In this document: positions 1 through 64,000 of the stretch, in pieces | Layout: each line of letters begins with the position of its first letter | Position numbering within the stretch: the stretch's first letter is position 1 | Assembly: GCA_046350615.1 (NCBI GenBank) | Contig: JAXMAA010000001.1 | Coordinates: 136,480-200,479 of the forward strand | Source of the DNA: Candidatus Saccharimonadales bacterium | Lineage (GTDB): Bacteria > Patescibacteriota > Saccharimonadia > Saccharimonadales > UBA7683 | Direction of reading: 5' to 3' | Length of the DNA stretch: 64,000 nt | The notes under the pieces: generated by a model | What the model saw: only the letters and a program-made list of their open reading frames with translations | Database searches by the model: none | Told to the model about the DNA's origin: nothing | Position numbers and translations under genes: made by a program

Positions 1-774
1 CATGTCAAACCCAGCCTCTTGCAGTACACGAGCCTTGCGCTCTTCAATTGCTTTACACCAAATAAATTCTTCGATATCAGGGTGATTAACATTTAAGATG
101 ACCATCTTCGCAGCACGTCGAGTTTTGCCGCCCGACTTAATTGCACCGGCCGAGGCATCAGCACCGCGCATAAAGCTTAAGGGGCCAGAAGCCGTACCAG
201 CACTCTTACCAAGCGGCTCATAGCTTGAGCGTATGGTACTGATATTTAAACCAGAGCCTGAACCACCCTTAAAGATCATACCTTCATCACGATACCAATC
301 AAGAATAGAGGGCATGGTATCGTCTACTGCCAAAATAAAACAGGCACTGGCTTGCTGCGAGCGAGAAGCCGCACCAATATTAAACCAAACCGGAGAGTTA
401 AATGCTGCACGCTGTGAAGCCAAGATGAATTTGAGCTCCTGATTGAACGTTTCCGCCTCTTCTTTTGTTGCAAAGTAGCCCTCTTGTTCACCATGACGAG
501 TGATGGTATCTGCCACGCGGTCTACGAGCGTCTTAAGGCTGCCTTCTCGGCTATCAGTCCCTGGAGTTCCAGTAAAGTATTTCTGGGAGACAATATTGAT
601 TGCGTTAAGGCTCCACGTATCAGGGAATTCTACAGCTTTTTGTTCAAATGCCACTTTTCCGGTAACCGGGTTATCAATTTTAGAGTCTCGCTCTACCCAC
701 GTAAAATTATCGTATGCGTCAACACCTTTTTTAGTAAAGTAGCGACGAATATCCAGCACCGTAGCTTGTGCCAT
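1..774 (-). CDS. nrdJ: Class II (adenosylcobalamin-dependent) ribonucleotide reductase, N-terminal part; continues beyond the left edge
   Basis: Absent from the ORF track because no stop falls in the window. My translation of the minus strand from ATG 772-774, behind AAGGAGGG, gives MAQATVLDIRRYFTKKGVDAYDNFTWVERD...AFNSPVWFNIG...ASACFILAVDD...FKGGSGSGLNISTIRS...GPLSFMRGADASAGAIKSGGKTRRAAKM. nrdR is adjacent. Confidence 0.85.
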   Translation of the reverse strand, partial: MAQATVLDIRRYFTKKGVDAYDNFTWVERDSKIDNPVTGKVAFEQKAVEFPDTWSLNAINIVSQKYFTGTPGTDSREGSLKTLVDRVADTITRHGEQEGYFATKEEAETFNQELKFILASQRAAFNSPVWFNIGAASRSQQASACFILAVDDTMPSILDWYRDEGMIFKGGSGSGLNISTIRSSYEPLGKSAGTASGPLSFMRGADASAGAIKSGGKTRRAAKMVILNVNHPDIEEFIWCKAIEERKARVLQEAGFDM

Positions 775-914
775 AGTAACTCCCTCCTTAGTTTCTATTT
801 GCCAGACCTCACCGTCACTTTTTAAGCAGAACTTGCCTGCCGAGATGGATCTGATGTTAGTTTTAAATGTTTGTTTAGAGCGAATGTGGACTTCCACCTC
901 CTTAGTCACTCCCC

Positions 915-1000
915 CGGATATTCGTAGATGTAGTATGTATAACGAATGGCGCGTTATACGAAATACGTTATACCCTATACGAACATCTGGGGTAACAACC
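915..1000 (+). promoter_or_regulatory. Motif-dense nrdR-nrdJ spacer, candidate operator region
   Basis: Inverted repeat gtataacg-N7-cgttatac at 937-959, a further cgttatac at 966-973, and tatacgaa direct repeats at 955-962 and 976-983. The word cgtagatgtag (923-933) is shared exactly with 3048-3058. Confidence 0.35.
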
Positions 1001-1019
1001 AACACTCTTTTGTTAAAGC

Positions 1020-1478
1020 TTAGGTTTTTCGGGCTTTAAGCGCCGAGAGACCTTCTTCAAAGCTTTTGATACTTGTGAAGTGTCGGTACACACTTGCGAA
1101 GCGCACATAGGCTACTTCATCGGCTTGTGCCAACTCGTCCATTACAAGCTCTCCGATTTCCCCCGCCCTCACTTCAGGCGTACTTAAATCGTACAGCTTG
1201 CGCTCAATTCTGGCAACCATGTCTTCGCGCTCCGGGCCGGAAATTGATGTTTTTTCCGAAGCTCGCTCGATGCCACAAAGGATTTTAGCGCGATCAAAAA
1301 CTTCACGCGTACCATCTTTTTTTACAACAACGAGATTGGGTCGTTCAATTCGTTCGTAGGTAGTAAAACGAGCACCGCAGGCTTCGCATTCACGACGTCG
1401 GCGGATGCTTTCCCCGCTTGCTACATCACGTGATTCAACAACTTTTGATTCTTCGCTCTGACAGGCTGGACACTTCAT
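1020..1478 (-). CDS. nrdR: Transcriptional repressor NrdR (zinc ribbon plus ATP-cone)
   Basis: MKCPACQSEESKVVESRDV...RRRRECEACGARFTTYE...; 152 aa; lies next to nrdJ. Confidence 0.95.
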   Translation of the reverse strand: MKCPACQSEESKVVESRDVASGESIRRRRECEACGARFTTYERIERPNLVVVKKDGTREVFDRAKILCGIERASEKTSISGPEREDMVARIERKLYDLSTPEVRAGEIGELVMDELAQADEVAYVRFASVYRHFTSIKSFEEGLSALKARKT

Positions 1479-1575
1479 TGATATCTTATCCTTGAATTTT
1501 CTAAGTTACGCTTCATACTCTACCTGTAGCGTACTTCTCATCAAGTATAACGCTAATGCTAGTGTACATGCAATA

Positions 1576-2871
1576 CTAATCTTCGTCTTTTTCTTCAGAT
1601 TCTTTGTTCTTCTTGCGTCGGAAGCGGCGCAAAAATGCCGGAACATCATGCTCTGAATCTGACTTTTGCTCATCGTCATCGCTTGCCCAGATATTAGAGC
1701 TTGGTACATCCTCGCTTTTATGAAACGGCGTGTCATCTTCGCCTTTTTCTTCAGCAGTGAGTGAGCCACCCTGAGCATCACTTGCATCCTCGTCCATATT
1801 GATCGTCTCTACTTCTCCCTCAACCTCACCTAATGAACTAGAAAGTTGCGGTTCTTCATCATCCTCATCGGTATCATCATCACCTGCGACTGCGCCACCA
1901 CGCTTTGCAAAATAAGCAGCATCAAAGCCAGTTGCAATTACCGTAATTTCAAGCTTATCGCTCATATCCGGCTTAATAGTTGCACCGAAAATGATATTTG
2001 CATCTGGTGAAACAGCCGCCGTAATAACCTCGGCTGCCTCGTTAACCTCATGCATTGAGAGGTCGTTACCACCAGTAATATTGAATACTACACCACGTGC
2101 ACCATCAATAGAAACCTCAAGTAGTGGCGACTCAATCGCCTGTTGTGCGGCAATAACTGCGCGGTTCTCCCCTGAACCACGGCCAATACCCATCAAAGCC
2201 GAGCCAGCATGGCTCATAACAGATTTTACATCAGCAAAATCAAGGTTGATTAAGCCGTGTTCGGTAATAAGGTCAGAAATGCCTTGCACACCTTGCCGTA
2301 GTACATCATCCGCGACGGTGAATGCTTCAAGTAGTGGCGTGTTCCTATCAATTGTCTGAAGCAAGCGGTCGTTGGGAATAGTAATAAGCGTATCGACATA
2401 CTTAGAAAGATTATCTATTGCAAACTCAGCATTCTTACGACGCTTCTCGCCCTCAAAGGCAAATGGTCGTGTTGCTACGCCAACCGTTAGTATATCCATC
2501 TCCTGAGCCAACTGCGCTACTACGTGTGCCGCACCCGAGCCGGTACCACCACCGGCACCAAGTGTAATAAATACCATATCTGCACCGGTCAGCGCCTCTT
2601 TGATTTCATCTTTAGATTCTTCCGCAGCCTTCTGACCCATGGTGGGGTCTGCACCAGCACCAAGACCACGAGTAGTATCTTTACCAATGTGTATTTTTAC
2701 TGCTGCTTGTGAGTGATACAGAGCCTGGGCATCGGTGTTAATCGCTATAAACTGCACACCCTTAAGGCCAGAATCTACCATCCGGTTCACCGCTGAACCA
2801 CCAGCGCCACCAACCCCCACTACTTTAATAGATGCAAATGCTTGAATATCGGCAGGTTTTACTTCTGGCAC
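1576..2871 (-). CDS. ftsZ: Cell division GTPase FtsZ with an acidic disordered C-terminal tail
   Basis: Carries the [13 protein letters not shown] and [11 protein letters not shown] tubulin signature motifs; 431 aa. Confidence 0.97.
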
Positions 2872-3010
2872 GTTTCCCCCTCACTTACTTATGGTACTCA
2901 GTATATACCGCATGTGCTAGGAAAATCAATAACGCCAAAATTCAGCACCACCACCAGAGGTTACCACGAACACTTTTGGTATACACTGTTAAAAATTTAT
3001 GTGTTCAAAA

Positions 3011-3139
3011 TTTGATATTTATGTAGCATGTATCATTTTGCATGTAGCGTAGATGTAGCAATGACCATGTTTCATGTGTCGGACAAAATGCTACATGAAA
3101 CATCTATGATCAATGGCACATGTTACATGATAAATACGG
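3011..3139 (+). repeat. CATG/ATG-dense module, copy A (ftsA 3' end / ftsA-ftsZ spacer)
   Basis: About 13 ATG within roughly 125 nt. It shares exact words with the copies at 28.3 kb and 51.5 kb: agatgtagcaat, ccatgtttca, catgataaat, catgttacat. Confidence 0.6.
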
Positions 3140-4452
3140 AAACGACCGCTAGAACCCGAAACGGGAGAGGATTTTTGGAAGAGGTTTCGGGCTTGATCTG
3201 CGCTATGCTGCAACCTACCACCTAAGCCACGCCCACCGTAGCTAGTGTCTTCATCTTTATGAACATCGAGGAGCATCAGGCCTACTGCTGTCGCGTATTC
3301 TGGTCGCGCAACCTTCTCTTTTAATCCGCCTATGCTGGCTGGGAAAGCCACGCGAGCAGAAAGTGCCAGCTCCTCTTTCACGCTATCTCATCAATACCCG
3401 GAAGATGCGCCGTACCGCCCACCAGTGTGATACCGCCTGGGATTTTTTTGCTACGATGTATCTTTGCCAACTCTTTATCGACTGATTCAAATAGTTCAAC
3501 CAATCGGGCGGTGATAACCAGCTCAATATCTTTAGTTGGGAAAACGTGTTCACTCCGATTAACCACCACTTTTACATGCTTTGGCCGTGTTTTGCTGCTC
3601 TGCGTTAAAGTACTTGTAATTCTTTTTCACGGCTTCAGCAACTTTGAGATCGGTCCTGAGGCCAATGGCAAGGTCGTTAGTAATATGATTGCCACCAATT
3701 GGTATAACACTCACCAACTGCACATCGCCGTCTTCAATCACAATCAGGTTTGAGGTGGTCGCACCAATATCAAGTACCGCCACACCATTCTCACGCTGCT
3801 CTCGCGAAATCACCGCTTGCGCTGCGCCAAGACTACCCACGCTTAAACGATTAACGCGGGTTTGAGTAGTCTCAACCACTTTTTCAAGATTTTTTAATGC
3901 TGGCGCTGCAACCGTTACCACATGTGCATCAACCTCAAGCCGGGTGCCGCTCATGCCAATGGGGTCTTTAATATTAGCCTGGCCATCGAGATTATAACTA
4001 CGTGGGAAAACGCTCAAAATCTCGTGGTGCTGCGGCAGCTGAAGCACCGTAGCCGCATCTTCAACTCTCAAAAGATCATCCTCGGTAATTTCATTGCCAG
4101 AAACCGCAATGATGCCCTTAGAATCCACACCTTTGATGTGTGATCCGTTAATGTTTGCTGTTCCGCTGCTAATTTGAACCCCTGCCATACGCTCAGCGTT
4201 AGCAATCGCCTGATCAAGCGCTGAAGCCGTTTCAGATATATTGACTACGCTTCCTTTGCGAAATCCAGAGTTTATGGCTTCACCAAGGCCGATAAGTTTT
4301 ACTGTTTGATCTTCTTGTACCAGCCCAATAGTGCATCGGACTGAGGTGGTGCCAATATCAATACCCACCGCTACCTGTTGATGTTCTTGCATAGCTAAAA
4401 GTATACCGCTTGTGGCTACGCTTGTGCAACTGTCGGCTAAGATCAGTTTCAA
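3091..4452 (-). pseudogene. ftsA: Cell division protein FtsA split into three ORFs by two frame disruptions
   Basis: ORFs 3559-4452, 3378-3569 and 3091-3381 together read as one actin-like FtsA (VGIDIGTTSVR...LDIGATTSNL...GGTAHLPGIDEIA / KEELALSARVA). The probable true start is MQEHQQ at 4392. The frame changes near 3600 and near 3380. Confidence 0.85.
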
Positions 4453-5297
4453 GAATCAATTTTATTAATTTTCTCAAAAGCGGCTTGGAGCTGTAACTCC
4501 CGGTTGAACAAGGCTGCAAGCAGCCCGCACCTGTTGTATACATCAAATTCTTGAATTTCCTGAGCAGTAATCTTTTCCACCGTAGTCACGGTAGTTGCCA
4601 AAAGATTGGCCTGATTGTTCGCCAGTTTCTTTAAGTCTGAGCCCAACACTTTTTGTAGCTTTCTTTTACCCACAAACTCCGTAATTCTGAATAAATATTG
4701 ATAGCCATCAGGTCTTGGAATTCTAAAACCACCTTCGTCATCCCGTAGTCTCTCGACTTCTGACATGCCCACTGCCTCTGAAAATTGCTCGACTATCTTT
4801 TCAGAGCTAACATCCATTTGCCTACTTGTAGTCACCACACTCAGAGGACTACTATCCCCTCCGAACGCAGGGACCAATAAAATCTGAACTGTTGCATCCG
4901 AAAAGTCCTCAGTGGGCTCAACCTGCTTCTGCCCAGCGACATACATAGGTACAAGATTTCTTCCATGCACAGCAACATCTTCGACCCAACCGCCATCAAT
5001 GAACTCAGGGTCTATGAATACTCTCTTGTTTTGCTCATTCATATTCTTGAAATAGGTTGATACAGCCCTTCTGTCTATCCATAATATCTGGGTTTCCAGC
5101 ATCCTAGCCTGCTCAAAGCTGATAGCCGGAAAACCAGGTACATGGTCGACATGGCCCAATATGGTGTGCCCATAATCATCTACAAGTTGTCTTGTCTCAG
5201 GTGCCAGTGGGAGAGTAGCGAAAAATGCCTTGATTGCTGTCATACGATCTCGCGCCTCCCTTGCTTGCTGCTCGATTTGGCACTCATCCTCCACCAA
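4449..5297 (-). CDS. Hypothetical protein in the position usually held by ftsQ
   Basis: 282-aa ORF with no TM segment or motif I recognise. The reading frame may continue upstream (see finding at 5298-5440). Confidence 0.5.
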   Translation of the reverse strand: MVEDECQIEQQAREARDRMTAIKAFFATLPLAPETRQLVDDYGHTILGHVDHVPGFPAISFEQARMLETQILWIDRRAVSTYFKNMNEQNKRVFIDPEFIDGGWVEDVAVHGRNLVPMYVAGQKQVEPTEDFSDATVQILLVPAFGGDSSPLSVVTTSRQMDVSSEKIVEQFSEAVGMSEVERLRDDEGGFRIPRPDGYQYLFRITEFVGKRKLQKVLGSDLKKLANNQANLLATTVTTVEKITAQEIQEFDVYNRCGLLAALFNRELQLQAAFEKINKIDS

Positions 5298-5517
5298 CTT
5301 ATCAAGACCAACTGAAGCAATATCCCCGATGCGTTCGAGTAATCGCGCATGTTCTTCGCCTCGAAGCTGGGGGGCCAGAGTCCGGGGTTAGGCTTATCTG
5401 GTGTTCGGGATCAATACCTAGTAAGTCGAATGGCTTGGGCATAATATTACATTATAAACTAGTATATAGTAAATGTCAATACTAATTCCACAAGTCTACT
5501 GCTCAAAGCACGGCACA

Positions 5518-6270
5518 CTAGAAGGTAGCGGTTAATATCTCAGCTCTGTTCTCCAAGATCAAGACGGTGTGCTCAAAGTGGGCGCTGAGGGATTTATCGT
5601 AGGTTTTGATGGTCCAGCCGTCTTGATCAAGCACTACTCGCTCGGAACCGAGAGTACTCATAGGCTCGATGGCAATAGTCATGCCTTTTGATAATTTGTT
5701 GCCAGTTCCAGCCACGCCGTAATTTGGTACATCTGGCTCTTCATGCACCTGATGCCCCACGCCGTGGCCTACTAAATCTCGAACGATACCAAAGCCATAT
5801 TGAGTCATGACTTTTTCTACCGCAGCGCCAATATCGCCAGTTTTAACGCCATCTTTGACTACTGATATTCCCGCCAACAATGCCTCTTCCGTACCCTTCA
5901 ATAAACGGCGTTTTTGGCCACTCGCCTCCCCAGCTACCACCGTGATTGCTGCATCGGTGATCATGCCGTTGTATCCTACACACAGATCAAAACTTACCAA
6001 ATCACCCTCTTGTACTACCTTGGGGCCAGGAATTCCGTGTACCACCTCGTCGTTGAGAGAAATGCAGATAACATCTGGGAACCCACTGTAGCCGAGTAAA
6101 ACACTATCGCCACCAAGCCGGGTGATTTCCTGAGCAGCCAAGACTGCCAACTGCTTTGTTGTAACCCCAACCTCAATTTTTGTTTTAAGGTAGGCAAAAA
6201 CATTTGCAAGTATTTGACCGCTTGTACGCAAGTCTTTTATTTCCTGTTCAGTTTTTACCCTGGTATACAT
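5518..6270 (-). CDS. map: Methionine aminopeptidase type I
   Basis: GYSGFPDVICISLNDEVVHGIP...FDLCVGYNG...HGVGHQVHEEP...IEP metal-ligand pattern; 250 aa. Confidence 0.95.
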   Translation of the reverse strand: MYTRVKTEQEIKDLRTSGQILANVFAYLKTKIEVGVTTKQLAVLAAQEITRLGGDSVLLGYSGFPDVICISLNDEVVHGIPGPKVVQEGDLVSFDLCVGYNGMITDAAITVVAGEASGQKRRLLKGTEEALLAGISVVKDGVKTGDIGAAVEKVMTQYGFGIVRDLVGHGVGHQVHEEPDVPNYGVAGTGNKLSKGMTIAIEPMSTLGSERVVLDQDGWTIKTYDKSLSAHFEHTVLILENRAEILTATF

Positions 6271-6273
6271 AGG

Positions 6274-6843
6274 CTATGCGATATGTTCTGCGCTTGCAGT
6301 GGTAAGTTTAAGTGCCTGTAGTTCTGCCTCAATACGGTCATGAACCTGGCCAACTGTGCCAGTACCTTCAATATGAGCAATTCTTACCTTCTGGTCTGTC
6401 AGGTACGTTAAGATTGGATAAATTTCCTTACGGTAAATGTTCAGCCGCTCTTCAATAACTTCAGTTGTATCATCTAGACGACCCCTCACTTTGAGACGCT
6501 TTTCAAGTTCGGCCCTCGGGACCTCAAGCACGACCGCAAGATTAATTGCACGCTCATGACGTGGTTGTGTTTTTATTAAAAACTGAGCCTGCTCTAGCTT
6601 TCTTGGATATCCGTCGAGAATAACTTTATCGATGTCTTTGGCGCGTTCTAGTGCATCAGCAATTACCTCATTAGTCTGCTCGCTACTTACGAGTGCTCCT
6701 GTTCTCATTTGTTCAACGATTTCTGAATCGCGGGAGTCTCTTAAAAGCTGTCCTGATGAAAGCCAGCGCCAACCATGCCGCGCTGCTAAGATCTGACCCT
6801 GAACACTTTTACCTGCACCAGCCGGACCAAAAAATACAATCAC
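6274..6843 (-). CDS. adk: Adenylate kinase (short form, no zinc lid)
   Basis: MIVFFGPAGAGKSVQGQILA P-loop with LDGYPR; 189 aa; map-adk synteny. Confidence 0.9.
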   Translation of the reverse strand: MIVFFGPAGAGKSVQGQILAARHGWRWLSSGQLLRDSRDSEIVEQMRTGALVSSEQTNEVIADALERAKDIDKVILDGYPRKLEQAQFLIKTQPRHERAINLAVVLEVPRAELEKRLKVRGRLDDTTEVIEERLNIYRKEIYPILTYLTDQKVRIAHIEGTGTVGQVHDRIEAELQALKLTTASAEHIA

Positions 6844-6853
6844 TCACCCCTCC

Positions 6854-7303
6854 TTATGCTGATTTTTCTTTTACTAAAGCCGCAACTCTTGCGCCATCAG
6901 CAGATTGCCCTAGCCTTGCCTTAACGGCACCGATGATCTGACCCATCTGCTGTATGCTCACTTCATCCATCTGAGCAATAACCTCATTGATTACTTCACG
7001 TATGTCATCGTCACTCGCCTGTTCAGGCAAGTATACCGCTATAATTTCTTTCTCAAAATTTTCGGCAGCCGCCTGCTCAGTACGGCCTGCTTTTTCATAC
7101 ATTTCGGCAGCATCAGAACGTTTTTTTGCTTCTTTACTAAGTACATCTACGACCTGCTCGTTAGTCAGGCCAGTTTCGCGTGCGCCAAGCTCCACCTCTT
7201 TATATGTAATGGCGGTTTTAAGCATCTTTAGCGCCTCAACACGCTGTTTATCGCCCGAGAGCATAGCAGCTTTCAGGTCAGATGTTATGGCATCTTTCAG
7301 CAT
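6854..7303 (-). CDS. GatB/YqeY domain protein
   Basis: 149 aa. MLKDAITSDLKAAMLSGDKQRVEALKMLKTAI... is typical of the YqeY family, and the gene is adjacent to rpsU as in many bacteria. Confidence 0.8.
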   Translation of the reverse strand: MLKDAITSDLKAAMLSGDKQRVEALKMLKTAITYKEVELGARETGLTNEQVVDVLSKEAKKRSDAAEMYEKAGRTEQAAAENFEKEIIAVYLPEQASDDDIREVINEVIAQMDEVSIQQMGQIIGAVKARLGQSADGARVAALVKEKSA

Positions 7304-7308
7304 TGCTC

Positions 7309-7524
7309 TTATTTCTGCCCGAGACGAATGCGCTTCATCTTTTCGCTTTTGCGCTCTTTACGGATAATCGCCTTCTCGCGACGCTCTCGTTTACTGAGAG
7401 GCTTCGTGAAAAACTCATTATTTTTAACCGCTGCAATAACACCAGCAGATGCTACCTTACGGTTAAAACGGCGAATAAGGTTTTCGACGCCTTCTTTGTT
7501 GTCTTTTCTTGTTACTTGAATCAT
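7309..7524 (-). CDS. rpsU: 30S ribosomal protein S21
   Basis: 71 aa, basic: VTRKDNKEGVENLIRRFNRKV...RERREKAIIRKERK. Confidence 0.9.
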   Translation of the reverse strand: MIQVTRKDNKEGVENLIRRFNRKVASAGVIAAVKNNEFFTKPLSKRERREKAIIRKERKSEKMKRIRLGQK

Positions 7525-7571
7525 ACCAGAACATTCTACTACAGATCAGCACTACTGACAAGCACTCCGGC

Positions 7572-10500
7572 TTACTTTTTAAATACTACCGAGACGGTTG
7601 TTCCAACATCTGGCGTACTTGTCATAGTGATTGCACCCCCATAGCGCTCAACAAGAAGTCGCACCGTGTAGAGGCTAAGGCCCAGACCCTCGTAATCGTA
7701 TGTTTCGGTTGAGGTGGCTCGCACGAACGGCTGCATGAGGCCATTAAGCTTTTCTGGTGCAATGCCGACACCAGTATCTCGAACCATCAAAGAAAGCCGC
7801 GAAGCGCTGTCTCGGAATACCACCGTTACGCGGCCACCCTCTTTGGTAAATTGCAGGGCGTTTTCTAGTAAAACATGGCAAATGTATCCGAGGTCGCTTG
7901 CGTAAACAGTACTCTGAAGGGTTTCAGGTGCATCAACGTGCAAACCGATGCCCTTTTGTTTGGCGGTGGTTCGCACAGAGCCAAGCAGCGCCCCCACTGC
8001 CACAGTAGTCGGCTGCGAGGCCACCTGCTGAGACTGCAAGATGTTTGCAACTGCAGAAAAAGCTGATCCAACCTTTTTAAGCTGACGAAGACCACCTGCA
8101 AAGCTTTTAGTAAACGTTGGCTCGTGGAGTGTTGCGCCGCTGGTGCTAAAATCTGTAATAGAGCGCATTAGCTGAGTATGAGTACCACCTATAAATTCGT
8201 TGCGATCCTTGAGACTACTACTCGCCACCTGTTCGGAAAGCAGCACCGCATGCGTGAGTTCACGCTGCCGTTGCCATAACTCAAAGCTAGCAATTGCAAC
8301 CAATAATGAAGCTGCTAATACTGCCCCGTGGAAGATCGTCGTACTGCGTGTCACCTCCCATAGTTCCAAGTTTGCAGCACCAGCGACCCCCGCCACCGTT
8401 AAGAAGCTCATGGCAGCTCCAGGAATTGCCACCCAGCGATAAATTGAAAGCTTTTTGAAGGAGGTTGCGCCAGTAATCTTTTGCTTTACTGCTGTCTCTT
8501 TTGCGCCAAGATCTTCTACCAAGTGCTGTACGTAGCCCTTAAAAGCATCTGAGCTGACCTTCAGCGCCTGATAGCCACTCGCCTGCTTATCTTTTACGGC
8601 CTCAAGTGCAAGTGAGATAATAGTAATTGGGGTTGTGAGATAGTGCGTAACGATGTGAACAAATCCATCAATTTGATCTTTGGCTTGTTGCAACGCAAGT
8701 AGACAAGCCTGCAGCGCACGACGTCTCTGTACTTGGAAAAGAGTTTGCACGGCGTAGAATAACACGAGCAAGAGAACAATAATCCACGGTAAACTTTGAG
8801 CAAAATTTGCTACCGCACCATGCAAGACAAAATTATGACGTTCAGCAAGTGTTGAAACATCCAGCTTCTTAAGCTCTTCTAGCGTAACTACGCTCGTCCC
8901 CATTTTATTCACCACAAACGTCAATGGATCTGCTGCAACCTCCACCCCATCGACATCTTCTACCACTACTATAAGCTGATACGTACCATTGGTAGCCTTT
9001 TTGAAGGTAGTCTCATACGGTGCTTGGGTGATTGTAGCAATAAGCTTTCCGTTTATATAGAACCGCGCAGCCTTCACGGGCTTGTTGCCTTTTGTAACAT
9101 CTGCCTTCAAGAGAATGTCTCCACCTGTTGCGTAACCCTGACCCGCTTTTGGTGAAACGATTGTAACCGTTGGCGCCTTACTTGATTCAGACGTGCTTGG
9201 CTTTGGAGTTACTGGCGGTGTTACCAGTGGGCAACTGAGTGTAAATATCACGGCATCGCCATAGGTCTTAACGTTCAATGCGTCCACCGCAAACGCACGG
9301 TAATAGTAGGCTTTGTTGCAGCTCAGGATAAGTTCGGTACTGAAGGCATTGGAGCTGATGGGCAAATTGTTAACGGTATTGCCATAGGCACTGGTTTCAC
9401 CCCACTCAAAGCCAGCCGAAACGAAGTTTCCCGCGCCCGTGCCAGAAACCGAGCCTTTCAGACGTGCCAGAGTACTACTCAATTTATCCGGAGAAAGCGT
9501 ATGCGCTTGCTTGAAAGTATTGCCGCAATCTTTACCGCTATCATTAATGGTCCAGTTGAAGTTAGTCATAATACTTATGCGATCGGCTTCAGCATTACAA
9601 TACGTACTGGTACCGGCATCGAAGACAACATCATCTTGCAGATCCTGCTGATGCCAACTGGCAAGCGTAGCATCATAATTAGCCGTGGAAAGACCGGCTG
9701 GGAAAAGCTGATTGAATGGCTGAGCTGGGCCAATCGGATCTTTGTTGAACATCATCGACATATCTTCAACGTTGGATACGTCCCAGGCCGCAAGTGACTG
9801 ATTAAATGCATCTGCTCCAACAAACATTCCTGACATATTCATCACACTGCTTGTGTTCCAATTGTTTAAGGGCTGGTTGAACTGACGCGCGCCAACAAAC
9901 ATGGATTGCATACTTAGGACGCTGTTTGTGTTCCAATTGTTTAATGGTTGATTAAACGGCGTCGCATAAAACATGCCCCACATGGCCTGCACATTGCTCA
10001 CATCCCAGTTATTGAGGGGTTGGTTGAAAGATGTTGCAAGCAAAAACATACCGCCCATACCTGTCACATTACTAACGTTCCAGTTGTTGAGCGGTTGGTT
10101 GAACATAGTCGCACCATTAAACATCTCCTTCATCCCGCCCATATTGTCGTTTATGCCAACTTGGCTAGTATCCCAAGCATCAAGCGGTTGGTTGAATGCA
10201 GTGGCACCCGCAAACATTTTATCCATTACAGTCACGTTGCCTACATTCCAGTTGTTGAGCGGTTGGTTGAATGCAGTGGCATGGCTGAACATTCTATACA
10301 TTGTGGTTACATTCCCTGTATTCCATGTTGATGTATCTGAGTTAAAAGCAGCGGCTTCGTAAAATGTATATTCCATGTTAGTCACATTGCTTACATCCCA
10401 ATTGTTAAGCGGTTGATTGAATAAGGTAGCCTCATAAAATACAGATTGCATATCAGTTACACCGCTTACATTAAAATTATTAATGGGCTGATTAAAGCTA

Positions 10501-13500
10501 GTTGCTTGATAAAACATGGCTACCATATCAGTAAGGCTATTTGTTTGCCAACCTGAGAGTCCGCCGTTAAAGGCTGATGCTTCGTGGAACATCTGTGTCA
10601 TATCGGCTACGTTTTCAACATTCCAGTTGTCTAAAGACTGGTTAAAGCTGCTCGCATTCGAAAATAATGCAGCCATGCTCTCTACATTACTGGTATCCCA
10701 GTGCTTAATAGGTTGATTAAAGCTTGTGGCGCCAAAAAACATGAGATCCATATCTGTGACGTTCGAGAGATCAGGTGCATCAGTGGCAGGAATAGTCAGG
10801 TTTGTGGCATAAGCAAATGAACAATGCATCGAGCCCCACTGATTAGTTCCCCATTGTTCTACGGTAAGGATTTTTTGAACATCGCCACCCCCACAGAAGT
10901 ATATCTGAGGGAAGTTTCCGATTATCTTCACGGTGTACGTACCTTCTGATGCGTAGGTGTGCGTGGTATCGCCAGTCAGGTCAGCTTCAACATTCCCGTC
11001 GCCCCAATCGATTGTGTAGTTATATCCGCTACCGCTGGTTGGTATGGTAATTTGATTACTGGCGCTTGAGCCTGAGTTATCAGTTTTCCAAGTAGTAATG
11101 AAGGCATTGGTGAAATCTGGTGCAGCAGGGCAATCTTGGCCACCGTCGGTAATTGTCCAGTTGTAATCATTAATAATCGACTGCCGAGCATCTGCGCTGT
11201 AGCAGTATTTAGTAGGCGCTGCGCCGAGGTACACATCGTTCTGAAGATCTTGAGCTGCCCAGCCCGCTAACGTAAAGTCATAATTCTCCATGGAAAGCGC
11301 GGTGTTATTCAAGGCCACGGTTGCCCACCGTACGTTCTGCATATCCCAGCTTGCGAGCGACTGATTAAATGAGGTGGCGCCCGCAAACATACTAACCATG
11401 TTGGTAACGTTACTCATATCCCAATTACTAAGTGATTGATTGAAGCTTGTAGCTCCAGCAAACGTATACGTCGTATATGTCAGACTACTTGTATCCCAGC
11501 TATCAAGCGGTTGGTTGAATGAGCTCGCGCCTCCAAACATCCAACCCATATCCGTAACTTTGCTAGTATCCCAGTTATTTAACGGCTGATTGAATGAGGT
11601 AGCATAGTAAAACATATTACCTGACCACTCTAGGGCCGTCGTATCCCAGTCATTAAGTGGCTGGTTAAAGGTGGTGTTATTTTGGAACATGCCAACCATG
11701 CTTCGTACTTTGCTCGTGTTCCAGTCATTGAGAGGCTGATTAAAAGGAGTGTTGGAAAACATCGTGTTCATACTCTCTACATTGCTGGTATCCCACTGGC
11801 TGATATCTGAGTTAAACGAAGAAGCCAGAATAAACATGTTGTTCATATTGATAACATTACTGGTATCCCAACCATTCAGCGACTGGTTAAACGAGGTGGC
11901 GCCGTTAAACATGCCAGTCATGTTAGTAATCGTGCTGGTATCCCACTGGCTGATATCTGAGTTAAACGAGGTAGCGTTAAAGAACATGTTGAGTAAGCTG
12001 GTAACTCTTGAAAGATCGGGCGCATCTACAGCGTTAATCTGAAGATTAGCCGCGTTCCAGAAGGCAAAATCCATCGAGCGCCATTCGACATCCCCCCACT
12101 GTTCCACCGTTAACAATTTTGCCGGATTACCGGTACTGTTGGCGTTAAAGCTTCTGATATCACCCATAACCCGTATGGTATAGGTACCAGGGCTTGCATA
12201 AGTATGTATGGGGTTACTGCTTGATGTGCTCTGCGTATTTCCATCGCCCCAATCAACTTCATAGCCATTGATCGTACCAAAGGAAAGCCTTACTTGATTC
12301 GAAGCAGTACTGCCGGGGTTATCCGTCTTCCAAGTAGTGATAAAGCCAGTGGCAAAACTTGGTGGGCAGGCATTAGTGGCAAAGGTTTGATCAGATCCGT
12401 AAGTAGTGCCGCCAAGGTTGGTTGCATAGGCTCGGTAATGATAGGTTGTACCACATTCATCTGGTTCAATCTCCGCCTCAATATCACCCAGATTTGTCCC
12501 CAGGTTGCCGGTATCATTACCATATGAAGTAGTTTTACCCCATTGAAAGCCTGTCGCCGAAAGGTCCGTTTCCGAATCCGAAATAGTACCGTGTAGCGTA
12601 GCTTGGTCTTCGGTTATATTATCCGCTACACCAGTTGAAACTACCGGTGGTTCGCCGCAATATTTCCCGCCGTCATAAATCCCCCAGCTAAAATCATTTA
12701 TAAGATGGTTCCGCGCGTTTTCAGCCTGACAGTACTTTATATTACCCGCAGAAAACGGCACATTAGTCCGTGGAGTTTGCTGTGCCCACCCATTTAGCGT
12801 TGCATCGTAGTTAGTGTACGAGATTCCAGAGCTAGATAGCATATTGTGCATCTGATAGACCTGCTCTATATTCCAGCTACCAAGTGATTGATTAAACGCA
12901 GTAGCATCCTGAAAAGCAGAGCTCGTGAAAAGAACTTTGGAGGTATCCCAATTGTTGAGGGGTTGGTTGAATGAGGTGGCACCATTGAATACCCCGCTTA
13001 ACTGAGTAACCTTTGAGGTATTCCAGCTGTTGAGCGACTGATTGAAGGCTGTAGAATTCGAGAACATCCACTCTAAATTTGTGACATTTGAAACGTTCCA
13101 ATTGTTGAGGGGTTGGTTGAATACTGGATTGTCGGCAAGCATGGCTTTCATATTGGTGACACTACCCACATTCCAAGAGTTAATGGGCTGATTAAATGAT
13201 GTGGCAAGTTCAAACATATAATACATATTTGTTACTTTTGAAACATCCCAATCATCAACTGCAGAATCAAATACGGTAGCACCCTGGAACATAGAGCGCA
13301 TAGTAGTGACATTTGAAACGTTCCAGTTGTTTAAGGATCGATTGAATGCTGAAGCATTCTGAAACATACTTTCCGTTGTAGTAACTTTGATTACGTTCCA
13401 ATTGTTGAGGGGTTGGTTGAAAGCCGTAGCACCCTGGAACATAGAGCTCATAGTAGTGACATTTGAAACGTTCCAGTTGTTTAATGGTTGGTTGAAAGCG

Positions 13501-15362
13501 GTGGCTCCACTAAACATATAGGCCATAGTCGTAACACTCTGAGTGTTCCAAGTTGAGATATCTGAATTGAAGTTGGTAGCCATAGAGAACATATCATGTA
13601 CGTTAGTGACTTTAGACACATTCCAATTGTTGAGGGGTTGGTTAAAGCTTGAGCTGCCTTTAAACATCTGTAACATAGTAGTGACATTTGAGACATCCCA
13701 ATTGTTGAGGGGTTGGTTGAAAGCCGTGGCCTGAGAGAACATTGAGGTCATATTGGTTACATTGCCAACATTCCAGCTATTAATATTCTGATTAAAGGCA
13801 GTTGTGCTAAACATATTTGACATATTAGTAACACTCGATGTATTCCAAGTTGAGAGATCTCCGTTGAAATTACGTTGATACGTAAACATATTGCTCATAT
13901 CGGTAACCCCCGAGACGTCCCAGTTGGTTAAGGGCTGATTAAACGCGCCCGGACCATTCCCGAATCCAACGTTGTAGAACATTCTAGATGTATTTTTTAA
14001 CTTATTTGAAGTCGTCCAACTATTGAGCGGTTGGTTGAAGTTATAAGCACCATCGAACATGCCGCTCATAGTCGTGACATTTGAGACATTCCAGTTAGCA
14101 AGAGAGCTATTGAATGCCGACGCACTGTTAAACATATCTGTCATGTTAGTGACATTTGCAACGTTCCAGTTGTTGAGGGGTTGATTAAAGCTTGAATTGC
14201 CTGTGAACATCTGTAACATAGTAGTGACATTTGAAACATCCCAATTATTGAGGGGTTGATTAAATGACGTACCTACAAACATATTCCTCATATCGGTAAC
14301 GTTACTCGTATTCCAACTATTGATATTTTGATTAAACGAATTGTTACCGAAGAACATACTATTCATATCGGTAACATTTGAAACATCCCAATTATTGAGG
14401 GGTTGATTGAAGATAGTGGTTGAATTACAGTTCGCAAAAAGGTTATTCATACTTGTCACATGTGAGACGTCCCAATGATTTATGTTTGAGTTAAACAATC
14501 TAGCTCCGCAAAACATGTAACTCATATCGGTAACGTTACTTAGATCAGGCGCATCCATAGCGTTAACAACCAGCTTTTCAGCCCGACGAAATGCTGCATT
14601 CATTGAAGTCCACTGATTTGTACCCCACTGCTCAACTGAAAGTATCTTTTCTTTATCGCCACTATTATTAAAATAAATCCTTGGAAAGGTGCCTGTAATC
14701 TTTACTGTGTAAGTTCCGCTGGTACCATATGTATGTGTCGCATCACCAGTATGGCCGGAGGTTGTATTTCCATCACCCCAATCAACCGTGTAGTTGTAGC
14801 CCCCGCCGACTGTCGGAATACGAATTTGATTACTGGCGGTAACACCTGAATTATCTGTTTTCCAGGTAGTTACAAACTCGTCGGGCGTATATGCATATAC
14901 GGGATTAACTTGGCTCGCTATGACCGTTGCAAAAATTGCAAAGCTCGCTAACCCATACGAAAGCCAGTATAGTGACTGCTTCCAGTTGTAGAGAAATCTT
15001 GGTAACACTACGACACGTGCGTGATGAAGCGGTGCATAACCAAGCTTCTCATTTTTGAAGGGACGGGCGTGTAGCGTGTAATCAAAATAAAAATAAAGTG
15101 CGGCAGAAACCATCAGCAGACCAAGACTTACCATGGGAAGTAAATTCACTGGCAAGTCAGGGAAGCGAAGGATAAGGTTGCTAAACTGAGTCCGGGCAGA
15201 TCCGCTCAACGCCAAAAAAAGCCACACTCCTGTACCTAAAACAACTGTTGCCAATGGGACAAGCCACAGCCACAAATACACACGAGCTGAGTGCAAAACA
15301 GATGATACTGCGCTATTTTTTTGCTTTTTGATATAACCCATGAGAGCTTTTCTAACGTCCAA
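7572..15362 (-). CDS. Giant (2596 aa) membrane sensor histidine kinase with a BspA/DUF285-type leucine-rich-repeat ectodomain
   Basis: - Three N-terminal TM helices.
- Three super-repeats, each with F(V/I)TTWKTDN...WGDGN...HTY..GTYTV, then 10-25 copies of FxxAxxFNQPLNNW(D/N)VSNVTxMxxMF, then NYDATLxGW...YC...DGGKxC.
- An Ig-like segment and a further TM helix.
- An H-box-like FVHIVTHYLTTPITII, two more TM helices, then HATPase_c (ENALQFT...DTGVGI...GLGLSLY). Confidence 0.85.
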   Translation of the reverse strand: MDVRKALMGYIKKQKNSAVSSVLHSARVYLWLWLVPLATVVLGTGVWLFLALSGSARTQFSNLILRFPDLPVNLLPMVSLGLLMVSAALYFYFDYTLHARPFKNEKLGYAPLHHARVVVLPRFLYNWKQSLYWLSYGLASFAIFATVIASQVNPVYAYTPDEFVTTWKTDNSGVTASNQIRIPTVGGGYNYTVDWGDGNTTSGHTGDATHTYGTSGTYTVKITGTFPRIYFNNSGDKEKILSVEQWGTNQWTSMNAAFRRAEKLVVNAMDAPDLSNVTDMSYMFCGARLFNSNINHWDVSHVTSMNNLFANCNSTTIFNQPLNNWDVSNVTDMNSMFFGNNSFNQNINSWNTSNVTDMRNMFVGTSFNQPLNNWDVSNVTTMLQMFTGNSSFNQPLNNWNVANVTNMTDMFNSASAFNSSLANWNVSNVTTMSGMFDGAYNFNQPLNSWTTSNKLKNTSRMFYNVGFGNGPGAFNQPLTNWDVSGVTDMSNMFTYQRNFNGDLSTWNTSSVTNMSNMFSTTAFNQNINSWNVGNVTNMTSMFSQATAFNQPLNNWDVSNVTTMLQMFKGSSSFNQPLNNWNVSKVTNVHDMFSMATNFNSDISTWNTQSVTTMAYMFSGATAFNQPLNNWNVSNVTTMSSMFQGATAFNQPLNNWNVIKVTTTESMFQNASAFNRSLNNWNVSNVTTMRSMFQGATVFDSAVDDWDVSKVTNMYYMFELATSFNQPINSWNVGSVTNMKAMLADNPVFNQPLNNWNVSNVTNLEWMFSNSTAFNQSLNSWNTSKVTQLSGVFNGATSFNQPLNNWDTSKVLFTSSAFQDATAFNQSLGSWNIEQVYQMHNMLSSSGISYTNYDATLNGWAQQTPRTNVPFSAGNIKYCQAENARNHLINDFSWGIYDGGKYCGEPPVVSTGVADNITEDQATLHGTISDSETDLSATGFQWGKTTSYGNDTGNLGTNLGDIEAEIEPDECGTTYHYRAYATNLGGTTYGSDQTFATNACPPSFATGFITTWKTDNPGSTASNQVRLSFGTINGYEVDWGDGNTQSTSSSNPIHTYASPGTYTIRVMGDIRSFNANSTGNPAKLLTVEQWGDVEWRSMDFAFWNAANLQINAVDAPDLSRVTSLLNMFFNATSFNSDISQWDTSTITNMTGMFNGATSFNQSLNGWDTSNVINMNNMFILASSFNSDISQWDTSNVESMNTMFSNTPFNQPLNDWNTSKVRSMVGMFQNNTTFNQPLNDWDTTALEWSGNMFYYATSFNQPLNNWDTSKVTDMGWMFGGASSFNQPLDSWDTSSLTYTTYTFAGATSFNQSLSNWDMSNVTNMVSMFAGATSFNQSLASWDMQNVRWATVALNNTALSMENYDFTLAGWAAQDLQNDVYLGAAPTKYCYSADARQSIINDYNWTITDGGQDCPAAPDFTNAFITTWKTDNSGSSASNQITIPTSGSGYNYTIDWGDGNVEADLTGDTTHTYASEGTYTVKIIGNFPQIYFCGGGDVQKILTVEQWGTNQWGSMHCSFAYATNLTIPATDAPDLSNVTDMDLMFFGATSFNQPIKHWDTSNVESMAALFSNASSFNQSLDNWNVENVADMTQMFHEASAFNGGLSGWQTNSLTDMVAMFYQATSFNQPINNFNVSGVTDMQSVFYEATLFNQPLNNWDVSNVTNMEYTFYEAAAFNSDTSTWNTGNVTTMYRMFSHATAFNQPLNNWNVGNVTVMDKMFAGATAFNQPLDAWDTSQVGINDNMGGMKEMFNGATMFNQPLNNWNVSNVTGMGGMFLLATSFNQPLNNWDVSNVQAMWGMFYATPFNQPLNNWNTNSVLSMQSMFVGARQFNQPLNNWNTSSVMNMSGMFVGADAFNQSLAAWDVSNVEDMSMMFNKDPIGPAQPFNQLFPAGLSTANYDATLASWHQQDLQDDVVFDAGTSTYCNAEADRISIMTNFNWTINDSGKDCGNTFKQAHTLSPDKLSSTLARLKGSVSGTGAGNFVSAGFEWGETSAYGNTVNNLPISSNAFSTELILSCNKAYYYRAFAVDALNVKTYGDAVIFTLSCPLVTPPVTPKPSTSESSKAPTVTIVSPKAGQGYATGGDILLKADVTKGNKPVKAARFYINGKLIATITQAPYETTFKKATNGTYQLIVVVEDVDGVEVAADPLTFVVNKMGTSVVTLEELKKLDVSTLAERHNFVLHGAVANFAQSLPWIIVLLLVLFYAVQTLFQVQRRRALQACLLALQQAKDQIDGFVHIVTHYLTTPITIISLALEAVKDKQASGYQALKVSSDAFKGYVQHLVEDLGAKETAVKQKITGATSFKKLSIYRWVAIPGAAMSFLTVAGVAGAANLELWEVTRSTTIFHGAVLAASLLVAIASFELWQRQRELTHAVLLSEQVASSSLKDRNEFIGGTHTQLMRSITDFSTSGATLHEPTFTKSFAGGLRQLKKVGSAFSAVANILQSQQVASQPTTVAVGALLGSVRTTAKQKGIGLHVDAPETLQSTVYASDLGYICHVLLENALQFTKEGGRVTVVFRDSASRLSLMVRDTGVGIAPEKLNGLMQPFVRATSTETYDYEGLGLSLYTVRLLVERYGGAITMTSTPDVGTTVSVVFKK

Positions 15363-15553
15363 GAACCTCTTATGTTTACTCGTTCTTTATTTTATCACCT
15401 GTACATCTGATTTACCAGATGAACTAGACGAATTCTCACAGGCCGACCACCCCTTTCCCATTCACAAAATGATGATTTTTCGTATCATCAGTGATAATAA
15501 TGTGTTAGATCACTAGATCGTGTATCTAGTGCGGAATAAAGAGATGTTACCTT

Positions 15554-15829
15554 TTACTTTGCTTGGCTACGCTGGCTTTTAAGAACGATGCTCTGGAGTT
15601 CTTTAAAAAGAATGAATTGCTTGTTTGTAAAGTAAATTTTGCTATTACCGCGCTTTTCAGAATGCAAAAAACCGATCTTCTCAAGCTTTTTAAGTTCTCG
15701 TTGAATATTACCCGCATCTTCGCGAATAAGCTTAGCCAAGCCTCTCACGTGCGTTCGGAAGTCTGGGTACTTTGCATAGACAATGATGATTTTTCGCCGT
15801 ACTCGTGAAGTAATAAATGTATCAAGCAT
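15554..15829 (-). CDS. Small winged-helix DNA-binding protein
   Basis: 91 aa. RGLAKLIREDAGNIQRELKKLEKIGFLHSEKRGNSKIYFTN resembles an ArsR/PadR-like wHTH and is similar to the N-terminus of the 55149-55805 product. Confidence 0.6.
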   Translation of the reverse strand: MLDTFITSRVRRKIIIVYAKYPDFRTHVRGLAKLIREDAGNIQRELKKLEKIGFLHSEKRGNSKIYFTNKQFILFKELQSIVLKSQRSQAK

Positions 15830-15879
15830 AACTACTCTAGTATATCATGCATGTCATTGTTGTTTCGACAACCTCGCAG

Positions 15880-16533
15880 TTATTTCCACTTTAAAATTGC
15901 TTCGTTTAAAATCCGAATGATCGCCTCTTGCTCAGGAACATCACTCTTCTCGTAGTAATGGTCGATTGCAAAGGTATCTTCAACAACTCGGAGCACTTGA
16001 AGCTCATCGCCCAGTACGTGCATCTTATCAACCGCGGCAACGGTAGCAAACGGTGCGGCTATGACTATCTTTTTGGTTTGAACCGGCTTCAAAAAGTTCA
16101 TAGCGGCCACAAGCGAAATACCGCTGAGCAAACCGTCTGAAACCAATATCACATTTCTATTTTGAAGCATTTCAGCATCCACCAAACCACCATCTCCAAG
16201 AAGCCGATTGAGCTCATGCTGCTTTTCCATCTTAAGCTGATCAAGCAGCCCGTGATATTCACTCGTCAGGCCTTCAAGCTCGCCTGTTGAAAAGAGGTCA
16301 TTGTAGGTAAACCCGCCACTTTGGTCAATCGTTCCCAGTTCCGTTCGTTCACCTGGTAAAACAATGTTTTTGGTAAGAAGAAACATAAGCGGGCAATGCA
16401 ACCGAGCCGTGATCTGCGCACCAATAACCACGCCGCCGTCACTCAGCGCAAGCACCACACAGTCTTCAAACCGATAGTGCTGCAGCTGTTTTGCCAACAC
16501 CTTGCCAGCCTCGGTACGCGATGCAAAATACAT
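15880..16533 (-). CDS. Phosphoribosyltransferase-family protein
   Basis: 217 aa. VVLALSDGGVVIGAQIT and NVILVSDGLLSGISL (PRPP-binding-like acidic loop). Confidence 0.65.
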   Translation of the reverse strand: MYFASRTEAGKVLAKQLQHYRFEDCVVLALSDGGVVIGAQITARLHCPLMFLLTKNIVLPGERTELGTIDQSGGFTYNDLFSTGELEGLTSEYHGLLDQLKMEKQHELNRLLGDGGLVDAEMLQNRNVILVSDGLLSGISLVAAMNFLKPVQTKKIVIAAPFATVAAVDKMHVLGDELQVLRVVEDTFAIDHYYEKSDVPEQEAIIRILNEAILKWK

Positions 16534-16580
16534 ACCCTCAGTTTACTACAGTATTTTCAACAACTCGCTATACTAGAGAT

Positions 16581-18505
16581 GTGAAGTACTATCTTGTGTG
16601 TCCAATCGGAGTAATCGGCGGTCGTGAAGACCTCCTTACCTATGGCTCAGAGAGTGAGCTTACTAATGGTGTAATCGTAAAAATTCCGTTTGGCAAACAA
16701 ATCAAGCTTGGCGTCGTTATTAAGGCAACGACTAAGCCATCATTCGTGACCAAGCCTATTACTGCTAGCCTGAGTGAAGTTGTGCCAGCACATCTTCTTG
16801 CACTCAGTTTATGGATGAGTGAATTCTATGCTGTTCGCCGTTCCATGGTACTGCAAACCATGCTGCCAAGCGGCATGGGTAAATCACGTCGCAGCAAAGA
16901 GCGGCCGCACGCGGGTGCCACAAGAACACTTCAGCACCACCCGCTCACGCAAGAGCAATCAGACGCTATTCAAGCTATCAACAGCTCAAGTGCCATCACT
17001 CATCTGCTGCACGGCGTAACCGGCTCTGGAAAAACCCGGGTGTATCAGGAGCTTGCTAAAAAAACACTTGCCGAGCAAAAAAGCGTCTTGGTGCTGGTGC
17101 CAGAAATTGCGTTAACCCCACAGTTGGCAGCAGAGTTTGAAAGCCTCCATCACAATGTTTTGGTACTTCATTCAGGGCTGACTGAAGCTGAACGACACAT
17201 CAATTGGCAGAGACTCAGCACGCGAACCATGGGTTGTATCGGCCCTCGTTCCATATTGTTTTCACCGCTTCATCCATCGGTTTAATCATCGTTGATGAAA
17301 TTGTCATGAAACTGGGTTATGCGCAAGATTCCCAACCAAAATACTGGCGCTCAGAGTAGCAAGAAACTCGCTGAACTTTGCGACGGCACAAAGCTATTAC
17401 TGGGCAGTAAACACCACTTATCACCGATTACTTTTTTGCTCAGAAAAACAAAGACACCGATTATAAAAGTCACCTTACCAGGCCCAACACTCCTCGCGAC
17501 ACAGGTGACATTGCTGATATAAAAGATCGCGGCACATTCGGTTCACATCCGTTATTTAGCAAAATTTTGCTTGAAAAAATGAACAATTCTCTTGTTCAAA
17601 ATGAGCAAATTTTGCTATTCCATAATCGTCGGGGCACGGCCCGTATGAGCCTGTGCGGCAATTGTGGCTGGGTGGCAGAATGTAAAAACTGCCATGTTCC
17701 CATGCGCCTACATCACGACCACTCCGAGCTTCGTTGCCATATATGTGGCCTCAAAGATCTTTTGCCGCAAATCTGTCCGGAATGCAAACACCCCGAAATT
17801 AACTTCAGAGGTTTTGGCAGCAAACGAATCGAAGCCGAGATACGGAAGTTGTATCCCGAGGCAAGTGTTGCACGTTTTGACAGCGACACACCGCTCAAGG
17901 AGCAACTTCATCACCGCTACCAGGAGCTCTATGATAATAAAATTCAAATCATCATCGGCACCCAGGGAATCGCTAAAGGACTCGACCTCCCCAACCTCAA
18001 CACCGTGGGTATAGTACAAGCCGATTCTGAGCTATTCATCCCAGATTTTTCCAGCAATGAGCGTTCGTTCCAGCTTACGACCCAGGTAATAGGAAGGGCT
18101 GGACGGACAGGAGCTCACAGTAGCGTGATCATTCAAACCCTTAATCCAGAACACCCAACTCTGCAATTTGCCAAAAATCAAAACTATGAAGCATTTTACG
18201 CCTTTGAAATTAACGAGCGAGCAGCTGAACACATGCCACCGCATACGTATCTGCTCCATGCTACCACCGGCTACAGTACCGCAGCCGCGGCAGAAACAGC
18301 AGCTAGAAAGCTATGGCAACAGATCAAGCATATTCACCCATCTGTCCATATCCGAGGCCCTTCCCCGGCTTTTCACGAGCACCGAGGCAAACTCTTTTAC
18401 CAACAACTTGTCATTAGCAGCAATAAACGTGGCGATCTTATAAAAATTGTCGAGTCACTTCCTCAACGCTGGCAATTCACGCTCGACCCAATCAACCTAC
18501 TCTGA
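16581..18505 (+). pseudogene. priA: Primosomal helicase PriA with an indel-dense middle section
   Basis: ORF 16491-17285 has LLHGVTGSGKTRVY and LVLVPEIALTPQ. ORF 17567-18505 has the CxxC zinc cluster (CGNCGW..CKNCHVPM..CHICG..CPEC) and the helicase C-domain. Between 17220 and 17560 the DExH region (GLIIVDE...) is readable only by hopping frames. Confidence 0.85.
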
Positions 18506-18534
18506 CATGTTTCAATCTGTTATACTTACATGCA

Positions 18535-19110
18535 ATGAATAAAGATAATATCGTTACGCTCCCGGAGCCTAATTTACGCAAACGTTCACAGAAAGTTGGC
18601 GTTATTACTGATGAGATAAAAAAACTTATTAAAGATATGATTGATGCCACCATTGATTGGGAAAATTCGCGCGATCACGAAGCTGCCGTTGGTTTAGCTG
18701 CTATCCAAGTCAACAAATTATATCGTGTTTTTATTATACGTAACGATTTTGAAACTATCACCGACAAGCGCTTTACGGCTTTTATTAACCCTGAAATTGT
18801 AAAAAAGATTGGTCCTATGGAGGAAGACTACGAAGGCTGCTTGAGCGTTCCGAATGTATATGGAAAAGTCGAGCGATACCAAAGCGTAAAGGTAAAAGCT
18901 CTCAATGAAAATGGCCAGAGTTTCCGTGTTACCGCCCATGGCTATCTTGCCCGGATCTTGCAACATGAAGTCGACCACACCCACGGCGTAGTCTTTATTG
19001 ATTATATTAAAAGCAAAAAGAACTCCTTCTTTCGTTTAATGCCGGAGGGTGGCCTAGAGCCGCTTGATTATGAAAAGGACATAAAGAATAATGCCATCCT
19101 CTGGAGATAA
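18535..19110 (+). CDS. def: Peptide deformylase
   Basis: GLAAIQV, EGCLSVP and HEVDH motifs; 191 aa. Confidence 0.95.
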   Translation: MNKDNIVTLPEPNLRKRSQKVGVITDEIKKLIKDMIDATIDWENSRDHEAAVGLAAIQVNKLYRVFIIRNDFETITDKRFTAFINPEIVKKIGPMEEDYEGCLSVPNVYGKVERYQSVKVKALNENGQSFRVTAHGYLARILQHEVDHTHGVVFIDYIKSKKNSFFRLMPEGGLEPLDYEKDIKNNAILWR

Positions 19111-19990
19111 ATCTTCGGTAGTTTTTTTTGGGAGCGGTCCGGTCGCCGCCAAAAGTCTTGAGCTTCTCCTCAAACACCAGGAAGTAGAAGCTATTGTTAC
19201 CAAACCCGCAACCAAAAACCACATGCAATCAATTGCATCCGATATCCCGGTGTATGCTGTAGGCAACAAAGCAGAACTTGATGGGCTGATTGTATCAGCA
19301 CTTTTTTCGAGCAACCTGGGGGTACTCATTGATTTTGGCATCATTGTTTCGCAAACAGTGATCGATTCGTTCACGCACGGAATTATCAACAGTCACTTCT
19401 CTCTTCTGCCTGAGTGGCGAGGCGCCGATCCAATCAACTTTTCAATCTTAAGCGGCCAAGCCAAAACTGGCGTGAGTCTCATGCTGGTAGATAAAGGTAT
19501 GGACACCGGCAAAATACTTACTCAGAAGACTCTTATCCTCAAACAAGATGAAACCAGCACAACTCTTACGCAAAAACTGATAGCACTCAGTGGTGATCTC
19601 CTGTGCGTGAGCATTCCCCGCTATCTTAAAGGTGAAATTAAGCCAAAAAATCAACCGCACCCAGACCGTGCAACATACTCAAGAAAGCTAGCTAAAAAAG
19701 ATGGTTCGCTCGATTTTACAAAGCCAGCAAAAATATTAGAGCGAGAAATCCGCGCATTCATTGAATGGCCAAAATCACGTACTACATTAGCAGGCAAAGA
19801 CGTAGTGATCTTGAAAGCCTCTCTTGACGACACAGCATCCGGACAAATTGGCGAAGCCTACGTAACTGACGACAAGAAAATCGGTATATATACTACTGCA
19901 GGTTCACTCATTATTGAAGATCTCAAGCCTGCCAACAAAAACCCAATGAGCAGCAAGGCATTCTTAGCTGGGTACGGTCACAATCTCTAG
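19091..19990 (+). CDS. fmt: Methionyl-tRNA formyltransferase
   Basis: 299 aa. HFSLLPEWRGADPI motif; def-fmt synteny. Confidence 0.9.
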   Translation: MPSSGDKSSVVFFGSGPVAAKSLELLLKHQEVEAIVTKPATKNHMQSIASDIPVYAVGNKAELDGLIVSALFSSNLGVLIDFGIIVSQTVIDSFTHGIINSHFSLLPEWRGADPINFSILSGQAKTGVSLMLVDKGMDTGKILTQKTLILKQDETSTTLTQKLIALSGDLLCVSIPRYLKGEIKPKNQPHPDRATYSRKLAKKDGSLDFTKPAKILEREIRAFIEWPKSRTTLAGKDVVILKASLDDTASGQIGEAYVTDDKKIGIYTTAGSLIIEDLKPANKNPMSSKAFLAGYGHNL

Positions 19991-20023
19991 GCAATCTGAG
20001 TCTTACGCATAACCGCCGCCCCT

Positions 20024-20050
20024 GCGAAGACGGGATCCAGTGGTACTAGA
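20024..20050 (+). repeat. Degenerate member of the CGTCATCC...GGATCCAG hairpin repeat family
   Basis: cgccgcccctgcgaagacgggatccag, downstream of fmt. Compare 59074-59101. Confidence 0.4.
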
Positions 20051-20083
20051 TTGCTACCTTTGCAGGAACGTTACCATTTTAAT

Positions 20084-20728
20084 CTAGAACGAAGGTGGTG
20101 GCGGAATACTGCCGGATAAAGATTTGTCGTCAGTCTGGCTATCTGCCTGAACTGTTTGCGTAGAAGGATCGGGTTGTAACGGTTGCTGAGCAATTGGTTG
20201 GCCAGATACTGACTGCACTGGTTGAGTAGAGTGCTGTATCGGTTGATTATATGTAGACGGAACGACGACGGGTTGAGCCGGATTATTTGCCGCTGGATAT
20301 TGGGGCATGTGAGCTGGCGCGGCTTGTGGCGCAGAGGAGAATTGTGGCTGTGCTGCCGTAGGCACTGGCTGAGGATATGTCTGCTGTATCGGAGCACCCC
20401 CAGGAATCTGTGTTTGCCCTTGCATAGTCTGGAGAATAGTAGCGGAGTCCTTCTTGATCTCTGTCTTTAACTTCTCAAGCTCATCTGCCACAACTTGTTT
20501 ATAATCAGGGAAGTTTGTTTCAAGCCATTTTAAAGCACCGGCCTCATCATTTGTATCAATAAAACGTTCAAACTCATCAAGCTGCTGGTCGGTCATCCTC
20601 TCGGCCAAACGCATACCAACTCGCATCTCAAGCGTTTCGTAAATCTGACGCAACATCTGATCGCGTTCCGCTTTAGGCAGCGATATCAATCCAATCTCTT
20701 CCAAAAGTGTATCGTCAATTCGTATCAT
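20084..20728 (-). CDS. Hypothetical protein with a helical N-domain and a P/Q-rich low-complexity C-terminus
   Basis: 214 aa. The N-terminal 95 aa are structured (MIRIDDTLLEEIGLISLPKAERDQMLRQIYETLE...); the remainder is PQ-rich. From memory it resembles DUF5663-type CPR proteins; not verified. Confidence 0.55.
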   Translation of the reverse strand: MIRIDDTLLEEIGLISLPKAERDQMLRQIYETLEMRVGMRLAERMTDQQLDEFERFIDTNDEAGALKWLETNFPDYKQVVADELEKLKTEIKKDSATILQTMQGQTQIPGGAPIQQTYPQPVPTAAQPQFSSAPQAAPAHMPQYPAANNPAQPVVVPSTYNQPIQHSTQPVQSVSGQPIAQQPLQPDPSTQTVQADSQTDDKSLSGSIPPPPSF

Positions 20729-20761
20729 GCAATCATTCCTTTATACGTTTATTGTACCAGA

Positions 20762-21172
20762 TTACGTAGTTTTTACGACAAGCTCATCAAATCCTGTCTC
20801 TGGGTCATACTGACGGGAAAATTCCGTTTGGCTATCCTCAAGAATTGTTATCTCAGCAGTCCAAACAACTGTCGCCTCTTTTAAGTGCCCACCAAAAACA
20901 ACACCTGCCTTATCGGAAACAGAGATATGAAGATGAGACTTAAAATTTGCTAGCGTACCAACCAAGGAGACTACCTCGTAATCACCTTTGAACTGGCGAA
21001 CATCTTGTTTTTGCGGCGTAGCTCCTGCCATACGAAGTGATAGATCTTTTACTCCAGCCACACAGGTAACGATCGAGACTGAACGCAGACACTCCTCACG
21101 ACAATATGCCTCAATTGAACTACGTAATTCTTGGCCAGGACGCAAGCGAAAAGTATGAGTGTTTACTCTCAT
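20762..21172 (-). CDS. PPC (DUF296) domain protein
   Basis: 136 aa. FRLRPGQELRSSIEAYC...SIVTCVAGVKDLSLRMAG...GTLANFKSHLHISVSD...GGHL is the PPC/DUF296 pattern as I recall it. Confidence 0.6.
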   Translation of the reverse strand: MRVNTHTFRLRPGQELRSSIEAYCREECLRSVSIVTCVAGVKDLSLRMAGATPQKQDVRQFKGDYEVVSLVGTLANFKSHLHISVSDKAGVVFGGHLKEATVVWTAEITILEDSQTEFSRQYDPETGFDELVVKTT

Positions 21173-22950
21173 AGAGTTCGTTGAATTTCTTCGCGCTTAT
21201 AGAACTCGAGCCGATCACCTTCTTCGATCACTAACTTCTTCTCGAGTTTCAGAGAAAGACCACACATTTCACCTTCAAAAACTTCTTTTGCCTCCTGCTG
21301 TTGGCGCTGCACTCGCTCTACTACAACTTCACCCAGGCTTTCTTTGTCGCGCACTACTCGAGCACGACTACCCGGCTCAACCTTGCCCTTAGTAACTTCG
21401 CCACCACAGATAATTTCATCCTTAGTTGTTCGGAAAACTCCTCTAATAATAAGTTTCCCGAGTTCGGTTTCTTTAATTTCCGGAGTTAACAAGGCTGTAA
21501 GCACCTCTTTCGCGTCGTCGAGCAATTCGTAAATCACCTGGAATTCCCGAATTGAAACCTTGTCGCGTTCAGCCAATTTACGCACTGAGTTATGTGCTGG
21601 CACATTAAAGGCGTATATCAGGGCCTTGCTGGTAGCCGCCATTTGTACATCACTCTCGCTAATAGCCCCGACACCTGAACCAATGACATGCATTTTAAGC
21701 TCTTCATTTTCAAGTAATCGTAAGCTGTCGGTAATTGAAGTCAGCGACCCCTGTACGTCGGCTTTGATGATAACTGGCACCTCTTTTATTTGAGCATTTT
21801 TGTTAATCAAACCAAGTAAATCGCCACTTGTCATATTAAGCTTACCGCTTACCTTGCGACTCTTAGCCTTCTCTGCTCGTTCCCGGGCCTCTTTCTCATT
21901 CTTCGTTACACTGATGTAATCACCAAATTGGGGAAGTTCTTTGAAGCCTGTAATTCTAATCGGGGTTGACGGACCAGCTTCGGCAATTTCTTTGCCAGAC
22001 CAATCAGCGAGAGTCCTAATTTTGCCATAGGTAGTACCAGCTACAACATAATCGCTTTTATGAACTTTACCGTGTTCAATCAAGGTTGAAACTAGCGCCC
22101 CTTTGCCTGTTTCTAGATGAGCCTCAATGACAATACCTTCCGCACTGCCTTCCGTATCAGCCTTCAACTCCTCGATGTCGGCCATCAAAAGCACGAGGTC
22201 AAGCAATTCAGGTACACCCTGTTTTGTCTTGGCAGAGACTTCAACTACCGTCGTATCACCGCCCCAATCTTCTGGCATCAATCCTGCTTCAGCAAGGCTT
22301 TGCTTGGCTCGGTTTGCATCTGCCTCCGGTTTATCTATTTTATTCAATGCCACGATTATCTTAGCCTGGGCATCTTTCGCAAACTTAATTGCCTCAACAG
22401 TCTGCGGCTTAACGCCATCGTCAGCCGCCACTACGATAATTACTACATCTGTTAAACGGGCACCATGCTGACGCAGTGCTGAAAAAGCTTCATGCCCAGG
22501 AGTGTCCAGCAGCGTGATAACTCTATCATTATGTGTCGTTTGGTAGGCTGAAATATGTTGCGTAATACCCCCAGCCTCACCGCTCGCAACCTTAAGATCT
22601 AACACCGCATCAAGCAGACTAGTTTTACCATGATCCACATGACCCATGACCGCAACCACAGGCGGACGTAAACCGGCAGTTTTGGCATCAAGCCGCTCCG
22701 AACGAGCTGGCTTTTCAGCTTCAGCCTCTTCTTCAATTGTGCGCTCAAGTGTAATTCCAAGTTTCAGCTCCTCAACAATAATCTCTGCTGTATCGAAGTC
22801 AATTCGCTGGTTAACTGTGGTCATGATGCCGTTCTTAAACAATTCGCCAATCAATGTCGATACCGGAATATCAATTTTAGCTGCCAGATCACCGACGGTT
22901 ATCATGTTCTCTATCTGTATCACTTTGGAGTTTTCTGCCTGATCGTCCAT
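21169..22950 (-). CDS. infB: Translation initiation factor IF-2 (short N-terminus)
   Basis: 593 aa. VVAVMGHVDHGKTSLLD, DTPGHEAF and NKIDK GTPase motifs. Confidence 0.97.
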   Translation of the reverse strand: MDDQAENSKVIQIENMITVGDLAAKIDIPVSTLIGELFKNGIMTTVNQRIDFDTAEIIVEELKLGITLERTIEEEAEAEKPARSERLDAKTAGLRPPVVAVMGHVDHGKTSLLDAVLDLKVASGEAGGITQHISAYQTTHNDRVITLLDTPGHEAFSALRQHGARLTDVVIIVVAADDGVKPQTVEAIKFAKDAQAKIIVALNKIDKPEADANRAKQSLAEAGLMPEDWGGDTTVVEVSAKTKQGVPELLDLVLLMADIEELKADTEGSAEGIVIEAHLETGKGALVSTLIEHGKVHKSDYVVAGTTYGKIRTLADWSGKEIAEAGPSTPIRITGFKELPQFGDYISVTKNEKEARERAEKAKSRKVSGKLNMTSGDLLGLINKNAQIKEVPVIIKADVQGSLTSITDSLRLLENEELKMHVIGSGVGAISESDVQMAATSKALIYAFNVPAHNSVRKLAERDKVSIREFQVIYELLDDAKEVLTALLTPEIKETELGKLIIRGVFRTTKDEIICGGEVTKGKVEPGSRARVVRDKESLGEVVVERVQRQQQEAKEVFEGEMCGLSLKLEKKLVIEEGDRLEFYKREEIQRTL

Positions 22951-22985
22951 GATAGCCGTCCTTTCTGGTTAATTTTCTTACATAA

Positions 22986-24050
22986 TTACTGTAAACTAAG
23001 TGAAATTTTACGATTATCGCGATCAACATCCAAAATCTTGAATGTTTTCTTCTCATTTAGCTTAAAGAGCTTCTCTGGGTCAGCGCCTTGACCTTCTCCA
23101 AGCTCCGAAACATGCACCAATGCTTCAACCGCAGGACTCAGCTGAATAAATGCGCCGAATGGCGTAATACGAGTTACGGTGCCCTCAACCGCATCACCCT
23201 TTTTAAAGCTTTCGGCTTCTTTGGCCCATGGGTCGTCTTGTGTTTGCTTAATACTAAGTGAGAGTCGATCTTTATCAATAGCGATAATTTTAGCCTCAAC
23301 CTTATCGCCAACCTTTACATAATCAGCTGGGCTTTCAACGCGCTCCCAAGAGATCTCGGAGATGTGAATGAGGCCTTCAATACCATCAACATTTACAAAG
23401 GCACCAAAATCTACCACCCCAGTCACAACACCGTGCACACTGTCCCCAACGCTTAATTTCTCGAAACGAGCCTGCATATCTTCGCGAACTGCTTCTTTCT
23501 CGGAGAAAATTAATTTGTTGGTCTTGCGATCAGCGTCTAAAATTCGTACTTTTAATACCTGGTTTGTCAGGCTGTTTAAGCGCTGTAGAATTTCATCTTT
23601 ATCAGAGCTACCAACTCGCGGGTAATGCTCGGCTGATAGCTGCGAGACTGGTAAGAAGCCACGTACGCCCTCAAGCTCTACCAAGAGGCCGCCGCGATTA
23701 GCATCGTAAGGAGTGATCTCGATCGTCTCACCTTTTTCAAACAATGCCTTGACCTCGTCCCAGCCACGGTCTTTTGCGGCCCTTCGCAGCGAGAGCAATG
23801 CCTGTCCATCTTCAATTTCTGGGTCTACTACACTCGCAACCACCTCCTGGCCAACTTCCAGTTTTTGGCCAAAGCCAATCTCACGACGCGGCACCATGCC
23901 GACCCCGTTAATACCAAGATCTAGCCAGATCTCGTGCTTTGCAACACTTAAAATTGTTGCCTCTACTACCTCGCCAACAGCGAGTTGTTTTTGCTGAACC
24001 TCGTTTAAGAGGTCATCCATTGTTACACTTTGTTTTGCCATAAAAAACAA
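22986..24050 (-). CDS. rpsA: S1 RNA-binding domain protein (four S1 repeats; short RpsA-like)
   Basis: 354 aa with four repeats of the GxVxxxxxxGAFVxL / ISxxRV type. Confidence 0.75.
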   Translation of the reverse strand: MFFMAKQSVTMDDLLNEVQQKQLAVGEVVEATILSVAKHEIWLDLGINGVGMVPRREIGFGQKLEVGQEVVASVVDPEIEDGQALLSLRRAAKDRGWDEVKALFEKGETIEITPYDANRGGLLVELEGVRGFLPVSQLSAEHYPRVGSSDKDEILQRLNSLTNQVLKVRILDADRKTNKLIFSEKEAVREDMQARFEKLSVGDSVHGVVTGVVDFGAFVNVDGIEGLIHISEISWERVESPADYVKVGDKVEAKIIAIDKDRLSLSIKQTQDDPWAKEAESFKKGDAVEGTVTRITPFGAFIQLSPAVEALVHVSELGEGQGADPEKLFKLNEKKTFKILDVDRDNRKISLSLQ

Positions 24051-24190
24051 AACTCCTTCTTGAAATATATTTCTTGAGACGTGGGAATACAGAGTAACTC
24101 ACGCCATAAGATTGATACTATTGTACCGTATCTGATGCTAAGAAGTCAAAGTTTCACTGAACTACATTGTGCGATGCCGAAAAAGCAACA

Positions 24191-24622
24191 TTAATCATAC
24201 TTATGAAGTATGCGCGCACTTTCATATAAACGGGTAACTGCATAGCCAATGAGCCCCAGCGTAATTGCACTGAAAACCACGCCGGCATCCATACCAGCGT
24301 CCGGAAGTGCCGAGGCTGCACCGGGCTCAGCCAACTCACTATCCGCAATTCCTGAAGGAATTTGCTTGGTGCCATTTGTTGTCGAGTCATCATTTGAGGT
24401 ACCGGAACTACTTGAGCTATTGTTCCCTTGTTTAGCCTTGGTATCGGTATTCTGATTTTGCGATTTTTGAGCAGTGCGAACTGTTTGCTGAGCTCGATTG
24501 CTTGCCTGCCGATTGCGAACAAATCTGACAACAAAAAATACCAACAGCACCACTAAAATAATGAAGATCACCAACCGAACAATACCGCTTAAATGTGAAA
24601 GAATACTCCGTCTGCCTTCCAT
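24191..24622 (-). CDS. Small membrane protein with N- and C-terminal TM helices and a low-complexity S/N/T-rich middle
   Basis: 143 aa. VRLVIFIILVVLLVFFVV and VVFSAITLGLIGYAV hydrophobic segments. Confidence 0.5.
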   Translation of the reverse strand: MEGRRSILSHLSGIVRLVIFIILVVLLVFFVVRFVRNRQASNRAQQTVRTAQKSQNQNTDTKAKQGNNSSSSSGTSNDDSTTNGTKQIPSGIADSELAEPGAASALPDAGMDAGVVFSAITLGLIGYAVTRLYESARILHKYD

Positions 24623-24736
24623 GTCTCTCTCCTCTTGTACATCTAGCTTAACTGGTTTTTAAACCAAGTGCAAAGTTAAGCGTTTTGCAGTAATAAACCC
24701 TTAGCCGGCCTCCACTCGTAATGTTATAATGAACGC

Positions 24737-25552
24737 ATGATAGTCGGCGTGGATATCGGAGGGACAAAAACACTAATAGCTGTCTTCGCAGAAAACGGCA
24801 AACTCCTCAAAGAAGTTCGTTTTGAGACTAATAAAGACTACACTTTGTTCTTACAAGACCTTGAACAACACGCAAGACAGCTCGAAACCGCAAAAGCAAA
24901 GCTCGCTTGTGTCGCAGTGCCAGGAAGGATCGACCGAGCCTCGGGAATTGCATTGAGCTTTGGCAACCTTGACTGGCGTAATGTGCCGATAAAACAGGAT
25001 GTATCGAGAGCAGTAAGTAATAAGAACGTTATCATCGAGAACGATAGCAAGCTTGCTGGTATTGCTGAAGGTCGTGCATTAAATGGTCGCTATAAACGAG
25101 TTCTTTACCTCACCCTGAGTACCGGGATCGGCGGTGCACTCATTGTAAATGGCAAACTTGTTGATGCGCTAAAAGATATGGAGATTGGGAAAATACCACT
25201 ACAACACAATAATAATTTGATCGCCTGGGAAGATTTTGCCTCAGGTCGGGCATTCTATGAGGCCTACGGCAAAAAAGCGGTTGATGTAACAGATGAAGCA
25301 ATCTGGGAAGAATATGCGGCATTGTTAAACCCAGGTTTAGGAGTTGCTTGTGCAATACTACAGGTAGAGGCAATCGTATTTGGAGGCGGTCTCGGCCAAC
25401 ATCTCAGCCGATTTAAAAAATACCTGCCTGGGCTACTCGATACGACACTCCATTCAATCGTCAAAAAGCCTGATGCAATTATTACAACGCAGTACCGTGG
25501 TCAATCAGTAATTTATGGATGTTACCACTATGCCAAAGACCATCTTGCCTAA
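24737..25552 (+). CDS. ROK-family sugar kinase
   Basis: 271 aa. MIVGVDIGGTKTLIAVF and LSTGIGGALIVNGK motifs. Confidence 0.8.
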   Translation: MIVGVDIGGTKTLIAVFAENGKLLKEVRFETNKDYTLFLQDLEQHARQLETAKAKLACVAVPGRIDRASGIALSFGNLDWRNVPIKQDVSRAVSNKNVIIENDSKLAGIAEGRALNGRYKRVLYLTLSTGIGGALIVNGKLVDALKDMEIGKIPLQHNNNLIAWEDFASGRAFYEAYGKKAVDVTDEAIWEEYAALLNPGLGVACAILQVEAIVFGGGLGQHLSRFKKYLPGLLDTTLHSIVKKPDAIITTQYRGQSVIYGCYHYAKDHLA

Positions 25553-26012
25553 TATTTCTATCATCAAACAACAGTTTCGTCAGTTTAGCTTTAAAGAACA
25601 TGAAGTTTTCCATTGGTCACCACGAGATAACTGTATTTATTACGATCCGATTAAATTAACCAGAGCGGCTGGTGTCTACCAACTGCTGCACGAAATTGGT
25701 CACGCACTAAGTGGTCATACCAATTATGAAAGCGGTATTCAGTTACTTAAAATGGAGACCGAAGCCTGGCAGCAAGCTCAACGCATTGCTAAATCATATA
25801 ATCTGAAAATTAGTGAAACACAAATTGAGCGTTGCCTCGATAGCTACCGCGACTGGCTGCATCTACGCAGTAAGTGCCCGAGCTGCAGCACGACTGCCGT
25901 AGAAACCGAGGCTAATCTGTTCCACTGTTTCAACTGTCTGCAAGATTGGAAAGTACCAGCGGATCAGCGCAGCCGCTCATACCGCCTGAAGCTTGTGAAT
26001 CAATTGATCTAA
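25515..26012 (+). CDS. Hypothetical HExxH protein with a C-terminal zinc ribbon
   Basis: LLHEIGHAL plus CPSCS...CFNC. The probable start is MPKTIL near 25530. Confidence 0.5.
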   Translation: MDVTTMPKTILPNISIIKQQFRQFSFKEHEVFHWSPRDNCIYYDPIKLTRAAGVYQLLHEIGHALSGHTNYESGIQLLKMETEAWQQAQRIAKSYNLKISETQIERCLDSYRDWLHLRSKCPSCSTTAVETEANLFHCFNCLQDWKVPADQRSRSYRLKLVNQLI

Positions 26013-26014
26013 AC

Positions 26015-26043
26015 AAGAAGAGTGCTGCAACAGCACTCTTCTC
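26015..26043. terminator. Bidirectional stem-loop between convergent genes
   Basis: aagaagagtgctg-caa-cagcactcttctc, a perfect stem of about 12 bp. Confidence 0.6.
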
Positions 26044-26072
26044 TAAGATCCAAGAACTACAATCTAAGATCT
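26042..26072 (+). repeat. AGATCT-containing 31-nt motif (copy 1)
   Basis: tctaagatccaagaactacaatctaagatct, near-identical to 51919-51949. Both lie at the 3' end of minus-strand genes. Confidence 0.6.
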
Positions 26073-26073
26073 G

Positions 26074-26304
26074 TTATTTACCAGCTTTGGTACGACGTGA
26101 AATACGACCGCCCTTAGAACCAGCTAAACGAGCTCGTTCTTTGCCAGTCATGCCATCTGCACCTTTTTTTTCACTGGCGAAACCGCCAGTTTTACCGCGC
26201 TTACCACCTTTTGCGCCAATCATAGCGTAAAAGTCTGCACCGTACTTAGTTTTATTAGTTGAAGCAGCTTTAACGCCACCAGATTGAGTTCCAGCCATGG
26301 TCAT
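26074..26304 (-). CDS. KGG-repeat general stress protein
   Basis: 76 aa. GAKGGKRGKTGG...GSKGGRISRR is the stress-induced KGG repeat pattern. Confidence 0.75.
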   Translation of the reverse strand: MTMAGTQSGGVKAASTNKTKYGADFYAMIGAKGGKRGKTGGFASEKKGADGMTGKERARLAGSKGGRISRRTKAGK

Positions 26305-26438
26305 GACCTCCCTTAAATTTAATATTCCACCTCTCAGGGTAAAAATAAAAAGAGCTCGCGAATGGTGTTACGCGAACCCTCCAATTTCACCTCTGAAATT
26401 AAGCTTATGTTATCATACTATAACGCTTGTGTCAACAT

Positions 26439-27215
26439 TTATCTTATGTCTGATGCTCCCCCTGTTACCGCCTGCCTTCGTGTTGGATTTTCAGAGATAT
26501 AATACTTAGCGCTAGCGAGTAGTCCAAGTTCTCTGACTCTACGTTGTGAAGTGAAAACAAACATATTTTTTGAATGATGCATTGCTCTAATACCAAACTC
26601 ATGTGCAATCGCTAAAGAATACTGTACGTCTTCACTACACGTAATACTATCTGCCCGAGGAAAACCACCAACAGTATCGTAAGCATATGCAGTGGTAGCC
26701 ATATTATGTCCAGGAGCAAAATGCCACAGACCGGCAGTTTGATATTGAAACATTTTAAGAAGTTTGCCCGTCTTTTTAATCCAAGGAAGAAGGTTGACCT
26801 CAAAGAATGTTGGGTCATTATCAAAGCCAGCACTAACCGGTCCAGTTAGTAAGGCGACCCCAGATTTTTTGCTAAAAGTGTATTCAATCGCCTGCATCCA
26901 ATCTTTGGCCGGAACCGTGTCAGCATCAATTCTTGCTATTACGTCTGCTCCTATTTCATCTATTGCAAAACGAAAGCCAGTATCAGCTGCAGCACCGGTT
27001 CCCTTTTCAGCTTCTTTAATAATATGTAGAACAAAGCTACCGCACCGATGTCCAAAAAGCTCTAGAGTTTCGAGAGTCCGATCAGTTGAACCATTATCAA
27101 CTACTACGATATGTCTTTCGTACTCACTTTTTGCCTGTAGCTCAAGGCCCAGCAAACTAAGACCAATCCTCTGCTCTTCATTATAGGCAGGAATGACTAC
27201 TGCGGTTTTATTCAT
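26439..27215 (-). CDS. Family 2 glycosyltransferase
   Basis: 258 aa. AVVIPAYNEE...VVDNGSTDRT...RIDADT (DxD-like). Confidence 0.85.
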   Translation of the reverse strand: MNKTAVVIPAYNEEQRIGLSLLGLELQAKSEYERHIVVVDNGSTDRTLETLELFGHRCGSFVLHIIKEAEKGTGAAADTGFRFAIDEIGADVIARIDADTVPAKDWMQAIEYTFSKKSGVALLTGPVSAGFDNDPTFFEVNLLPWIKKTGKLLKMFQYQTAGLWHFAPGHNMATTAYAYDTVGGFPRADSITCSEDVQYSLAIAHEFGIRAMHHSKNMFVFTSQRRVRELGLLASAKYYISENPTRRQAVTGGASDIR

Positions 27216-27295
27216 ATAGCGTTAATTATAGCCTTTGTGACCAGCAAAATGTTTTGAATTATTATAGCCATCTTAGCAAATGGAGTGAAGAGAAA

Positions 27296-27325
27296 ACAAA
27301 AACCATCCTTTCGGATGGTTTATTG
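27296..27325 (-). terminator. Rho-independent terminator after 5S rRNA
   Basis: On the minus strand: aaccatccgaaaggatggtt followed by a T-run. Confidence 0.7.
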
Positions 27326-27327
27326 TA

Positions 27328-27438
27328 TAATTCGGCGCCGTGCTACCTTCCCCTGAAGAGTATTATCGCCGCTACTGGGCTTAGCTTCTGTGTTCGGAAT
27401 GAGAACAGGCGTTTCCCCAGCGCTATGAGCACCGATTG
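27328..27438 (-). rRNA. rrf: 5S rRNA
   Basis: The reverse complement reads ...GGTGCTCATAGCGCTGGGGAAACGCCTGTTCTCATTCCGAACACAGAAGCTAAGCCCAGTAGCGGCGATAATACT...GGTAGCACGGCGCCGAA. Ends are approximate. Confidence 0.85.
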
Positions 27439-27589
27439 AGATATATGTTGTTTTTTAAGCAACATATATCCTGATCGATTCTTATAACGTTCTTTTAAAT
27501 TGAACGTGTGATCGTAATGATACACACAAATAACTGGTCAAACGTTCTCTTGTCTTCATTCGCTAAGGCGAATTCAAACAAGAGAAGCA

Positions 27590-30915
<3,326 letters not shown>

Positions 30916-31746
30916 GGTTTGACTAGTTATTAGTGATTACCAATAACTTGCCGTTGTCCAACTTAAAAGACCAACTAGATTGTTAATGATACTAACTCCA
31001 GATATGATATCTCGCATGAACTTGAGTTCAAATGTAGTCGTTGATTGCTGTCATCCTGAACTTGTTTCAGGATCTAATCAATTTCTCATCTGAACCTGCA
31101 GAGCTAGACAAGTGTATCAAGTAGAGCTTGTTGCAAAGTACGAAGCGCCTCGCAACTCTTTTTGGTAATAAAAAAGCTCTGATGAGATTGTTCACTAATT
31201 GTGGCATATAATCGCCAGAGGTTTCAACTCCTGAAATATCTGTTTCTGCATATCAAAATAGTATCAAATCACTCACCTGGTAACAGTATATCCATATTTG
31301 ATGTAATCAACAACGCTTATGGTTAATTTAATCTGTTAATATGACTTGCCTCCGCTTTTCAACAATGCTATATGTTTTGAGTTTGAACTGAAATGCTAGC
31401 AAAGAGGTTAATAACAGCCCTAGTGGATCACGAACACTGCTAGTGCAGATTAGCGCGCGTTCTGCCCAAGCCATCCTAACCAGTGCTTATTATCATGTAT
31501 AAGGATACTTTTTGCGCTCACCGAAAGCTTCAGTAATTTTCAGTTAAGCTATACCTACGAAAACTTTTCCATTAAATGTAACCAAAAGTTTTCCATAATA
31601 TTAGGATGTATATACCTTATTTCAAATTGATCATGGTGGCTTACTTTGATTAGCCCGGCATCAAGTAAGTTTTGTTCAAATACATTCATACTGTCAAAAG
31701 ATCATAGATTAAATTAATAAAGCAACAAAAAGAATCCTTTCAAATA

Positions 31747-31822
31747 ATGGCGATCCAGGATTTGAACCTGGGAATCCCCGCCATTATCAGTGACGCGCTT
31801 CAACCAACTGAGCTAAACGCCC
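31747..31822 (-). tRNA. tRNA-Ile (GAT), apparently damaged
   Basis: Reverse complement: GGGCGTTTAGCTCAGTTGGTTGAAGCGCGTCACTGATAATGGCGGGGATTCCCAGGTTCAAATCCTGGATCGCCA. The anticodon loop CTGATAA is fine, but the acceptor stem pairs only 5/7 and the D-stem has an extra base. Confidence 0.7.
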
Positions 31823-31852
31823 TCGATTTTGAAAAAGTTCTTATTATGTAAA

Positions 31853-31930
31853 TGGTGGAGACACAGGGACTGAACCCCGGACTCCCGCCTTGCAAAGGCG
31901 CAGTGCTCTAGCCAATCGAGCTATGTCCCC
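31853..31930 (-). tRNA. tRNA-Ala (TGC) with encoded CCA
   Basis: Reverse complement: GGGGACATAGCTCGATTGGCTAGAGCACTGCGCCTTTGCAAGGCGGGAGTCCGGGGTTCAGTCCCTGTGTCTCCACCA. Confidence 0.85.
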
Positions 31931-32596
31931 TCGTCGGAATTTTCGCTGATCTTGTTTTTCTTTCAGAAAAACTTGATCTTAAGCTATATTCTCCTCCTCA
32001 CTTAAAAAAGTCGCTGCGCTTTGTTTTTAACCGAAGAAATCTTCAATACGAACAGATGCTATTCTATCTTATTCATTGATTATTCGCAAGCGGACGGCCA
32101 AGTAAATTAAACGTAATGGGAATTTTCGGACAAATTTACTTGGTTTAGCTGTCATTGGTGCTGGAGGCTTATCGCTTATAAAGAACTATCAGGTTGCAAA
32201 TACAATGCCGCTTCGGTGGCTAGAACAGAAGCTTGGCTCAGCAGCTCATACAGCATCTGGAAGATCATCTCGGTTCTTCTGGCATTTATTGGGTTTACTG
32301 TTATGTTCGGCTTTGCAGATAATCTGCTCACTTTCCCATTAATGATCACAACATGATTACGTTGCTGTTGGTTCCAATTGAGAATGAGATAAAGATAATC
32401 ATTAAATTAAAATCGCTCATTACGGGCGATTTTGTTATTAAAAACTGAGTAGTGCAACGTCGTAGTTAAGTAAAAGGTGAATCTAAGTTCAATCCTGAAA
32501 GGATAGAATTGTTTTATAGATCTCCATTAAAACAATCGAGACCGACCTCGCTCATAAAGCTAGATTGCTCATAACTATGGCTAGAACTCCCTTGCG

Positions 32597-34055
32597 AAAG
32601 GAGGTAATCCATCCCCACCTTCCGTAGATACCTTGTTACGACTTAACCCCAGTTATCCCCCCACCTTAGGCTCAATAAATTAGACTCGGGTGTTGGTGAC
32701 TTCATGCATTTGACGGGCGGTGTGTACAAGACCTTGAACGTATTCACCGTAGTGTGCCGACTCACGATTACTAGTGATTCCATTGGGCGCAGGCGAGTTT
32801 CAGCTCGCAATCCGAATCCGCCGGGGGACTTGGCTTACGGACGAGTTCCCCTCGCGGGTTGGTTGCCCTTGCACTTACGCATTGTAGCGTTTTTCTAGCC
32901 CAGGACGTAAGGGTAATAATGACCTGACATCATCCCCTCCTTCCCTCCCCGTTACCGAGGCAGTCTGTTTAGAAAAATCCGGCACCGAAATATAAGGGTT
33001 GCGCTCGTTGAAGGACTTAAACCTAACATCTCACGATACGAGCTGACGCTTGGCTATGCAACACTCAGTCACTTGTCCATTAAAGCAATTTTCTTGCTTT
33101 CGCAGAAATTCCAAGGATGTCAAGCCCTGGTAAGGTTCTTCGCTTATCATCGAATTAAAGAACACGCTCCACTACTTGTGCGGGTCCCCGCTTGGTTCCT
33201 TTGAGTTTTAATCTTGCGACTGGTAATTCTGCGCGGATGCTTAACGCGTTAGCTTCTGCTACTAGAAGGGTCGATACTCCTAACAGCTAGCATCCATCGT
33301 TTACGGCGCATCAATGGCATCTAATCCCGTTCGCCTCACGCTTTCGTGCCTCAGTGTCAGAAATGAGCCAGTCACCTGCCTACGCCATTGGTGTTCCTCC
33401 TTATATCTACGGATTTCACTCCTACACAAGAAATTCCAGTGACCTCTCTCATTCTCGAGCTGTGCCAGTTTGAATAATGTGTTGATGGTTGAGCCACCAG
33501 ATTTCACTATTCACTTTAGTTTAGCCACCACGCAACTCTTTACGCCCAGTAAATCGGATAACGCTTGATCCTCCAGGCGACCGCGCTGCTGCACGGAGTT
33601 GGGCTGATCCTTATCTGGCGTGCTTACCGTCATATTTCGCACATAAAAGCAGTTTATAATCCGAAAACCTTCATCCTGCACGCGGTGTTGCTCCATCAGG
33701 TTTGCGCCCATTGTGGAAAATTCCTAACTGCCTCCTGTAGGAGTCTGACCGTGTCTCTAGTTCCAGTGTGGCTGATCATCCTCTCAAATCAGCTGAAGAT
33801 CGTCGCCTTGGTAAGCCTTTACTCTCACCAAACTAGCTAATCTTACGCGGGGCTCTTCTCAAACTGAAGCTTTAATCCGAAGACTATATGCGGTATTAGA
33901 CACCGTTTCCAGGTTATCCCTCAGTTTGGGGTAGATTCCACGTGTTACCTTACCTGTCCGCTGTCGTGTACTCTTCGAAGGGGCCTACCGCTCGACTTGT
34001 ATGTTTTAGGTACGCCGCCAGCGTTCATCCGGAGCTTTGTGATCAAACTCTCCAT
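32597..34055 (-). rRNA. rrs: 16S rRNA (recognisable, but universal sites are altered)
   Basis: Reverse complement starts AGAGTTTGATC and ends ...AAGTCGTAACAAGGTATCTACGGAAGGTGGGGATGGATTACCTCCTTTC. TGTACACACCGCCCGTCA is intact, while the 515, 785, 907 and 1050-1100 regions carry indels and substitutions. Confidence 0.85.
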
Positions 34056-34247
34056 AAAAAAGTGTTTAATTCTAACTTCGTCGAAATACTGAACATCTCA
34101 AATTATTAAACATCAAAACTTAACGTTGATGCTGTATCATCAGTTTTTAAAGTGAGCCTCTCTCTGTAAGAATTAAGAATGATTGCCCCCAGATAAGACC
34201 AATGGTATTACTCGTAATCTCGCATAAAAGATCAGGATAGTACTGCA

Positions 34248-34610
34248 TCAATTGTATGAAAACAGATCGATCCTGTCAACAGTAAAGGTGGGCCTTTTGC
34301 TGTAATTTATGTAACAATAAACACAAGCACAGGTACAACTACACCTATCAGCAGGCCCGTACACCTCGAATGGTGTGTGTCCATTAGATTGATGAATTAT
34401 CATCTTAGGTAGGTGATCTTTTTTTAAAAAATTCCAGGCACAATAGCTGTGGTATTCTGAGCGTGCTCGCCACATCCGTATGCGTGTTACCGATGGCACT
34501 GGCACATAATAATCGCAGCTGAATACAGGTAACCAAATTCGACTTTTTGAGCCCAACCTATAGGCCAAACCGTACAGAGCGAAACAATCACCGGCATGCG
34601 CGCTCGGCAT
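34248..34610 (-). pseudogene. Remnant of a radical-SAM protein (N-terminal fragment only)
   Basis: ...HTPFEVYGPADRCSCTCACVYCYINYSKR contains a CxxxCxxC cluster. The ORF stops 17 codons later, about 190 nt before the 16S 5' end. Confidence 0.4.
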
Positions 34611-34729
34611 GCCTCCTGAACGATAGATATACCGCTAATCCCAATCTTTCTTGGTTATTCCCATAAGAACTATCTTGGCGATCTGTGCCATTATATCCAC
34701 GTAAAGATAGGATTACAAAGTATGCGTAA

Positions 34730-37212
34730 CTACTGAACCACTGTCTCATTATCGCTACCTTCCCGCAACTCTTCTTCACCAGACTGATCCTTGGAAACCG
34801 CAAAGCGGTTGATGCCACGGTATCATTATCGGCTAGGCGCATGATTCTTACACCTTGAGTAGTTCGGGCCAAGTGATGGTATATCTTTAAGCTCGGTTTA
34901 ATTGCCCGCCGTTTGTTGAAATAATAACTTAGGAGTCTCTGTCAGTTAATGATTTCACTGGAGACGAGATTGCCTGTTTTGGTCATAACAGCAGATCGAA
35001 TATCAATTTTACCTCGTTTATGCGGACTGAATCGATATTTTGGTCCAGCCGCCATAACCTCTTTCACTGATTACAAAGATACTGATTCTTCCGAACAACG
35101 TCCATCCCCACTACCAGACGCCAGCGCAGCCTCATACTGCGCAATAATACCCCGAGCAGTGCGACCTGCGCACGCAATATCGTTCTCGTGGAAGCGGATT
35201 GCTCAATGCTGGCGATGTTGAAATAACAACTTTACGACCGTTGCGGTGAGCCTTGATCCATTTCAGCTCATCACTATCGTCAATTCCTTATTGCAATCAA
35301 ACCACTTGGTTCGGATGTTATTGTAATCCTCTAACTTGGTTCTCTTTAACTGTGCCTGCTTTGGTAGCCAGTAAAGAAGCAGCCAGTCTTCTGCTTTGAT
35401 CGTAAGCGACAACTGCAGAACAGCCTCCTCTGATGAAGGTAAGAGGTTCATCAGCAATACCTGCACAGCCCCGCGCAGGAACCCCGGAACTTAAGCCTGA
35501 ACATTCTGATCCTTACAGCAGTGTACACAGATAATCATGCACTGCTGCGAAGCAATATGTTCAATTACATCAGCCCTTTCGTGGCCATTCCGCGCTTGCC
35601 TTTCCTGCCCTCGTTCCGGCGACGATATTCAGAAGCTTAGACCAGCTGGATATAATTCTCTGATGTGACTGCTATAACAACCTGCTCTTCCGGAATCAGT
35701 TCTTCATCACTAAACTTTACTGAGCTCATGGTTATCAATCTTGGAACGATTTTCATCACCATATTTTTTAATTTCAAGCACCAGTTTTAATAATCTTCTA
35801 GACCTCGTTCTCGCCATGATTGCCTCGCTTTTAGCAATCAGAGTCATCAGCTCTTTAGCTCATCTTCGATCGCCTGCGCCTGACCAGAAGACGACGCAGC
35901 AGCTGCATCGCGAGCATGGCCTTGGCTTGAATTTGAGAGCTTAAACTGTTTAATTGGAGTTCTTCTCGGCCTCTTCTTGGTTCGTTTCACGAATGGTCTT
36001 AATTCATTTCATCGATATTATCCAGTGCAATCTTGTAACCTTCAAGATGTGCACGTTCTTTGGCTTGGTCTTGCAGCTCAATTCGGTACGCCTTCGAACA
36101 ACCTTCTGGCGGTGTTTGATAAATTCTGCAGCATTTCTTGCAGCCCAAGAATTTTTGCTGAATGCCATCAACCAGTGAAAGCATATTGAAGCAAAGCTGT
36201 TTGCAGCGCTGTTTGCTTATACAGCTGGTTCAGGAGCTTCTTGGGGTAGGCATCTTTTTTGAGTTCGAATACGTTCTGAACGTACTGCTATGCTGTTTCA
36301 TCGCGTAGATCCGCAATATTACCTTGAATCTTCTTATCTTTTACCAGTTAACTCTGCGATCTTTTCGATAAGTGTTGCTTTATTTATACCATATGGCATC
36401 AGTCACAATAATCTGGTGGCGACTCTTCTTGGTTTCTGGCTTACGGGTAAACTTCGCACGTACTATCATGCCAACACGACTTGTCATAGGCTCGCTTCAT
36501 CGGTACCTACCAATGGTTGCGCCTGTTGGAAAATCAGGACCTTTACATGTTTTAGGAGGTCATCAATGGTTGCCTCTTTGTTGTCAATCAACTCAACGAT
36601 ATCAACTGAAGCCTGCTAAGGTTGTGCGGGGGAATGCTATTGCCAGCACGACCGCAATACTGACTGATCGTTCAGGAGTAAGTTTTACAGCTTAGCTTAA
36701 GCAGGTTCCATTGCCCTTGCAAGCGGCCATCGTAGTTATCTCGAAAATCAATAGTGTCTTTATCGATATCAGCTAACATCTCATCAGCTGCGAGCCAGAT
36801 GAGCCTCGGTGTAACGCATCGCTGCGGCTTCGTCACCATCCATTGAACCAAAGTTACTCTTGATCAATAAGAGGATATCGTAGAGACCACGGCTGCGCTA
36901 AGCGAATCCACGAATTGCAAATAGCTGTATCGCCGTGCGGATGAAAGTCACCCATCACCGCACCAACAATCGTTGCACTCTTACGATGCCTAAGTACTCC
37001 GCACGCAGGCCATCACGGTTCATGGTATAAAATACGACGAGATGACCGGGCTTGAGACTGTCGCGCATACATCCGGCAGCGCACGCTCAATAATCACGCT
37101 CATTGAGTAACGGCAGTTGTTCATCACCTGTTCAATTGTTCGGTACCAGACCGTCATCATCTTTGTATAAACGGTCGCGCATCTGTTTGGGGGTAGTATT
37201 TGTGCTGTTCAT
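34730..37212 (-). pseudogene. gyrA: DNA gyrase subunit A, heavily frame-disrupted
   Basis: Minus-strand translation is readable only in fragments: MNSTNTTPKQMRDRLYKDDDG..., ...KPGH..., FGSMDGDEAAAMRYTEAHLA (active-site Tyr region), ...TQGVRIMRLADNDTVAS..., and an acidic tail ...SGEEELREGSDNETVVQ*. No ORF longer than about 95 aa survives. Confidence 0.85.
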
Positions 37213-37218
37213 ACTTAA

Positions 37219-39184
37219 ATAGATTCAGGCCTCATATCTGCATTTTCGCCCTTGTCTGAATAAAGCTTTTTCTCAGCGACACATCGTCACCCATCAGCTT
37301 TGTAAAGACGGCACGGCCTCTTCTGCGTCAAAGTGTCAGGTACGCAAAGAACCAGCACTCGGTTCTCGGGATTCATCGTGGTCTCCTAGAGCTGTTCATA
37401 CCATAATCCATTTCGCCAAGACCTTTAAAACGAGAGATTGTAACGCCAGCTTGTTTCATCTTATCTTCAGTGGCATTCAGGAAGCCGTACCACGCCTTTT
37501 TCGGCAATAATCTCGTCCATCACACGCTCACGCTCATCTTCGTCATAGGCATAGATCTTCTTTTGATTCTTGCCAATGCCGTAAAGCGGTGGTTTTGCTA
37601 AATACACGCAGCCACCTCGTCAATTTCTTCTGCAGAGTATTCGAAGAAGAATGTGAGGAGCAACGTTAAATATGACTGCCGTCGTCATCGGCATCAGTCA
37701 TGGCGATAATCTGTGATATCGGAGGCCAGTTGAATATCAAATTGCTCACCGATACCAACTCCAAATGCTTGAATCAGGCATACAATTTCTTTGTTTGCAA
37801 ACATTTTATCAAGCCAGCTCGCTCAGTATTGAGCACTTGCCACAAAGCGCAATTGCTGTGTTTTGTTATCTCGCCTTCTTTTAGCAGACTTCTGCGTCGA
37901 GTTACCTCTCACAATATAGATTTCGCTATCGTCAGGGCTCTTACCGGAAACAATCCCAGAGCTTACCCGGGTTAGGCCCATGCCATCAAGCACTTCTTAC
38001 GGAGCATCACATTTACGAGCGGCACGAGCAGCCTTACGAGCACGAGCAGCCAAGAGCGCTTTGTTAACAATCTTCTTTGCTATATCAGGTTTCTAATGAT
38101 AGTATGCAAAATACTCGTTCATCACCTCCGCTCAACATAGCGAATAACTTCGGTTGCCGTGTTTATTTTTGGTCTGGCCTTCAAATTGTGACCAGAAGTT
38201 TCACCAAGATAATTGCCGTTAAGTCTTCTCGGATATCATCACTACCGAGATTATCTTCTTTTTTCCTTGCTGTAACCATTTTTACGGGCGTAATCATTTA
38301 TCACCCGAGCTACGCAGCACGAAAAGCCAACTGGCGTGCTGCCATCAGGAGTTAGCACATTGTTAGCAAAATGGCTTGACCATTTCAACAAATGAGTCAT
38401 TGTAATTTGAACTGCCATTTCAACTATAGAATCTCAATTCCGACGTTCAATATAAATGGTTTACTGCTCAAAATATCTTTGCTAATATTCGAGAGGAGCG
38501 CATATAGCCTGAATGCCAATTTCAAAGTAGAATGACATGCGATCGCCAGTGCGCTCATCAAGTACCGATGTGCGAACCCCTTTTGTAAGATACGCTTGAT
38601 GTCAGATAGTTAACAACCCATTTATAATCGAATTCGACTGTTTCTTTAAAATTGTTGAATTTCCAGATAGAACGATGCTAGTGCCATGGATTTGTCGGTT
38701 GGGCCAATATTTTGGCGGCAGACTTGGCAACACCCTGCTCAAATTCTATTCTGTAAAGCTTGCCATCCTTAGAAACCTCAGCAATGAGTTTGGTTGAAAG
38801 CGCGTTCACTACGCTTGAGCCCACACCGTGCAAGCCAGAAGATACTTTATAGCCACCACCGCCAAACTTACCACCCGCATGAAGAACGGTTAAGACTGTT
38901 TCGAGTGTACTTTTGCCAGTTTTTGCATGCTTGTCTACTGGGATACCACGACCATCATCAGTAATAGTAATGCCACCATCTGCTAGAATTTTTACATCTA
39001 CAAATGTCGCATATCCAGCAATTGCTTCGTCAATACAGTTGTCGGCAATTTCTTTAATTAAGTGATGTACGCCATCATATCCTGTACTACCAATATACAT
39101 ACCTGGACGTTTTCGAACTGGTTCAAGTCCTTCAAGCACTTGAATTTGACTGGCGTCATAGGCCTGATCTTTTTGTTTGCTCAC
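37219..39184 (-). pseudogene. gyrB: DNA gyrase subunit B: first 168 codons intact, remainder frame-disrupted
   Basis: ORF 38678-39184 reads [33 protein letters not shown]...[21 protein letters not shown]. Downstream fragments: GTSIVF, EIYIV.G.S...SAK (Toprim), IIAMTDADDDGSHI, KGLGEM-like. Confidence 0.9.
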
Positions 39185-39400
39185 GCTTTCTCCCTCTCTC
39201 CACTCTTTAATACCTTCATTATATCAATTTTGCCAGGCTGATGCCAATAGGCTGGCCCGAACACAAAAAGTATCTGATCCTTATTTCAATCTGTTAGAAA
39301 GTTTTGTTTAAAAAATGTATTCAAAATGCTTGCGCTTTCTTTGTGACTATGGTTCAATCAGAGGTGAAATTAAATAAAACAAAACAACAAAAGGCCACCT

Positions 39401-41740
39401 ATGTTTCGTAAGCTTGTCTCTAACCTTCCGTTTAGTCCATCGCTGATCAATCAGGTCGGATTTTATTCAAAACGCCTCAAAAAAGAGGATCTGACTCGTC
39501 GTGTTGGCCTGATTTTTACTGCTCTCGCAATAGTTGTGCAATCCTGCACATTTTTGGCACCTGCCAAAGCGACGTTAGCGGCAAGCCTCAATGACATAGT
39601 CTACGGAGGTGGAGACCGAAGCTCCTTGGTTAAAGCCCTCAGCAGCGGATGCGATAGCAGAAAGCGCTGTGATCTAAAGGCAATATATGGAGCTTACGGT
39701 ATCAACGCCACCAATCTAGCAAGCGCTAAAGATGTTACCATAACCTCGACTGCTGCGAATAACTATTGGTCAATCGGAAGATCGCCTAGAGGCTATGGTG
39801 GAGAGGTTACGAAAAACATTCCGGGCGGTCCAACAGTGTACGCTCGCACGCTCCATGGATGGGCAGCAAATAAAAACTGGGCGGCCATTCAAGTCTCAAC
39901 AAGCCAAGGCACCCGTTGGATCTTAAAGGAGTGTGGAAATATTGTTACAAAAGAAAGCACTCCCACACAACCAGTGCAGCCACCAGATGTAGCAATTACC
40001 AAAACGGTTAGTAAATCGAAAGTAAAGCGTGGAGAGAAATTTTATTACGATCTCAAAATAACCAATATAGGCAAAGGGATTGCCAAAGATGTATTGATCT
40101 ACGATACAACTGTTCCTGGTCTTGAGCTTCAGCCTGATGGCCTCAGCACTGATCCACTCGTGACAGTTATGCGCTGGCAGACCAAAACACGGCACACAAT
40201 TGCCCCAGGACAAACCATGAAGTACCGTTTGTATGCAATTGTACGCAGCAACGGCCCCGCAACACTTGTTAACAAAGCTTGCGTGGATATTATTGACGCC
40301 AATGTGTATAACAACTGTGATCAAGTTCCCGTAACTGTCATCGAGCCTTGTCCTTTACCAGGTAAAGAAAATCTCGCGAAAGATGATCCTCAGTGCAAAT
40401 CTAACCCAAGTATTACAGTTGAGAAATTAACCGATAAAAGTAGTCTCAAGCTTGGCGACACCTTCACCTATACACTCAAAACAACGAATAAAGGAGATGT
40501 CGATCTGACACAAACAGCCTTTAACGATAAAGCTCCTGCTCAAATTGAATTTCTTGAAGTAAAGGAACCCGGTGAAAGTAGCTTCAAGGCTCTGGCCAAC
40601 AAGCGTGAGTATACGAGCAAGATATTCTCTCTTGGGAAGGGCAAGACGGTTACTGCACAAATCAAGGCACGTGCAATCGCCTCAAGCAGTAGTCAGGTAT
40701 TTAATACCGTGTGTGTTATCGCCACCAATCCCCAGACCAACTCCACTACAGGAACATGTGACGACGTACCTGTTACAATTACAACTCCGCAAAAACCGCA
40801 AACAGAATATTGCCCATACCCCGGCAAGCAAAGCCTGCCAAAAGACAGCCCCCTCTGTAAGCCCGATGTACCTCAACAGCCTGAATCATGTACCGTTCCC
40901 GGAAAGGAAAACTTGCCGAAGAATGATCCCAACTGCAAGGAAGATTCCAAGCCAGAAATGTGCACCGTGCCAGGCAAAGAAAATCTTCCAAAGAGCGATC
41001 CGAAGTGTAAACCCGACTGTACGCTCAACCCAAGTATCAGCTATGATGATCCACGCTGCACACCCTGCCCTATTGAAGGCAAAACAAACATTCCCAAAAA
41101 TAGTCCTGACTGCAAACCATGCGATGAGACCAAAAAAGATACTAACGGGAAAGACATTAGCTGTCTTGAGCTCCGTAAAAAAGCACGAAATATAACCAAG
41201 CAGATTGCTGATGCCAACGGCACTAAAGCAAGCGCAGGTGACACTATTGAGTACACACTCTCTGTAAGAAATCTCAGCAAAGAAGACAGGACTGGTTTCG
41301 TAATCGAGGAGAATATGGAAGATGTTCTTGAGTACGCCGATATCCTCGATGCAAGTGGCGCAACATTTACCGAAAACCCGGTAAAGATGCTCTCTTGGGC
41401 TGGCGTAACTATAAAGCCTGGAGAAACCGTTAGCCGCACTATCCTCATTAAGGTCAAGAGCATGATCCCCAACACTCCAGCATCAACTTCAGATCCACTC
41501 TCTTACGATATGCAGATGGTTAACGTATACGGTGACACCGTGCGAATAGAGCTGCCAAAGACCCCTATTAAAACCATCGAGCAAACTGTGACGAAGCTTC
41601 CAAGCACTGGATTTGGTGCAAATGTTGTAATAAGTACAATTCTCCTTATGGCCGCTACCTACTTCTACTTCCGAAACCGTACTATGGTAAAAGAGCTTAC
41701 CCTCATCAGACAACAATTTAACTACGCTGCAGGAGCATAA
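39401..41740 (+). CDS. LPXTG-anchored surface protein with DUF11-type repeats and Cys-loop repeats
   Basis: 779 aa. N-terminal signal/TM; DUF11-like segments (VAITKTVSKSKVKRGEKFYYDLKITNIGKG..., ITVEKLTDKSSLKLGDTFTYTLKTTNKGD...); six CxxPGKxNLPKxDPxCK units; C-terminal LPSTG plus TM plus RNR. Confidence 0.8.
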   Translation: MFRKLVSNLPFSPSLINQVGFYSKRLKKEDLTRRVGLIFTALAIVVQSCTFLAPAKATLAASLNDIVYGGGDRSSLVKALSSGCDSRKRCDLKAIYGAYGINATNLASAKDVTITSTAANNYWSIGRSPRGYGGEVTKNIPGGPTVYARTLHGWAANKNWAAIQVSTSQGTRWILKECGNIVTKESTPTQPVQPPDVAITKTVSKSKVKRGEKFYYDLKITNIGKGIAKDVLIYDTTVPGLELQPDGLSTDPLVTVMRWQTKTRHTIAPGQTMKYRLYAIVRSNGPATLVNKACVDIIDANVYNNCDQVPVTVIEPCPLPGKENLAKDDPQCKSNPSITVEKLTDKSSLKLGDTFTYTLKTTNKGDVDLTQTAFNDKAPAQIEFLEVKEPGESSFKALANKREYTSKIFSLGKGKTVTAQIKARAIASSSSQVFNTVCVIATNPQTNSTTGTCDDVPVTITTPQKPQTEYCPYPGKQSLPKDSPLCKPDVPQQPESCTVPGKENLPKNDPNCKEDSKPEMCTVPGKENLPKSDPKCKPDCTLNPSISYDDPRCTPCPIEGKTNIPKNSPDCKPCDETKKDTNGKDISCLELRKKARNITKQIADANGTKASAGDTIEYTLSVRNLSKEDRTGFVIEENMEDVLEYADILDASGATFTENPVKMLSWAGVTIKPGETVSRTILIKVKSMIPNTPASTSDPLSYDMQMVNVYGDTVRIELPKTPIKTIEQTVTKLPSTGFGANVVISTILLMAATYFYFRNRTMVKELTLIRQQFNYAAGA

Positions 41741-41744
41741 GGAT

Positions 41745-42314
41745 ATGAGCGAACAATATCGTACACACGAGAAACATGGTGAATCACAGATAACTACGGC
41801 TGAGGAATCAAAACAACACCACGAACGCCTTCATGAAAACCGCGAGAAAGCGGCTGAGCACGCTCGGCGCAGTGGACATGAGACCGAAACGATACGACAC
41901 GAAGTACAGGAAACTGCTATCTCAGGCGCAGAATATCACAAGCCACAATCTGAAAAGCGGCACATAACAACTCCTCGTACGAAAGCCGACAAAGTGCATG
42001 CCTTTGACACAATCATGCACCATGTACATCAAAACATGTCTAAATCAGAGCGGCGCTTTAGTGGCTTCATTCATAAACCAGCTGTTGAAAAAACTAGTGA
42101 AGCGTTGGGCAAGACCATCGCTCGCCCATCAGGAATAGCAGGAGCAACAATTGCTGCATTCTTAGGTCTACTTTCTATTTACAGTATTGCAAAATTCGCA
42201 GGCTTTGAGCTCTCTGGATCTGAGATGCCCTTACTACTCTTAGCTGGTTTTGGTGTTGGACTCCTTGTGGAGTGGTTTTACAAGGTAATCCGATCGTTAG
42301 CTGGACAGGCCTAA
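41745..42314 (+). CDS. Membrane protein with a His/Glu/Lys-rich N-terminal region and two C-terminal TM helices
   Basis: 189 aa. IAGATIAAFLGLLSIYSIA and MPLLLLAGFGVGLLVEWF hydrophobic segments. Confidence 0.55.
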   Translation: MSEQYRTHEKHGESQITTAEESKQHHERLHENREKAAEHARRSGHETETIRHEVQETAISGAEYHKPQSEKRHITTPRTKADKVHAFDTIMHHVHQNMSKSERRFSGFIHKPAVEKTSEALGKTIARPSGIAGATIAAFLGLLSIYSIAKFAGFELSGSEMPLLLLAGFGVGLLVEWFYKVIRSLAGQA

Positions 42315-42444
42315 ACTGGCTCACACACCAAAACGCTCGGTCGCTATCTTCACAAAAAATGAGGTTGAACAGAGCTCGATCCCCCATTCACAGGGATGTC
42401 ACGCAAGTGTAGATTCCGAGGTACGCATATAGACGGCGCTATCC

Positions 42445-45357
42445 TTACAGATTGGCTTCGTCTTCTTTTGAATGGTGAATGAGTCCTTGACGATCAATGT
42501 CAATCTGGCCACCCGTAAGTTCACTCGACTGAATCGCTGCATTTACGGCTGCAGATTGCTCACTCATTCCGGCACGTTCAGGTGCTTTAACCTGAACCAC
42601 TAACTCCTCAACAGGACGATCGCTAACGGGAACTGGTTGTTGAGACATCGCCAAGCCCGGAGCAGGCGTAGTAGATCCAGCATCTTGTAGGCTATTAAAC
42701 GCTGGCTTTACCGGCGCAGGAGAAACTGGTGTCAAAGCAGGCTTCTGAGCCATATCCTGTCGTCGCTTAGCAAGCCATTCATCAAGAAATGATGATGATC
42801 CCGGCTTTGGTGCCGAAGCCGCTCCTGAGGCACCCAGCCCATGCTGTGGAGCCTGTGCAGCTCCAAGTGATGGTTGCGCACCGAATGCCGGTCTACCGCC
42901 AAATGCAGGCTTTGGCGGTTCATTCGTCTTGAGTCGGTCAAATATCTCCTTCTCTACCACTGCGCGTGGTCGTCCATACTTGGCAGCAGAAAGACGTTTG
43001 AGAGCATCACCCAACTGCTTATTTGGGTTTCCGAGCGGTGGCAAGCTATCCATACTAAACGGTTGCGCGGGCACGCCATTAACCAACATTTGCACTGCCC
43101 AATTGTAATTTGGCATCTTGGTCATATCTTCCGTATCAAAAATTGGCGTGAAGTACTTCACCAAAAAGTCAGCATCATTAGCACCTGTTCGCGAACTGAC
43201 CACCGTACCAACGTTACCAAATACCGCATCACGAATTTCATCTGTTAATTGACCGACAAATTGGTTTGCTACAATTAGGCTCAGGTGATATTTACGAGCT
43301 TCAGAGAGAATGTCCGAGAACGTTTCTGTAGAAAAGTTCTGGAACTCATCAACATAGAGTGAGAAATCACGACGCTCAGATTCTGGCACATTCGCACGCC
43401 CCATCGCAGCAGCGTAAAATTTCATCACAAAGATCATCCCAAGAAGCTTGGCGTTTAACTCACCAGTTTTACCTTTACTCAAATTGACCAGTAGTATTTT
43501 ACCCTCATCCATTACCTGCCGTAAATCAAAAGCACTCTTGGTCTGACCAATGATGTTGCGCATCATCTCATTCGAAAGGAAGGCGCCGAACTTGCTTACA
43601 AACCAACTCTTTACTTCTCCGAACTCGTTAGAGCGCTCGCTGCCAGGCATTTCTTTAAGCCAAAAGTCTAGTACTGTTTGATCAGTAACATACTTGAGCT
43701 TTTGGTTTACAAATTGTTTGTCGTTGAATAACTTTGGAATATCAACAAACGTTCCTCCGTCAGGACCCGCCATAACGGTGAGTGCAGCGTTTCGAAAGAG
43801 ATGTTCATAACGGGGGCCAATAATGCCTTGCCGTTGTGGATCATACAACTTATAGAGCATATTGATCGCCTCTTGAATCAAAAAGTCGCGCTGCTCACGA
43901 TATTGAAACTCAAATAAGTTCAGACCAAGAGGAAAGTCCATCTCTCCTGGCGCAAAATAAATCACATCCTCTGCCCGCTCTTTTGGAACCATACTGAGTA
44001 ACGTTTCAGCGGTGTCACCATGCGGATCAATAAAAGCAAATCCTCTACCATCCAACATATCCTGCAACGCAAGGTTCTCAAGAAGCACGGACTTACCCGT
44101 ACCGGTCTGCCCGATGATGTACATGTGACGAGCTCTATCCTTATCACTGAGGCGAATCTCTTTTTGAGTTCCGCGAAACACATTGTAGCCAAGTAGCAGG
44201 CCTTTCTCGGGGATATTATTTGGGCCATCGACCTGCTTTGAAGCCTGACGCTGCAATTGAGAGGTTGGCGTGTTCTTCTGGTCAGGAAAATGAAAGAGTG
44301 TTGCAAGTTCAACACTATTAAGAATATTCTGATCTATTTCTGGTGGGAAAAATCTAAAAATAAATGCGGTCACAAAGTTTTCAATCACCTTAGCGGGAAC
44401 AAATTTAAATCCATTACGACCCTGCGCATCAAATAGCGAGAACGATGCAACGATGTTACTTAAAATAGCCTGAGAGCGAGCCGAAGTATTGGAAGATGCT
44501 ACGACCCGAATAAGTACCTCATATCCGGGATGTCTGGTCTTCTCCTCAATTGCATCAACGGTTGCCTGTTCAAGTGTGCTGAGCTGCTTATCTTCGGGTT
44601 TTACCTCCTTAACCTCTGGCGGCTTCCAAAGTGCCTCACCAACTCCAACCCAGTTAAGACCCGCTACGCCCTTTTTCTTACCTTTTTCTTTCCTGATTTT
44701 ACCTGCTGCGGCAATAGCATTCTTAGTCCAACCATCTGTTGCCGGCCGCAGTAATATCTGTATACCCGCACCATCCTCTTTCGTAAGTGTTGCAAGCGAA
44801 TTAAGAATTGATTGCATAGAGTCGCGCTTTGTATCTTGGAAAGTTGCAATTGGGTTAGCATAACTCTTTTTTAAAACAAGTTCTCCTCCGATAGTACCGC
44901 TAATGCGACCCGCCTCATTAAAGAGGTTATGCTCCTCGACCTCTTGCAGCCTCGCACTTGGATAGGCGCTTGTAACAGCTTGCTCAACCACAGGCACCAG
45001 GGCAATCGGAACTGCAGCATAGTAATTTATGACACCCTTTGTGGCAATTATTTCAAATGCAATATGCCGTTGGCCGTAGAATCTACTCTTGAAGCCTTTC
45101 GGCAATGCCGTGCTGGCAATAATATTGTAGAGAACCTGCGCCTTCGAAATCGTCTCCTCGGTGACATCACGAGCATCACGACCCCCCACCTCTATATCAT
45201 CGCTTAAAGGCGGTAGATGTATAAGTAATGGGACCATCTTAAGCCCACGCTCATAGTTTTTTGCTTCGCGAAGTATCTTTCGGTAATAAAAATATGCGAT
45301 CGAGCCGCCAATAACACCAACCACCAGAAGACTACCGAGTATCAGAATTACCTGCAT
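42445..45357 (-). CDS. Membrane-anchored VirD4/TraD/FtsK-HerA-superfamily ATPase (type IV coupling-protein-like)
   Basis: 970 aa. N-terminal TM; Walker A MYIIGQTGTGKS, then FIDPHGD; Walker B FSLYVDEFQNF; ANQF...; P/A/Q-rich disordered C-terminus. Confidence 0.7.
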   Translation of the reverse strand: MQVILILGSLLVVGVIGGSIAYFYYRKILREAKNYERGLKMVPLLIHLPPLSDDIEVGGRDARDVTEETISKAQVLYNIIASTALPKGFKSRFYGQRHIAFEIIATKGVINYYAAVPIALVPVVEQAVTSAYPSARLQEVEEHNLFNEAGRISGTIGGELVLKKSYANPIATFQDTKRDSMQSILNSLATLTKEDGAGIQILLRPATDGWTKNAIAAAGKIRKEKGKKKGVAGLNWVGVGEALWKPPEVKEVKPEDKQLSTLEQATVDAIEEKTRHPGYEVLIRVVASSNTSARSQAILSNIVASFSLFDAQGRNGFKFVPAKVIENFVTAFIFRFFPPEIDQNILNSVELATLFHFPDQKNTPTSQLQRQASKQVDGPNNIPEKGLLLGYNVFRGTQKEIRLSDKDRARHMYIIGQTGTGKSVLLENLALQDMLDGRGFAFIDPHGDTAETLLSMVPKERAEDVIYFAPGEMDFPLGLNLFEFQYREQRDFLIQEAINMLYKLYDPQRQGIIGPRYEHLFRNAALTVMAGPDGGTFVDIPKLFNDKQFVNQKLKYVTDQTVLDFWLKEMPGSERSNEFGEVKSWFVSKFGAFLSNEMMRNIIGQTKSAFDLRQVMDEGKILLVNLSKGKTGELNAKLLGMIFVMKFYAAAMGRANVPESERRDFSLYVDEFQNFSTETFSDILSEARKYHLSLIVANQFVGQLTDEIRDAVFGNVGTVVSSRTGANDADFLVKYFTPIFDTEDMTKMPNYNWAVQMLVNGVPAQPFSMDSLPPLGNPNKQLGDALKRLSAAKYGRPRAVVEKEIFDRLKTNEPPKPAFGGRPAFGAQPSLGAAQAPQHGLGASGAASAPKPGSSSFLDEWLAKRRQDMAQKPALTPVSPAPVKPAFNSLQDAGSTTPAPGLAMSQQPVPVSDRPVEELVVQVKAPERAGMSEQSAAVNAAIQSSELTGGQIDIDRQGLIHHSKEDEANL

Positions 45358-45361
45358 ACAG

Positions 45362-45772
45362 CTAATCCGAAAGCTTTACCTGTTTGTTATAGCGCTTCAT
45401 AAGATACGTTGCCTGTAACTTACTCACCTCTTTCTCTTGCTGGTGCGGGTTGTCTTTGGTGGCACTTACTATCTTTTTTGCTTTATCAACCCACTCTTTT
45501 TCGATAACATCAACATCATCAGCAATTTGTGGATCAGGAATCATCTGTGCTTGCTGCGGATCAGGCAAGGCTGTTACTTGACTAGCCGGGCTAGATGCAG
45601 GCTGTTGCAGGGGTGGCTGTGACAGGGATGGACTCGCCAAACCCTCTCGTGGCTGCTCTGGTGCCGCATTCGGTGCACTCTCAGCAGAAGAAACCTGTGG
45701 TAAAACAGGCTGGAGATCTTGGCTTGGCGCAGTACTTTCCAAGCTATCAGGACGAGGCAAAACTGGTTCCAT
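45362..45772 (-). CDS. Hypothetical protein with a P/Q-rich N-terminus and a conserved-looking helical C-terminus
   Basis: 136 aa. Translationally adjacent: its stop is 5 nt upstream of the start of the ATPase gene. Confidence 0.5.
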   Translation of the reverse strand: MEPVLPRPDSLESTAPSQDLQPVLPQVSSAESAPNAAPEQPREGLASPSLSQPPLQQPASSPASQVTALPDPQQAQMIPDPQIADDVDVIEKEWVDKAKKIVSATKDNPHQQEKEVSKLQATYLMKRYNKQVKLSD

Positions 45773-45813
45773 ATCTGAGCACTAGTATAGCAGAAATAGA
45801 TCTGATTTTGCAG

Positions 45814-46212
45814 CTAGAACCGGCGCAATAAATAGAAATTGAGAACAATCTCAAGTACCACCGTCAGGGCTATGTCGACAAGCTGTAGCTGCCTCAGTGT
45901 CTGCAAGCCCACAAGGAACACACACCCTAGAGCAATGACGACTGATGTATATAACAATCGTAAGTTCGAAAACGCCTTTAGCTTTAGTATCTTAGCAGCA
46001 AACTCAATCACAATATGGGAAGACGCCACGAATAAAGTGAACAGTAACGCCAGAAAGAGGAGAATAGCCATCGGGCCGCCCTCACCAGGATTAGTGGTGG
46101 TAAGCACCGCAACAATGCCAAGGATCGATAAAAATCCTACTACGAAAGGAGTTTTTCTATAACTAGGCAGTGATTGCCCTGAACCAGAGTCAGTATCTTC
46201 TAAAGCACGCAT
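45814..46212 (-). CDS. Small polytopic membrane protein
   Basis: 132 aa with three or four hydrophobic helices (FVVGFLSILGIVAVL, ILLFLALLFTLFVA, VVIALGCVFLVGL...). Confidence 0.55.
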   Translation of the reverse strand: MRALEDTDSGSGQSLPSYRKTPFVVGFLSILGIVAVLTTTNPGEGGPMAILLFLALLFTLFVASSHIVIEFAAKILKLKAFSNLRLLYTSVVIALGCVFLVGLQTLRQLQLVDIALTVVLEIVLNFYLLRRF

Positions 46213-46806
46213 CTGTAATTTATTTTAATCACTCCACTTAGTATTGTATAGACTTTGTAAAAACTAAAAAGCTAGAGCACAAATCCGCCAACGTAATAGA
46301 CTATTGTAGCGCTTGTGAACTCTAGCTGTGACTGACCGCTCTCAATCAAGAGAGCGCCATCGCTGCCCATGCAGCTGAAAATTGAATGTAAGGTGGTGCT
46401 CAATATGAGCCTTTTTAAGCATAACAAGTATGATTAAAAATTGCAAGTATATTTTAAAGTATAATTAACAACAATATGGATCAAATATCCAATAATTAAT
46501 GTTGTTATATTAACATTTTGTTTAATTTTAGTCCTGTTAAAAAACGATGTCTCAAGATTTATTGTGCAGTCTATGTGTCATTTATGCTTATATTGATAAA
46601 ACTTGCCACCAAATAACTACCCCAGCACTGGCTATCACTACTCAACACCGAGCCACAGCAACTAGCTAAAGCGGTGTATTTTTTCGTTTAGATCTCAAGA
46701 CTCCACCGCTATCAACCTGAACGTTTAGTCAAAATCAAGTATACATGCCGTTATTAAAAGTTCGTGAACATAATATATTTATATCCATCCCTCAAACCCT
46801 CCTGCC

Positions 46807-46854
46807 CGTCATTCCCGTACTCAATCGGTGTCAAGCATGAACTCTGGCGAGAAT
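46807..46854 (+). repeat. Long variant of the CGTCAT(T/C)C...GAATCCAG element, interrupted by the IS
   Basis: cgtcattcccgtactcaatcgg...ggcgagaat is followed by the IS, and ccag resumes at 47961. Confidence 0.4.
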
Positions 46855-47956
46855 CCGTATTAACCGCATAATTTCGGTTGACCCTCACTTGCACTGCTCA
46901 CGACCTGCCATCTGTAAAAAGGGCTGGATAATCATGGGTGGCTGTGCTTTTCTGGTGTATGGAAATACGACAACAAAAAAGCACCTGCTGCAGCGCCCGT
47001 GTGCGACGCTACGGTGGCAAACGAAGACAATGTGCCGCCTGTAAACAAACCTGGAGAGTATACCCTGCAAAACGAGGTCCAAAAAAGAGGCGGCCAGATG
47101 TACATCTACTTGAGCTGTACCGGTGTAACTGTATTGGGTCGCTTGCTGCTCATGCTCAGCGCACAAGCTACACACCGTCTACCATCCAGCGAAGGGTCGT
47201 TTCTGCTCGGGAAAGTGTCGTTCGTGCTGCCGCCAAAGAGTCTATGACCTGCGTAGAGCCTCATATCCTTCTTGCAGATGCACTGCATCAAAAGATAGGT
47301 GCGGTGCAGTACGTTACATATCTCATTCTCGTACGCCCGCTCCGGAGTAATCGGGCTGCAGTGTGCGCCACCACAACGGCTCGAGGTGCTGAAACCGGCA
47401 TTGGGTGGCAAAGAGCACTCTCGCATGTTCCCTCAGAGATGCTTGCTCAAACAAGAGCACTCGTCAGCGATGGACATCGGGGGCTCCTACGTATTGCGAG
47501 GCAGCGAGGCTGGGTGCAGCAACGATGCTGCTTTCATGTACTGAAAGAGCTCAACAAGAACATGCGACTATGGCACCGAGCTACACCCGAGACATACTGG
47601 GTGCATGAACTGGTGCATATAGTACTGGAGTCACCCGATGACGAGCGGGTCTCTAGGGTGCTCGGGCTATTGAGTGATTATGCGATGCAAACACCCAGAA
47701 CCGAAGTTGCAAGTATTTTACGAGGATTAGTACAAAACTTCCGAGACTACCGAAGCTATCTATACTATCCAGAGTTGCATTTACCCGCAACCAACAATAG
47801 CTGTGAATCTAGCTTTCGAAGAGTACGGGCACTGCAAAACAAGGCTCGAGGTTGGCGTACACCAACTGCCTACGAAGGATGGGTTACCTATGTACTGCGC
47901 AACTCAAAGGACGTACAGTGCTTAGAGGGTCAACCGAAATTATGCGGTTAATACGG
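46855..47956 (+). mobile_element. Insertion sequence (about 1.1 kb) with perfect 32-bp terminal inverted repeats
   Basis: Left end ccgtattaaccgcataatttcggttgaccctc (46855-46886) is the exact reverse complement of gagggtcaaccgaaattatgcggttaatacgg (47925-47956). GAAT flanks both ends. A single transposase ORF ends inside the right IR. Confidence 0.9.
46938..47951 (+). CDS. DDE transposase with an N-terminal zinc ribbon (IS256/Mutator-like catalytic motifs)
   Basis: 337 aa. CCSARVRRYGG..CAACKQTW; LLADALHQK (DAxxxK), LVSDGHRGL (SDxHxGL), ATNNSCESSFRRVR (TNxxES). Confidence 0.75.
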   Translation: MAVLFWCMEIRQQKSTCCSARVRRYGGKRRQCAACKQTWRVYPAKRGPKKRRPDVHLLELYRCNCIGSLAAHAQRTSYTPSTIQRRVVSARESVVRAAAKESMTCVEPHILLADALHQKIGAVQYVTYLILVRPLRSNRAAVCATTTARGAETGIGWQRALSHVPSEMLAQTRALVSDGHRGLLRIARQRGWVQQRCCFHVLKELNKNMRLWHRATPETYWVHELVHIVLESPDDERVSRVLGLLSDYAMQTPRTEVASILRGLVQNFRDYRSYLYYPELHLPATNNSCESSFRRVRALQNKARGWRTPTAYEGWVTYVLRNSKDVQCLEGQPKLCG

Positions 47957-47974
47957 GAATCCAGTTCAGATACT

Positions 47975-48002
47975 AGATCCCGGATCAAGTCCGGGATGAC
48001 AC
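47975..48002 (-). repeat. Member of the CGTCATCC...GGATC hairpin repeat family
   Basis: The reverse complement is gtgtcatcccggacttgatccgggatct. Confidence 0.5.
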
Positions 48003-48484
48003 CGGTGAGTTTTGAGAGTCAGTTATTTATAGATTGACCAAATTTTTCGCCAAACTCAACATGTCAAAGCCAATGAGTTGGTGATTTATGATTCAGGCAC
48101 ATTTTTAAGCCGAACCCAACACCGACTGCAGCGCGCTCAAGTTAATTGCTACTTCAGTTTAATACCAATCACCGCTAGGCAGCTTGTATGCTTCGATTAA
48201 AAAGATGTTCATAAAGATAGTAGATAAGAAATCGGAGTATGGCCAAATACCGTGCAACTATACATTGGGGTTTGCCCTATAAAGAAGCTATTGATCACGC
48301 CCCGCACATTGACGCCCCGATGCACCGCAAAATGCACACCGAGCTACCATAGCACTAACATTTTTCGTAGCTTGGAGTCAGTGACTGCGTAGCAAATAAT
48401 TCTATGGCAAGACATTCTCAGGAATTGCTAGAAGCTAAGTAGATTATATGTGGATAACTACTTTTAAATTTCTTTCATTTTTGT

Positions 48485-48513
48485 GTTGACATAACCTTTT
48501 TGGAGGCCTATTA
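48485..48513 (+). promoter_or_regulatory. Near-consensus sigma70-type promoter
   Basis: TTGACA (48485-48490), a 17-nt spacer, then TATTAT (48508-48513). Confidence 0.55.
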
Positions 48514-48518
48514 TGATA

Positions 48519-48600
48519 GTGGTACTTGAATAAAAAAAGTACTCAAAACAAAAAGATAAACCCTTGAAACAACGGCTCCTCGCAGGCCGTTGTTTTCTAT
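48519..48600 (+). ncRNA. Candidate small RNA or leader/attenuator upstream of comM-like gene
   Basis: The region downstream of the promoter has hairpin gtact-N11-agtac and a terminator acaacggc-tcctcgcag-gccgttgt followed by TTTTCT. It ends about 50 nt before the 48649 start. Confidence 0.4.
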
Positions 48601-48648
48601 TTCATATCTGTTATTATGGAACTGAAAACCTAAGCATAAGGGGCATGC

Positions 48649-50154
48649 ATGGTAACAGCAAAAGTATTTTCGGCGGCAAATATTGGGTTTGAGGGAAGAC
48701 TAATTGAGATTGAGTGCGATGCGACGAACGGTCTTCCCGGCATAGTGATCGTTGGGCTTGCAAATAAAGCAATAGACGAAGCCAAAGAGCGCCTCCGAAG
48801 TAGTATTAAAAATAGCGACCTAGTTATGCCGAGAAAGCGAATCACACTCAACCTGGCACCAGCCGATTTGCCCAAAGACGGCTCATGCTACGACCTCCCT
48901 CTCGCCATTGCAGTACTTGCAACCAGCCAGCAAATTAAAAAAGAGTTGCTCGTTGACTCTCTTTTTGTTGGCGAACTGTCCCTTAGTGGCAGTCTCAGAC
49001 CGATTCGTGGAGCTATTACCCACACGGAGGTCGCAAAATTGGAAGGCTTCAAACGAATTTTCGTACCAGAAGCATCCGCAAAACAAGCAGCACTTATAGA
49101 TGGTATTGAGGTGATACCCGTAAAGAACCTTCTGGAACTATGTCGGCACCTAAATGGAGAAAAAAGCATAGCTCCTCAGCCCCCTACTGCAGCTGAAACA
49201 AAACAACATAAAAAATCAGTCGATTTTTCAGACATTTATGGTCAGACATCGGCAAAACGTGCTCTAGAAATTGCAGTGGCAGGGCATCATAATATCTTGC
49301 TCAGCGGCCCCCCGGGCGCCGGTAAGACTATGATGGCTCGTGCGCTCCTCTCTATCCTACCTCCACCCTCGACCGAAGAAATCATCGCAATAACAAAGCT
49401 CCACAGCCTTGCAGGAGAGTTAACCGAAGAAATATATCAATCACGCCCTTTTCGAACACCACACCATACCAGCAGCAGCGTTGCACTTATTGGGGGCGGA
49501 AGAAATCCAAGACCAGGTGAAATTAGCTTAGCGCACAAAGGAATTTTGTTTCTAGATGAATTTCCCGAATATACCAGATCATCACTCGAGGCGCTCAGAC
49601 AGCCCCTTGAGGATCGGACCGTAACTATTGCTCGAGCACAAGACACCGTCGCATTTCCTGCCGATTTTATGCTCGTTGCAACCCAAAACCCCTGCCCTTG
49701 TGGCTATTATATGGATCCTGATCATACGTGCAGCTGCACACCACACCAAATTAACCAGTACAGCAAGAAGATATCTGGACCACTTCTAGATCGCATCGAC
49801 CTCGTAGTAGCCGTTCAAAAGGTTGAACACAAACACCTTCTTCCCGATCAAACACTGTCAAGCGAGAGCAAACAGATCAGTGAACGAATTAATCACGCTC
49901 GAAAAAAGCAGTTAGGACGATTTGAGAGTAATCATAAAGTCAACGCCCACATGAGTAATCGAGATATAGTCGAGAAAGCGCAACTCGCAAAAGAGGCTAA
50001 GCTTTTTCTGGAAACGGCTGCACAAAAATTAGGCCTATCCGCCAGAGGCTATATGAAAGTTATTAGAGTTGGCCGAACAATTGCAGATATCGAAGGATGC
50101 GACGCAGTTGAAACGAGTCATATTAGCGAGGCATTACAATACAGACCCCGTTGA
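48649..50154 (+). CDS. comM: YifB/ComM-family Mg-chelatase-like ATPase
   Basis: 501 aa. N-terminal Lon-protease-like domain, Walker A LLSGPPGAGKTMMA, ILFLDEFPE, and a C-terminal ChlI-like region. Confidence 0.9.
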   Translation: MVTAKVFSAANIGFEGRLIEIECDATNGLPGIVIVGLANKAIDEAKERLRSSIKNSDLVMPRKRITLNLAPADLPKDGSCYDLPLAIAVLATSQQIKKELLVDSLFVGELSLSGSLRPIRGAITHTEVAKLEGFKRIFVPEASAKQAALIDGIEVIPVKNLLELCRHLNGEKSIAPQPPTAAETKQHKKSVDFSDIYGQTSAKRALEIAVAGHHNILLSGPPGAGKTMMARALLSILPPPSTEEIIAITKLHSLAGELTEEIYQSRPFRTPHHTSSSVALIGGGRNPRPGEISLAHKGILFLDEFPEYTRSSLEALRQPLEDRTVTIARAQDTVAFPADFMLVATQNPCPCGYYMDPDHTCSCTPHQINQYSKKISGPLLDRIDLVVAVQKVEHKHLLPDQTLSSESKQISERINHARKKQLGRFESNHKVNAHMSNRDIVEKAQLAKEAKLFLETAAQKLGLSARGYMKVIRVGRTIADIEGCDAVETSHISEALQYRPR

Positions 50155-50217
50155 ACTCCTGTTGCTACTGTGCTATACTTTGCTCCAAAGATTTGAAAGT
50201 ATTAACAGGAGTAACAT

Positions 50218-50742
50218 ATCAAACAACCGCAAACGCGCCTGAATCACGCAATCCGTGCGAATGAACTCAGGGTCATTGATGAAAACGGCAACCAAGCCGG
50301 AGTCTTAACACGGAGCGAGGCACTGCAACGGGCCGAGCTTGCCGGTCTTGATCTGGTTGAAGTCTCACCAAATGCAAATCCACCAGTTGCTCGTATTGTT
50401 GACTGGGGTAAATACAACTACCAGAAGACTAAGCAGCTCCAGAAGCAAAAAAAGCTTGCAAAAGTTGTTGACCTAAAACAGATTCGACTTGGCATGCGAA
50501 TTGGAGATAACGATCTTGAAATAAAGATCGGACGCGCAAGAAAGTTTCTAGAGGCTGGTCATAAGGTTAAAGTTATGTTACTCTATAGGGGTAGAGAAAA
50601 TGCTCACAAAGAGCTTGGGTTCACCTTATTCGAACGAATCACCTCAAAACTAGAGGATATCGCAGTAGTGGACCAACCGGCACAACTGGCCGGACGTAAT
50701 TTAACTATCACCTATAGGAGATCTACGAATGCCAAAAATTAA
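50218..50742 (+). CDS. infC: Translation initiation factor IF-3 with a non-AUG (ATC) start
   Basis: The frame is open from the stop at 50212-50214. AGGAG lies 6 nt before ATC 50218-50220. Product (M)[28 protein letters not shown]...; the track shows only the 50494 Met-start fragment. Confidence 0.85.
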
Positions 50743-50923
50743 GACCCACAAGGGCACCACAAAGCGTGTACGCACATCTGCGACCGGTAAATTACTCCGT
50801 GAACGCGCTTTCAAGAACCATTTGCTAGCTAAAAAATCTGCTGGCCGAAAACGGAACAATGCCGGATCTCAATCTGTTAGTAGCGGTGATAAGAATAAGA
50901 TTAAACGTGCGCTTGGTGCGTAA
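50729..50923 (+). CDS. rpmI: 50S ribosomal protein L35
   Basis: [33 protein letters not shown]; 64 aa. Confidence 0.95.
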
Positions 50924-50946
50924 GAAACAATCGTTAAGGAGTTAGT

Positions 50947-51291
50947 ATGCGAGTGAAACGAGGCGTTACCAGCCACCAGAAACACAAGAAAGTTATTAAA
51001 CAAGCAAAAGGCATGCAACGTGCCAGGCGAAGCTCTATCAAGCTCGCTCGTCAGGGTGTTATTCGTGCCCTTCAGTATGCGTACCGAGATCGCCGCAACA
51101 AAAAACGTGATCTTCGCGGCCTCTGGATTACCCGCATTAACGCTGCCGTACGTGAACACGGCGTCAGCTACAGTGCCTTCATGGCAAGCCTCAAGAAGAA
51201 CAACGTAGAAATTGATCGTAAAATCCTCTCTGAACTGGCTGTTAATCATCCAAAAGCCATTGAAACACTCGTAAAACTCGGCTCTAAATAA
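50947..51291 (+). CDS. rplT: 50S ribosomal protein L20
   Basis: [22 protein letters not shown]...[24 protein letters not shown]; 114 aa. Confidence 0.95.
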
Positions 51292-51313
51292 TATCTCTGG
51301 TATACTTGGCAAT

Positions 51314-51803
51314 GCTAGATCACTAGGTGGTCGCCCCGATTCATAGGGGAGGAAAGTCCGGGCAGCACAGGACAAGGCAGTTGCTAACGGCAACCGGGGG
51401 CAACCCTAGGGAAAGTGCCACAGAAACGAAACCGCCTGCTGTGTGGAACACAGCATTTAACAATTTACATGTAGCACGTAACAGAGATTTAACAGATGCC
51501 ATGTAACATTTATGATGGACCCATTTGATACATGAAAAACGATACATCTTTGATTAGTGATACATGCTCCATGATAAATGTCGTGCTCCGCACGGCGGGT
51601 AAGGGTGAAACGAGTGAGGTAAGAGCTCACAGTCGGCCGTGGTGACACGGAAGAGAGGTAAACCCTGCCTGCTGCAAGGAGATTTGGTTGCACTTAAGGC
51701 TGTCCGCCGTAATCAGATCACAAGAACCGCTCGATTTGTCCAGCAATGGGCCAACTAGATAGATGATCACCCTCGACAGAACCCGGCTTATCGGTGGTCT
51801 AGC
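51314..51803 (+). ncRNA. rnpB: RNase P RNA (bacterial type A) with an insertion of about 130 nt in P12
   Basis: GAGGAAAGTCCGGGC, GGGAAAGTGCCACAGAAA, GGTAAGGGTGAAA, GGTAAGAGC and ACAGAACCCGGCTTA. P1 pairs gctagatcac (51314) with gtggtctagc (51794). Confidence 0.9.
51456..51586 (+). repeat. CATG/ATG-dense module, copy C, inside RNase P RNA P12
   Basis: Three gatacat direct repeats. gatacatctttgat (51541-51554) is identical to the 23S copy, and catgataaat (51570-51579) is identical to copy A. Confidence 0.6.
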
Positions 51804-51812
51804 ACCCGGTTT

Positions 51813-51949
51813 AGATCTCAGATCTTAGTTCTTAGAGGGTTAGAATCTTAAGACAAGGCGTTGTACTCAAGCTACAAAATGACTAATACGGTTGGACCTT
51901 AAGAAAGTTATCACGAATTCTAAGATCTAAGAACTACGCTCTAAGATCT
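51813..51949. repeat. Inverted AGATCT-motif pair between rnpB and the Nudix-RNase H gene
   Basis: agatctcagatcttagttcttagag (51813-51837) is the inverted partner of tctaagatctaagaactacgctctaagatct (51919-51949). Confidence 0.55.
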
Positions 51950-52795
51950 CTCCCCATGGGCATTAAGAATTTCGTTAACCTTATCATCAGCCGCTTGGTT
52001 ATTTTCTCGAGGTACATGATTAAATCTTACGTGGCCGAATTGTTTCATTAGTTCTCGTATTTGCTGATTAAGCGGCCAGAGTTCTCTATTTTTTATCTTG
52101 TAGAGGCCATTCATTTGATTAACCACCAGCAAGCTGTCAACGTTGAATAAAAGCGTATCACCAAGCCCTGCATACTTCGTGGCAGCCTTTAGACCCAAAA
52201 GCACACCCGTGTACTCAGCCTGATTATTCGAGGTGATACCAATATACGAACCACCAGATTCCAGTATTTCATTAAACCTATTATAAATTACATATGCGGA
52301 AGCAGATGGGCCTGGATTGCCACGTGATCCACCATCAGAGAAAAGCGTAAGCGTTGTATTTTTCTCTTCATTTGAATATTTCTGATGTGTGCCCAGATAC
52401 TGTTGTAAAACTTCCCTTGCATCTGTTGTTATTTTCTCTTCAGGAATAGCTTGGTAATCTATCCACTCATACTCATTATGAGCATTACTCAGGACAATTG
52501 GCTGCCTTTGATTGTACGAAACTTCGAACACTGCTCTCAGATAAGGACCTTGCTTATTCGATTTAGCAAAGCTGGTGAAATACATTGGTAGTTCACTGCC
52601 AAGATTAAGTTCCTCTGAAAGCTTTCGCCTCAAAGCGTGCTCAAGGTTTTCTCCATGCTCCACCCTACCCCCAGGAAGCTCCAGGTAACCCGGTAAAAAG
52701 TGATCGTTCTGCGATCTTCGCACAACTAGCACCCGCTGATTAGCATTATGAATCAATGCATTCACAAAAACTGTTTGTTTTACATTCTCTTTCAC
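51941..52795 (-). CDS. Nudix hydrolase - RNase HI fusion protein
   Basis: 284 aa. Nudix box GGRVEHGENLEHALRRKLSEELNL in the N-terminal half. The C-terminal half has FSDGGSRGNPGPSA...NNQAEYTGVLLGL...DSLLVVNQM...NNQAADDKVN (RNase H DEDD pattern). Confidence 0.8.
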   Translation of the reverse strand: MKENVKQTVFVNALIHNANQRVLVVRRSQNDHFLPGYLELPGGRVEHGENLEHALRRKLSEELNLGSELPMYFTSFAKSNKQGPYLRAVFEVSYNQRQPIVLSNAHNEYEWIDYQAIPEEKITTDAREVLQQYLGTHQKYSNEEKNTTLTLFSDGGSRGNPGPSASAYVIYNRFNEILESGGSYIGITSNNQAEYTGVLLGLKAATKYAGLGDTLLFNVDSLLVVNQMNGLYKIKNRELWPLNQQIRELMKQFGHVRFNHVPRENNQAADDKVNEILNAHGERS

Positions 52796-52878
52796 CTTTC
52801 AATAATACTACATTGCCACGAGAATATTTTATAACCACCACTCGGCACCAGCGTCCACATATTACATATTTTTACAGA

Positions 52879-53835
52879 TCAAAATGTGAGACCTTTTGTT
52901 TCCAGTTTAGTCCTATCAATGATCTCTTTTGTATACTGATAGCTCTCAGCTTGTTTTGAACGAGCAAAGAAGCCTAACGAGCCTAGTCCGATGAGGAGCT
53001 TATAACAGTTGATTCGCTGTTGAAAATCCTTGGGTAAAGTATTCTTTTCTCGATAGTATTGCTCAAACGCTGCCGCATAACCCTGTTTATCATTCCAGAA
53101 ATCAAGCCAAGCAACATCTTTAAGCGGATCCCCATATGCGGCATGTTCCCAATCTATAACTCCAGTAATGTTCGTGCCGTCACTTAACGTATTATTAAAG
53201 CCAAAGTCATCGTGAATGAGCACTCTTTCTTCAGGACATGCGTGGATGAGTGCCAGCACCTCTGCTCTTAACTTGTCGTGATATGCTTCGTCGTAGAATT
53301 CAGCCGTTCTAGTCTCTTCGTCATCTTCACTAGCGCTAGCAATTAATGTTTCGCGCCAGGATTTGAACTTTCCATTCCCTGTTAAATCCCAGTTGCCACA
53401 GCCTTCGCCAAGTGGTTTAACGGAGTGAATGGTTTCTAAAGTCTCAATTATTTTTGGCATAAGTGCATTAATTTCTTCACGGCTAAATTTATCGAGAGTC
53501 TTCCCTGGCACTCGTTCGGAAATTGCAAAGAACAGTCCATTTTCCATCTCTCCTACTTCGAATACTTCTGGTATCGGTAGCCCAGCGGAAGCTAGTTGTT
53601 GATGCGCCATCTGGTCTTTTAGGAAGCTCTCTTTTGAGTGGATACTAACACGCAATACTCGAGGCCCCTCTTCAGTTTCAAACAAAAATGCCTGAGAAGT
53701 TTCCCCATCAGCAATTGTTTCTAATTTTGGGTCAGTTGCATGGAGATGGTCTTCAATAAATGTTTCAGCTGCGGCTTGATCAAACCTTGTTTTATGTGTA
53801 GACATGACTCGTATTATATCAGTGGCGATCATCAA
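52879..53835 (-). CDS. Aminoglycoside/choline-kinase-type phosphotransferase (APH family)
   Basis: 318 aa. VLIHDDFGFNNTL (Brenner motif) and GVIDWEHAAYGDPLKD. Confidence 0.8.
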   Translation of the reverse strand: MMIATDIIRVMSTHKTRFDQAAAETFIEDHLHATDPKLETIADGETSQAFLFETEEGPRVLRVSIHSKESFLKDQMAHQQLASAGLPIPEVFEVGEMENGLFFAISERVPGKTLDKFSREEINALMPKIIETLETIHSVKPLGEGCGNWDLTGNGKFKSWRETLIASASEDDEETRTAEFYDEAYHDKLRAEVLALIHACPEERVLIHDDFGFNNTLSDGTNITGVIDWEHAAYGDPLKDVAWLDFWNDKQGYAAAFEQYYREKNTLPKDFQQRINCYKLLIGLGSLGFFARSKQAESYQYTKEIIDRTKLETKGLTF

Positions 53836-53883
53836 ACAAGCGAGAAAAATGATTTCAGTACTTTACAGATTAGATTCGAAGCT

Positions 53884-53959
53884 TGGTCGGGGTGACAGGA
53901 CTTGAACCTGCGACCTCACGGCCCCCAGCCGTACGCGCTACCAGCTGCGCTACACCCCG
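53884..53959 (-). tRNA. tRNA-Pro (GGG)
   Basis: Reverse complement: CGGGGTGTAGCGCAGCTGGTAGCGCGTACGGCTGGGGGCCGTGAGGTCGCAGGTTCAAGTCCTGTCACCCCGACCA. It gives a 76-nt cloverleaf. Confidence 0.9.
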
Positions 53960-54213
53960 ATACTTTACTGAAAATAAGGTGCTCCAGCCTTTTGGTTGAT
54001 TTAACCTGGAATAAACCAGGTGGGTGCCTTCACGCAATCTCCACAGAAACTGCAAATATTGGGCTCCCTTGTAGGGTATGTTCAGGAAATCAACCTACTA
54101 AGCTAGAGCACCTTCTATTATACCAATTACTCAATCGCTTTCACCTCTTGACTGTGAAACAAAAAAACAGTAGTATGTATGTTTGAAGCGTTAATCAATA
54201 TAAGGTAAGTTTT

Positions 54214-54405
54214 ATGGCACAAAAATGTGAATTAACTGGTAAAGGCAAGCAATTCGGCCACAATGTGAGCTTTTCACTGCGCCATACCAAAAAGGTTTGG
54301 AAGCCGAATCTTCAGAAGAAGACTTTTGTAATGGATGGCAAAAAAGTAACTATGAAGATTAGTACGCAGGCTATCCGTACACTTAAGAAAAAGGGTATTC
54401 TTTAA
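54214..54405 (+). CDS. rpmB: 50S ribosomal protein L28
   Basis: MAQKCELTGKGKQFGHNVSFSLRHTKKVWKPNLQKK; 63 aa. Confidence 0.93.
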   Translation: MAQKCELTGKGKQFGHNVSFSLRHTKKVWKPNLQKKTFVMDGKKVTMKISTQAIRTLKKKGIL

Positions 54406-54427
54406 TTTAGAACTTCCAGACTATCGA

Positions 54428-54457
54428 AAATAAGCAGCTTCAACTGCTTATTTTTTG
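54428..54457 (+). terminator. Rho-independent terminator after rpmB
   Basis: aataagcag-cttcaa-ctgcttatt followed by TTTTT. Confidence 0.75.
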
Positions 54458-54512
54458 GACCATAACCAATTAAAAACTACCGGCTATAGCTCATGGCTGA
54501 AATAATGACATT

Positions 54513-55139
54513 CTACGACTTCTTGAGAAGTTGAACCGTCAGTTGTTCCGACATCGTTTTGAACTTGAGTTTTTCGGACACCTCTTCTGCAACTGGCGCG
54601 CCAAGTTCTTTGGTAAATAGTCCTACGGCATCTTGAGCAACCTCATAGCTTAAGCCATCATCTGATGAATGGACAGGAATAACCAGCTTCGGTTCAACGG
54701 CCCGCACGACCGATACAGCAGCCGTCGCATCAAGTGTGTACCCGTTGCCGCCAACCGGAATAACCACAACATCAACTATTCCTATAGCCTCCAGCTGCTC
54801 TTCACTTAACTTGGGATCAATATGGCCCGTCACAAGAAACGTTATATCCTGTATATTAATCCAGTACATCGTAGCAGATTTATCGCCCGAAGGGGCTGTG
54901 TGTGCTTGGGCGGGTATACCTTTTATTGCGTACTCTTCGAACTCGTATTCACCCGGGCCGTCTATAACAAACGTTTCACCTGCATCAAGTGGCTTGAAAG
55001 CCACTTGAGTTACCATAACAGTAGTGGCCTTTTTGATGTCAACTTTACTATTGGTGATATCACTGACCGGGTCAATAACAAGCACTGACTTTTTTGTAGT
55101 GAATTTTAGACCATTCGCACCAAAATACTGTAATTCCAT
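54513..55139 (-). CDS. MBL-fold metal-dependent hydrolase (UPF0173-like)
   Basis: 208 aa. FLVTGHID..., VVIPVGGNGYTLD, LVIPVHS. Confidence 0.65.
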   Translation of the reverse strand: MELQYFGANGLKFTTKKSVLVIDPVSDITNSKVDIKKATTVMVTQVAFKPLDAGETFVIDGPGEYEFEEYAIKGIPAQAHTAPSGDKSATMYWINIQDITFLVTGHIDPKLSEEQLEAIGIVDVVVIPVGGNGYTLDATAAVSVVRAVEPKLVIPVHSSDDGLSYEVAQDAVGLFTKELGAPVAEEVSEKLKFKTMSEQLTVQLLKKS

Positions 55140-55148
55140 TCTTACTCC

Positions 55149-55805
55149 CTACTTATTTTCTTGAAATTTCTTCACAAACCCACTGGTGTCGACAAGTACC
55201 GCATGCTTACCACTAAGAAGTGTGCTGATAAAACGATCCTTAATTTCAAGTCGATATTTAAATTCACTCTCAGGGAGAACAGTATATCTAACAGGGCTAC
55301 CCTCTTCAAGCTCAATTGTTTTCATAAGTTTCTCAAGTTTTTGCTTGTTACTTGAACCCACCAATACAAGATCAATATCTGAACCCTGTTTGCCAACCAA
55401 GACACCGCTTGTTATCACCACATCAAATGCTCCAACAGCCTGCAGGCGTTTTAAGAGATCACCTTGCGACGCCGGTGAGATATCTTGTTGTGGAACTTCA
55501 ACCGAGAAGATCGACTGCAAAGCCTTAAAGTGTTTATAGCCCTGATTCACCTCGTAATAAAGCTTGTTATTAGCACTGTCAGATTTAATAATACCGATCC
55601 CCAGTAGGTTTGAAAGCTCTCTTCGAACTGAGTTAATTTGTTCGTCAATCTTACGGGTTAACTCTCGTACGTAAAAAGATCTTCCGGGGTTCGCCAGAAA
55701 AAGTTGCAGAAGCTTTACCCTCGTTTTTGAACCAAATAACTGCTCAATCATACTACGAGTATTGTACCAGAACCACAGTCGTACTACTAGATTGTTCGGA
55801 GCCAA
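55149..55805 (-). CDS. Winged-helix plus nucleotidyltransferase-like domain protein
   Basis: The probable start is MIEQLFGSKTRVKLL at 55751. wHTH YVRELTRKIDEQINSVRRELSNLLGIGII; C-terminal GVLVGKQGSDIDLVLVG (MNT-like GSxxxxxxSDxD). Confidence 0.65.
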   Translation of the reverse strand: MAPNNLVVRLWFWYNTRSMIEQLFGSKTRVKLLQLFLANPGRSFYVRELTRKIDEQINSVRRELSNLLGIGIIKSDSANNKLYYEVNQGYKHFKALQSIFSVEVPQQDISPASQGDLLKRLQAVGAFDVVITSGVLVGKQGSDIDLVLVGSSNKQKLEKLMKTIELEEGSPVRYTVLPESEFKYRLEIKDRFISTLLSGKHAVLVDTSGFVKKFQENK

Positions 55806-55807
55806 TA

Positions 55808-56527
55808 CTATCGAGGGCGTTTGACCGCTACTGCAGCCGCCTGATGTTCAATAAAATCATCTAACAGTTCGAGCTCGGCAGAATACCCTTTGGTCAGTAA
55901 CGCACGTCGGATAAGCTCATCCGCAAATGCTGGGTTCTTAGCGAGCGCAGGTCCGTGCATATAGGTACCAAATACATTCTTATACAGCGCACCTTCTGTC
56001 TCATCTTCACCATTATTACCCGCACCCTTTAAAACCTTCCCGAGCGGTTCAAGACCGTTGCCAAGATATGTTCTGCCCGAGTGGTTCTCGAAGCCAACGA
56101 GACTGCCAAACGCCGTATTGATAACAATGTTTCCGATCAAGCGGTCACTGCCAGCTATCGTTTCCATATCAAGCATTCCAATGCCCTCTATCTGTTCCCC
56201 ATTCGGTAGGATAAAACGATGGCCAAACATTTGGTACATGCCGCAGATTACCAAACTCACCAATCCATCATTGCAATAACTCTTTAAACCAGCGCTGTAT
56301 CTTAAGAGATCACCCTGTACCAGACCCTGATTGGAATCCTGGCCACCTCCACCCAAAAGAATATCGGGCGCCACCTTGCTTAGGTACTGAAGCGAATCGA
56401 GAGGTGCATAATTTACGACAAATCCACGCTTTTCAAGTCGATATCGCAAGGTGATCACATTTCCCATATCACCGTACACGTTCATCTGTTTTGGGTACAA
56501 ATGTGCCAAAGTAATTGTCTTTACCAT
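55808..56527 (-). CDS. gatD: Lipid II isoglutaminyl synthase, glutaminase subunit GatD
   Basis: 239 aa. LNVYGDMGN..., ICGMYQMFG, GFENHSGRTY, GTYMHGP. Overlaps murT. Confidence 0.85.
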   Translation of the reverse strand: MVKTITLAHLYPKQMNVYGDMGNVITLRYRLEKRGFVVNYAPLDSLQYLSKVAPDILLGGGGQDSNQGLVQGDLLRYSAGLKSYCNDGLVSLVICGMYQMFGHRFILPNGEQIEGIGMLDMETIAGSDRLIGNIVINTAFGSLVGFENHSGRTYLGNGLEPLGKVLKGAGNNGEDETEGALYKNVFGTYMHGPALAKNPAFADELIRRALLTKGYSAELELLDDFIEHQAAAVAVKRPR

Positions 56528-57807
56528 ATTCGTGGCACCTTTCCATATTTAGCCAATTGTTCACGCACCTCAAATAATGCTGTGTACGTAGGAATAATGA
56601 CAATGTCCGTGTAGTCACTCTTCATGATATTCTGAACGGCTCTTGCAACATTTGTTGTTGTATTAACATCAAAATGATCCTGCTTCAACCTTAAGGCTAT
56701 ATCATAGCCCCTAATACCACTCGTAAAAAGTGTTGTGCCATCGATGATAAACGGCTGAAAATCGACATCCCACAACCATGAGACGTCCCTGCCATCCGCA
56801 AAACGATCGTTTACAACAAACAAAACCACCTCAGGCTTCGCTTGTTTTACAAAGGTTTCAAGATTGCTCATAAATCCGCTAGGATTCTTTACCAAAGCTA
56901 CGGTTACATTTTTACCTTTAAAATGGAGTTTCTCACCCCGACCAAACGGTGTGGGCATTGAACTAAGTGCCTGCAAGCCGCGCAGTATATCATCGAGAAT
57001 AAGCTCGCTCAGCATTGCCACCACCGCAGTGGCATTCAACGCATTGTGAAATCCTTTAACTGGCACGTGTAATTCATGCTCTTGTTGAGCTACGCTTATC
57101 AACAACCGCTGCATGTCACTCGATTCATTGGCGAAAACAAGCACTACATCCGCATCTTTCTTATCCGTAACGACTTTTTCACCATGAAGGCTCTGTTCAT
57201 TTGCTATATGAGAGCTCAAGTTTTCACCAACGCCGAACGCAATCAACCGCTTTTTTCGTGACTTCAAACGCCTTACCATTGATTTCAGGAGCGGATCAAG
57301 CTGGTTATATATAATCACATCTGTTTTTTGAGCCGCCTGCTCTATTAATCCGGCAGTTTTATCAATTTCACCATACCGATCCAGCTGATCCCTTAGTACG
57401 TTCAACGCCACTAAACCCTTGGGTGCAATATTTTTAGTGAATACCGGAGCATAGGCTTCATCCATCTCAAATACAAACCAATCGGTCGGCTTTAAATTAC
57501 CGCTATATGTCATATCTTCAATCAACGCCGCGATCAAACCCCGAGTCATATTACTACCCGTAGTATTTGTTACTACACGAGCACCTGCGCCTCTTAACGC
57601 TGTCACGAGCATTTTAGTAGTAGTTGTTTTACCGTTTGTCCCTGTTACTAAAATTATTCTTTTTTCAACCCGTTTCAAGCTAGCGTTGAGAAAATCACTA
57701 TCAAGCCTCTCGATAATCAAACCGGGTAATGCAGAGCCATTCTTACCGACGAGCCGTAACAGCTTAATCAGTAGTTTACAGCTAAATACAAGGAGGCGTC
57801 GATACAT
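56521..57807 (-). CDS. murT: Lipid II isoglutaminyl synthase, Mur-ligase subunit MurT
   Basis: 428 aa. VTGTNGKTTTTKM P-loop, Mur ligase middle domain, and a C-terminal DUF1727-like end. Confidence 0.85.
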   Translation of the reverse strand: MYRRLLVFSCKLLIKLLRLVGKNGSALPGLIIERLDSDFLNASLKRVEKRIILVTGTNGKTTTTKMLVTALRGAGARVVTNTTGSNMTRGLIAALIEDMTYSGNLKPTDWFVFEMDEAYAPVFTKNIAPKGLVALNVLRDQLDRYGEIDKTAGLIEQAAQKTDVIIYNQLDPLLKSMVRRLKSRKKRLIAFGVGENLSSHIANEQSLHGEKVVTDKKDADVVLVFANESSDMQRLLISVAQQEHELHVPVKGFHNALNATAVVAMLSELILDDILRGLQALSSMPTPFGRGEKLHFKGKNVTVALVKNPSGFMSNLETFVKQAKPEVVLFVVNDRFADGRDVSWLWDVDFQPFIIDGTTLFTSGIRGYDIALRLKQDHFDVNTTTNVARAVQNIMKSDYTDIVIIPTYTALFEVREQLAKYGKVPRIW

Positions 57808-57834
57808 TACACTCTATTGTAGCGTTATTAGTGC

Positions 57835-58734
57835 TTAGTGAGTAGTGGTTGGCGATGAATTGGCAACAAAGCGTACTGCCTCTTGTGCAAGCTCTTCAGG
57901 ATTATCAAACCAGGAAATATCTTTATTACGTTTAAACCAGGTACGCTGTCGCTTGGCCAAGCCTAGATCAGCATGCATAAACGCTATTTTGGCTTCTTGG
58001 ACTGAGATCTCACCCTCCATGGCTTTTCTTGCTGCGTTATAACCGGGAGTTTTAAAGGCCTCAAGCTCTGATCCGTAATACTCGTAAAGCTTTGTGACTT
58101 CATCAAGAAAGCCACGCTGAAACATCTCTTCAATACGTTTTTCGATCCGAGTTTTGAGTACTTCTCGATCTAGTTTTAGCCCCAAAATAATTGCATTGCT
58201 TCGCATTTTTGTATTTTCAGGCACCTCACCATCACGCTCAATCGCTCGAATAACGTGCCGTCTGTTTTTTGTGTTCAACTTCGATGTATCAATATTTTTT
58301 GTATGCAACAGTGTTGTTAATTCTTCATCATTCATCTGTAATAATTGTGTTCGGTATGTCTCATCCGGCCTATCTTTAAATTGAAAATTATACAACAAGG
58401 CGTCTACATACAGCCCCGTACCACCAACAATTATTGGTATTTTCCCTCGCCCACCAATATCCTGAATACATTTTTCAGCTTGTCGCTTAAACTCCGCGGC
58501 ACTAAACTTTTCGTTTGGCTCAACAATATCAATCAAATGATGTGGCACTAATTTTTGCTCAGACAAAGTTGGCTTGGCAGTTCCAATATCCATCTTTTTA
58601 TAGACTGTTCGAGAGTCTGCACAAATAATTTCTCCATCCACCAATTGGGCAATTTTTATGCCTACTGCGGTTTTTCCACTCGCAGTTTCACCGACAATGA
58701 AGATTAAAGGAGTTTTGCTTGATGTGGATCCCAT
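57835..58734 (-). CDS. miaA: tRNA dimethylallyltransferase
   Basis: 299 aa. IVGETASGKTAVGI, ICADSRTVYKKMDIGTAKP, VGGTGLY. Confidence 0.92.
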   Translation of the reverse strand: MGSTSSKTPLIFIVGETASGKTAVGIKIAQLVDGEIICADSRTVYKKMDIGTAKPTLSEQKLVPHHLIDIVEPNEKFSAAEFKRQAEKCIQDIGGRGKIPIIVGGTGLYVDALLYNFQFKDRPDETYRTQLLQMNDEELTTLLHTKNIDTSKLNTKNRRHVIRAIERDGEVPENTKMRSNAIILGLKLDREVLKTRIEKRIEEMFQRGFLDEVTKLYEYYGSELEAFKTPGYNAARKAMEGEISVQEAKIAFMHADLGLAKRQRTWFKRNKDISWFDNPEELAQEAVRFVANSSPTTTH

Positions 58735-59042
58735 AATAATTCGCCTACTCGAACATAGTATTCATCATGCTCGCCCAGTACCTCAACCCCTTCTGCTTCC
58801 AGATGCTGTTTATGCGTGGCTCGACCACCAGGATATCCAGCAGCCAACCCACCCTTTTTATTGACAACTCTTTGCCAAGGTAGCTCTGGATCACCAAAAT
58901 GTGCAATTCCACCAACAATTCGGGCAGCCCTCGCATTTCCAGCTAGTGCCGCAAGCTGCCCGTAGGTCATAACTCTGCCTTTCGGAATTTGTGCCACAAA
59001 CGTGTATACCCGCTCTTTAAACTGAACCTCATTGCTAGTCAT
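58704..59042 (-). CDS. Alkyltransferase-like (ATL) protein: MGMT DNA-binding fold with Trp in place of the active-site Cys
   Basis: 112 aa. VMTYGQLAALAGNARAARIVGG...PWQRVV (the canonical motif is PCHRV). Confidence 0.75.
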   Translation of the reverse strand: MTSNEVQFKERVYTFVAQIPKGRVMTYGQLAALAGNARAARIVGGIAHFGDPELPWQRVVNKKGGLAAGYPGGRATHKQHLEAEGVEVLGEHDEYYVRVGELLWDPHQAKLL

Positions 59043-59073
59043 AGGTACTGATTATAAATCAGATGTTATACTT

Positions 59074-59101
59074 CGTCATCCCAGGGAAGGCTGGGATCCA
59101 G
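59074..59101 (+). repeat. Hairpin repeat CGTCATCCCAG-GGAAGG-CTGGGATCCAG (flank of the GIY-YIG gene)
   Basis: cgtcatcccagggaaggctgggatccag. The inverted partner lies at 59425-59454. Confidence 0.8.
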
Positions 59102-59110
59102 AAAATACTA

Positions 59111-59404
59111 TCAGTTAAAATCGAGGCTTAAGTCTCTCCAGCCAGCATTCTCTTTCTCGATAAGCTTAATCTTCCAATCTCGTTTCCAAGCTTTCATGTT
59201 CTTTTCACTTGTGATTGCTGATTCGATGTTGTCATGTGATTCAAAATAAACTAACCGGCTAACGTTATATTTTTTAGTAAAACCATCTGATTCTTTCGAC
59301 TGATGCTGGCTAGTTCTTCTTACAATGTCACGTGTTACTCCTATATACAAAGTGCCGTTTTTACTACTTGCAAGAATATAGACATAGTATTGACGAAGTT
59401 TCAT
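59111..59404 (-). CDS. GIY-YIG (URI) nuclease-domain protein
   Basis: MKLRQYYVYILASSKNGTLYIGVTRDIVRRTSQHQ...; about 97 aa. The track ORF extends to 59467, but that extension reads through the flanking repeat. Confidence 0.85.
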   Translation of the reverse strand: MKLRQYYVYILASSKNGTLYIGVTRDIVRRTSQHQSKESDGFTKKYNVSRLVYFESHDNIESAITSEKNMKAWKRDWKIKLIEKENAGWRDLSLDFN

Positions 59405-59424
59405 TAAACCAATTATAAGACATT

Positions 59425-59454
59425 CTGGATCCCAGCCTTCGCTGGGATAACGAG
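59425..59454 (-). repeat. Inverted copy of the hairpin repeat (other flank of the GIY-YIG gene)
   Basis: Its reverse complement ctcgttatcccagcgaaggctgggatccag matches 59073-59101 at 26 of 29 positions. Confidence 0.8.
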
Positions 59455-59476
59455 CCAGGAGAGTCAAGCTGAGGAG

Positions 59477-61336
59477 CTAGAGGGAAGAGTTCTGGACGCG
59501 GCCTTTGGCTTCGTTTGCAATACTAGTGATGAAATTTTCCAGCGGGTAGGTTTTTTCTTCGCGGTTTTCAACAGCAAGATCACTGCGCACCCGGGGTGAA
59601 AGTTGCTTAGTTTCAAGTTCTTTTTCGCCCACAACTACTGTATAGGGCACTTTCATCAGTTCAGCATTACGAATTTTTTTACCAACCGATTCATTCGATC
59701 GATCAATCTGAACTCGAATATCATTTTCTTTAGCGATTGTTGTAATTTCATCAACAAAACTGTCAATTTCTGGTGAGTCTTTTACTTGGATTATCCGTAA
59801 CTGTTCTGGGGCTAACCAAACTGGGAACCGTCCAGCGGAGTGTTCGATATATACACTAAGGAACCGCTCGAGCGAGCCCATAATTGCAGCGTGTATCATC
59901 ACAACTCGCTCAGCATCCCCTGCTTCATTAGTACAGGTTAAATCAAAGCCTTCTGGCTGATTAAAGTCTAGCTGGATGGTTGCAACCTGGTGCTCTCTAC
60001 CAATCGCATCTTTGGCCATGAAATCTATTTTTGGACCATAAAACGCCGCTTCACCGACACCCGGCAAGTAATCTTCGCCTACTTTGCTTTTAATGATTGA
60101 AAGTAGTTGCTCTTCGGACTGCACCCATTTAGATTCATCACCAGCATACGAACCCATATCTTCCGGATCATGTGTAGAAAATCTGACTTTCAGGTCAGCA
60201 AAGCCGAGCGCTCCGTAGAACCTATCAATGATATCCCAGATTTTTAAGGCCTCTTCTTCTATCTGTGTAGTTCGACAGAAGACATGTGCGTCATCTTGCG
60301 TAATACAACGTACGCGCGACAAACCTGAGAGCTCGCCACTCTGTTCGTCACGATACACAAATGCCGTTTCTCGGTATCTGATTGGCAAGTCACGATAGGA
60401 TCGTGGTTGACTCGCATAAATTTGGGTGTGCATCGGGCAGCTCATTGGCTTCATGGCAAACTCGTGACCTTCACGAGTTTCTATCTTGAATAATTCGTCA
60501 GCAAACTTTGCCCAGTGACCACTGGCTTCAAACAGATCTTTTTTTGTAATATGCGGCGACGTCACCTCTTGATAACCATATTCATCACGCATTTCCTGTA
60601 CAAAGTCATTAAGGCCAGCTCTCAGTAGTGTTCCCCTCGGTGACCAAAGAGTTAGCCCGCCACCGATCATGTCAGAGAACGTAAACAGATCTAAGTCTTT
60701 ACCCAGTCTACGATGATCACGCTTTTTAGCCTCTTCTAGCATCTGCAGATGATTATTAAGCTCTTCTTTAGTGGCAAACGCCACCCCATAAAGCCGCTGC
60801 ATCTGCGGATTGCCCTCTTTACCCCGCCAGTAGGCTCCAGCTACTCTCATAAGCTTAAATGCACCCACTTTGCCGGTACTCTCAACATGTGGACCGCGGC
60901 ATAAATCCGTAAACTCGCCATTAGTATAGAACGATACACTCTCAACCGCCGCATCACCTTTGGTAATAGTACCGAGCTCATCCATATCGAGATCCTTGGC
61001 GACAGTAGTGCCTGCACGCTTGAGATCGTTCAGGAGCTCTTCTTTATACGGCTGTTGAGCAGCCCTTGCCCAGTCAATAGCCTCGTCGATAGACTTTTCA
61101 GATCGTTCAAACGGCTGGTTGGCGTTAACAACTTTCCTCATCTGTTCTTCAATCTTCTTGAAGTCATCAGTTGAGATTGTCACGCCTGGAATATCAATAT
61201 CGTAATAAAATCCATTTTCTACAACCGGCCCAACTCCGAGTTTTGCCTCTGGCCACAAGGTTGTTACAGCAGTCGCCATGATATGCGCCAAACTATGCCG
61301 CATCGCATGAAGTTGCTCATTATTTTGATCTGCCAT
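59477..61336 (-). CDS. thrS: Threonyl-tRNA synthetase (no N-terminal TGS domain)
   Basis: 619 aa. HSLAHIM (editing domain), class II motifs (FRDEQSGELSGLSRVR, GPKIDF...), anticodon-binding C-terminus. Confidence 0.95.
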   Translation of the reverse strand: MADQNNEQLHAMRHSLAHIMATAVTTLWPEAKLGVGPVVENGFYYDIDIPGVTISTDDFKKIEEQMRKVVNANQPFERSEKSIDEAIDWARAAQQPYKEELLNDLKRAGTTVAKDLDMDELGTITKGDAAVESVSFYTNGEFTDLCRGPHVESTGKVGAFKLMRVAGAYWRGKEGNPQMQRLYGVAFATKEELNNHLQMLEEAKKRDHRRLGKDLDLFTFSDMIGGGLTLWSPRGTLLRAGLNDFVQEMRDEYGYQEVTSPHITKKDLFEASGHWAKFADELFKIETREGHEFAMKPMSCPMHTQIYASQPRSYRDLPIRYRETAFVYRDEQSGELSGLSRVRCITQDDAHVFCRTTQIEEEALKIWDIIDRFYGALGFADLKVRFSTHDPEDMGSYAGDESKWVQSEEQLLSIIKSKVGEDYLPGVGEAAFYGPKIDFMAKDAIGREHQVATIQLDFNQPEGFDLTCTNEAGDAERVVMIHAAIMGSLERFLSVYIEHSAGRFPVWLAPEQLRIIQVKDSPEIDSFVDEITTIAKENDIRVQIDRSNESVGKKIRNAELMKVPYTVVVGEKELETKQLSPRVRSDLAVENREEKTYPLENFITSIANEAKGRVQNSSL

Positions 61337-61344
61337 GGGTATCC

Positions 61345-61540
61345 CTTTCTGACTTTATAATTACAAAAACACGCCTTAAGATGACCATTTCATCTGTTAG
61401 CGTGCCTCGGGTCTTGAACTAAACAAGACGGTTCCACCTTAGCATTTTCTCTTATCAGCTTTTTATATCGGGCAATCTGACCATGCTCCCGAAGCTCCAC
61501 GGCTCGTTACACCGCTTCTCTGCTCATCACAATTATAGCA
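61345..61540 (-). promoter_or_regulatory. Probable T-box leader of thrS
   Basis: On the minus strand: GTGATGAGCAGAGAAGCGG (GA/K-turn plus AGAGA-like) at 61517-61535, and AATGCTAAGGTGGAACCGTC (T-box-like GGTGGNACCG) at 61429-61448. The specifier could not be placed confidently. Confidence 0.5.
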
Positions 61541-61542
61541 CT

Positions 61543-61619
61543 TGGTGGGCGATATAGGATTCGAACCTATCACCTCCACAACGTCAATGTGGCGCTCTAG
61601 CCAAATGAGCTAATCGCCC
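61543..61619 (-). tRNA. tRNA-Val (GAC) with encoded CCA
   Basis: Reverse complement: GGGCGATTAGCTCATTTGGCTAGAGCGCCACATTGACGTTGTGGAGGTGATAGGTTCGAATCCTATATCGCCCACCA. It gives a 77-nt cloverleaf. Confidence 0.9.
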
Positions 61620-61671
61620 CTACACCAAATGACACTTTATTTATAGTACTAAAAACAGAGGTAAAGCGCAA

Positions 61672-62304
61672 TTATGAACGCTCGCGAGGTACAAGCGTTG
61701 CCGGACTTTCTGGAACAAACAAACCCTGCCAGAATTCAAAATCTTCACGTAACTGATATGATTTAGCAATAGTAGCTACTTCAGTCATAGCACGTGTATG
61801 CCTAAAACGCAGATTTACCTCACCCTGCCAAACCACGCTACCGTCACTACTTCTATCGTAAACTGTAAGACTATCTCCATTATGCAGATAATGCATCCCA
61901 GAATAAGACCACTGTTGTTCGCGCAAATCTTCTGGTAAATAACGTCCCTCTTCACCGTCACGCCAGCGCACACTTACCCGCTTGTCGCCGTTTTCATACA
62001 TCCTTGCGATCTTCCGTTCGTGTGTTTTAAAAGTTCCATCTGTGTCAAAAAAGATATCACGAGCAGTCAAGTCTGGATCAGTTCTTAGTTCCTCCAAAAA
62101 TCTGTCCTGTTCTGCATCGATATCTGGATTAATGGCTATAATTTCGCCCATCCTTTGTAAACTAGTAGCCAAACAAACATCGCCGCCGGTTTCCTGATAG
62201 AAATTACTCCTCAAAGCTCTGTATGTTACGTGAGCTTCATCTTGAAAAGCCCAGTCACCCCCTTCAGTTCCCGTTTCTGCATGCAGATAAACTACGCCTC
62301 TCAT
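61672..62304 (-). CDS. Hypothetical protein
   Basis: 210-aa ORF, acidic, with no motif I recognise. Confidence 0.5.
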   Translation of the reverse strand: MRGVVYLHAETGTEGGDWAFQDEAHVTYRALRSNFYQETGGDVCLATSLQRMGEIIAINPDIDAEQDRFLEELRTDPDLTARDIFFDTDGTFKTHERKIARMYENGDKRVSVRWRDGEEGRYLPEDLREQQWSYSGMHYLHNGDSLTVYDRSSDGSVVWQGEVNLRFRHTRAMTEVATIAKSYQLREDFEFWQGLFVPESPATLVPRERS

Positions 62305-62360
62305 CTCACTTATAGATTAAACTGTAGCTCGCAAACTACCGATATGCAAGCATGAGCAAT

Positions 62361-63431
62361 TTATCGATATCCCTCACAAATACGCTGGAGGTAGCGGATG
62401 TTGTGAATTGAAGCGAGGGTGCCGGCGAGAGGTTCACCTACTTTGAATTGATGACGGAGGAAACCGCGTGAAAAACCGCCTCGACAAGTGTAACAGTCGC
62501 ATATATCATCTATGACGTTTGTGCTTAATTTATGTATCTCAGATTTGAGATTGAGACGTTCATCTCCAGATGTCCAAACTGAACCGTGGCGGGCGTTACG
62601 AGTTGGAATAACGCAATCCAGCATGTCAATTCCGCATTCTATGGACTTTCTAATATCCCTCGGATCACCAACTCCAAGTAAAAATCGTGGTCGAGCAGAA
62701 CTATCATAGAGCGGCGCAAGAAACTCCAGCATCTCATGCATCTCCTCTCTGGTTTCGCCAACTGACAGCCCCCCAATTGCAATCCCTCCAACGGATGAAT
62801 CTTGTACAATTGCTAAGCTCTGAGCTCTAAGGTCTTTATCTAAGCCGCCCTGCACCACCCCAAACAACAATGGCTTTTCATCATCACTCATGTCTTTAGT
62901 CAGCCGCTCATATTCGGCAATACTACGCTCCAGCCAGCGATGTGTCCGCTCAAATGCCTCCTGGGTGCGACCGCGCTTTGAATCTTCCAGCGAAACCACA
63001 TCGTCAAAGGCGACAATCATGTCCGCACCTAACTTCATCTGGATTTGAATTGATTTTTCGGGAGTGAGAAAAATTGTGTCACCAGTTCGCGGATCTTTAA
63101 AAGTTACCCCTTCTTCGGCAATCTTATTAATATGCGCCAACGAGAACACCTGAAAACCGCCCGAATCCGTCAGCATTGGCAAATCTTGCCTAGTAAATTC
63201 ATGCAATCCACCCATCTGAGCAACAACATCCTCTCCTGGCATCAGATGAAGATGATATGTGTTTGCAAGTACCACCTGCACTCCGGTACTTTTAACCATT
63301 TCAGGGGTGAGTGACTTTACCGCACCCCTGGTGCCATCGGGCATAAAAGTCGGCGTTTTAACCTCATACCCTCGCACTCGCAATGTACCGACACGAGAGT
63401 ACTCACCTGTTTTCTTTTCTTCCTCAAACAT
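62361..63431 (-). CDS. tgt: Queuine tRNA-ribosyltransferase
   Basis: Probable start MFEEEKKTGEYSRVGTL at 63431. LTDSGGFQVFSL, VQGG, and zinc site CDCYTCRGGFSRGFLRH. The track ORF extends to 63554 through an upstream repeat. Confidence 0.93.
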   Translation of the reverse strand: MFEEEKKTGEYSRVGTLRVRGYEVKTPTFMPDGTRGAVKSLTPEMVKSTGVQVVLANTYHLHLMPGEDVVAQMGGLHEFTRQDLPMLTDSGGFQVFSLAHINKIAEEGVTFKDPRTGDTIFLTPEKSIQIQMKLGADMIVAFDDVVSLEDSKRGRTQEAFERTHRWLERSIAEYERLTKDMSDDEKPLLFGVVQGGLDKDLRAQSLAIVQDSSVGGIAIGGLSVGETREEMHEMLEFLAPLYDSSARPRFLLGVGDPRDIRKSIECGIDMLDCVIPTRNARHGSVWTSGDERLNLKSEIHKLSTNVIDDICDCYTCRGGFSRGFLRHQFKVGEPLAGTLASIHNIRYLQRICEGYR

Positions 63432-63511
63432 ATCTATAGATAACAGATTACAGCAAATAGATAGGAGATACCACCCGGGCTGCGAATTATTTAATCCAAA
63501 TCCTGACCCTC

Positions 63512-63543
63512 CGTCATCCTGAGTGAGGTTGAAGGATCCACTG
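63512..63543 (+). repeat. Member of the CGTCATCC...GGATCCA hairpin repeat family
   Basis: cgtcatcctgagtgaggttgaaggatccactg, upstream of tgt. Confidence 0.5.
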
Positions 63544-64000
63544 AACACGCGCATATGGATTAGTCAGACCTTTCGACAAGCTCAAGATGACACACGGGCA
63601 GATTGGAAGTTTTGAGATCAAGCACTGTTCATGATTGATAACTACCTTACCTCTCCAAGCATAGCCAGAAGTCTTCGTGCATTGTAACAGATGTAAATGC
63701 TATATTTATCCTCTAGGATTCAGTAGTTTTCCACAGGTCGTTTGCATTGAAAATGCAGACTATGATATGCTTGATGACTGTCGGGCAAGAATTAACGTAA
63801 CATAGGTCGAACCTTGTCCATATTGACAATTTAACTAGCTTATGCTAGTATTGGAGTACATGAGTAACAAACCCATGAAATCCCAGAAGTCAGAGCTCGA
63901 AAAGTTTAAACTCTTCTTCGAGGAAGTACCTGCTGCAGGCGCACTCTCTCGACTTCGCCGTCACAAAGCCGAAGCTTAAGCCTCCGCTCAGACGTCAAAA

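Follow-up and report, generated by a model that had tools for sequence, protein, structure and literature searches.

Homologous heptamer-array hairpins in the ftsA-ftsZ spacer and in stable-RNA genes of Candidatus Saccharibacteria

What is the stretch dense in ATG and CATG that lies between ftsA and ftsZ in this Candidatus Saccharibacteria genome, and why do its words recur elsewhere? We analyzed a 64-kb stretch of the genome (the window), in which a first-pass annotation had placed this feature between the two cell division genes and had quoted words shared with sites at 28.3 kb and 51.5 kb. The location is correct, and all of the quoted words are present at these sites. Using a set of ten 7-mers (ATGTAGC, ATGTATC, ATGTTAC, ATGTTTC, ATGTAAC and their complements), we counted 9 matches per 150 nt at 3.0 kb and 6 each at 28.3 kb and 51.4 kb, compared with a window mean of 0.17 and 3 at the next-best place. 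The density is therefore real and far from chance. Two independent spaced patterns, one fixing 23 bases and the other 25, both matched exactly three places in the window and none of 100 shuffles. Together, these data reveal that the same ATG/CATG-rich module is present in the window at three places only (3011-3140, 28286-28436 and 51445-51588). As the words are confined to these three discrete ~130-nt places, the recurrence that had been described is upheld, and the idea that such words are simply common in AT-rich spacers fails. The first of the three, module A, has the following setting:

1576-2871, minus strand: ftsZ (Tubulin and FtsZ_C domains)
3003-3008, minus strand: TTGAAC box that opens the block upstream of ftsZ conserved in relatives
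3011-3140, plus strand (family orientation): module A, an imperfect-palindrome heptamer-array repeat in the ftsA-ftsZ spacer (k-mer density, spaced patterns, fold, nhmmer)
3149-3151, minus strand: true ftsA stop codon, TAG (alignment with relatives L003, L007 and L008, and translation)
~3150-4452, minus strand: ftsA (SHS2_FTSA and FtsA domains)

Module A is intergenic, as its first base is ~10 nt past the true ftsA stop and its last is a few bases short of the TTGAAC box. The apparent ftsA ORF extends to 3091, into the module, because the assembly lacks one A of an A6 run; in relatives, alignment reveals that FtsA regularly ends in ...LFQKILSRFGF followed by the stop. Since the overlap is due to a 1-nt homopolymer deletion, we rejected an in-frame insertion into ftsA in the style of a Rickettsia palindromic element. 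An alternative genetic code for the broken ftsA was also rejected, as its fragments do not share a frame and stop codons are used in the ordinary way. We likewise ruled out an intrinsic terminator or promoter within module A, since consensus matches are absent and nothing is terminator-like. At ftsA-ftsZ, module A probably has no dedicated function and at most forms an RNA hairpin between both genes. Relevance to cell-division biology is unlikely, and this copy resembles a passenger.

The other two window copies lie within genes for stable RNAs:

27588-30908, minus strand: 23S rRNA gene hosting module B, low-scoring and indel-rich in the window assembly
28286-28436, minus strand: module B, at the tip of the 23S rRNA helix 79 expansion, E. 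coli ~2200-2223 (Rfam, alignments with L094, L096 and E. coli, nhmmer)
51315-51806, plus strand: RNase P RNA gene (bacterial type A) hosting module C, 492 nt compared with 337-357 nt in relatives
51445-51588, plus strand: module C, in the extended tip of RNase P RNA helix P12; whole insert versus relatives ~51438-51592 (Rfam alignment)

As modules B and C are inside stable-RNA genes, the range of what the module can be changes. Copy B is part of a 191-nt insert where the Rfam alignment expects a 15-nt hairpin loop. Alignment with an E. coli 23S gene places this insert at E. coli 2181-2216, in helix 79, with the helix number drawn from the E. coli secondary structure. The E. coli 23S gene used for numbering (L099, from ST2747) is canonical up to position 2447. 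This gene is 3055 nt long and contains a ~154-nt internal duplication after 2447, with the GATAACAGGCTGATACC motif at both 2447 and 2601.

Two further copies come from other assemblies. A search of a metagenome collection with the second spaced pattern identified L096 and L097, contigs of different projects, in which the module (copy D) is at the same 23S helix as B; both 23S genes are intact, scoring 2542 and 2527 bits. Copy E occupies the helix-6 loop of the 16S rRNA of L094, where 172 nt are found in place of the expected 16 nt. In this copy ATGTAGC has turned into ATTTAGC, such that no CATG is left, yet the heptamer hairpin is retained. The window's own 16S gene has no helix-6 insert. The known copies thus number five: the three of the window, that of L096/L097 and that of L094. 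Two of the five came from loci chosen for being rRNA operons, which bears on any bias toward stable RNAs. We also noted that the two tRNA genes between 16S and 23S in L094 (2823-3014) are reported on the strand opposite the rRNAs, while tRNA-Ile and tRNA-Ala of the window are on the same strand as the rRNAs.

All five copies are colinear over ~130 nt, with 66% column identity in a five-way alignment. When each copy was left out in turn, a profile of the other four recovered it with E = 1e-10 to 1e-17 in 1.16 Mb (3.5e-14 on the plus strand for module A). Each copy also matches the family profile on the reverse strand, with E = 1e-8 to 1e-12 (2.4e-8 for module A), and is therefore an imperfect palindrome. 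Non-repetitive landmarks, consisting of AGAG/GTAG, AGATnTAnCA, CATGTnnCA, ACATCTnTGAT and the CATGATAAAT end, follow one another in constant order across copies. The first-pass annotation had proposed arrays of short sites rather than simple copies, on the grounds that word order differs. Colinearity contradicts this proposal, and there is no rearrangement. Instead, word order appears to change because unit variants (TAG, TAT, TTT, TAA) fill homologous positions and because the element is itself palindromic.

Module A can be written as two arrays of heptamers split at ATG:

3021-3074, plus strand: left-arm heptamer array, ATGTAGC, ATGTATC, ATTTTGC, ATGTAGC gtag ATGTAGC a ATGACC, ATGTTTC
3088-3135, plus strand: right-arm array, ATGCTAC, ATGAAAC atct ATGATCA, ATGGCAC, ATGTTAC, ATGATAA, largely complementary to the left arm

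Tandem Repeats Finder reported ATGTAGC in 6.1 copies, with a period of 7, at 3021-3060. The spacings between successive ATGs in module A are 7, 14, 11, 8, 6, 7, 14, 7, 11, 7, 7 and 7 nt. Thus, although ATG does recur closely, as had been described, the form given (every 6-11 nt) was inexact, the pattern being a 7-nt period with 4-nt interruptions. Autocorrelation at lag 7 was 0.49 in A, 0.43-0.49 in four copies and 0.36 in B, compared with 0.27 ± 0.04 in shuffles. CATG is spaced by 7, 11 or 14 nt because the arms are inverted arrays of degenerate ATGTAGC-like heptamers, and it recurs on both arms because it spans the point where one unit meets the next (...GC|ATG...), which is self-complementary.

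The consensus folds into a single long hairpin of 34 pairs, in which 82.9% of cells are paired. When the 3′ partners were slid by 1-3 columns as a control, pairing fell to 22-44%. Seven pairs are changed on both sides, compared with 3.4 expected in shuffles, and 6 of 500 shuffles attained seven. Fold z-scores were -4.4 for C, -6.2 for D, -8.3 for E and about -1.9 for both A and B; the hairpins of D and E, whose host genes are intact, are thus highly stable. The outer 13 bp of module A pair, giving it the terminal inverted repeat looked for in miniature inverted-repeat elements (MITEs). With respect to transcription, A is antisense and both C and D are sense, which fits a DNA element and not an oriented RNA motif. 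In Rfam, no covariance model matched the module at E <= 10 beyond chance-level matches, and at gathering thresholds only the host genes were found. On this basis we rejected membership of a known RNA family, group I and group II introns included.

Homologues of FtsZ, ComM (48649-50154) and S1 place the host in Candidatus Saccharibacteria (TM7), within the candidate phyla radiation (CPR), and it was compared with relatives. The clearest contrast between a filled and an empty site is in RNase P RNA. This RNA is 337-357 nt long and has no insert in 10 of 10 relatives. Outside P12, L012 and the window have nearly identical RNase P RNAs, and the P12 of L012 is a tiny CCC-TTCG-GGG hairpin. At ftsA-ftsZ, where the first-pass annotation had proposed comparing relatives, L007 and L008 have ~100 nt of unrelated sequence and L003-L006 have two extra genes. 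These last genomes are the closest by FtsZ (94% identity), and their extra genes, a MarR-family gene and a 70-aa gene on the opposite strand, are absent from the window and from L007/L008. The ftsA-ftsZ spacer is a hot spot for change. Helix 79 of 23S is expanded across the lineage with a genome-specific tip, which is AT-rich and ~75 nt in L094 and is the module in the window. Since short-read contigs of close relatives end at the rRNA operon, the 23S comparison used a 713-kb JGI contig. As a separate difference from relatives, the window encodes a giant 2596-aa ORF (7572-15362, minus strand) in which DUF285 repeats form 16 stretches (period of 75 nt in the DNA), accompanied by PKD/Big domains and, at the C terminus, a HATPase_c domain, at a position where relatives have an unrelated or shorter gene.

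Wider searches returned few copies. The first strict pattern (23 fixed bases) had 0 matches in 185,579 species-representative genomes, metagenome contigs and viral contigs, and the second (25 fixed bases) had 0 matches in viral contigs. In JGI metagenomes, the two strict patterns combined yielded a single orthologous site. When modules A and C were compared with plasmids and phages by BLAST, there were 0 matches. A profile search of ~90 loci from relatives (ftsZ, ComM/RNase P and S1 neighbourhoods) detected no copy outside rRNA genes.

A scan for lag-7 periodicity, together with a four-way 23S alignment, detected sibling hairpins built from other heptamers (CAATTTT, GAAATAT, TCAATGA, GACTGGA), which some genomes have and others do not:

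E. coli ~547 (helix 25): sibling hairpin in L094 and L096, absent from the window
E. coli ~1182 (helix 45): sibling hairpin in L096 only
E. coli ~1473-1507: sibling hairpin in L096 only
E. coli ~1706 (helix 63): sibling hairpin in the 23S of relatives
23S-5S spacer of L094: sibling hairpin

The intact 23S gene of L096 carries at least three copies of one sibling family with the centre CAATTGCGGAGCAATTTCCA, in both orientations (2920-3045, 4272-4354 and 4578-4690). These are at approximately E. coli 547, 1507 and 1706, and one pair among them shows 82% complementarity across 83 nt. Another heptamer hairpin of this gene (3838-3937) is at ~1182. Relatives also carry inverted heptamer arrays made of GACTGGA/TCAATCC, GATTTTA and GAAATAT/CATATTC, located in the 23S-5S spacer, within 23S helix 25 and beside the rRNA operon (L094 7037-7136, 7249-7348 and 4318-4495; L090 300-399). 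Similar arrays are found in other CPR loci, namely L054, L082, L079 and L030. In its spacers, the window itself contains a second heptamer repeat, TCTAAGA/TCTAAGA/ACTACGC/TCTAAGA/TCT, at 51813-51836 with 51919-51949, and at 26042-26072. Two direct copies of this repeat are 90% identical, and an inverted partner is directly 3′ of the RNase P RNA gene; the copy at 26.04 kb stands after a GC-rich, terminator-like hairpin. Just downstream of nrdR (920-990) is another heptamer-periodic hairpin, CGTTATA/CGAAATA/CGTTATA/CCCTATA, flanked by the module-like words GTAGATGTAG ... ACATCT and scoring below the profile threshold.

Parts of the window show signs of homopolymer-type consensus error (27330-39184, also 16491-18505 and 3378-3569). 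Compared with a relative, the rRNA operon scores poorly (LSU 1559 versus 2554 bits, SSU 862 versus 1487) and has deletions in universally conserved runs. The gyrB and gyrA genes (~34.2-39.2 kb) are broken into small ORFs, priA is in two pieces, and ftsA is frameshifted, once in the A6 run. The degraded rRNA operon and gyrase region looks like homopolymer consensus error of a long-read bin, the alternative being real decay.

The homology of the copies, their palindromic heptamer anatomy, their positions at helix tips and their presence or absence between relatives are observed. A model that we consider reasonably probable is that module A is one copy of a dispersed, non-coding ~130-nt hairpin repeat family of the Candidatus Saccharibacteria clade, which is selfish or resembles rRNA intervening sequences (IVS), and which has no regulatory role. 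Among the candidates that the first-pass annotation had listed, a non-autonomous mobile element is thus the one best supported. In its favor are the block homology of the copies, their occurrence in either orientation to transcription, their absence from some relatives, the module in two contigs of separate metagenome projects, and the repeated sibling hairpins inside a single 23S gene. In each copy, one arm is a degenerate run of ATGTAGC-like heptamers with 4-nt AGAG/GTAG interruptions and the other arm its complement, such that single-stranded DNA or RNA of the element folds into a long hairpin. Copies may persist where the hairpin is harmless, as at peripheral helix tips of stable RNAs (23S helix 79, 16S helix 6, RNase P P12), where a helix would merely be lengthened. 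An intergenic spacer, such as the 130 nt between the ftsA stop and the region upstream of ftsZ, would be the other tolerated kind of place. We infer that the family spreads as selfish DNA, like MITEs, REPINs or rRNA IVS, and heptamer slippage may later remodel the arms. In rRNA, the element could either be retained as an expansion segment or be excised by RNase III.

Several observations count against the dispersed-repeat model. The known copies are only five, and the strict-pattern searches added little. We recognized no target-site duplication at A, B or C in comparison with relatives, the flanks being too divergent to fix the ends to the base. The window has no transposase with matching ends, and no Y1/HUH transposase was found among its ORFs. 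The sole insertion sequence in the window is a compact IS256/Mutator-family element (46855-47956) with a 337-aa transposase ORF (46938-47951) and perfect 32-nt inverted repeats (46855-46886 and 47925-47956). As these ends are unrelated to the module, we rejected this element as an autonomous partner. Since the copies are ~35% diverged, we make no claim of recent mobility. In addition, helix 79 and the ftsA-ftsZ spacer of relatives hold other sequence of similar length and are not clean empty sites, and the majority of known copies sit in stable-RNA genes, which random insertion plus tolerance does not obviously predict.

The main rival dispenses with transposition. Heptamers would slip in place at helix tips and in spacers, with both arms expanding together, and ectopic gene conversion would homogenize the copies, much as concerted evolution of "cryptically simple" expansion segments has been proposed for eukaryotic rRNA. 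The strong 7-nt periodicity favors this explanation, as do the differing number of units among copies, the abundance within the same rRNA operons and spacers of hairpins whose heptamer units differ, and our failure to find a target duplication or a transposase. Moreover, according to a summary of a survey, heptamers outnumber all other long simple repeats in many prokaryotic genomes, an abundance that has been attributed to polymerase slippage (PMC4679880). However, P12 is short and contains no heptamer seed in ten relatives, which means that the copy in RNase P RNA must have arrived as one block. Slippage also does not account for the non-repetitive features that every copy shares in one order, namely the AGAG interruption, ACATCTNTGAT and the terminal CATGATAAAT, and gene conversion requires prior homology at the recipient site. 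We regard this explanation as unlikely, while giving it serious weight. Less likely still is a functional RNA module, which would serve either RNase III, as a processing site at which 23S, 16S and RNase P RNA are cut into pieces and the ftsA message is parted from that of ftsZ, or an RNA-binding protein peculiar to the lineage, as its docking helix. Its copies are indeed long and partly compensated helices that are retained in intact 23S and 16S genes of independent assemblies, and siblings at helices 25 and 45 are at the classical sites of IVS excised by RNase III (PMC4990558). Yet with respect to transcription A runs opposite to C and D, the insert is missing from RNase P RNA, 16S and ftsA-ftsZ in close relatives, and copy E retains no CATG. 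In addition, the helices have many mismatches, no Rfam family matches them, and module A has no terminator-like feature.

A protein-binding array had also been among the candidates for module A. In this explanation, the CATG heptamers would be DNA sites for a regulator or for a nucleoid or partition protein, as might be suggested by short sites at regular spacing and by three window copies ~23-25 kb apart. Two of these three copies, however, are within essential RNA genes, the sites are degenerate, and relatives lack arrays at the same places. Copy E, which keeps the architecture with no CATG at all, weakens the proposal further, and we consider it very improbable. We assign an even smaller chance to an assembly or consensus artefact. 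Although the window comes from an error-rich long-read bin and is full of homopolymer-type indels (as in the degraded rRNA operon and the broken ftsA, priA, gyrB and gyrA), the same module recurs in the 713-kb JGI contig and in two metagenome assemblies that are independent of each other and have intact 23S genes, and the RNase P gene surrounding copy C is clean.

A bolder form of the dispersed-repeat model, which we hold to be rather doubtful, is that the family and its siblings are a protein-less mobile element that specifically invades hairpin loops of structured-RNA genes with very high transcription, namely those for 23S, 16S and RNase P RNA. It could enter by way of hairpins in single-stranded DNA that transcription exposes, or by way of an RNA intermediate. 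Were this true, a substantial share of the rRNA "insertions" of CPR bacteria would be such elements and not introns, and there would be a bacterial route to expansion segments like those of eukaryotic rRNA.

These findings bear on how CPR RNA genes are read. According to a passage in PMC9297842 (citing Brown 2015), CPR 16S and 23S genes often carry insertions of at least 100 nt, and CPR RNase P RNAs are described as having large helix extensions (PMC8172020). Such insertions have mostly been interpreted as introns, frequently ones that contain homing-endonuclease ORFs, or have been left uncharacterised (PMC9297842, PMC8172020). We found no report in the literature on Saccharibacteria and CPR of a repeat family common to rRNA, RNase P RNA and spacers. 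One homologous heptamer hairpin family would tie together rRNA intervening or expansion sequences, the extended RNase P helices of CPR bacteria and small spacer repeats, offering a testable origin for bacterial rRNA intervening sequences. It also cautions that not every CPR rRNA insertion is an intron. Inserts in 16S V1 and 23S domain V bear on 16S- and 23S-based identification of Saccharibacteria, and the P12 insert bears on finding RNase P RNA genes.

How does the module compare with known systems? MITEs are short, non-coding, dispersed repeats, as are palindromic repeats such as REPINs (REP doublets moved by RAYT transposases), Correia elements and Rickettsia palindromic elements. Like these, the module is short, non-coding and dispersed, forms hairpins, occurs in either orientation and is present or absent between relatives. 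The dispersed copies expected of a MITE are found (three in 64 kb, plus those of L094 and L096/L097), as are the expected empty sites in RNase P RNA and 16S. Unlike these elements, the module has five known copies, and its bias toward helix tips of stable RNAs is atypical. The GTAG within its ATGTAGC units recalls the 5′ GTAG of REP sequences, and the element is likewise an inverted doublet, in this case of arrays. Its units, however, are heptamer arrays and not REP palindromes, and copies lie within RNA genes. In contrast to Rickettsia palindromic elements, the module is not in frame within a protein gene.

[quoted passage not shown] In heterocyst-forming species, STRR heptamers lie within P12 of RNase P RNA (Vioque 1997, as cited in a passage of PMC2858038). 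The module similarly consists of tandem heptamers that occur both inside P12 of RNase P RNA and in intergenic DNA. It differs from STRRs in having ATGTAGC-like units and a host, Saccharibacteria, from an unrelated phylum, and is thus an analogue and not a member. Furthermore, it is the whole ~130-nt arrangement that is conserved between places and not the unit alone, and the module is also found in 23S and 16S rRNA.

The hosts of rRNA IVS include Salmonella, Leptospira, Campylobacter and Coxiella. IVS are defined by their excision from the rRNA precursor by RNase III without religation, which leaves fragmented rRNA, and are found in 23S helices 9, 25 and 45 (PMC4990558). Their origin has been unclear since 1990, and a transposition remnant is suspected (PMC4990558). 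Unlike IVS, the module is in 23S helix 79 and 16S helix 6 and not in helices 9, 25 or 45, where only the siblings of L094 and L096 (at ~547 and 1182) are found. The module family also extends to RNase P RNA and an intergenic spacer, is built from heptamer arrays, and its excision by RNase III is putative. Like IVS, however, it adds 100-200 nt at the tip of a peripheral rRNA helix (191 nt in B, 172 nt in E, and in D at the same helix as B), its complementary termini form a long stem, and it is sporadic among relatives.

Follow-up and report, generated by a model that had tools for sequence, protein, structure and literature searches.

The altered 16S rRNA gene described here lies within a degraded block that, with a probability of about 0.9, we take to be uncorrected, read-quality sequence in a public MAG of a Candidatus Saccharimonadales (TM7/CPR) bacterium, and not biology. 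The block was delimited by changes at invariant columns and by indels within the window (the whole 64-kb stretch of DNA that was analyzed):

28075-38722 (edges ±~30 nt), no strand: degraded block of ~10.6 kb, with ~13-19% noise

It takes in most of the 23S rRNA gene, tRNA-Ile, tRNA-Ala, the 16S rRNA gene, a small membrane-protein gene, gyrA, and gyrB past codon ~155, and within it 13-19% of the columns that are unvarying in relatives are changed. We infer the technical origin of these errors from the sequence alone. The organism itself almost certainly has a normal 16S, and no cell could be viable with the block as its sole gyrase and ribosome.

The original prediction, that the 16S rRNA gene has lost universal primer and decoding-site sequences, was a correct observation of the deposited sequence. 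The gene is full length, and all five of the altered sites were found, their coordinates essentially unchanged:

32597-34058, minus strand: 16S rRNA gene, full length, heavily corrupted (Rfam RF00177, 861.6 bits, model positions 1-1533)
33594-33577: 530 loop, altered, GTGCAGCAGCGCGGTCGC
33327-33305: 790 loop, altered, GGATTAGATGCCATTGATGCGCC
33209-33186: 920 region, altered, AAAACTCAAAGGAACCAAGCGGGG
33741-33723: 338 region, altered, CCTACAGGAGGCAGTTAGG
33064-33045: h34 (1050) region, altered, GTGTTGCATAGCCAAGCGTC

Likewise, the 1390-1400 region and the 3' end had been described as intact, and both the TGTACACACCGCCCGTCA stretch (1400 region) and the 3' end, GGATTACCTCCTTT, are unaltered. Comparison with the Rfam SSU model and a count of changes at invariant positions, both of which had been proposed as checks, were carried out. 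The score of 861.6 bits, against a gathering threshold of 50, identifies the gene as a bacterial SSU locus, while the two related Saccharibacteria 16S genes that were tested scored 1504-1507 bits. Of 1091 columns that are invariant in 17 related full-length 16S genes, 160 (14.7%) are changed in the window, 15 of these differences being deletions, and the window carries a further 21 private inserted bases. When the 17 relatives were left out one at a time, 0-2.9% of invariant columns differed, so that only the window, at 14.7%, failed to retain them.

A comparison with L021, the closest available relative, gave a similar picture: 12.6% of the lineage-invariant columns differ, a figure taken from a pairwise alignment, as misalignment had inflated the mismatch count at variable columns in the comparison based on the multiple alignment. 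Between natural pairs of relatives, at most 3.6% of the invariant 16S columns differ, even where up to 56% of their variable columns do. The idea that L021 belongs to the same species, with identical variable regions, was dropped after the pairwise comparison. In L021, a ~100-nt insertion in 16S V1 (~15270-15370) is absent from both the window and L009; V1-type insertions are typical of CPR 16S genes.

The secondary structure is similarly damaged. The window keeps 355 of the 453 pairs in an RNAalifold consensus (78%), and the relatives keep 98-100%; this consensus was built from the relatives and so favors them, but the gap to the window is still large. The remaining 98 pairs are non-canonical in the window (~22% broken or gapped), indicating that helices have not been maintained, and the cmscan alignment shows single-base deletions within the 530 loop (GUGC-AGCAGC-GCGG) together with many non-canonical pairs. 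The broken pairs and the 530-loop deletions bear out the expectation that an RNA with the deposited sequence would probably not function.

We compared the altered sites with those of related loci. The canonical lineage form of the 530 loop, GTGCCAGCAGCCGCGGTCATAC, is present in every one of the 38 related loci spanning the site, and the same 38 of 38 read GCGGTCATAC, so that the C of GGTC is the norm for this lineage, which carries GGTCATAC in place of GGTAATAC. The 530-loop mismatch originally reported thus stands as regards its deletions and other changes, but the C in GGTC (GGTAA in the universal sequence), which had been counted with the damage, is not part of it. All related assemblies are canonical at the altered 16S sites, and the 530 loop, the 790 loop, the 920 region, and h34, each of which is canonical in every relative, carry both substitutions and indels in the window. 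None of the 167 related loci that were fetched has the window's 530-loop variant. True divergence had been allowed for in the event that related lineages showed the same changes with compensatory covariation, and they do not.

These comparisons bear on the possibility that the gene is a functional, extremely divergent 16S from a lineage that has remodeled its decoding center, to which we assign next to no probability. CPR bacteria are described as having unusual 16S genes that universal primers under-detect (10.1101/2024.03.06.583507), and GGTCATAC is truly carried by the lineage in place of GGTAATAC; but the changes are private to one sequence, the 98 non-canonical consensus pairs show them to be uncompensated, T-loop bases are lost in the adjacent tRNAs, and the same process frameshifts gyrA and gyrB. 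Pair-breaking and damage in the protein genes refute a functional divergent 16S as far as sequence analysis can.

Contrary to the original framing, the loss of conserved sequence extends well beyond the 16S gene: the same damage continues without a break through the 23S gene, both tRNAs, the spacers, gyrA, and the greater part of gyrB. On the rRNA side, the features are as follows:

27588-30908, minus strand: 23S rRNA gene, corrupted apart from the final ~480 nt (Rfam RF02541, 1559 bits)
27330-27436, minus strand: 5S rRNA gene, intact, outside the block (Rfam, 78.8 bits)
31853-31930, minus strand: tRNA-Ala(UGC) in the spacer, corrupted (42 bits, versus 71-72 in relatives)
31746-31823, minus strand: tRNA-Ile(GAU) in the spacer, corrupted (39 bits, versus 67 in relatives)

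Against the same model, the 23S of the relative L053 scores 2484 bits, and 314 of 1660 invariant 23S columns differ in the window. In the tRNA-Ala gene, the T-loop has a deletion (GGTTC-AGTCC), the anticodon stem has gained 2 nt, and AG in the D-loop has become GA; in the tRNA-Ile gene, the variable-loop region contains an insertion and the 3' end reads CCATT, not CCCACCA. The 5S gene is 100% identical over 110 nt to the independent Logan contigs L081 and L082.

The 16S-23S spacer is long (~1.7 kb). The order 16S, tRNA-Ala, tRNA-Ile, 23S is found in the window (31746-31930) and in relatives (L053, 16773-16974; L063; L018), and is the reverse of the common bacterial spacer order, Ile-Ala. Two stretches of the 23S gene on the minus strand, 28262-28481 (~220 nt) and 28891-29081 (~190 nt), gave no alignment to the 23S of relatives, and the first corresponds to just ~40 nt in L053. 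They may represent a CPR-type rRNA insertion, which, lying inside the degraded block, is not reliably readable. Elsewhere in the window, the class A RNase P RNA (51315-51806, plus strand; 240 bits) is 492 nt long against a 367-position model, pointing to sizeable insertions; the copy in the relative L099 is 341 nt. An ORF without a Pfam match (50869-51393) overlaps it on the opposite strand.

Protein-coding genes on the other side of the 16S gene are affected as well:

37244-39184, minus strand: gyrB, codons 1 to ~155 intact, the rest frameshifted (tblastn with the GyrB of L001)
38678-39184, minus strand: gyrB stub ORF of 168 aa (the annotated product)
34801-37170, minus strand: gyrA remnant, without a long ORF (tblastn, ~30% identity, residues 57-832 in one frame)
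34331-34746, minus strand: remnant of the small membrane-protein gene (tblastn pieces in three frames)

With the GyrB of L001 as the tblastn query, residues 1-204 matched at 80% identity, and beyond them identity was 37-58% over three frames. Further pieces of gyrA were recovered in another frame, and the ORF at 34588-34872 has a faint Pfam DNA_gyraseA_C match; between the 16S gene and the gyrB stub (34.06-38.68 kb), no ORF of at least 150 aa was found. In relatives, the intact ORFs are ~675 aa (gyrB), ~850 aa (gyrA), and ~150 aa (the small membrane protein, which begins MRQWLSSYAYFVIP and whose ORF is intact in L001, L002, L006, L009, and L021). The gyrB stub is identical to the NCBI protein MFO0970900.1, [quoted passage not shown], and so the errors stand in the public record. 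Near the gyrB locus are a 779-aa DUF11-repeat surface protein (39401-41740, plus strand), with a membrane anchor and, at the C terminus, an LPSTG-like motif, and a 2596-aa ORF (7572-15362, minus strand); both proteins are large and probably lie at the surface.

Each edge of the block is sharp and falls within a gene that is normal on its outer side. At the right edge (~38,722), all 223 invariant columns at codon positions 1 and 2 of gyrB are unchanged above 38,725 (the first ~460 nt of the gene), whereas below that position 272 of 1724 such columns (15.8%) are changed, the first deviations being at 38722, 38715, and 38703. The left edge lies within the 23S gene at ~28,06x-28,10x: the last indel-type errors fall at ~28,085-28,100, and below ~28,055 there are only substitutions in variable helices. 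Farther out, identity to L053 and L060 is 94-96% over 27,830-28,030, and there is a single mismatch at the 3' end of the gene (27,737-27,516) over 222 nt common to the independent Logan contig L082.

That the edges pass through genes with normal outer parts argues against biological pseudogenization. A genuine decaying relic, for which the gyrB-gyrA-rRNA region would have been duplicated, this copy being dead and the functional one lying elsewhere in the genome, would fit a block that is clearly homologous to a real locus yet free of selection, and the window, as 64 kb of a 351,512-bp contig, leaves room for a second copy. A dead gene should decay throughout, but the outer parts of gyrB and the 23S gene are perfectly conserved; the relaxed constraint over whole genes that marks a pseudogene was not found, in view of the 0 of 223 changed columns against 15.8% in gyrB and the one mismatch in 222 nt at the 23S end. 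In addition, the block is exactly where synteny with 80 relatives would place the normal locus, a search with Rfam found no second SSU or LSU copy in the 64-kb window, substitution runs of up to nine adjacent bases are unlike decay by point mutation, and the same kind of damage occurs in a 300-nt patch of priA. We therefore regard such a relic as highly improbable.

The profile of the errors was compared across the block. In gyrB and gyrA, the window departs from the columns that nine relatives share without variation at rates of 16.5, 15.2, and 12.2% for codon positions 1, 2, and 3, respectively. This ~4-kb part contains 86 indel events, 62 of them of 1-2 nt; over the same span, the control comparison of L019 with L009 gave only about a dozen, all of at least 3 nt. 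The commonest change throughout is G>A (~12% of G), with a transition/transversion ratio of 1.3-1.5 and a spectrum that is alike in the rRNA and gyrase parts; all twelve substitution types occur, as do indels. Substitutions make up ~76% of the errors at invariant rRNA columns, and a census gave no sign of homopolymer depletion in the block. Changes in the 16S gene are clustered, forming 78 runs where 137±4 were expected from shuffles, and the runs reach nine adjacent bases. Errors thus fall without regard to feature type, codon position, or RNA pairing, and indels that are not multiples of three are frequent in coding sequence (gyrB/gyrA and priA). The shared spectrum and clustering in the rRNA and gyrase parts indicate that a single, function-blind process acted on the whole tract, which bears no trace of selection.

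There is a very slim chance that the deposited bases are correct and record a localized, strand-biased (G>A-rich) hypermutation of the 10.6-kb tract, with survival either on a second copy or of nothing but DNA captured from a dead lineage. Two specific mutagenic processes were considered and ruled out: DGR-type mutagenesis, as G is altered more often than A and indels are abundant, and deaminase-type mutagenesis, as all twelve substitution types and indels are present.

Damage of this kind is also found at a distance from the block:

17220-17525, plus strand: small low-quality patch within priA (16577-18505), with about ten 1-5-nt indels relative to L082

Several of these indels are at homopolymers, and the surroundings are otherwise ~97% identical to L082, a Logan contig. 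As a consequence, priA is split into two ORFs (16491-17285 and 17567-18505), compared with 637-642 aa for the priA product of relatives. The patch is probably a second low-quality tract of the same assembly, and its small, partly homopolymer indels match the pattern well known for indel errors in long reads (PMC9262707; 10.1101/2021.08.23.457338).

In a search for closer relatives, we used the intact GyrB N-terminus as a query against GTDB genomes and JGI metagenomes, which returned 160 loci. None of these was from the same species, the best match having 91% amino-acid identity, and any 16S among them was only ~79-80% identical to that of the window. The closest 16S fragments, from L009 and L021, are only 87-88% identical to the window, a figure that includes the noise. 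Across 80 GTDB genomes, as well as additional metagenome contigs, the gene order is consistently gyrB, gyrA, small membrane protein, 16S. For the window's IF-2 (21169-22950), there are hundreds of homologs at 63-99% identity, the named ones being from Candidatus Saccharibacteria or Saccharimonadales. An independent assembly of the same strain that spans the 16S gene was not found: the Logan contigs with a 99%-identical IF-2 (L081-L085) end at the 3' end of the 23S gene, without 16S, and the short-read contigs of relatives stop at the start of 16S and the end of 23S. Exact matches were also sought for the window proteins GT2, the gyrB stub, and P0121, and no independent copies of them are on record.

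Relative to L081 and L082, the region 14000-27700 of the window switches abruptly between 95-100% and ~65% identity in blocks of a few kilobases (for example, at ~23,500, 24,250, and 18,500), with no break in the ORFs; the pattern resembles a mosaic produced by recombination between related Saccharibacteria populations. Adjoining the 5S gene in the window is a gene for a GT2 glycosyltransferase (26439-27215, minus strand), while the equivalent position in L081 (429-1181) and L082 (547-1299) holds a gene for an Exo_endo_phos protein on the other strand. Between ~26,437 and 27,326, no DNA alignment of the window to L081 or L082 was found, and together these observations suggest a strain-specific gene replacement. 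Also in the window, a 337-aa ORF (46938-47951, plus strand) has a weak match to a Mutator-family transposase (PF00872, 23.9 bits), and is possibly an IS element in a small genome.

The different nearest relatives of gyrB and of the block, together with the mosaic identity to L081 and L082, make it plausible that several populations are involved. One could accordingly ask whether a chimeric or mixed-population consensus, in which reads from several related Saccharibacteria collapsed over the operon, is the sole cause of the block. The start of gyrB is nearest to L001 and L002 and the block is nearest to L009 and L021, as such mixing would have it, and elsewhere in the window identity to L081 and L082 varies in mosaic fashion (65-100%). 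Real alleles, however, cannot alter columns that are identical in all relatives, 13-19% of which are altered here, nor can mixing make the 1-2-nt indels in gyrA and gyrB; as a sole cause, it is very unlikely. Mixing of populations could account for the points at which the accurate contigs stopped, though not for the noise.

An assembly artifact would account for the block in the following way. The underlying locus would be the ordinary syntenic region of the lineage, gyrB-gyrA-small gene-16S-tRNA-Ala-tRNA-Ile-23S-5S, over which the bases deposited for ~28,07x-38,72x would carry ~13-19% errors, in the form of short substitution runs and many 1-2-nt indels. Their source would most likely be long-read sequence near single-read quality, which either (i) served to join two accurate contigs across the rRNA operon, or (ii) stayed unpolished. 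As the start of gyrB is closest to L001 and L002, and the block to L009 and L021, the join may link different co-occurring populations. Frameshifts driven by indels are a recognized problem of long-read genome and metagenome assemblies (PMC9262707; 10.1101/2021.08.23.457338).

The block has no biological importance; it matters for data hygiene. The deposited 16S and 23S would give a spurious long branch in trees, and the 16S would mislead surveys of primer coverage or of 'divergent rRNA' in CPR bacteria. Similarly, a 168-aa 'ATP-binding protein' in place of gyrB, together with a missing gyrA, would depress estimates of completeness or give the false impression that genes had been lost. Scans for unusual rRNAs should first check the flanking protein genes for frameshifts made by the same process.

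Among known systems, uncorrected long-read tracts resemble the block in their ORF-breaking 1-2-nt indels, in errors that are blind to codon position and RNA structure, and in sharp edges that are unrelated to gene boundaries and sited over an rRNA operon. A polished long-read consensus does not, the ~13-19% errors and high share of substitutions here being far worse. The substitution-rich mix is also unlike the textbook profile of PacBio CLR and only loosely similar to that of raw nanopore reads, and homopolymers are not visibly compressed, in contrast to the tracts of long-read or hybrid assemblies.

Two biological systems are partly comparable. The 16S genes of CPR and Saccharibacteria are noted as difficult for universal primers (10.1101/2024.03.06.583507). 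The window shares with them the GGTCATAC part of the 515F mismatch, common to 38 of 38 relatives; its remaining changes are, in contrast, private and uncompensated, with deletions in universally conserved loops. The degenerate rRNAs of reduced endosymbionts and organelles have likewise lost universal motifs and fit bacterial models poorly. Their divergence is common to a lineage, and their helices are kept or deleted as units. The window differs from these systems in that neighboring essential genes are broken and the damage ends abruptly inside genes.

Follow-up and report, generated by a model that had tools for sequence, protein, structure and literature searches.

The window, that is, the whole 64-kb stretch of DNA analyzed here, is a stretch of a Saccharibacteria (TM7) genome. 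Its minus strand carries gyrB (37220..39184), the adjoining gyrA (34733..37235), a DUF212-family gene downstream of gyrA (34310..34758), a 16S rRNA gene (32597..34058), tRNA-Ile(GAT) and tRNA-Ala(TGC) genes in the rRNA spacer (31746..31930), and genes for 23S rRNA (27588..30908) and 5S rRNA (27330..27436). Most of gyrB, gyrA, the DUF212 gene, the 16S gene, both tRNA genes, and four fifths of the 23S gene are contained in a low-accuracy block (28054..38727, assigned to neither strand) of ~10.65-10.7 kb, whose upper edge lies at 38727-38733 and whose lower edge falls within 28045-28096. The gyrB-gyrA gene order is the same in the related contigs L001, L002, and L081; all three are short-read contigs and stop just past the DUF212 gene, which is where the rRNA operon starts in the window.

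In gyrB, only the first ~152 codons (38728-39184) have escaped damage; the remainder is shattered. The initial annotation had described the first 507 nt as clean and had placed the onset of damage after codon 168, with the loss of a base at tccat as the first error. An ORF of 168 aa (38678-39184) is indeed present, and PF02518 (HATPase_c, the N-terminal GHKL ATPase domain) matches its residues 37-134, but its final ~16 codons are already out of frame: the earliest detectable error is an additional G after GGTGTT at ~38727, a second frame change follows near 38709, and the tccat deletion near 38689 is only the third detectable error, which moves the onset ~45 nt earlier, to codon ~152.

Frame breaks were counted by our own frameshift-aware dynamic-programming alignment, with contig L081 as the reference for gyrB, gyrA, and the DUF212 gene; plain tblastn searches of the window with GyrB and GyrA from relatives returned fragmentary mixed-frame matches unsuited to break counting, and a generic scan of overlapping ORFs for additional breaks was too noisy for use. 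This alignment, a check that had been proposed for gyrB and gyrA against a relative, revealed 27 and 50 frame breaks, respectively, and the indel types were tabulated. In gyrB, the breaks are accompanied by four in-frame stops, the gene is not continuous through its transducer, Toprim, and C-terminal domains, and amino-acid identity to the L081 protein drops from 89.7% to 62.2% at 38716. The gyrA gene is shattered over its whole length, with three in-frame stops and no continuous frame, yet 804 codons are colinear with the 851-aa L081 GyrA (66% identity over matched codons). The equally shattered DUF212 gene shows 12 frame breaks and one stop relative to its 151-aa L081 orthologue, which matches PF02681. 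Altogether, the three block genes contain at least 89 frame breaks and eight stops in 4.4 kb, compared to no breaks and no stops in 2,246 codons of three flanking genes aligned in the same manner to the same contig, a difference well beyond what chance would produce. The longest minus-strand ORF between 34730 and 38677 does not exceed 94 aa, in line with the earlier estimate of ~95 aa from the first break to the gyrA stop. Likewise, all four diagnostic peptides previously reported as legible in changing frames, namely SEIYIVRGNSTQKSAK, IAMTDADDDGSHI, NFGSMDGDEAAAMRYTEAHLAR, and TTQGVRIMRLADNDTVAST, were recovered by the frameshift-aware alignment, the Toprim motifs of gyrB being discernible only by switching frames.

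The damage extends to the non-coding genes. The 16S gene scores 861.6 bits against its Rfam model (RF00177), compared to 1476-1504 bits in three relatives, and its universal motifs are disrupted, for example in the 515F region. Across 1003 columns invariant in 17 relatives, it carries 133 substitutions, 16 deletions, and 19 inserted bases in a MAFFT alignment, a procedure that inflates substitutions by drawing an insertion and a nearby deletion as a run of mismatches; no relative has more than 12 substitutions in the same columns. The spacer tRNAs score 38.7 and 42.2 bits, whereas scores in relatives are 67-72 bits and the two tRNAs that lie outside the block reach 63-65 bits; the spacer tRNAs also show disrupted stem pairs and a T-loop of 6 nt. 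The whole 23S gene scores 1559 bits, versus ~2480 bits for one nearly complete relative (L053, model positions 1-2884 of RF02541). Damage begins at its 5′ end (30908) and continues to ~28.05-28.10 kb, with about 20% deviation at looser invariant columns; indels and broken pairs occur throughout the model alignment before position ~2448, from which point on the sequence is error-free and the helices are intact. Pairwise comparisons with L053 and L060 likewise show this lower edge. The 5S gene lies outside the block and is apparently intact (78.8 bits, full length, helices in place).

That the gyrase peptides are still recognizable might suggest functional genes read by programmed frameshifting or some other recoding. 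Against this idea stand all of the frame changes and stops counted above and the alteration of ~14% of the first and second codon positions that are otherwise invariant (14.6% and 13.6%, respectively), and it is refuted because the rRNA and tRNA genes, which are not translated, are damaged likewise. There is no footprint of selection in the block: codon positions 1 and 2 are equally hit, and universal rRNA motifs are broken.

Both ends of the damage are abrupt. Of the columns that 50 relatives share without variation, 167 lie upstream of 38750 in gyrB and none of them deviates, whereas ~13% of those downstream do, the jump lying at ~38730; deviation then runs at 14-20% through the 16S and 23S genes and drops back at ~28.05-28.10 kb, in the middle of the 23S gene. 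Overall, ~13-15% of positions constant among 17-50 relatives are altered, corresponding to an error density of ~1 per 7-10 bases. The edges, at gyrB codon ~152 and 23S model position ~2447, are both intragenic, which agrees with the abrupt boundary first noticed in gyrB. Outside the block, the 3′-terminal ~470 nt of the 23S gene, the 5S gene, and the flanking genes are clean. No repeats were found at the block ends, nor any sign of a duplication or mobile element. The errors ignore gene boundaries, affecting gyrB, gyrA, the DUF212 gene, the 16S gene, the two tRNAs, and the 23S gene alike. The initial annotation had confined the damage to gyrB and gyrA and thereby underestimated its extent threefold.

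The same annotation had judged the problem to be localized rather than a matter of general poor quality. The clean flanks agree with this, but two further sites show that the problem recurs in the assembly. A small low-accuracy patch in priA (17209..17485, plus strand) contains 10 frame breaks in ~280 nt relative to two PriA references, without breaks in the ~300 nt before it or the ~1000 nt after it, and TIGR00595 positions 1-92 and 191-488 fall in separate ORFs. In addition, ftsA (3094..4452, minus strand) is interrupted near 3570 and again near 3381 by isolated single-base frame breaks, which leave three ORFs that match successive parts of TIGR01174 (positions 2-260, 274-334, and 338-370).

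To characterize the error mix, unit-cost alignment was applied at 1,498 rRNA sites in fully invariant context, with error classes called against the consensus of relatives rather than the true sequence; these sites contain 95 substitutions, 69 insertion events, and 55 deletion events, or ~43% substitutions, 32% insertions, and 25% deletions. The deletion-rich texture that had been proposed is thus not clearly seen: insertions occur about as often as deletions, and neither class is as large as that of the substitutions. The substitutions are transition-biased (57 transitions versus 38 transversions). Gaps are short (93% of at most 3 nt, maximum 11 nt), deletions average ~1.9 nt as computed from gap-length counts, and the genes remain colinear with their relatives. 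The errors are bursty, with a dispersion 1.6-3 times that of a Poisson process. The proposed base loss in short nucleotide runs was not supported either: 20 of 37 one-base deletions fall in runs of ≥2, a small sample set against a background of 45-49%, no indel excess in runs is detectable, and run-length spectra are nearly normal and close to those of relatives.

These features bear on whether the gyrB-gyrA-rrn segment might be a real inactivated copy that is decaying neutrally while a functional copy persists elsewhere in the genome, the pseudogene alternative that had been left open. The transition bias of the substitutions would fit such a relic, as would the insertion-to-deletion event ratio in the coding part of the block (0.77), and the search for a second copy covered only the window, within which no second gyrase or rRNA gene was found. 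However, indel events outnumber substitutions at the invariant-context rRNA sites (124 versus 95), and natural bacterial mutation spectra contain roughly one indel per ten substitutions. A dead gene would be expected to decay over its full length, whereas the clean 5′ 455 nt of gyrB continue in perfect register into the damaged part, and at the other edge, in mid-23S, the final ~470 nt of that gene are pristine. Almost all indels are 1-3 nt long, without a single large deletion despite ~14% divergence, and there are no flanking repeats or mobile-element signature. Furthermore, priA and ftsA, which are normally single-copy, are broken likewise. In bacterial pseudogenes, 396 deletions removed 7,421 nt, or ~19 nt per deletion, at an insertion-to-deletion event ratio of 0.76 (Danneels et al. 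2018, PMC6054270). The block resembles such neutral decay in this ratio and in its breaks, stops, and substitutions along formerly coding sequence; it differs in its far shorter deletions, in its preponderance of indel events over substitutions, and in edges that cut genes, with rRNA, tRNA, and several essential single-copy genes hit together. The relic reading is therefore unsupported by these tests and highly improbable. A variant, in which the block is a real decaying rrn-gyrA-gyrB copy with edges that date from a recent tract of gene conversion or recombination, donated by an intact second copy, would account for the sharp borders, but we consider it just as improbable; if true, the decaying copy would represent an unusual large-scale retention of a relic in a reduced episymbiont genome. 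Real damage would be remarkable, since it would inactivate an essential topoisomerase along with the sole rRNA operon in view, and every test run points away from it.

Since the 10.7-kb noisy stretch also ruins the 16S and 23S genes, the interval at ~28.05-38.73 kb is very probably an assembly-quality artefact, namely raw-read-level noise between accurate flanks, rather than a biological loss of gyrase. This retains the earlier suggestion of noise like that of uncorrected long reads, which is still the best explanation for a block in which errors fall alike on conserved rRNA sites and on codon positions 1 and 2, and in which indel events, almost all of 1-3 nt, outnumber substitutions. What the analysis observed directly is how far the errors extend, how dense they are, how they are composed, and that they disregard genes; from these, we infer a sequencing platform and an assembly history. 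In the proposed history, accurate contigs or well-polished sequence would end in conserved sequence on either side, one end lying inside gyrB just after a 21-residue motif and the other in the peptidyl-transferase region of the 23S gene. The gap between them, which takes in the rRNA operon along with gyrA and the greater part of gyrB, would have been bridged by uncorrected long reads, very few in number or even a single one, whose error mix is nanopore-like and which were presumably never polished. The rRNA operon is where a bridge would be needed, because short-read contigs of relatives break there. It is almost certain that, in the organism itself, the gyrB, gyrA, 16S, and 23S genes at this locus are intact.

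In several respects, the block is comparable to a bridge or gap-fill of unpolished long reads, typically spanning an rRNA operon, as occurs in metagenome assemblies of the hybrid or long-read type: a read-length scale of ~10.7 kb, an error level typical of raw reads, sharp borders in conserved sequence, accurate flanks, an rRNA operon inside the block, and smaller patches and stray one-base frame breaks elsewhere in the contig. It departs from that pattern in its lack of detectable homopolymer bias and its near parity of insertions and deletions. Homopolymer-linked deletion is a hallmark of nanopore data, and the error rate of the block exceeds that of modern nanopore reads. The platform is thus uncertain because homopolymer-linked deletion was undetected, deletions do not clearly exceed insertions, and the rate is above that of modern nanopore sequencing. 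For Oxford Nanopore reads, an error rate of 6-8% has been reported, in which mismatches account for 32%, insertions for 27%, and deletions for 40%, and transitions exceed transversions (Delahaye and Nicolas 2021, PMC8486125). The block likewise mixes mismatches, insertions, and deletions at comparable levels and in proportions close to the published ones, favors transitions, and shows local bursts, but it is altered at ~14% of conserved sites, and deletions are not its largest class.

The missing homopolymer signature would be compatible with an artefact of another origin, either post-assembly corruption (a software fault or deliberate in silico mutation) or mis-polishing by cross-mapping Saccharibacteria reads, as would edges that are arbitrary relative to genes and the position of the block over the most conserved genes, which draw cross-mapping reads. 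Reads from other species, however, cannot alter positions that are invariant in all relatives, and simple random corruption would yield transversions twice as often as transitions and errors with Poisson spacing, in contrast to the observed 57:38 ratio and 1.6-3-fold overdispersion; a simulator with a realistic error model would be compatible with both. Such an origin is considered very unlikely, and noise from an unpolished bridge is preferred.

The consequences are mainly a matter of quality control, as the 16S, 23S, gyrA, and two tRNA genes, together with gyrB beyond ~152 codons, carry roughly 14% errors. The 16S, 23S, and gyrA sequences and most of gyrB in this record are therefore unusable as markers. 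The 16S gene is only 78-81% identical to the other Saccharibacteria 16S genes compared, a level that rank thresholds allow to be read as a deep new lineage, and naive marker-based taxonomy could take it for one. Similarly, surveys of gene content or pseudogenes would wrongly score a loss of gyrase, PriA, and FtsA.

A same-species contig that would provide a base-exact error profile was not found, the nearest relative having only ~80% DNA identity: a metagenome scan for same-species sequence reached at most 69%, and exact-match look-ups of two flanking proteins returned no match. For the flanking DUF11 gene, the best protein relative is 92% identical and is located on contig L081 (~80% DNA identity). 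As to a possible chimera with another organism, relatives rank in a slightly different order in the clean part of gyrB, which comprises only 455 nt, and in the block. The flanks and the block share L009 among their closest relatives, and L009 is the best DNA match for both the upstream flank and the spacer.

Most of gyrB (39184 to ~37220), all of gyrA (37235 to 34733), a DUF212-family gene (34758 to 34310), the genes for 16S rRNA (34058 to 32597), tRNA-Ala and tRNA-Ile (31930 to 31746), and most of the 23S rRNA gene (30908 to 27588), all on the minus strand, fall within a single interval of low accuracy (the block, ~28.05–38.73 kb), beyond which lie 5S rRNA (27436 to 27330, minus) and an intact glycosyltransferase gene (27215 to 26439, minus). 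The shattering of gyrB and gyrA reported in the initial annotation was confirmed and proved more extensive, reaching past the gyrA stop codon, where it had been thought to end, into the DUF212 gene and the rRNA operon. The block measures ~10.65–10.7 kb, and each edge falls inside a gene, the upper in gyrB and the lower in 23S.

Frame breaks were counted by a frameshift-aware protein-to-DNA alignment of our own, with reference to L081, a Logan assembly that is the closest contig available and shares 92% identity with the window in the flanking DUF11 protein. This yielded 27 frame breaks and 4 in-frame stops in gyrB, 50 and 3 in gyrA, and 12 and 1 in the DUF212 gene, versus none of either in three flanking genes (2,246 codons). 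The minus strand between 34730 and 38677 contains no ORF longer than 94 aa, and every diagnostic peptide quoted earlier for this region is legible in shifting frames. Compared with L081, GyrB is 89.7% identical in amino acids ahead of coordinate 38716 and 62.2% identical beyond it; in a 51-sequence nucleotide alignment including 50 relatives, 0 of 167 columns invariant among those relatives deviate in the window upstream of 38750, versus ~13% between that point and the gyrA terminus. For the undamaged N-terminal portion of gyrB, the best relatives are Candidatus Saccharibacteria metagenome-assembled genomes, at ≤91% amino-acid identity. The damage is first detectable as a surplus G following GGTGTT (~38727), and the frame changes again near 38709; the tccat deletion (near 38689), previously taken as the first break, ranks third, and the damage therefore truly begins at codon ~152. 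The described 168-aa ORF does carry the GyrB ATPase domain, and its tail is out-of-frame sequence, stop-free by chance. Invariant codon positions 1 and 2 are changed at 14.6% and 13.6%, respectively; thus, the block bears no trace of purifying selection.

The rRNA operon is comparably affected. The 16S gene scores 861.6 bits against its Rfam model (1476–1504 in three relatives) and shares just 78–81% identity with its counterparts in the other Saccharibacteria compared. Of 1003 columns that do not vary among 17 relatives, 133 are substituted and 16 deleted in the window, which also has 19 inserted bases of its own; none of the relatives exceeds 12 substitutions. Disruption of universal motifs, for instance the 515F region, is plain to see. 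The spacer tRNAs, with broken stem pairs and a T-loop of 6 nt, score 39–42 bits, compared with 67–72 in relatives and 63–65 for tRNAs outside the block. For 23S, the score is 1559 bits versus ~2480 in a nearly complete relative, and invariant columns deviate by 10–27% per 200-nt bin as far as the 28000 bin. Before model position ~2447, the alignment holds many indels and non-canonical pairs; past it, helices are intact all the way to the 3′ end and differences from relatives look compensatory. The last certain errors lie near 28096, and a variable hairpin limits the lower edge to 28045–28096. The 5S gene appears intact. The 23S gene is 3321 nt long for a bacterial model of 2925 positions, and its stretches at ~28263–28462 and ~28892–29082 have no BLAST alignment to relatives; relatives' 23S genes are likewise long (e.g., 17334–20489 in the related contig L053), and these are probably lineage-typical expansions, blurred in the window by noise.

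Because MAFFT displays nearby insertion–deletion pairs as mismatch runs, the window was re-aligned to the relatives' consensus at unit cost, and only sites in fully invariant context were counted. Across 1,498 such rRNA sites there were 95 substitutions (57 transitions and 38 transversions, with G-to-A the most frequent change), while insertions numbered 69 events (106 bases) and deletions 55 (76 bases), for a total of ~14.6 events per 100 sites, ~43% of them substitutions, ~32% insertions, and ~25% deletions. Relative to L081, gaps in the coding part comprise 192 deletions and 148 insertions, 93% being ≤3 nt and the longest 11 nt; gap-length counts give a mean deletion of ~1.9 nt and an insertion-to-deletion size ratio of ~0.7. 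Clustering is moderate (1.6–3× Poisson), part of which may stem from alignment. Together with the transition excess, it disfavours simple random corruption of the sequence; cross-species mis-polishing cannot explain errors at positions where no relative varies. Of 37 one-base deletions, 20 fall in nucleotide runs, so that in these small numbers no enrichment over the 45–49% background was detectable, and the run-length spectrum is near that of relatives; the earlier description of a deletion-rich texture with loss in short runs is therefore unsupported as a general property. Inserted bases match a neighbour in 22 of 51 cases, not above chance. Nanopore reads, with 32% mismatches, 27% insertions, 40% deletions, and more transitions than transversions (PMC8486125), resemble the block in having all three error classes at comparable fractions and in the transition excess, but the block has a higher error rate and deletions are not its largest class. 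The platform behind the errors is tentatively considered nanopore-like.

Real decay, with the block as a pseudogene copy, is very improbable. A dead gyrB would be expected to decay end to end, yet its first ~455 nt are pristine and in register with the damaged part, and the opposite edge cuts 23S within its most conserved domain. Indel events outnumber substitutions, contrary to natural bacterial mutation, which produces roughly one indel per 10 substitutions. Despite ~14% divergence, all genes remain colinear with relatives and deletions are tiny, whereas deletions in curated bacterial pseudogenes average ~19 nt (7,421 nt/396 deletions), with an insertion-to-deletion size ratio of 0.18 (PMC6054270). 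Decay would also remove gyrA, gyrB, two tRNAs, and the only rRNA operon in view together; no second copy of the operon or gyrase genes was found within the window, nor were repeats found at the block ends. A technical artefact, with raw-read-level sequence noise, is strongly favoured, and the block is not a new biological feature. The 16S, 23S, gyrA, two tRNA genes, and most of gyrB from this record should not be used.

Two further defects occur elsewhere in the contig. A second dense patch in priA (16491–18505, plus) holds ~10 frame breaks in ~280 nt (17209–17485), clean on both sides, and PriA model positions 1–92 and 191–488 are split over separate ORFs. In ftsA (3091–4452, minus), three ORFs (4452–3559, 3569–3378, and 3381–3091) match consecutive parts of FtsA model TIGR01174, with two isolated frame breaks, one of which, near 3381, resembles a lost G in gcgtgaaag. 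Patches that differ greatly in length yet share one texture, accompanied by scattered one-base frame errors, match what is seen in a long-read or hybrid assembly whose polishing is incomplete. The large patch lies exactly where relatives' short-read assemblies break: in the closest relatives' contigs (L001, L002, and L081), gyrB, gyrA, and the DUF212 gene are intact, and all three contigs, from independent short-read assemblies, end just beyond the DUF212 gene, ~300–900 nt past gyrA and just before 16S, where the rRNA operon starts in the window. The junction between gyrA and the rRNA operon thus seems to be a place where assemblies of related Saccharibacteria systematically break.

Relative to L081, the window also carries an extra ~2.1 kb at ~46250–48500 (G+C of 0.52 versus ~0.45), within which an ORF (46938–47951, plus) encodes a Mutator-family transposase; this stretch is probably an insertion-sequence element. 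A giant ORF of 2596 aa (7572–15362, minus) contains 16 DUF285 repeats along with PKD and Big_7 domains, and its C terminus unexpectedly ends in a HATPase_c domain (histidine-kinase-type ATPase, residues 2490–2595). The ORF could be a real fusion or reflect a stop codon lost between two genes. The bacterial type A RNase P RNA (51315–51806, plus) is 492 nt long for a 367-position model and therefore bears sizeable insertions.

Follow-up and report, generated by a model that had tools for sequence, protein, structure and literature searches.

A candidate dispersed palindromic repeat in the RNase P RNA helix P12 and the 23S rRNA of a Saccharimonadales bacterium

The RNase P RNA gene and its expanded P12

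RNase P RNA is encoded by a 492-nt gene, rnpB, in the Saccharimonadales contig JAXMAA010000001.1, where it adjoins rplT as elsewhere in Saccharibacteria. The gene lies in a 64,000-nucleotide stretch that was analyzed as a whole and is referred to here as the window; the features of the locus and of the related sites are collected in Table 1. In a whole-window Rfam scan, the RF00010 model covers rnpB over its full length (model 1-367 of 367, 240 bits, E 7.6e-77, against a gathering score of 100 bits). The P4 core and the conserved junctions are intact, which places the gene in the bacterial type A class and bears out an earlier note on this DNA that had described the type A core as complete.

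The gene is longer than the RNase P RNA genes of most Saccharibacteria, which measure about 335-345 nt, and the excess is a P12 helix of approximately 165 nt, an extension of this helix by about 150 nt. According to the RF00010 alignment, one large insert interrupts the apical loop of the P11/P12 hairpin, flanked by ACCGCCUGCUGU and GGCGGGUAAGGGUGAAA. The CATG-dense P12 insert of about 130 nt reported in the earlier note is real. The three GATACAT repeats listed there are also present, at 51527, 51541, and 51559; their spacing of 14 and 18 nt is not that of a tandem repeat, and Tandem Repeats Finder (minimum score 30) returned no tandem array in 51400-51650. The insert is 100% identical in a second assembly, L086, and carries one SNP (51552 G>T) in a third, L087, and its presence in both shows that it is not an assembly artefact.

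Table 1. Features of the rnpB locus and of related sites in the window
Feature	Position	Strand	Basis or remark
rnpB, bacterial type A RNase P RNA, 492 nt	51315..51806	+	Rfam RF00010
Expanded P12, whole, one long imperfect hairpin	51434..51600	+	MFE fold
Basal P12 helices, 5' strand, GC-rich	51434..51455	+	Pairs with 51580-51600 in the MFE fold
Basal P12 helices, 3' strand	51580..51600	+	MFE fold
Module copy 1, repeat-family core, distal P12	51455..51584	+	CM R1 128.5 bits; nhmmer 136.6 bits
GATACATCTTTGAT, 3' arm of the conserved central 10-bp stem	51541..51554	+	Pairs with CAGAGATTTA at 51482-51491
Module copy 2, apical loop of 23S rRNA helix H79, 23S sense strand	28289..28429	-	CM R1 117.7 bits
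23S rRNA gene, host of copy 2	27588..30908	-	Rfam RF02541, 1559 bits
Module copy 3, ftsA-ftsZ intergenic spacer, antisense to both genes	3021..3139	+	CM R1 118.8 bits on +, 48.2 on -
Mutator/IS256-like element, the sole IS in the window	46855-47956		32-nt terminal inverted repeats

The insert had been described as forming no obvious extended helix, and this description does not hold. Nucleotides 51432-51600 fold as a single long hairpin (MFE -59.6 kcal/mol, z = -6.0), which is kept in both the MFE and the centroid folds of the full 492-nt RNA. Each basal strand can alternatively form a local hairpin of its own, TGCTGTG-TGGAA-CACAGCA in the 5' strand and CGTGC-TCC-GCACG in the 3' strand. The 5' basal strand has no homology to the two other copies of the module described below and lies outside the part that they have in common. 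Taken alone, the module cores are weak, bulged hairpins with z between -1.7 and -2.5, the 130-nt core of rnpB having z = -1.7 against shuffles.

A sequence family with three copies in the window

Judged from the alignments, the P12 insert, an insert in the 23S rRNA gene, and a stretch between ftsA and ftsZ constitute one sequence family, as the earlier note had proposed. In gapped blastn, the insert of about 130 nt matches 3025-3135 with E 9e-9 and the minus strand of 28289-28427 with E 1e-6. Pairwise local alignments of the three copies give z = 13.9, 10.6, and 7.9 against 1000 dinucleotide shuffles, and 128 AT-rich control windows score at most 15 versus 23-33 for the copies. The copies are collinear over approximately 130 nt with a mean column identity of 70-73%, and they are 30-35% diverged from one another. 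A covariance model, CM R1, run with its filters off, finds exactly three copies in the 64 kb. No open reading frame is conserved between them.

Several short words recur in the family. The 14-mer GATACATCTTTGAT is found in the window solely in the P12 insert and on the minus strand at 28321-28334, as first noted by the earlier reader, and its chance expectation is 0.06 even with one mismatch allowed. The 10-mer CATGATAAAT does recur at 3126-3135, as had also been stated; this match taken alone is close to the chance level, 0.28 being expected and two or more matches arising in 5 of 100 shuffles. Seven of the nine ATGTAGC occurrences in the window fall within the three copies, and the tetranucleotide GTAG lies inside this motif. 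The motifs ATGTAGCA and GATACATCTTTGAT and the central 10-bp stem are conserved between copies. By CATG density, the three modules are among the top 150-nt windows of the 64 kb, with 7, 5, and 4 sites, and 41876-42125 likewise reaches 4 sites. A restriction-modification signature was considered for this density and is ruled out, as CATG is not depleted genome-wide (observed/expected 0.90).

A common fold accompanies the common sequence. The consensus of the three copies is a 31-bp hairpin in which 87% of cells are paired versus 21-52% when the partners are slid. Five consensus pairs show compensatory double changes, a number reached by 4 of 500 shuffles, and in helix 3, the central 10-bp stem, 93% of cells are paired. 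The ends of the module, ATTTA...CATGTAGC on the left and GC..CATGATAAAT on the right, pair with each other as helices 1-2. The element as a whole is an imperfect palindrome, however, and sharp ends are not definable from three diverged copies.

Each of the two RNA genes carries its copy in the sense strand, at the end of a terminal peripheral helix (P12 of RNase P RNA, H79 of 23S rRNA), and the placement at exposed helices given in the earlier note is confirmed. Where the Rfam LSU model has a 15-nt consensus loop at the H79 tip, near model position 2240, the 23S rRNA of the window has 191 nt, and the region of this insert folds at -53 kcal/mol (z = -4.1). The third copy had been called an ftsA module, a name that must be revised: in the Illumina contig L089, the ftsA stop codon lies directly upstream of the copy, which is intergenic and not within ftsA.

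This third copy also bears on how the module spreads. Of the three copies, two are found precisely at hairpin tips, in the sense strand of structured RNAs with high expression, and the earlier note had put first an RNA-level or transcription-coupled process. Such a process could be reverse splicing or a related attack on loops that abundant structured RNAs expose, with reverse transcription and recombination to follow. We regard such an entry as extremely improbable. Copy 3 is intergenic and runs opposite to the transcription of ftsA and ftsZ, and in a related species (L093-95) the spacer between Nudix and rpmB holds a partial copy (z up to 9.4), which is again intergenic. The module is a weak hairpin of 130 nt that has no catalytic core, and neither an intron nor a ribozyme family of Rfam has a match within or close to the inserts; the scan of the window returned rRNAs, tRNAs, and RNase P only, with no group I or group II intron among them. 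A neighboring 'RVT_3' Pfam match is an RNase H domain fused to Nudix and not a reverse transcriptase.

The base of P12 is a near-continuous duplex of more than 20 bp in the MFE fold, the kind of structure that serves as an RNase III substrate, and the insert may accordingly behave as an intervening sequence (IVS). An RNase III-type excision of the duplex from the transcript would leave two base-paired RNase P RNA fragments and a 23S rRNA split at H79. This model addresses what becomes of the insert and does not conflict with its origin as a repeat. M1 RNA rebuilt from fragments is active in vitro, which speaks for the model; against it, to our knowledge, no naturally fragmented bacterial RNase P RNA has been described, and we know of no IVS family that occurs in RNase P RNA as well. 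The 23S IVSs, including those of Coxiella and Campylobacter, are AT-rich extended stem-loops of 100-400 nt that occur sporadically at helix tips and are regarded as selfish or horizontally moved (PMC4990558, PMC2801512). The H79 insert resembles them in that an extended stem-loop takes the place of a 23S helix tip. The IVSs treated in these two papers, however, lie in helices 25 and 45, where excision fragments the 23S rRNA, and not in H79 (PMC4990558, PMC2801512). The insert may be kept in the mature RNA or lost from it, for example by RNase III cleavage as with 23S IVSs; excision is a possible outcome that we consider doubtful.

Comparison with related genomes

The site comparison with relatives covers rnpB and the ftsA-ftsZ spacer; for the 23S site, contigs with homologues of the glycosyltransferase gene beside the 5S gene stop within the 23S, short of H79, or are non-syntenic. 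The nearest neighbor, L081, has an rnpB 98.4% identical to that of the window outside P11-P12. There, ACTACCCTTCGGGGAAAAGG replaces the expanded P12, and the helix is a minimal UUCG P12, ACUACCCUUCGGGGAAAAGG. Two co-varying positions in P11 differ as well. The rplT genes are 93.9% identical in DNA, and identity along 5.5 kb is a mosaic of 70-100%. L081 was considered as the same strain lacking the insert, and this is ruled out as it belongs to a different mosaic lineage. It is not a clean empty site, and the difference in sequence looks like cassette replacement, not simple insertion.

Elsewhere P12 is mostly short among some 20 Saccharibacteria rnpB genes, at 4-40 nt in most relatives. The exception is L090, whose YifB is 77% identical and whose P12 measures 138 nt at the same site (-53 kcal/mol). 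This genome shares with the window the P11 variant CCGCC/GGTAAGGG. The ends of its P12 are weakly similar to those of the window P12 (z = 4.5), the similar 5' end being the basal strand and the start of the core, and its interior has z of about 0 against every module copy. L090 was considered as a fourth copy, a reading that a weak similarity confined to the ends does not support. A further relative, L101, has the same P11 type with a P12 of 28 nt.

The conspecific sequences L084-L089 match the window at 99.4-100% identity wherever they overlap it. There is no presence/absence polymorphism among them, as each that reaches a module site has the module: L086 and L087 reach rnpB, and L089 reaches the ftsA-ftsZ spacer. 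The contigs L082, L083, and L088 end at 51427-51432, exactly at the edge of the insert. A within-strain polymorphism was considered for these breaks and is ruled out; the contigs break there because two co-occurring lineages have an identical 5' half of rnpB. In L102, L104, and L105, the place between ftsA and ftsZ holds unrelated sequence or genes. The covariance model, searched against 363 kb of related loci, detected no complete copy. In the metagenome contig collection, neither a module-consensus pattern nor an rnpB-anchored long-P12 pattern was found, the collection evidently being without the L090 contig, an expected match to the latter. One viral scan detected no module, and blastn in distant mode gave no match in the plasmid and phage collections.

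These comparisons raise the question of whether the long P12 is an old, vertically inherited helix of the lineage. In such a history, the helix would have grown in place, for example through template-switch or fold-back replication errors that create and extend hairpins, the P11-P12 cassette would have been exchanged by homologous recombination through its invariant flanks, and the similarity to the 23S and spacer copies would reflect occasional copying between loci. The long P12 of L090, at the same site, with the same P11 variant and similar ends, is consistent with growth in place, as is the 28-nt P12 of L101 on the same P11 type. Each basal strand holds a perfect local hairpin, a design repeated in L090 and a signature of template switching (PMC8794818). 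Exchange of the cassette would also fit the window and L081, which are nearest neighbors and yet differ in the whole cassette, including both P11 positions. Growth in place, however, cannot account for 130 collinear nucleotides held in common with two unlinked loci (z = 8-14) or for the partial copy in the spacer of L093-95, and the P12 interior of L090 resembles no module copy. We therefore consider this history unlikely.

A selected function is another conceivable source of the shared sequence. The module could be an RNA element that offers a common binding platform for a protein or a partner RNA on RNase P and the large ribosomal subunit, with possible roles in assembly, localization, or regulation. 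The sense orientation of both RNA-gene copies at solvent-exposed tips, the conservation of the central 10-bp stem and of the motifs ATGTAGCA and GATACATCTTTGAT between copies, and an rnpB copy that is identical or one SNP apart across independent samples are in line with such a role. Identity within a species over a few hundred bases is nevertheless uninformative on selection. Copy 3, the best conserved, lies between genes and runs antisense to its neighbors, the rnpB genes of the closest relative and of most Saccharibacteria lack the module, and no candidate partner has been identified. A selected function is, in our judgment, very improbable.

Origin of the insert and known elements

The distal 130 nt of P12 probably belong to a dispersed repeat family whose members are small, non-coding, AT-rich, non-autonomous, and imperfectly palindromic. 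The family is best read as resembling MITEs, REPINs, and Rickettsia palindromic elements (RPEs) and as native to the Saccharimonadales lineage. The option of a tolerated mobile module, which the earlier note had listed second, is in this respect the best-supported reading. Among the helices of bacterial RNase P RNA, P12 varies most in length, and no universally conserved nucleotides lie in its distal part (PMC2858038). In a gene-dense genome, an element of this type would persist only where its hairpin is harmless, in intergenic spacers and in the apical loops of peripheral RNA helices. A self-complementary copy landing in the loop of P12 or H79 would yield a longer helix that points away from the catalytic core, the helix being simply lengthened because the element pairs with itself. 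Movement would presumably take place at the DNA level, and the insert may be neutral to its hosts.

The copy number of three is that of one 64-kb window. No target-site duplication or shared direct repeat is present at the three junctions, a TA/TA pair being possible solely at the ftsA-ftsZ copy, and no transposase is linked to the module within the window. The IS256-like element (Table 1) was considered as an autonomous partner and is ruled out, as its terminal inverted repeats bear no relation to the module. A tblastn search with the RAYT-like protein of L093 found no RAYT-like gene in the window, and the inverted repeats that flank the RAYT-like gene of L093-95 are unrelated to the module; a link to RAYTs is only a lead.

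The earlier note knew of no described element of this kind, a view that needs correction, as palindromic elements in Rickettsia genes for RNase P RNA and tmRNA, and repeats in cyanobacterial P12, have already been described; the principle is not new. RPEs are inserted in the M1 (RNase P) RNA and tmRNA genes (PMC2229807, PMC1458961), and one of 526 palindromic-element copies in R. bellii lies in the tmRNA gene (PMC1458961). Like RPEs, the module is a palindromic, AT-rich, non-autonomous unit of 100-150 bp in the small, gene-dense genome of a host-dependent bacterium, is tolerated inside genes, RNase P RNA included (PMC2229807), and has no dedicated transposase known. Unlike them, it resides in Saccharibacteria of the CPR, another phylum, and the analogy is functional, with no sequence relation expected. 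RPEs mostly lie in-frame in protein-coding genes, of which there is no instance here, and their units carry a CGTC tag (PMC3733652) whereas the modules are rich in ATGTAGC. The second RNA host gene is 23S rRNA here and tmRNA for RPEs.

Two further groups of hairpin repeats offer partial parallels. Short, non-coding, hairpin-forming dispersed repeats that are mostly intergenic and vary in presence among related strains are typical of REP/REPIN sequences and MITEs (PMC3116915, PMC3733652). The module's ATGTAGC contains GTAG, the REP tag; a REP unit measures 20-40 nt and has a stem of 5-13 bp, the module being by contrast a single hairpin of about 130 nt, and neither this unit nor a window devoid of RAYTs agrees with a REP/REPIN system. 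As with MITEs, the copies are small (about 120-140 nt), non-coding, and dispersed over three unlinked sites in 64 kb. Unlike MITEs, they show no target-site duplication and no matching IS ends within the window.

In 1997, Vioque reportedly described STRR repeats in P12 of the RNase P RNA of heterocyst-forming cyanobacteria. There, too, members of a genome-wide repeat family fill the distal P12 of a type A molecule, and the helix is longer while the core is untouched. In cyanobacteria, P12 is described as a dispensable helix (PMC2858038). STRRs are tandem heptanucleotides, which the insert does not contain; the module is instead an imperfect palindrome of unique sequence, about 130 nt long. Among Saccharibacteria rRNA insertions, 64 of 66 are short (<= 250 bp) and carry neither intron nor homing endonuclease (Tsurumaki et al. 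2024, PMC11270868), and large helix extensions are documented in CPR RNase P RNAs (Lui et al. 2021, PMC8172020). In the parts of these two studies consulted, the inserts are not tied to a dispersed repeat family, nor is one family placed in both RNase P RNA and 23S rRNA.

The position of two copies at hairpin tips would also suit a mobile element that targets such tips, for example by single-strand transposition of the HUH/RAYT type into the loops of rRNA- and ribozyme-coding DNA hairpins, and that would preferentially colonize and lengthen peripheral helices. We hold such targeting to be improbable. If true, it would provide a bacterial route to expansion segments like those of eukaryotic rRNA, with recombination through invariant flanks as a possible means for P11-P12 cassettes to pass from one lineage to another.

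Read as a dispersed repeat, the module suggests that, in a reduced CPR genome, the capture of a hairpin-repeat copy can make a peripheral helix grow, both in the ribosome and in an essential ribozyme. Such inserts affect both annotation and metagenome assembly, as rnpB is made longer by one third and contigs of co-occurring lineages break at the insert edge. The family offers a testable origin for the short rRNA insertions of Saccharibacteria and for the helix extensions of CPR RNase P RNAs.

The expanded P12 helix of rnpB and its fold

The rnpB gene (51315-51806, plus strand) is a full-length type A RNase P RNA gene (Rfam, 240 bits, model positions 1-367) in which every core element aligns, as the earlier note had claimed. 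The sole large departure from the model is an insert in the P11/P12 apical loop, between ACCGCCUGCUGU and GGCGGGUAAGGGUGAAA. The host belongs to the Saccharibacteria (CPR), the nearest matches of its ribosomal protein L20 being Saccharibacteria MAGs, and the gene pair rplT-rnpB is kept across the phylum. P12 is the classic length-variable helix of RNase P RNA. Its distal part lacks universally conserved nucleotides (PMC2858038). Among 15 + 5 relatives, rnpB mostly measures 304-345 nt and its P12 a few base pairs; P12 reaches roughly 25-75 nt in a few and 138 nt in one (contig L090), and rnpB in the window measures 492 nt. Independent short-read assemblies of other samples contain the same rnpB insert, identical in L086 and with one SNP in L087, and the Illumina contig L089 has the same ftsA-ftsZ copy as the window; the sequence is therefore not an artefact.

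The insert was earlier described as forming no obvious extended helix; instead, 51432-51600 folds as a single long hairpin (-59.6 kcal/mol; shuffles -36.4 ± 3.9; z = -6.0) that recurs in the MFE and centroid folds of the whole 492-nt RNA. Most of this stability is supplied by helices at the GC-rich base (51434-51455 with 51580-51600), beyond the part common to the other copies. Taken alone, the 130-nt core gives a bulged, AT-rich hairpin whose stability is only a little above that of shuffled sequences (z = -1.7; 23S copy -2.5, spacer copy about -2). Immediately past the 3' end of rnpB, the window (51806-51950) and the related contig L081 (10246-10385) hold different palindromes of about 130-140 nt (-41.9 and -41.2 kcal/mol, respectively). 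The window palindrome is made of TCTAAGA-type words, with a 31-nt, 90% match at 26042-26072, and could represent another family of hairpin repeats or else a terminator region.

Three copies of one sequence family

The three GATACAT words and the 14-mer shared with the 23S minus strand (expected 0.06 times), both reported earlier, are present, while the 10-mer at 3126-3135 does recur but by itself is at chance level. These short words are pieces of a much larger similarity. In gapped blastn, the P12 insert of about 130 nt matches 3025-3135 (E 9e-9) and 28289-28427 on the minus strand (E 1e-6), and weaker opposite-strand matches reflect partial self-complementarity of the module. The three copies are collinear with a mean column identity of 70-73%, and their local-alignment scores of 23-33 compare with about 10 ± 1.7 for dinucleotide shuffles (z = 7.9-13.9) and at most 15 for 128 AT-rich control windows, which bears out the proposal of one family in rnpB, 23S and the ftsA-proximal stretch. 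ATGTAGC is not over-represented window-wide (9 found, 8.5 expected), with seven of the nine occurrences inside the modules (roughly 400 nt). Among all 150-nt stretches of the 64 kb, those richest in CATG fall in the three modules; 41876-42125 equals the 23S copy with four sites, and CATG is not depleted genome-wide. A census with the family covariance model, filters off, returned exactly three copies in the window, and in 363 kb of related loci the model found none that was complete; a related species (L093-95) has a partial copy in its Nudix-rpmB spacer (nhmmer and pairwise tests, z up to 9.4).

The copies share a hairpin design of 31 pairs in five helices, with 87% of cells paired against 21-52% after a shift of the partners by 1-3 columns. 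Double compensatory changes are seen in five pairs, a number reached by 4 of 500 shuffles. The central stem, the best conserved one (CAGAGATKTA with TACATCTWTG), has the shared 14-mer as its 3' arm. Coming from three sequences, this evidence for a common fold is supportive, not conclusive.

In 23S, 191 nt stand in place of a 15-nt consensus loop at the tip of a terminal hairpin near model position 2240, helix H79, an insertion as judged against the bacterial consensus. By the same comparison, at least three further 23S insertions lie in domain I/II helices, none matching the module profile. The third copy, earlier assigned to ftsA, lies outside that gene, the true stop codon being just upstream of the module according to L089. 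It fills the ftsA-ftsZ spacer, its best-matching strand antisense to both genes (118.8 versus 48.2 bits, covariance model). Compared with L089, ftsA in the window is split into three ORFs by homopolymer indels and local differences (4 mismatches and 4 gaps in 2.1 kb; ftsA region 3091-4452); the window thus contains small indel errors, which may in part explain low scores of 16S (862 bits) and 23S (1559 bits) for full-length rRNAs. In 16S (32597-34058), the universally conserved 515 region reads GUGC-AGCAGC-GCGG. Both the spacer copies and the lack of an intron-like core in an Rfam scan contradict the earlier suggestion that the module entered by an RNA-level insertion process, which is extremely unlikely.

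Coordinates of the module copies and of other features compared
Feature	Locus	Position	Strand	Length	Remarks
Module, rnpB P12	window	51455-51584	+
Module, 23S H79	window	28289-28429	-
Module, ftsA-ftsZ spacer	window	3021-3139	+
ftsA-ftsZ spacer	window	2871-3152
ftsA-ftsZ spacer	L102	9003-10001
ftsA-ftsZ spacer	L104	9744-10001
ftsA-ftsZ spacer	L105	8828-10001
Further 23S insertion	window	about 30397	-	~63 nt
Further 23S insertion	window	30490-30566	-	~79 nt
Further 23S insertion	window	30590-30625	-	~35 nt
rnpB (insert length given)	L007	5033-5568		~190 nt	P19 position near 3' end
rnpB (insert length given)	L010	4388-4776		~50 nt	P13/P14 region
rnpB (insert length given)	L090	12704-13163		138 nt	P12
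IS, Mutator/IS256-like	window	46855-47956		1102 bp	perfect 32-nt terminal inverted repeats CCGTATTAACCGCATAATTTCGGTTGACCCTC
RAYT-like Y1 (IS200/IS605-family) transposase gene	L093, also L094, L095	20259-20894 (L093)			flanked by inverted repeats TTTAGGAGGACGGACCTTCTAAA

Relatives and the P11-P12 cassette

The related contig L081 (GCA_964643895.1) encodes an identical L20 protein and an rnpB 98.4% identical to that of the window outside P11-P12, with a minimal P12 (ACUACC-CUUCGG-GGGAAAAGG). It is not the same strain: along 5.5 kb (48400-54000 versus L081 6981-12300), identity forms a recombinant mosaic, from about 70% in yifB through 85-95% in infC-rpmI-rplT and 98% in rnpB to 99-100% at an aminoglycoside-phosphotransferase-like gene (52946-53845), a pattern that indicates exchange in the recent past, by recombination or transfer, between Saccharimonadales lineages that are otherwise distinct. 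Two co-varying P11 positions differ between the two genes (CCGCC/GGGUAAGGG versus CUACC/GGGAAAAGG), so the P12 difference looks like replacement of a P11-P12 cassette, not a clean insertion. The CCGCC type is shared by L101, with a P12 of 28 nt, and by L090, whose own 138-nt P12 hairpin (-53 kcal/mol) resembles the window P12 at its ends (z = 4.5) and is unrelated to all module copies in its interior (pairwise tests); the CUACC type with a short P12 is found in L093, L097 and L001. Contigs L082, L083 and L088 stop at 51427-51432, owing to two co-occurring lineages with an identical rnpB 5' half.

This cassette pattern, together with perfect local hairpins in the basal P12 strands, would fit growth of P12 in place by template switching (PMC8794818) and cassette recombination, a scenario that is nevertheless unlikely, being at odds with 130 collinear nt common to unlinked loci.

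Among close relatives, the content of the ftsA-ftsZ spacer varies so much that it forms a hotspot, holding an unrelated 120 nt (L104), a MarR gene and a small ORF (L102/103) or a 194-aa ORF (L105), with homology restarting downstream at the conserved ftsZ leader TTGAACACATAAA. The module is lineage-specific at both sites compared with relatives, rnpB and this spacer. Its conservation, and nothing further, speaks for a selected protein-binding platform, which is very improbable given the antisense spacer copy and the relatives that lack the module.

In the window, L081, L009 and L014, rnpB and rplT share a strand. They lie on opposite strands in most of the other Saccharibacteria compared, the next-closest relatives among them, which means that the locus has undergone inversion; the comparison covered L090, L093, L097 and L101. 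Large inserts specific to a lineage are also found at other peripheral sites of Saccharibacteria RNase P RNAs (L007, L010, L090).

Origin of the module and precedents

The earlier note offered a tolerated mobile module as one option, and homology, shared fold, helix-tip position and lineage-specific presence make this the best reading: the module is probably a small, non-autonomous, imperfectly palindromic dispersed repeat. Against a textbook MITE stand the absence of target-site duplications at the three junctions in the window, ends not sharply definable from three copies, the lack of a cognate transposase in the window, and the age of the copies, any activity being old because they are 30-35% diverged from one another.

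The transposase of the only IS in the window (337 aa) has a weak Pfam match to the Mutator/IS256 family, and nothing matches this IS at that position in L081 or L082; the IS was rejected as the source of a cognate transposase, its terminal inverted repeats being unrelated to the module. The RAYT-like gene of L093 and the partial module copy are about 6 kb apart. The repeats flanking this gene are also unrelated to the module, and tblastn with its protein found no such gene in the window.

The statement that no element of this kind had been described does not hold, as precedents exist in Rickettsia, cyanobacteria, 23S intervening sequences and CPR. In heterocyst-forming cyanobacteria, P12 of the RNase P RNA is reportedly occupied by STRR repeats (Vioque 1997). 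In Rickettsia, palindromic elements occur within the genes for M1 (RNase P) RNA and tmRNA (PMC2229807), with 1 of 526 copies in the tmRNA gene in R. bellii (PMC1458961). Large helix extensions are noted in CPR RNase P RNAs (PMC8172020), and of 66 Saccharibacteria rRNA insertions, 64 are short and contain neither an intron nor a homing endonuclease (PMC11270868). The intervening sequences of 23S rRNA form AT-rich stem-loops at the tips of helices (PMC4990558, PMC2801512). Excision of the present insert in the manner of an intervening sequence, which would concern its fate and is compatible with a repeat origin, is somewhat unlikely.

For the dispersed repeat, we infer that it moved as DNA and that the insert is neutral, and the fate of the insert in the mature RNA is likewise a matter of inference; a copy at the tip of a peripheral RNA helix would merely lengthen that helix. 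In a gene-dense genome, such a repeat would persist at no sites but those where one more hairpin does no damage, namely spacers and the ends of peripheral helices in RNAs. What is added to the known systems is one repeat family behind the RNase P P12 expansion, the 23S H79 expansion and an intergenic element in one Saccharibacteria genome.

Follow-up and report, generated by a model that had tools for sequence, protein, structure and literature searches.

Analysis of a 64-kb stretch of a Candidatus Saccharimonadales contig, hereafter the window, indicates that the junction between thrS and atl very probably carries an Ssn system, composed of ssnA, a gene for a putative site-specific single-stranded DNA (ssDNA) endonuclease, and its cognate SRM hairpins. 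The locus would thereby be a Saccharibacteria member of a published family. SRM-ssnA-SRM is a ~428-bp insertion in an otherwise tight thrS-atl junction, and in gain, loss or inversion the cassette behaves as one discrete unit. The arrangement itself has already been published as the Ssn/SRM system and is no new type of element.

Read along the minus strand, the junction runs thrS, 22 nt, SRM, 18 nt, the ssnA ORF, 7 nt, inverted SRM, ~29 nt, atl and miaA, the last being an IPP transferase ORF in the domain search (Table 1). A first-pass annotation of the same DNA had described a nuclease gene with terminal inverted repeats between atl and thrS; the anatomy is correct, and ORF order and domain matches bear out the placement. 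The inverted hairpin repeats said to bracket the GIY-YIG ORF are real: a repeat search returns arms at 59073–59103 and 59423–59453 (31 nt, 94% complementary, 319 nt apart), each of which folds. The annotation's figures for the arms, a match at 26 of 29 positions and a left start at 59073, need a small correction, in that the 30-letter left string starts at 59072 and the two 30-mers agree at 27 of their 30 letters. The window contains two exact copies of the 24-nt core, ATCCCAGSGAAGGCTGGGATCCAG, where 100 shuffles lead one to expect 0.00.

As ssDNA, the 3′ (left) arm forms a 7-bp stem (−5.6 kcal/mol) with G·G as the loop-closing pair, while the 5′ (right) arm forms an 8-bp stem with a GAAG loop (−10.4 kcal/mol, z −3.9). 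The arms read (C/T)TCGT(C/T)ATCCCAG-loop-CTGGGATCCAG, an SRM with a covarying stem; the published consensus is CGTCAT-stem-loop-stem-ATCCAG (PMC11893778). The GTC of the family is replaced by GTT in the 5′ arm. Both flanking SRMs are convergent, with their sense strands directed into ssnA from either side. The GC content of the cassette, 0.36–0.38, is slightly lower than that of its neighbours.

Table 1. Features of the thrS-atl junction and of the dispersed SRMs, in window coordinates
Feature	Position	Strand	Evidence
atl (Atl/MGMT DNA-binding-domain gene)	58704-59042	-	domain search
Whole thrS-atl intergenic segment, 434 bp	59043..59476	.	alignment A1 with L091, L001, L033; spacer statistics, 75 loci
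3′ SRM hairpin, sense on strand opposite coding strand, TTCGTCATCCCAGGGAAGGCTGGGATCCAGAA	59072..59103	+	fold, published SRM pattern, covariance model
ssnA, 97-aa single-domain GIY-YIG protein, Ssn family (predicted site-specific ssDNA endonuclease)	59111..59404	-	Pfam PF01541, BLASTP
5′ SRM hairpin, gene-proximal, sense on coding strand, CTCGTTATCCCAGCGAAGGCTGGGATCCAGAA	59423..59454	-	fold, covariance model
thrS	59477-61336	-	ORF
Dispersed SRM, tRNA-23S rRNA spacer, antisense to rRNA	31047..31079	+	21 bits, E 0.002; −6.1 kcal/mol, z −3.0
5′ half of IS-split SRM, CCGTCATTCCCGTA	46807..46820	+	sequence reading
IS256-like insertion sequence, 1,102 bp, in or against SRM	46855..47956	+	32-nt perfect terminal inverted repeats
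3′ half of IS-split SRM, ACGGGAATCCAG, 8 nt from stem of next SRM	47953..47964	+	sequence reading
Dispersed SRM TGTCATCCCGGACTTGATCCGGGATCTAG, right member of convergent doublet	47971..48003	-	33.6 bits, E 6e-7; −8.4 kcal/mol
Weak or decaying SRM, 5′ end of tgt	63510..63543	+	16.4 bits, E 0.04; poor hairpin

The product of ssnA matches Pfam GIY-YIG over residues 5–79 of its 97 aa (E 1.9e-15), and the Pfam search finds no second domain. BLASTP aligns it over residues 5–96 (92/97) with the 94-aa N. gonorrhoeae SsnA ortholog at 55% identity (E 2e-38), the reference being an ORF from NZ_CP119140.1 and not N. meningitidis CAX49033.1. This N. gonorrhoeae ORF was reached by tblastn among plasmid-filed sequences (chromosomes mislabelled as plasmids) and taken as SsnA by its length (94 aa) and its Y6, Y17 and E64. 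These values exceed the published criterion for homologs of Neisseria SsnA, BLASTP E < 1e-10 with ≥75% coverage (PMC11893778), and SRMs lie within 500 bp in both flanks of the gene, the 5′ arm being recognised by the covariance model and not by the strict pattern. Residues Y9, Y20 and E67 align with Y6, Y17 and E64 of N. meningitidis SsnA, whose mutation abolishes cleavage (PMC11893778), and all three are invariant in a 37-sequence alignment (A2), as are R30, H34 and N86.

The NCBIfam scan offers no specific model for the 97-aa protein, and TIGR01453 (group I intron endonuclease) reaches 17.7 bits against a cut-off of 56. The sole PDB match by sequence is a weak one, to UPF0213 protein BH0048 (1ZG2, E 6.6e-5). 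We rejected a YhbQ/UPF0213 type on this ground, since the similarity to UPF0213 is at E 6.6e-5 and that to SsnA at E 2e-38. A protein database search returns at least 8,000 SsnA-like candidates at 60–77% identity; judged by sequence, this is a very large and closely conserved family. No relatives were found in viral contigs with a single-protein query.

The Ssn family was described by Chenal et al. (2025, Nat Commun 16:2388, PMC11893778), its N. meningitidis member being NMV_0044/NMB0047. The dRS3 repeats of Neisseria include an oriented subset, NTS (CGTCATTCCCGCGMAVGCGGGAATCYRG), which one gene, ssnA, accompanies across bacteria; in Neisseria ssnA encodes a 94-aa single-domain GIY-YIG protein (CDD cd10448, GIY-YIG_unchar_3) (PMC11893778). 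The hairpin is bound by SsnA only when it is single-stranded, and the cut falls a few nt upstream of the motif; hairpin-dependent, strand-specific ssDNA binding and cleavage just 5′ of the motif were demonstrated for four homologs, the tested enzymes include Neisseria and Wolbachia proteins, and the characterised enzymes do not cut dsDNA (PMC11893778). Cleavage in Neisseria is governed by the three bases that precede the palindrome, and in N. meningitidis SsnA lowers the integration of SRM-bearing transforming DNA (PMC11893778). SRMs were reported near 71% of ssnA homologs, on both sides in 42%, and were captured by the degenerate pattern HGTCWYN(0-2)YYVSBRHN(0-5)WNVSBRGN(0-2)RNCYNB (PMC11893778). 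The phylum Patescibacteria is absent from the text of that paper.

By homology to the Neisseria and Wolbachia enzymes, the 97-aa protein is predicted to bind the CGTCAT-stem-loop-stem-ATCCAG hairpin only in ssDNA and to cleave it; SsnA would cut the bound strand a few nt 5′ of the SRM. Because the flanking SRMs are convergent, the predicted cuts fall just outside the cassette on opposite strands, one per strand, at ~59068–59071 (+) and ~59456–59460 (−). The GTT 5′ arm may be bound yet perhaps poorly cut, since the GTC triplet governs cleavage in Neisseria. Three further intact SRMs and one IS-split copy would provide additional target sites. By analogy with N. meningitidis, the enzyme may cut SRM-bearing ssDNA, for example DNA imported by transformation, and thereby modulate recombination; this is its likely cellular role, albeit one extrapolated from a single species. 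Saccharibacteria are described in PMC10187176 as naturally competent, which makes imported ssDNA a plausible substrate and, with it, a role in ssDNA restriction plausible. The locus can be annotated as an Ssn-type ssDNA endonuclease with cognate SRMs, in place of "GIY-YIG nuclease family protein", an annotation that would extend the Ssn family to Saccharibacteria.

The layout of the cassette recurs widely. In a metagenome sample of 80 loci with homologs 52–65% identical, a hairpin detector anchored on the flanks (GTC, a stem of ≥7 bp, then C) picks out 196 motifs, compared with 10 in the reversed sequences. A motif lies within 150 bp of ssnA at 55 of the 69 loci having enough flank. The order 5′ sense SRM, gene, 3′ antisense SRM is found at 29/69 loci (42%), and the opposite layout at 1/69; at the 29, the sense motif precedes the match by ~21 nt and the antisense motif follows the stop by ~9 nt. 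Going by these sequences, the window cassette has a layout typical of the Ssn family. Furthermore, the stems vary by compensatory changes (ATTCCCGC, ATTCCTGC, ATTCTGGC, ATCCCAGC and ATACCGGC, sequences selected for pairing), and GTC and the C that follows the stem are constant across loci and phyla despite the change in stem.

Compared with the characterised members, the system in the window shares a single-domain GIY-YIG protein of ~95 aa with 55% identity and the catalytic Tyr, Tyr and Glu, an identically oriented hairpin motif on both sides of the gene, and extra copies in intergenic DNA. It differs in its host, a Saccharibacteria (Patescibacteria) MAG, in a handful of SRMs in 64 kb as against hundreds per genome, and in the GTT of one arm. 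In addition, the window arms are convergent, whereas the nearest N. gonorrhoeae arms are divergent (upstream antisense, downstream sense), which shows that convergence of the arms is not universal.

To locate SRMs elsewhere in the window we used a covariance model made from 122 SRMs of unrelated metagenome loci, run with filters off. It identifies five motifs at E ≤ 0.04, including the two cassette arms (33.1 bits and E 9e-7 for the 5′ arm, 59423..59454; 31.1 bits for the 3′ arm, 59072..59103). With the IS-split copy (46807..47964), the other three (47971–48003, 31047–31079 and 63510–63543) account for the related hairpins that had been noticed at four other sites, and the one thought to be interrupted by an IS does have its halves, 46807–46820 and 47953–47964, around the IS256-like element. 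Five scoring motifs and one IS-split motif in the 64 kb of this genome that were covered is a modest density. The published pattern matches twice in the window (the 3′ arm and 47973–48001), with 0.26 matches expected from shuffles, and misses the 5′ arm by one base, at the GTC triplet (GTT). An exact search for CCCAG-stem hairpins returns the two arms only; it misses related copies because stems covary, and a flank-anchored or covariance search is needed. A scan of the whole window at Rfam gathering thresholds gives rRNA, tRNA and RNase P only, with nothing at the hairpins.

The dispersed copies are partly paired. The split SRM and 47971–48003 form a convergent, gene-less pair with stems 8 nt apart, whose arms have the same relative orientation as those of the ssnA cassette. 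Similar convergent doublets with 2–21-nt spacers recur in three ssnA-bearing loci (L088, L173 and L084), a further doublet is present in L156, and convergent pairs are the commonest short-range pairs (17 versus 5–7 for the other orientations). In one metagenome locus a doublet unit of ~100 bp is present 7 times. The hairpin at 31047–31079 has an identical copy in L033, at a non-homologous place. Two decayed look-alikes, at 42378–42398 and 20016–40, remain below scoring with the covariance model.

SRMs are essentially confined to ssnA-bearing loci. At E < 0.01 they are present in all ssnA-bearing Saccharibacteria loci tested (L081, L084, L088, L173 and L176) and in 2 of 80 ssnA-free Saccharibacteria loci (L018 and L033), with none in the other 78 (~910 kb), as against five hits and one split copy in the 64 kb of the window. 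The possibility that the hairpins occur independently of GIY-YIG genes, named beforehand as one that would count against a cassette, is contradicted by their presence in just 2/80 ssnA-free loci.

Empty counterparts of the site are found in relatives. A ThrS scan of the genome collection, restricted to the best 80 Saccharibacteria species representatives, shows thrS followed by atl and miaA in 75/80 of these best-matching representatives and an SsnA homolog at none of the 80 fetched thrS loci. Of the 75 syntenic loci, 43 have at most 65 bp between thrS and atl, and another 30 have a ~200-aa NT5C-type gene there. The three closest ThrS relatives found in the large protein database (88%, 86% and 86% identity) also have no ssnA at the thrS locus. 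In alignment A1 the junction measures 434 bp in the window versus 6–12 nt in L091, L001 and L033, and the extra ~428 bp corresponds to the 383-bp cassette, the 22 nt and ~29 nt of unmatched flank. Junctions lacking the cassette, the search for which the first-pass annotation had proposed, are therefore seen at 75/75 syntenic loci and in the three closest ThrS relatives, and its adverse scenario, in which relatives all carry the cassette at the same site, is not what we find: all those examined are without it. The ThrS proteins of the relatives are at most 88% identical, and the insertion event is therefore not recent.

SRMs in the same inverted layout flank other copies of the gene, as the first-pass annotation had suggested might be checked: the closest SsnA homologs among the matches listed (73–77% identity) carry both arms, at three sites. 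For P0002 and P0003, SRM-ssnA-SRM separates DUF5663 from fmt; for P0006 and P0007 it follows pilD, the prepilin peptidase gene of a type IV pilus cluster; and for P0008 (GCA_040384045.1, hereafter L088) it comes directly after the thrS stop codon, before NT5C-atl-miaA. Compared with the window, L088 has a ThrS 61% identical and a cassette 73% identical, and the genomes closer to L088 (ThrS up to 77%) are without the cassette. The cassette stems are ATTCCTGC in L088 versus ATCCCAG in the window, and the insertions differ in position, at 0 nt (L088) versus 22 nt (window) after the stop codon. The thrS site could reflect either two insertions into the same short spacer or many clean losses. L081 and L173 carry the cassette in opposite orientations at the DUF5663/fmt site, between flanks that are colinear. 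As to reuse of sites, a cassette sits at the thrS 3′ end in two distant lineages of Saccharibacteria and at DUF5663/fmt in both orientations.

Cassette copies at shared sites have 73% nucleotide identity, compared with 69–79% for their flanks; the copies are as diverged as the flanks, and the events are therefore old and rare. Identities among six SsnA proteins are star-like (67–77%), with no grouping by site. Clustering of SsnA by site, which would have pointed to purely vertical inheritance, is not seen; the identities being star-like, this is weak evidence either way. No target-site duplication is seen at the window junction or in L088, and no outer flanks shared between cassettes were found.

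These observations bear on whether the cassette moves by itself. An autonomous mini-transposon, in which the GIY-YIG protein mobilises SRM-ssnA-SRM and the gene-less doublets are non-autonomous derivatives, as a GIY-YIG analogue of RAYT/REPIN, is conceivable, and we consider it doubtful. Such an element would end in inverted repeats that have the conserved GTC on the outside, as the cassette does, and would account for the empty sites in all relatives examined, for the three sites of the closest homologs with SsnA unclustered by site, for the inversion between L081 and L173, for the prevalence of convergent doublets with one locus holding 7 copies, and for the identical hairpin at non-homologous places in the window and L033. 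An analogy with IS and RAYT elements was raised in PMC11893778.

Against it stand the missing target-site duplication at the window junction and in L088, the single ssnA copy of the window, with no second copy in the 64 kb, and the shared-site cassettes as diverged as their flanks. No close relative appears in viral contigs with the single-protein query. The only ORF in the cassette is the GIY-YIG hydrolase, with no transposase or recombinase ORF, and the predicted cuts, which would lie on opposite strands outside the unit, differ from IS200/IS605, in which excision takes place on one strand. GIY-YIG enzymes act on DNA by hydrolysis, and strand transfer is not a known activity of the superfamily. 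Of the candidate mobile cassette proposed in the first-pass annotation, gain, loss or inversion as a unit is borne out, and self-mobilisation is a hypothesis.

The cassette nevertheless resembles RAYT/REPIN in having a single-copy gene between inverted short hairpin repeats, in the dispersal of the repeats, often as inverted doublets, and in hairpin recognition in ssDNA, which for the window protein is predicted by homology. It differs in that the enzyme is a GIY-YIG hydrolase and not an HUH/Y1 transposase with a covalent intermediate, the Pfam search of the cassette protein giving GIY-YIG only and no HUH/Y1 (IS200/IS605-like) fold, and in that its predicted cuts would be on opposite strands outside the unit and its mobilisation is hypothetical. 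Only tentatively might SRM-ssnA-SRM be a mobile element of a new mechanistic class, relying on an ssDNA endonuclease and host repair or replication, with doublet derivatives and preferred intergenic sites. The empty sites, the inversion, the recurrence of sites, the gene-less doublets and the restriction of SRMs bear on the mobility of NTS-ssnA-NTS and do not settle it. If the mobile-element reading were true, the genome-reduced Patescibacteria, reported as competent, would offer a tractable host.

A free-standing GIY-YIG homing endonuclease that cuts dsDNA at the 3′ end of thrS and spreads by repair copying, with incidental hairpins, is highly improbable. It would fit L088, where a 73%-identical cassette follows the thrS stop in a genome with ThrS at 61% identity and closer relatives have none, and the locus shares with I-TevI and SegA-type enzymes the GIY-YIG catalytic domain and a small, selfish-looking gene between conserved genes. 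However, the 97-aa protein is a bare catalytic domain without a DNA-binding domain, its characterised relatives are ssDNA-specific and do not cut dsDNA, and the gene is flanked by hairpin repeats and lies outside any phage or intron. Equally close homologs occupy the DUF5663/fmt and pilD sites, and the thrS insertions differ in exact position (0 versus 22 nt) and stem.

It is scarcely credible that the hairpins serve as ordinary terminators or stabilise mRNA in the manner of REP sequences, next to a gene for an unrelated housekeeping repair nuclease of the YhbQ/UPF0213 or Slx1 type: the hairpins do lie in intergenic DNA, with two decayed copies between convergent genes, and the protein weakly matches UPF0213 protein BH0048, but no T-tract follows the hairpins, the scan gives no terminator-like site, asymmetric GTC...C flanks are kept across phyla as the stems covary, the hairpins track the gene (196 versus 10 reversed in 80 homolog loci, none in 78 ssnA-free loci), and the similarity to SsnA is far stronger than that to UPF0213.

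Returning to the Ssn system, its repeats also resemble the Neisseria dRS3/NIME elements. At the core of the SRM lies the dRS3 palindrome, ATTCCC-N8-GGGAAT, or a version of it with covarying changes, the repeats are paired around short spacers, and mobile elements are inserted at the repeats, in the window the IS256-like element. The differences are the phylum, the stems (ATCCCAG, ATCCCGG and ATCCTGA) and far fewer copies. The state of the SRM before entry of the IS is ambiguous between an 8-bp duplication, GRGAATCC, and an insertion in the loop. The IS256-like element is no part of the Ssn system itself; its 337-aa ORF (46938–47951) matches Pfam Transposase_mut (E 2.3e-5) and, under the family cut-off, NCBIfam IS256 (E 1.3e-9).

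The junction between thrS and atl, which holds the SRM-ssnA-SRM cassette in the window, is occupied differently in other Saccharibacteria. In L088, a locus from a second, distant lineage of the group (ThrS identity, 61%), an ssnA cassette 73% identical to that of the window starts at the first base past the thrS stop codon. Because the cassette is present at this position in L088, and its nearer relatives do not carry it, the 3′ end of thrS may be a recurrent insertion site for the ssnA cassette. Furthermore, 30 of 75 related species representatives, L005 and L007 among them, as well as L090 and L092, have a gene of ~200 aa for an NT5C/HAD-type 5′(3′)-deoxyribonucleotidase between thrS and atl. 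This gene is missing from the window's junction, indicating that the junction varies in more than one way.

A promoter-like sequence, recognised by its consensus match (ATGACG-17 nt-TATAAT; 10 of 12 positions), lies beside atl; it leads out of the 3′ SRM on its outer side, towards the atl start codon. The cassette insertion, having split atl from thrS, may have brought in a new promoter for atl.

At a second site, the intergenic site between DUF5663 and fmt, the related, Saccharibacteria-like contigs L081 and L173 carry the SRM-ssnA-SRM cassette in opposite orientations, with both flanks colinear. The opposite orientations reflect either an inversion across the inverted arms of the cassette or independent insertions in both directions.

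SRMs also occur as convergent doublets that enclose no gene. Such doublets, with spacers of 2–21 nt, recur near ssnA genes, and their arrangement is similar to that of REPINs, BIMEs and Neisseria NIMEs. In L156, a ~100-bp doublet unit, built from two different SRM types, is repeated seven times. One member of a convergent doublet in the window has at its 3′ half an IS256-like element with a 337-aa ORF that weakly matches Mutator/IS256 transposase models. The element lies within or abuts the 3′ half of this SRM, and its position can be read in two ways: as flanked by an 8-bp target duplication (GAGAATCC/GGGAATCC), or as inside the SRM loop.

Coordinates of the cassettes, repeats and other features
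Feature	Location	Details
ssnA cassette after thrS	L088:4965-5324	GCA_040384045.1, JAWVHH010000230.1
Cassette, DUF5663-fmt site	L081:4928-5337	
Cassette, DUF5663-fmt site	L173:1292-1674	opposite to L081
Gene-less convergent SRM doublets	L156:64-2657; L088:1061-1142 and 2648-2723; L173:311-383; L084:10328-10390	
IS256-like element	window 46855-47956	1,102 bp; 32-bp perfect terminal inverted repeats
Convergent SRM doublet at the element	window 46807-46820 and 47953-48003	
Promoter-like sequence	window 59051-59079 (-)	
Shared hairpin	window 31053-31073; L033:946-966	21 nt
23S rRNA match	window 27588-30908 (-)	

The hairpin ATCCTGAACTTGTTTCAGGAT, with SRM flanks, is identical in the window and L033, two related genomes, at non-homologous sites: the tRNA-23S spacer in the former and directly downstream of tgt in the latter. 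The adjacent match to 23S rRNA extends over 3,321 nt, compared with 2,925 positions in the model, and the gene thus contains ~400 extra nt, which may be an intervening sequence or intron. Intervening sequences and introns are common in CPR rRNA genes.

The Neisseria ssnA locus was taken from N. gonorrhoeae chromosomes listed in PLSDB (NZ_CP119140.1 and NZ_CP119142.1). There, the nearest upstream NTS, the Neisseria repeat of the same kind, is antisense and the downstream NTS is sense, whereas the arrangement in the window is opposite. Both chromosomes, 2.17 Mb each, are listed in PLSDB as plasmids.
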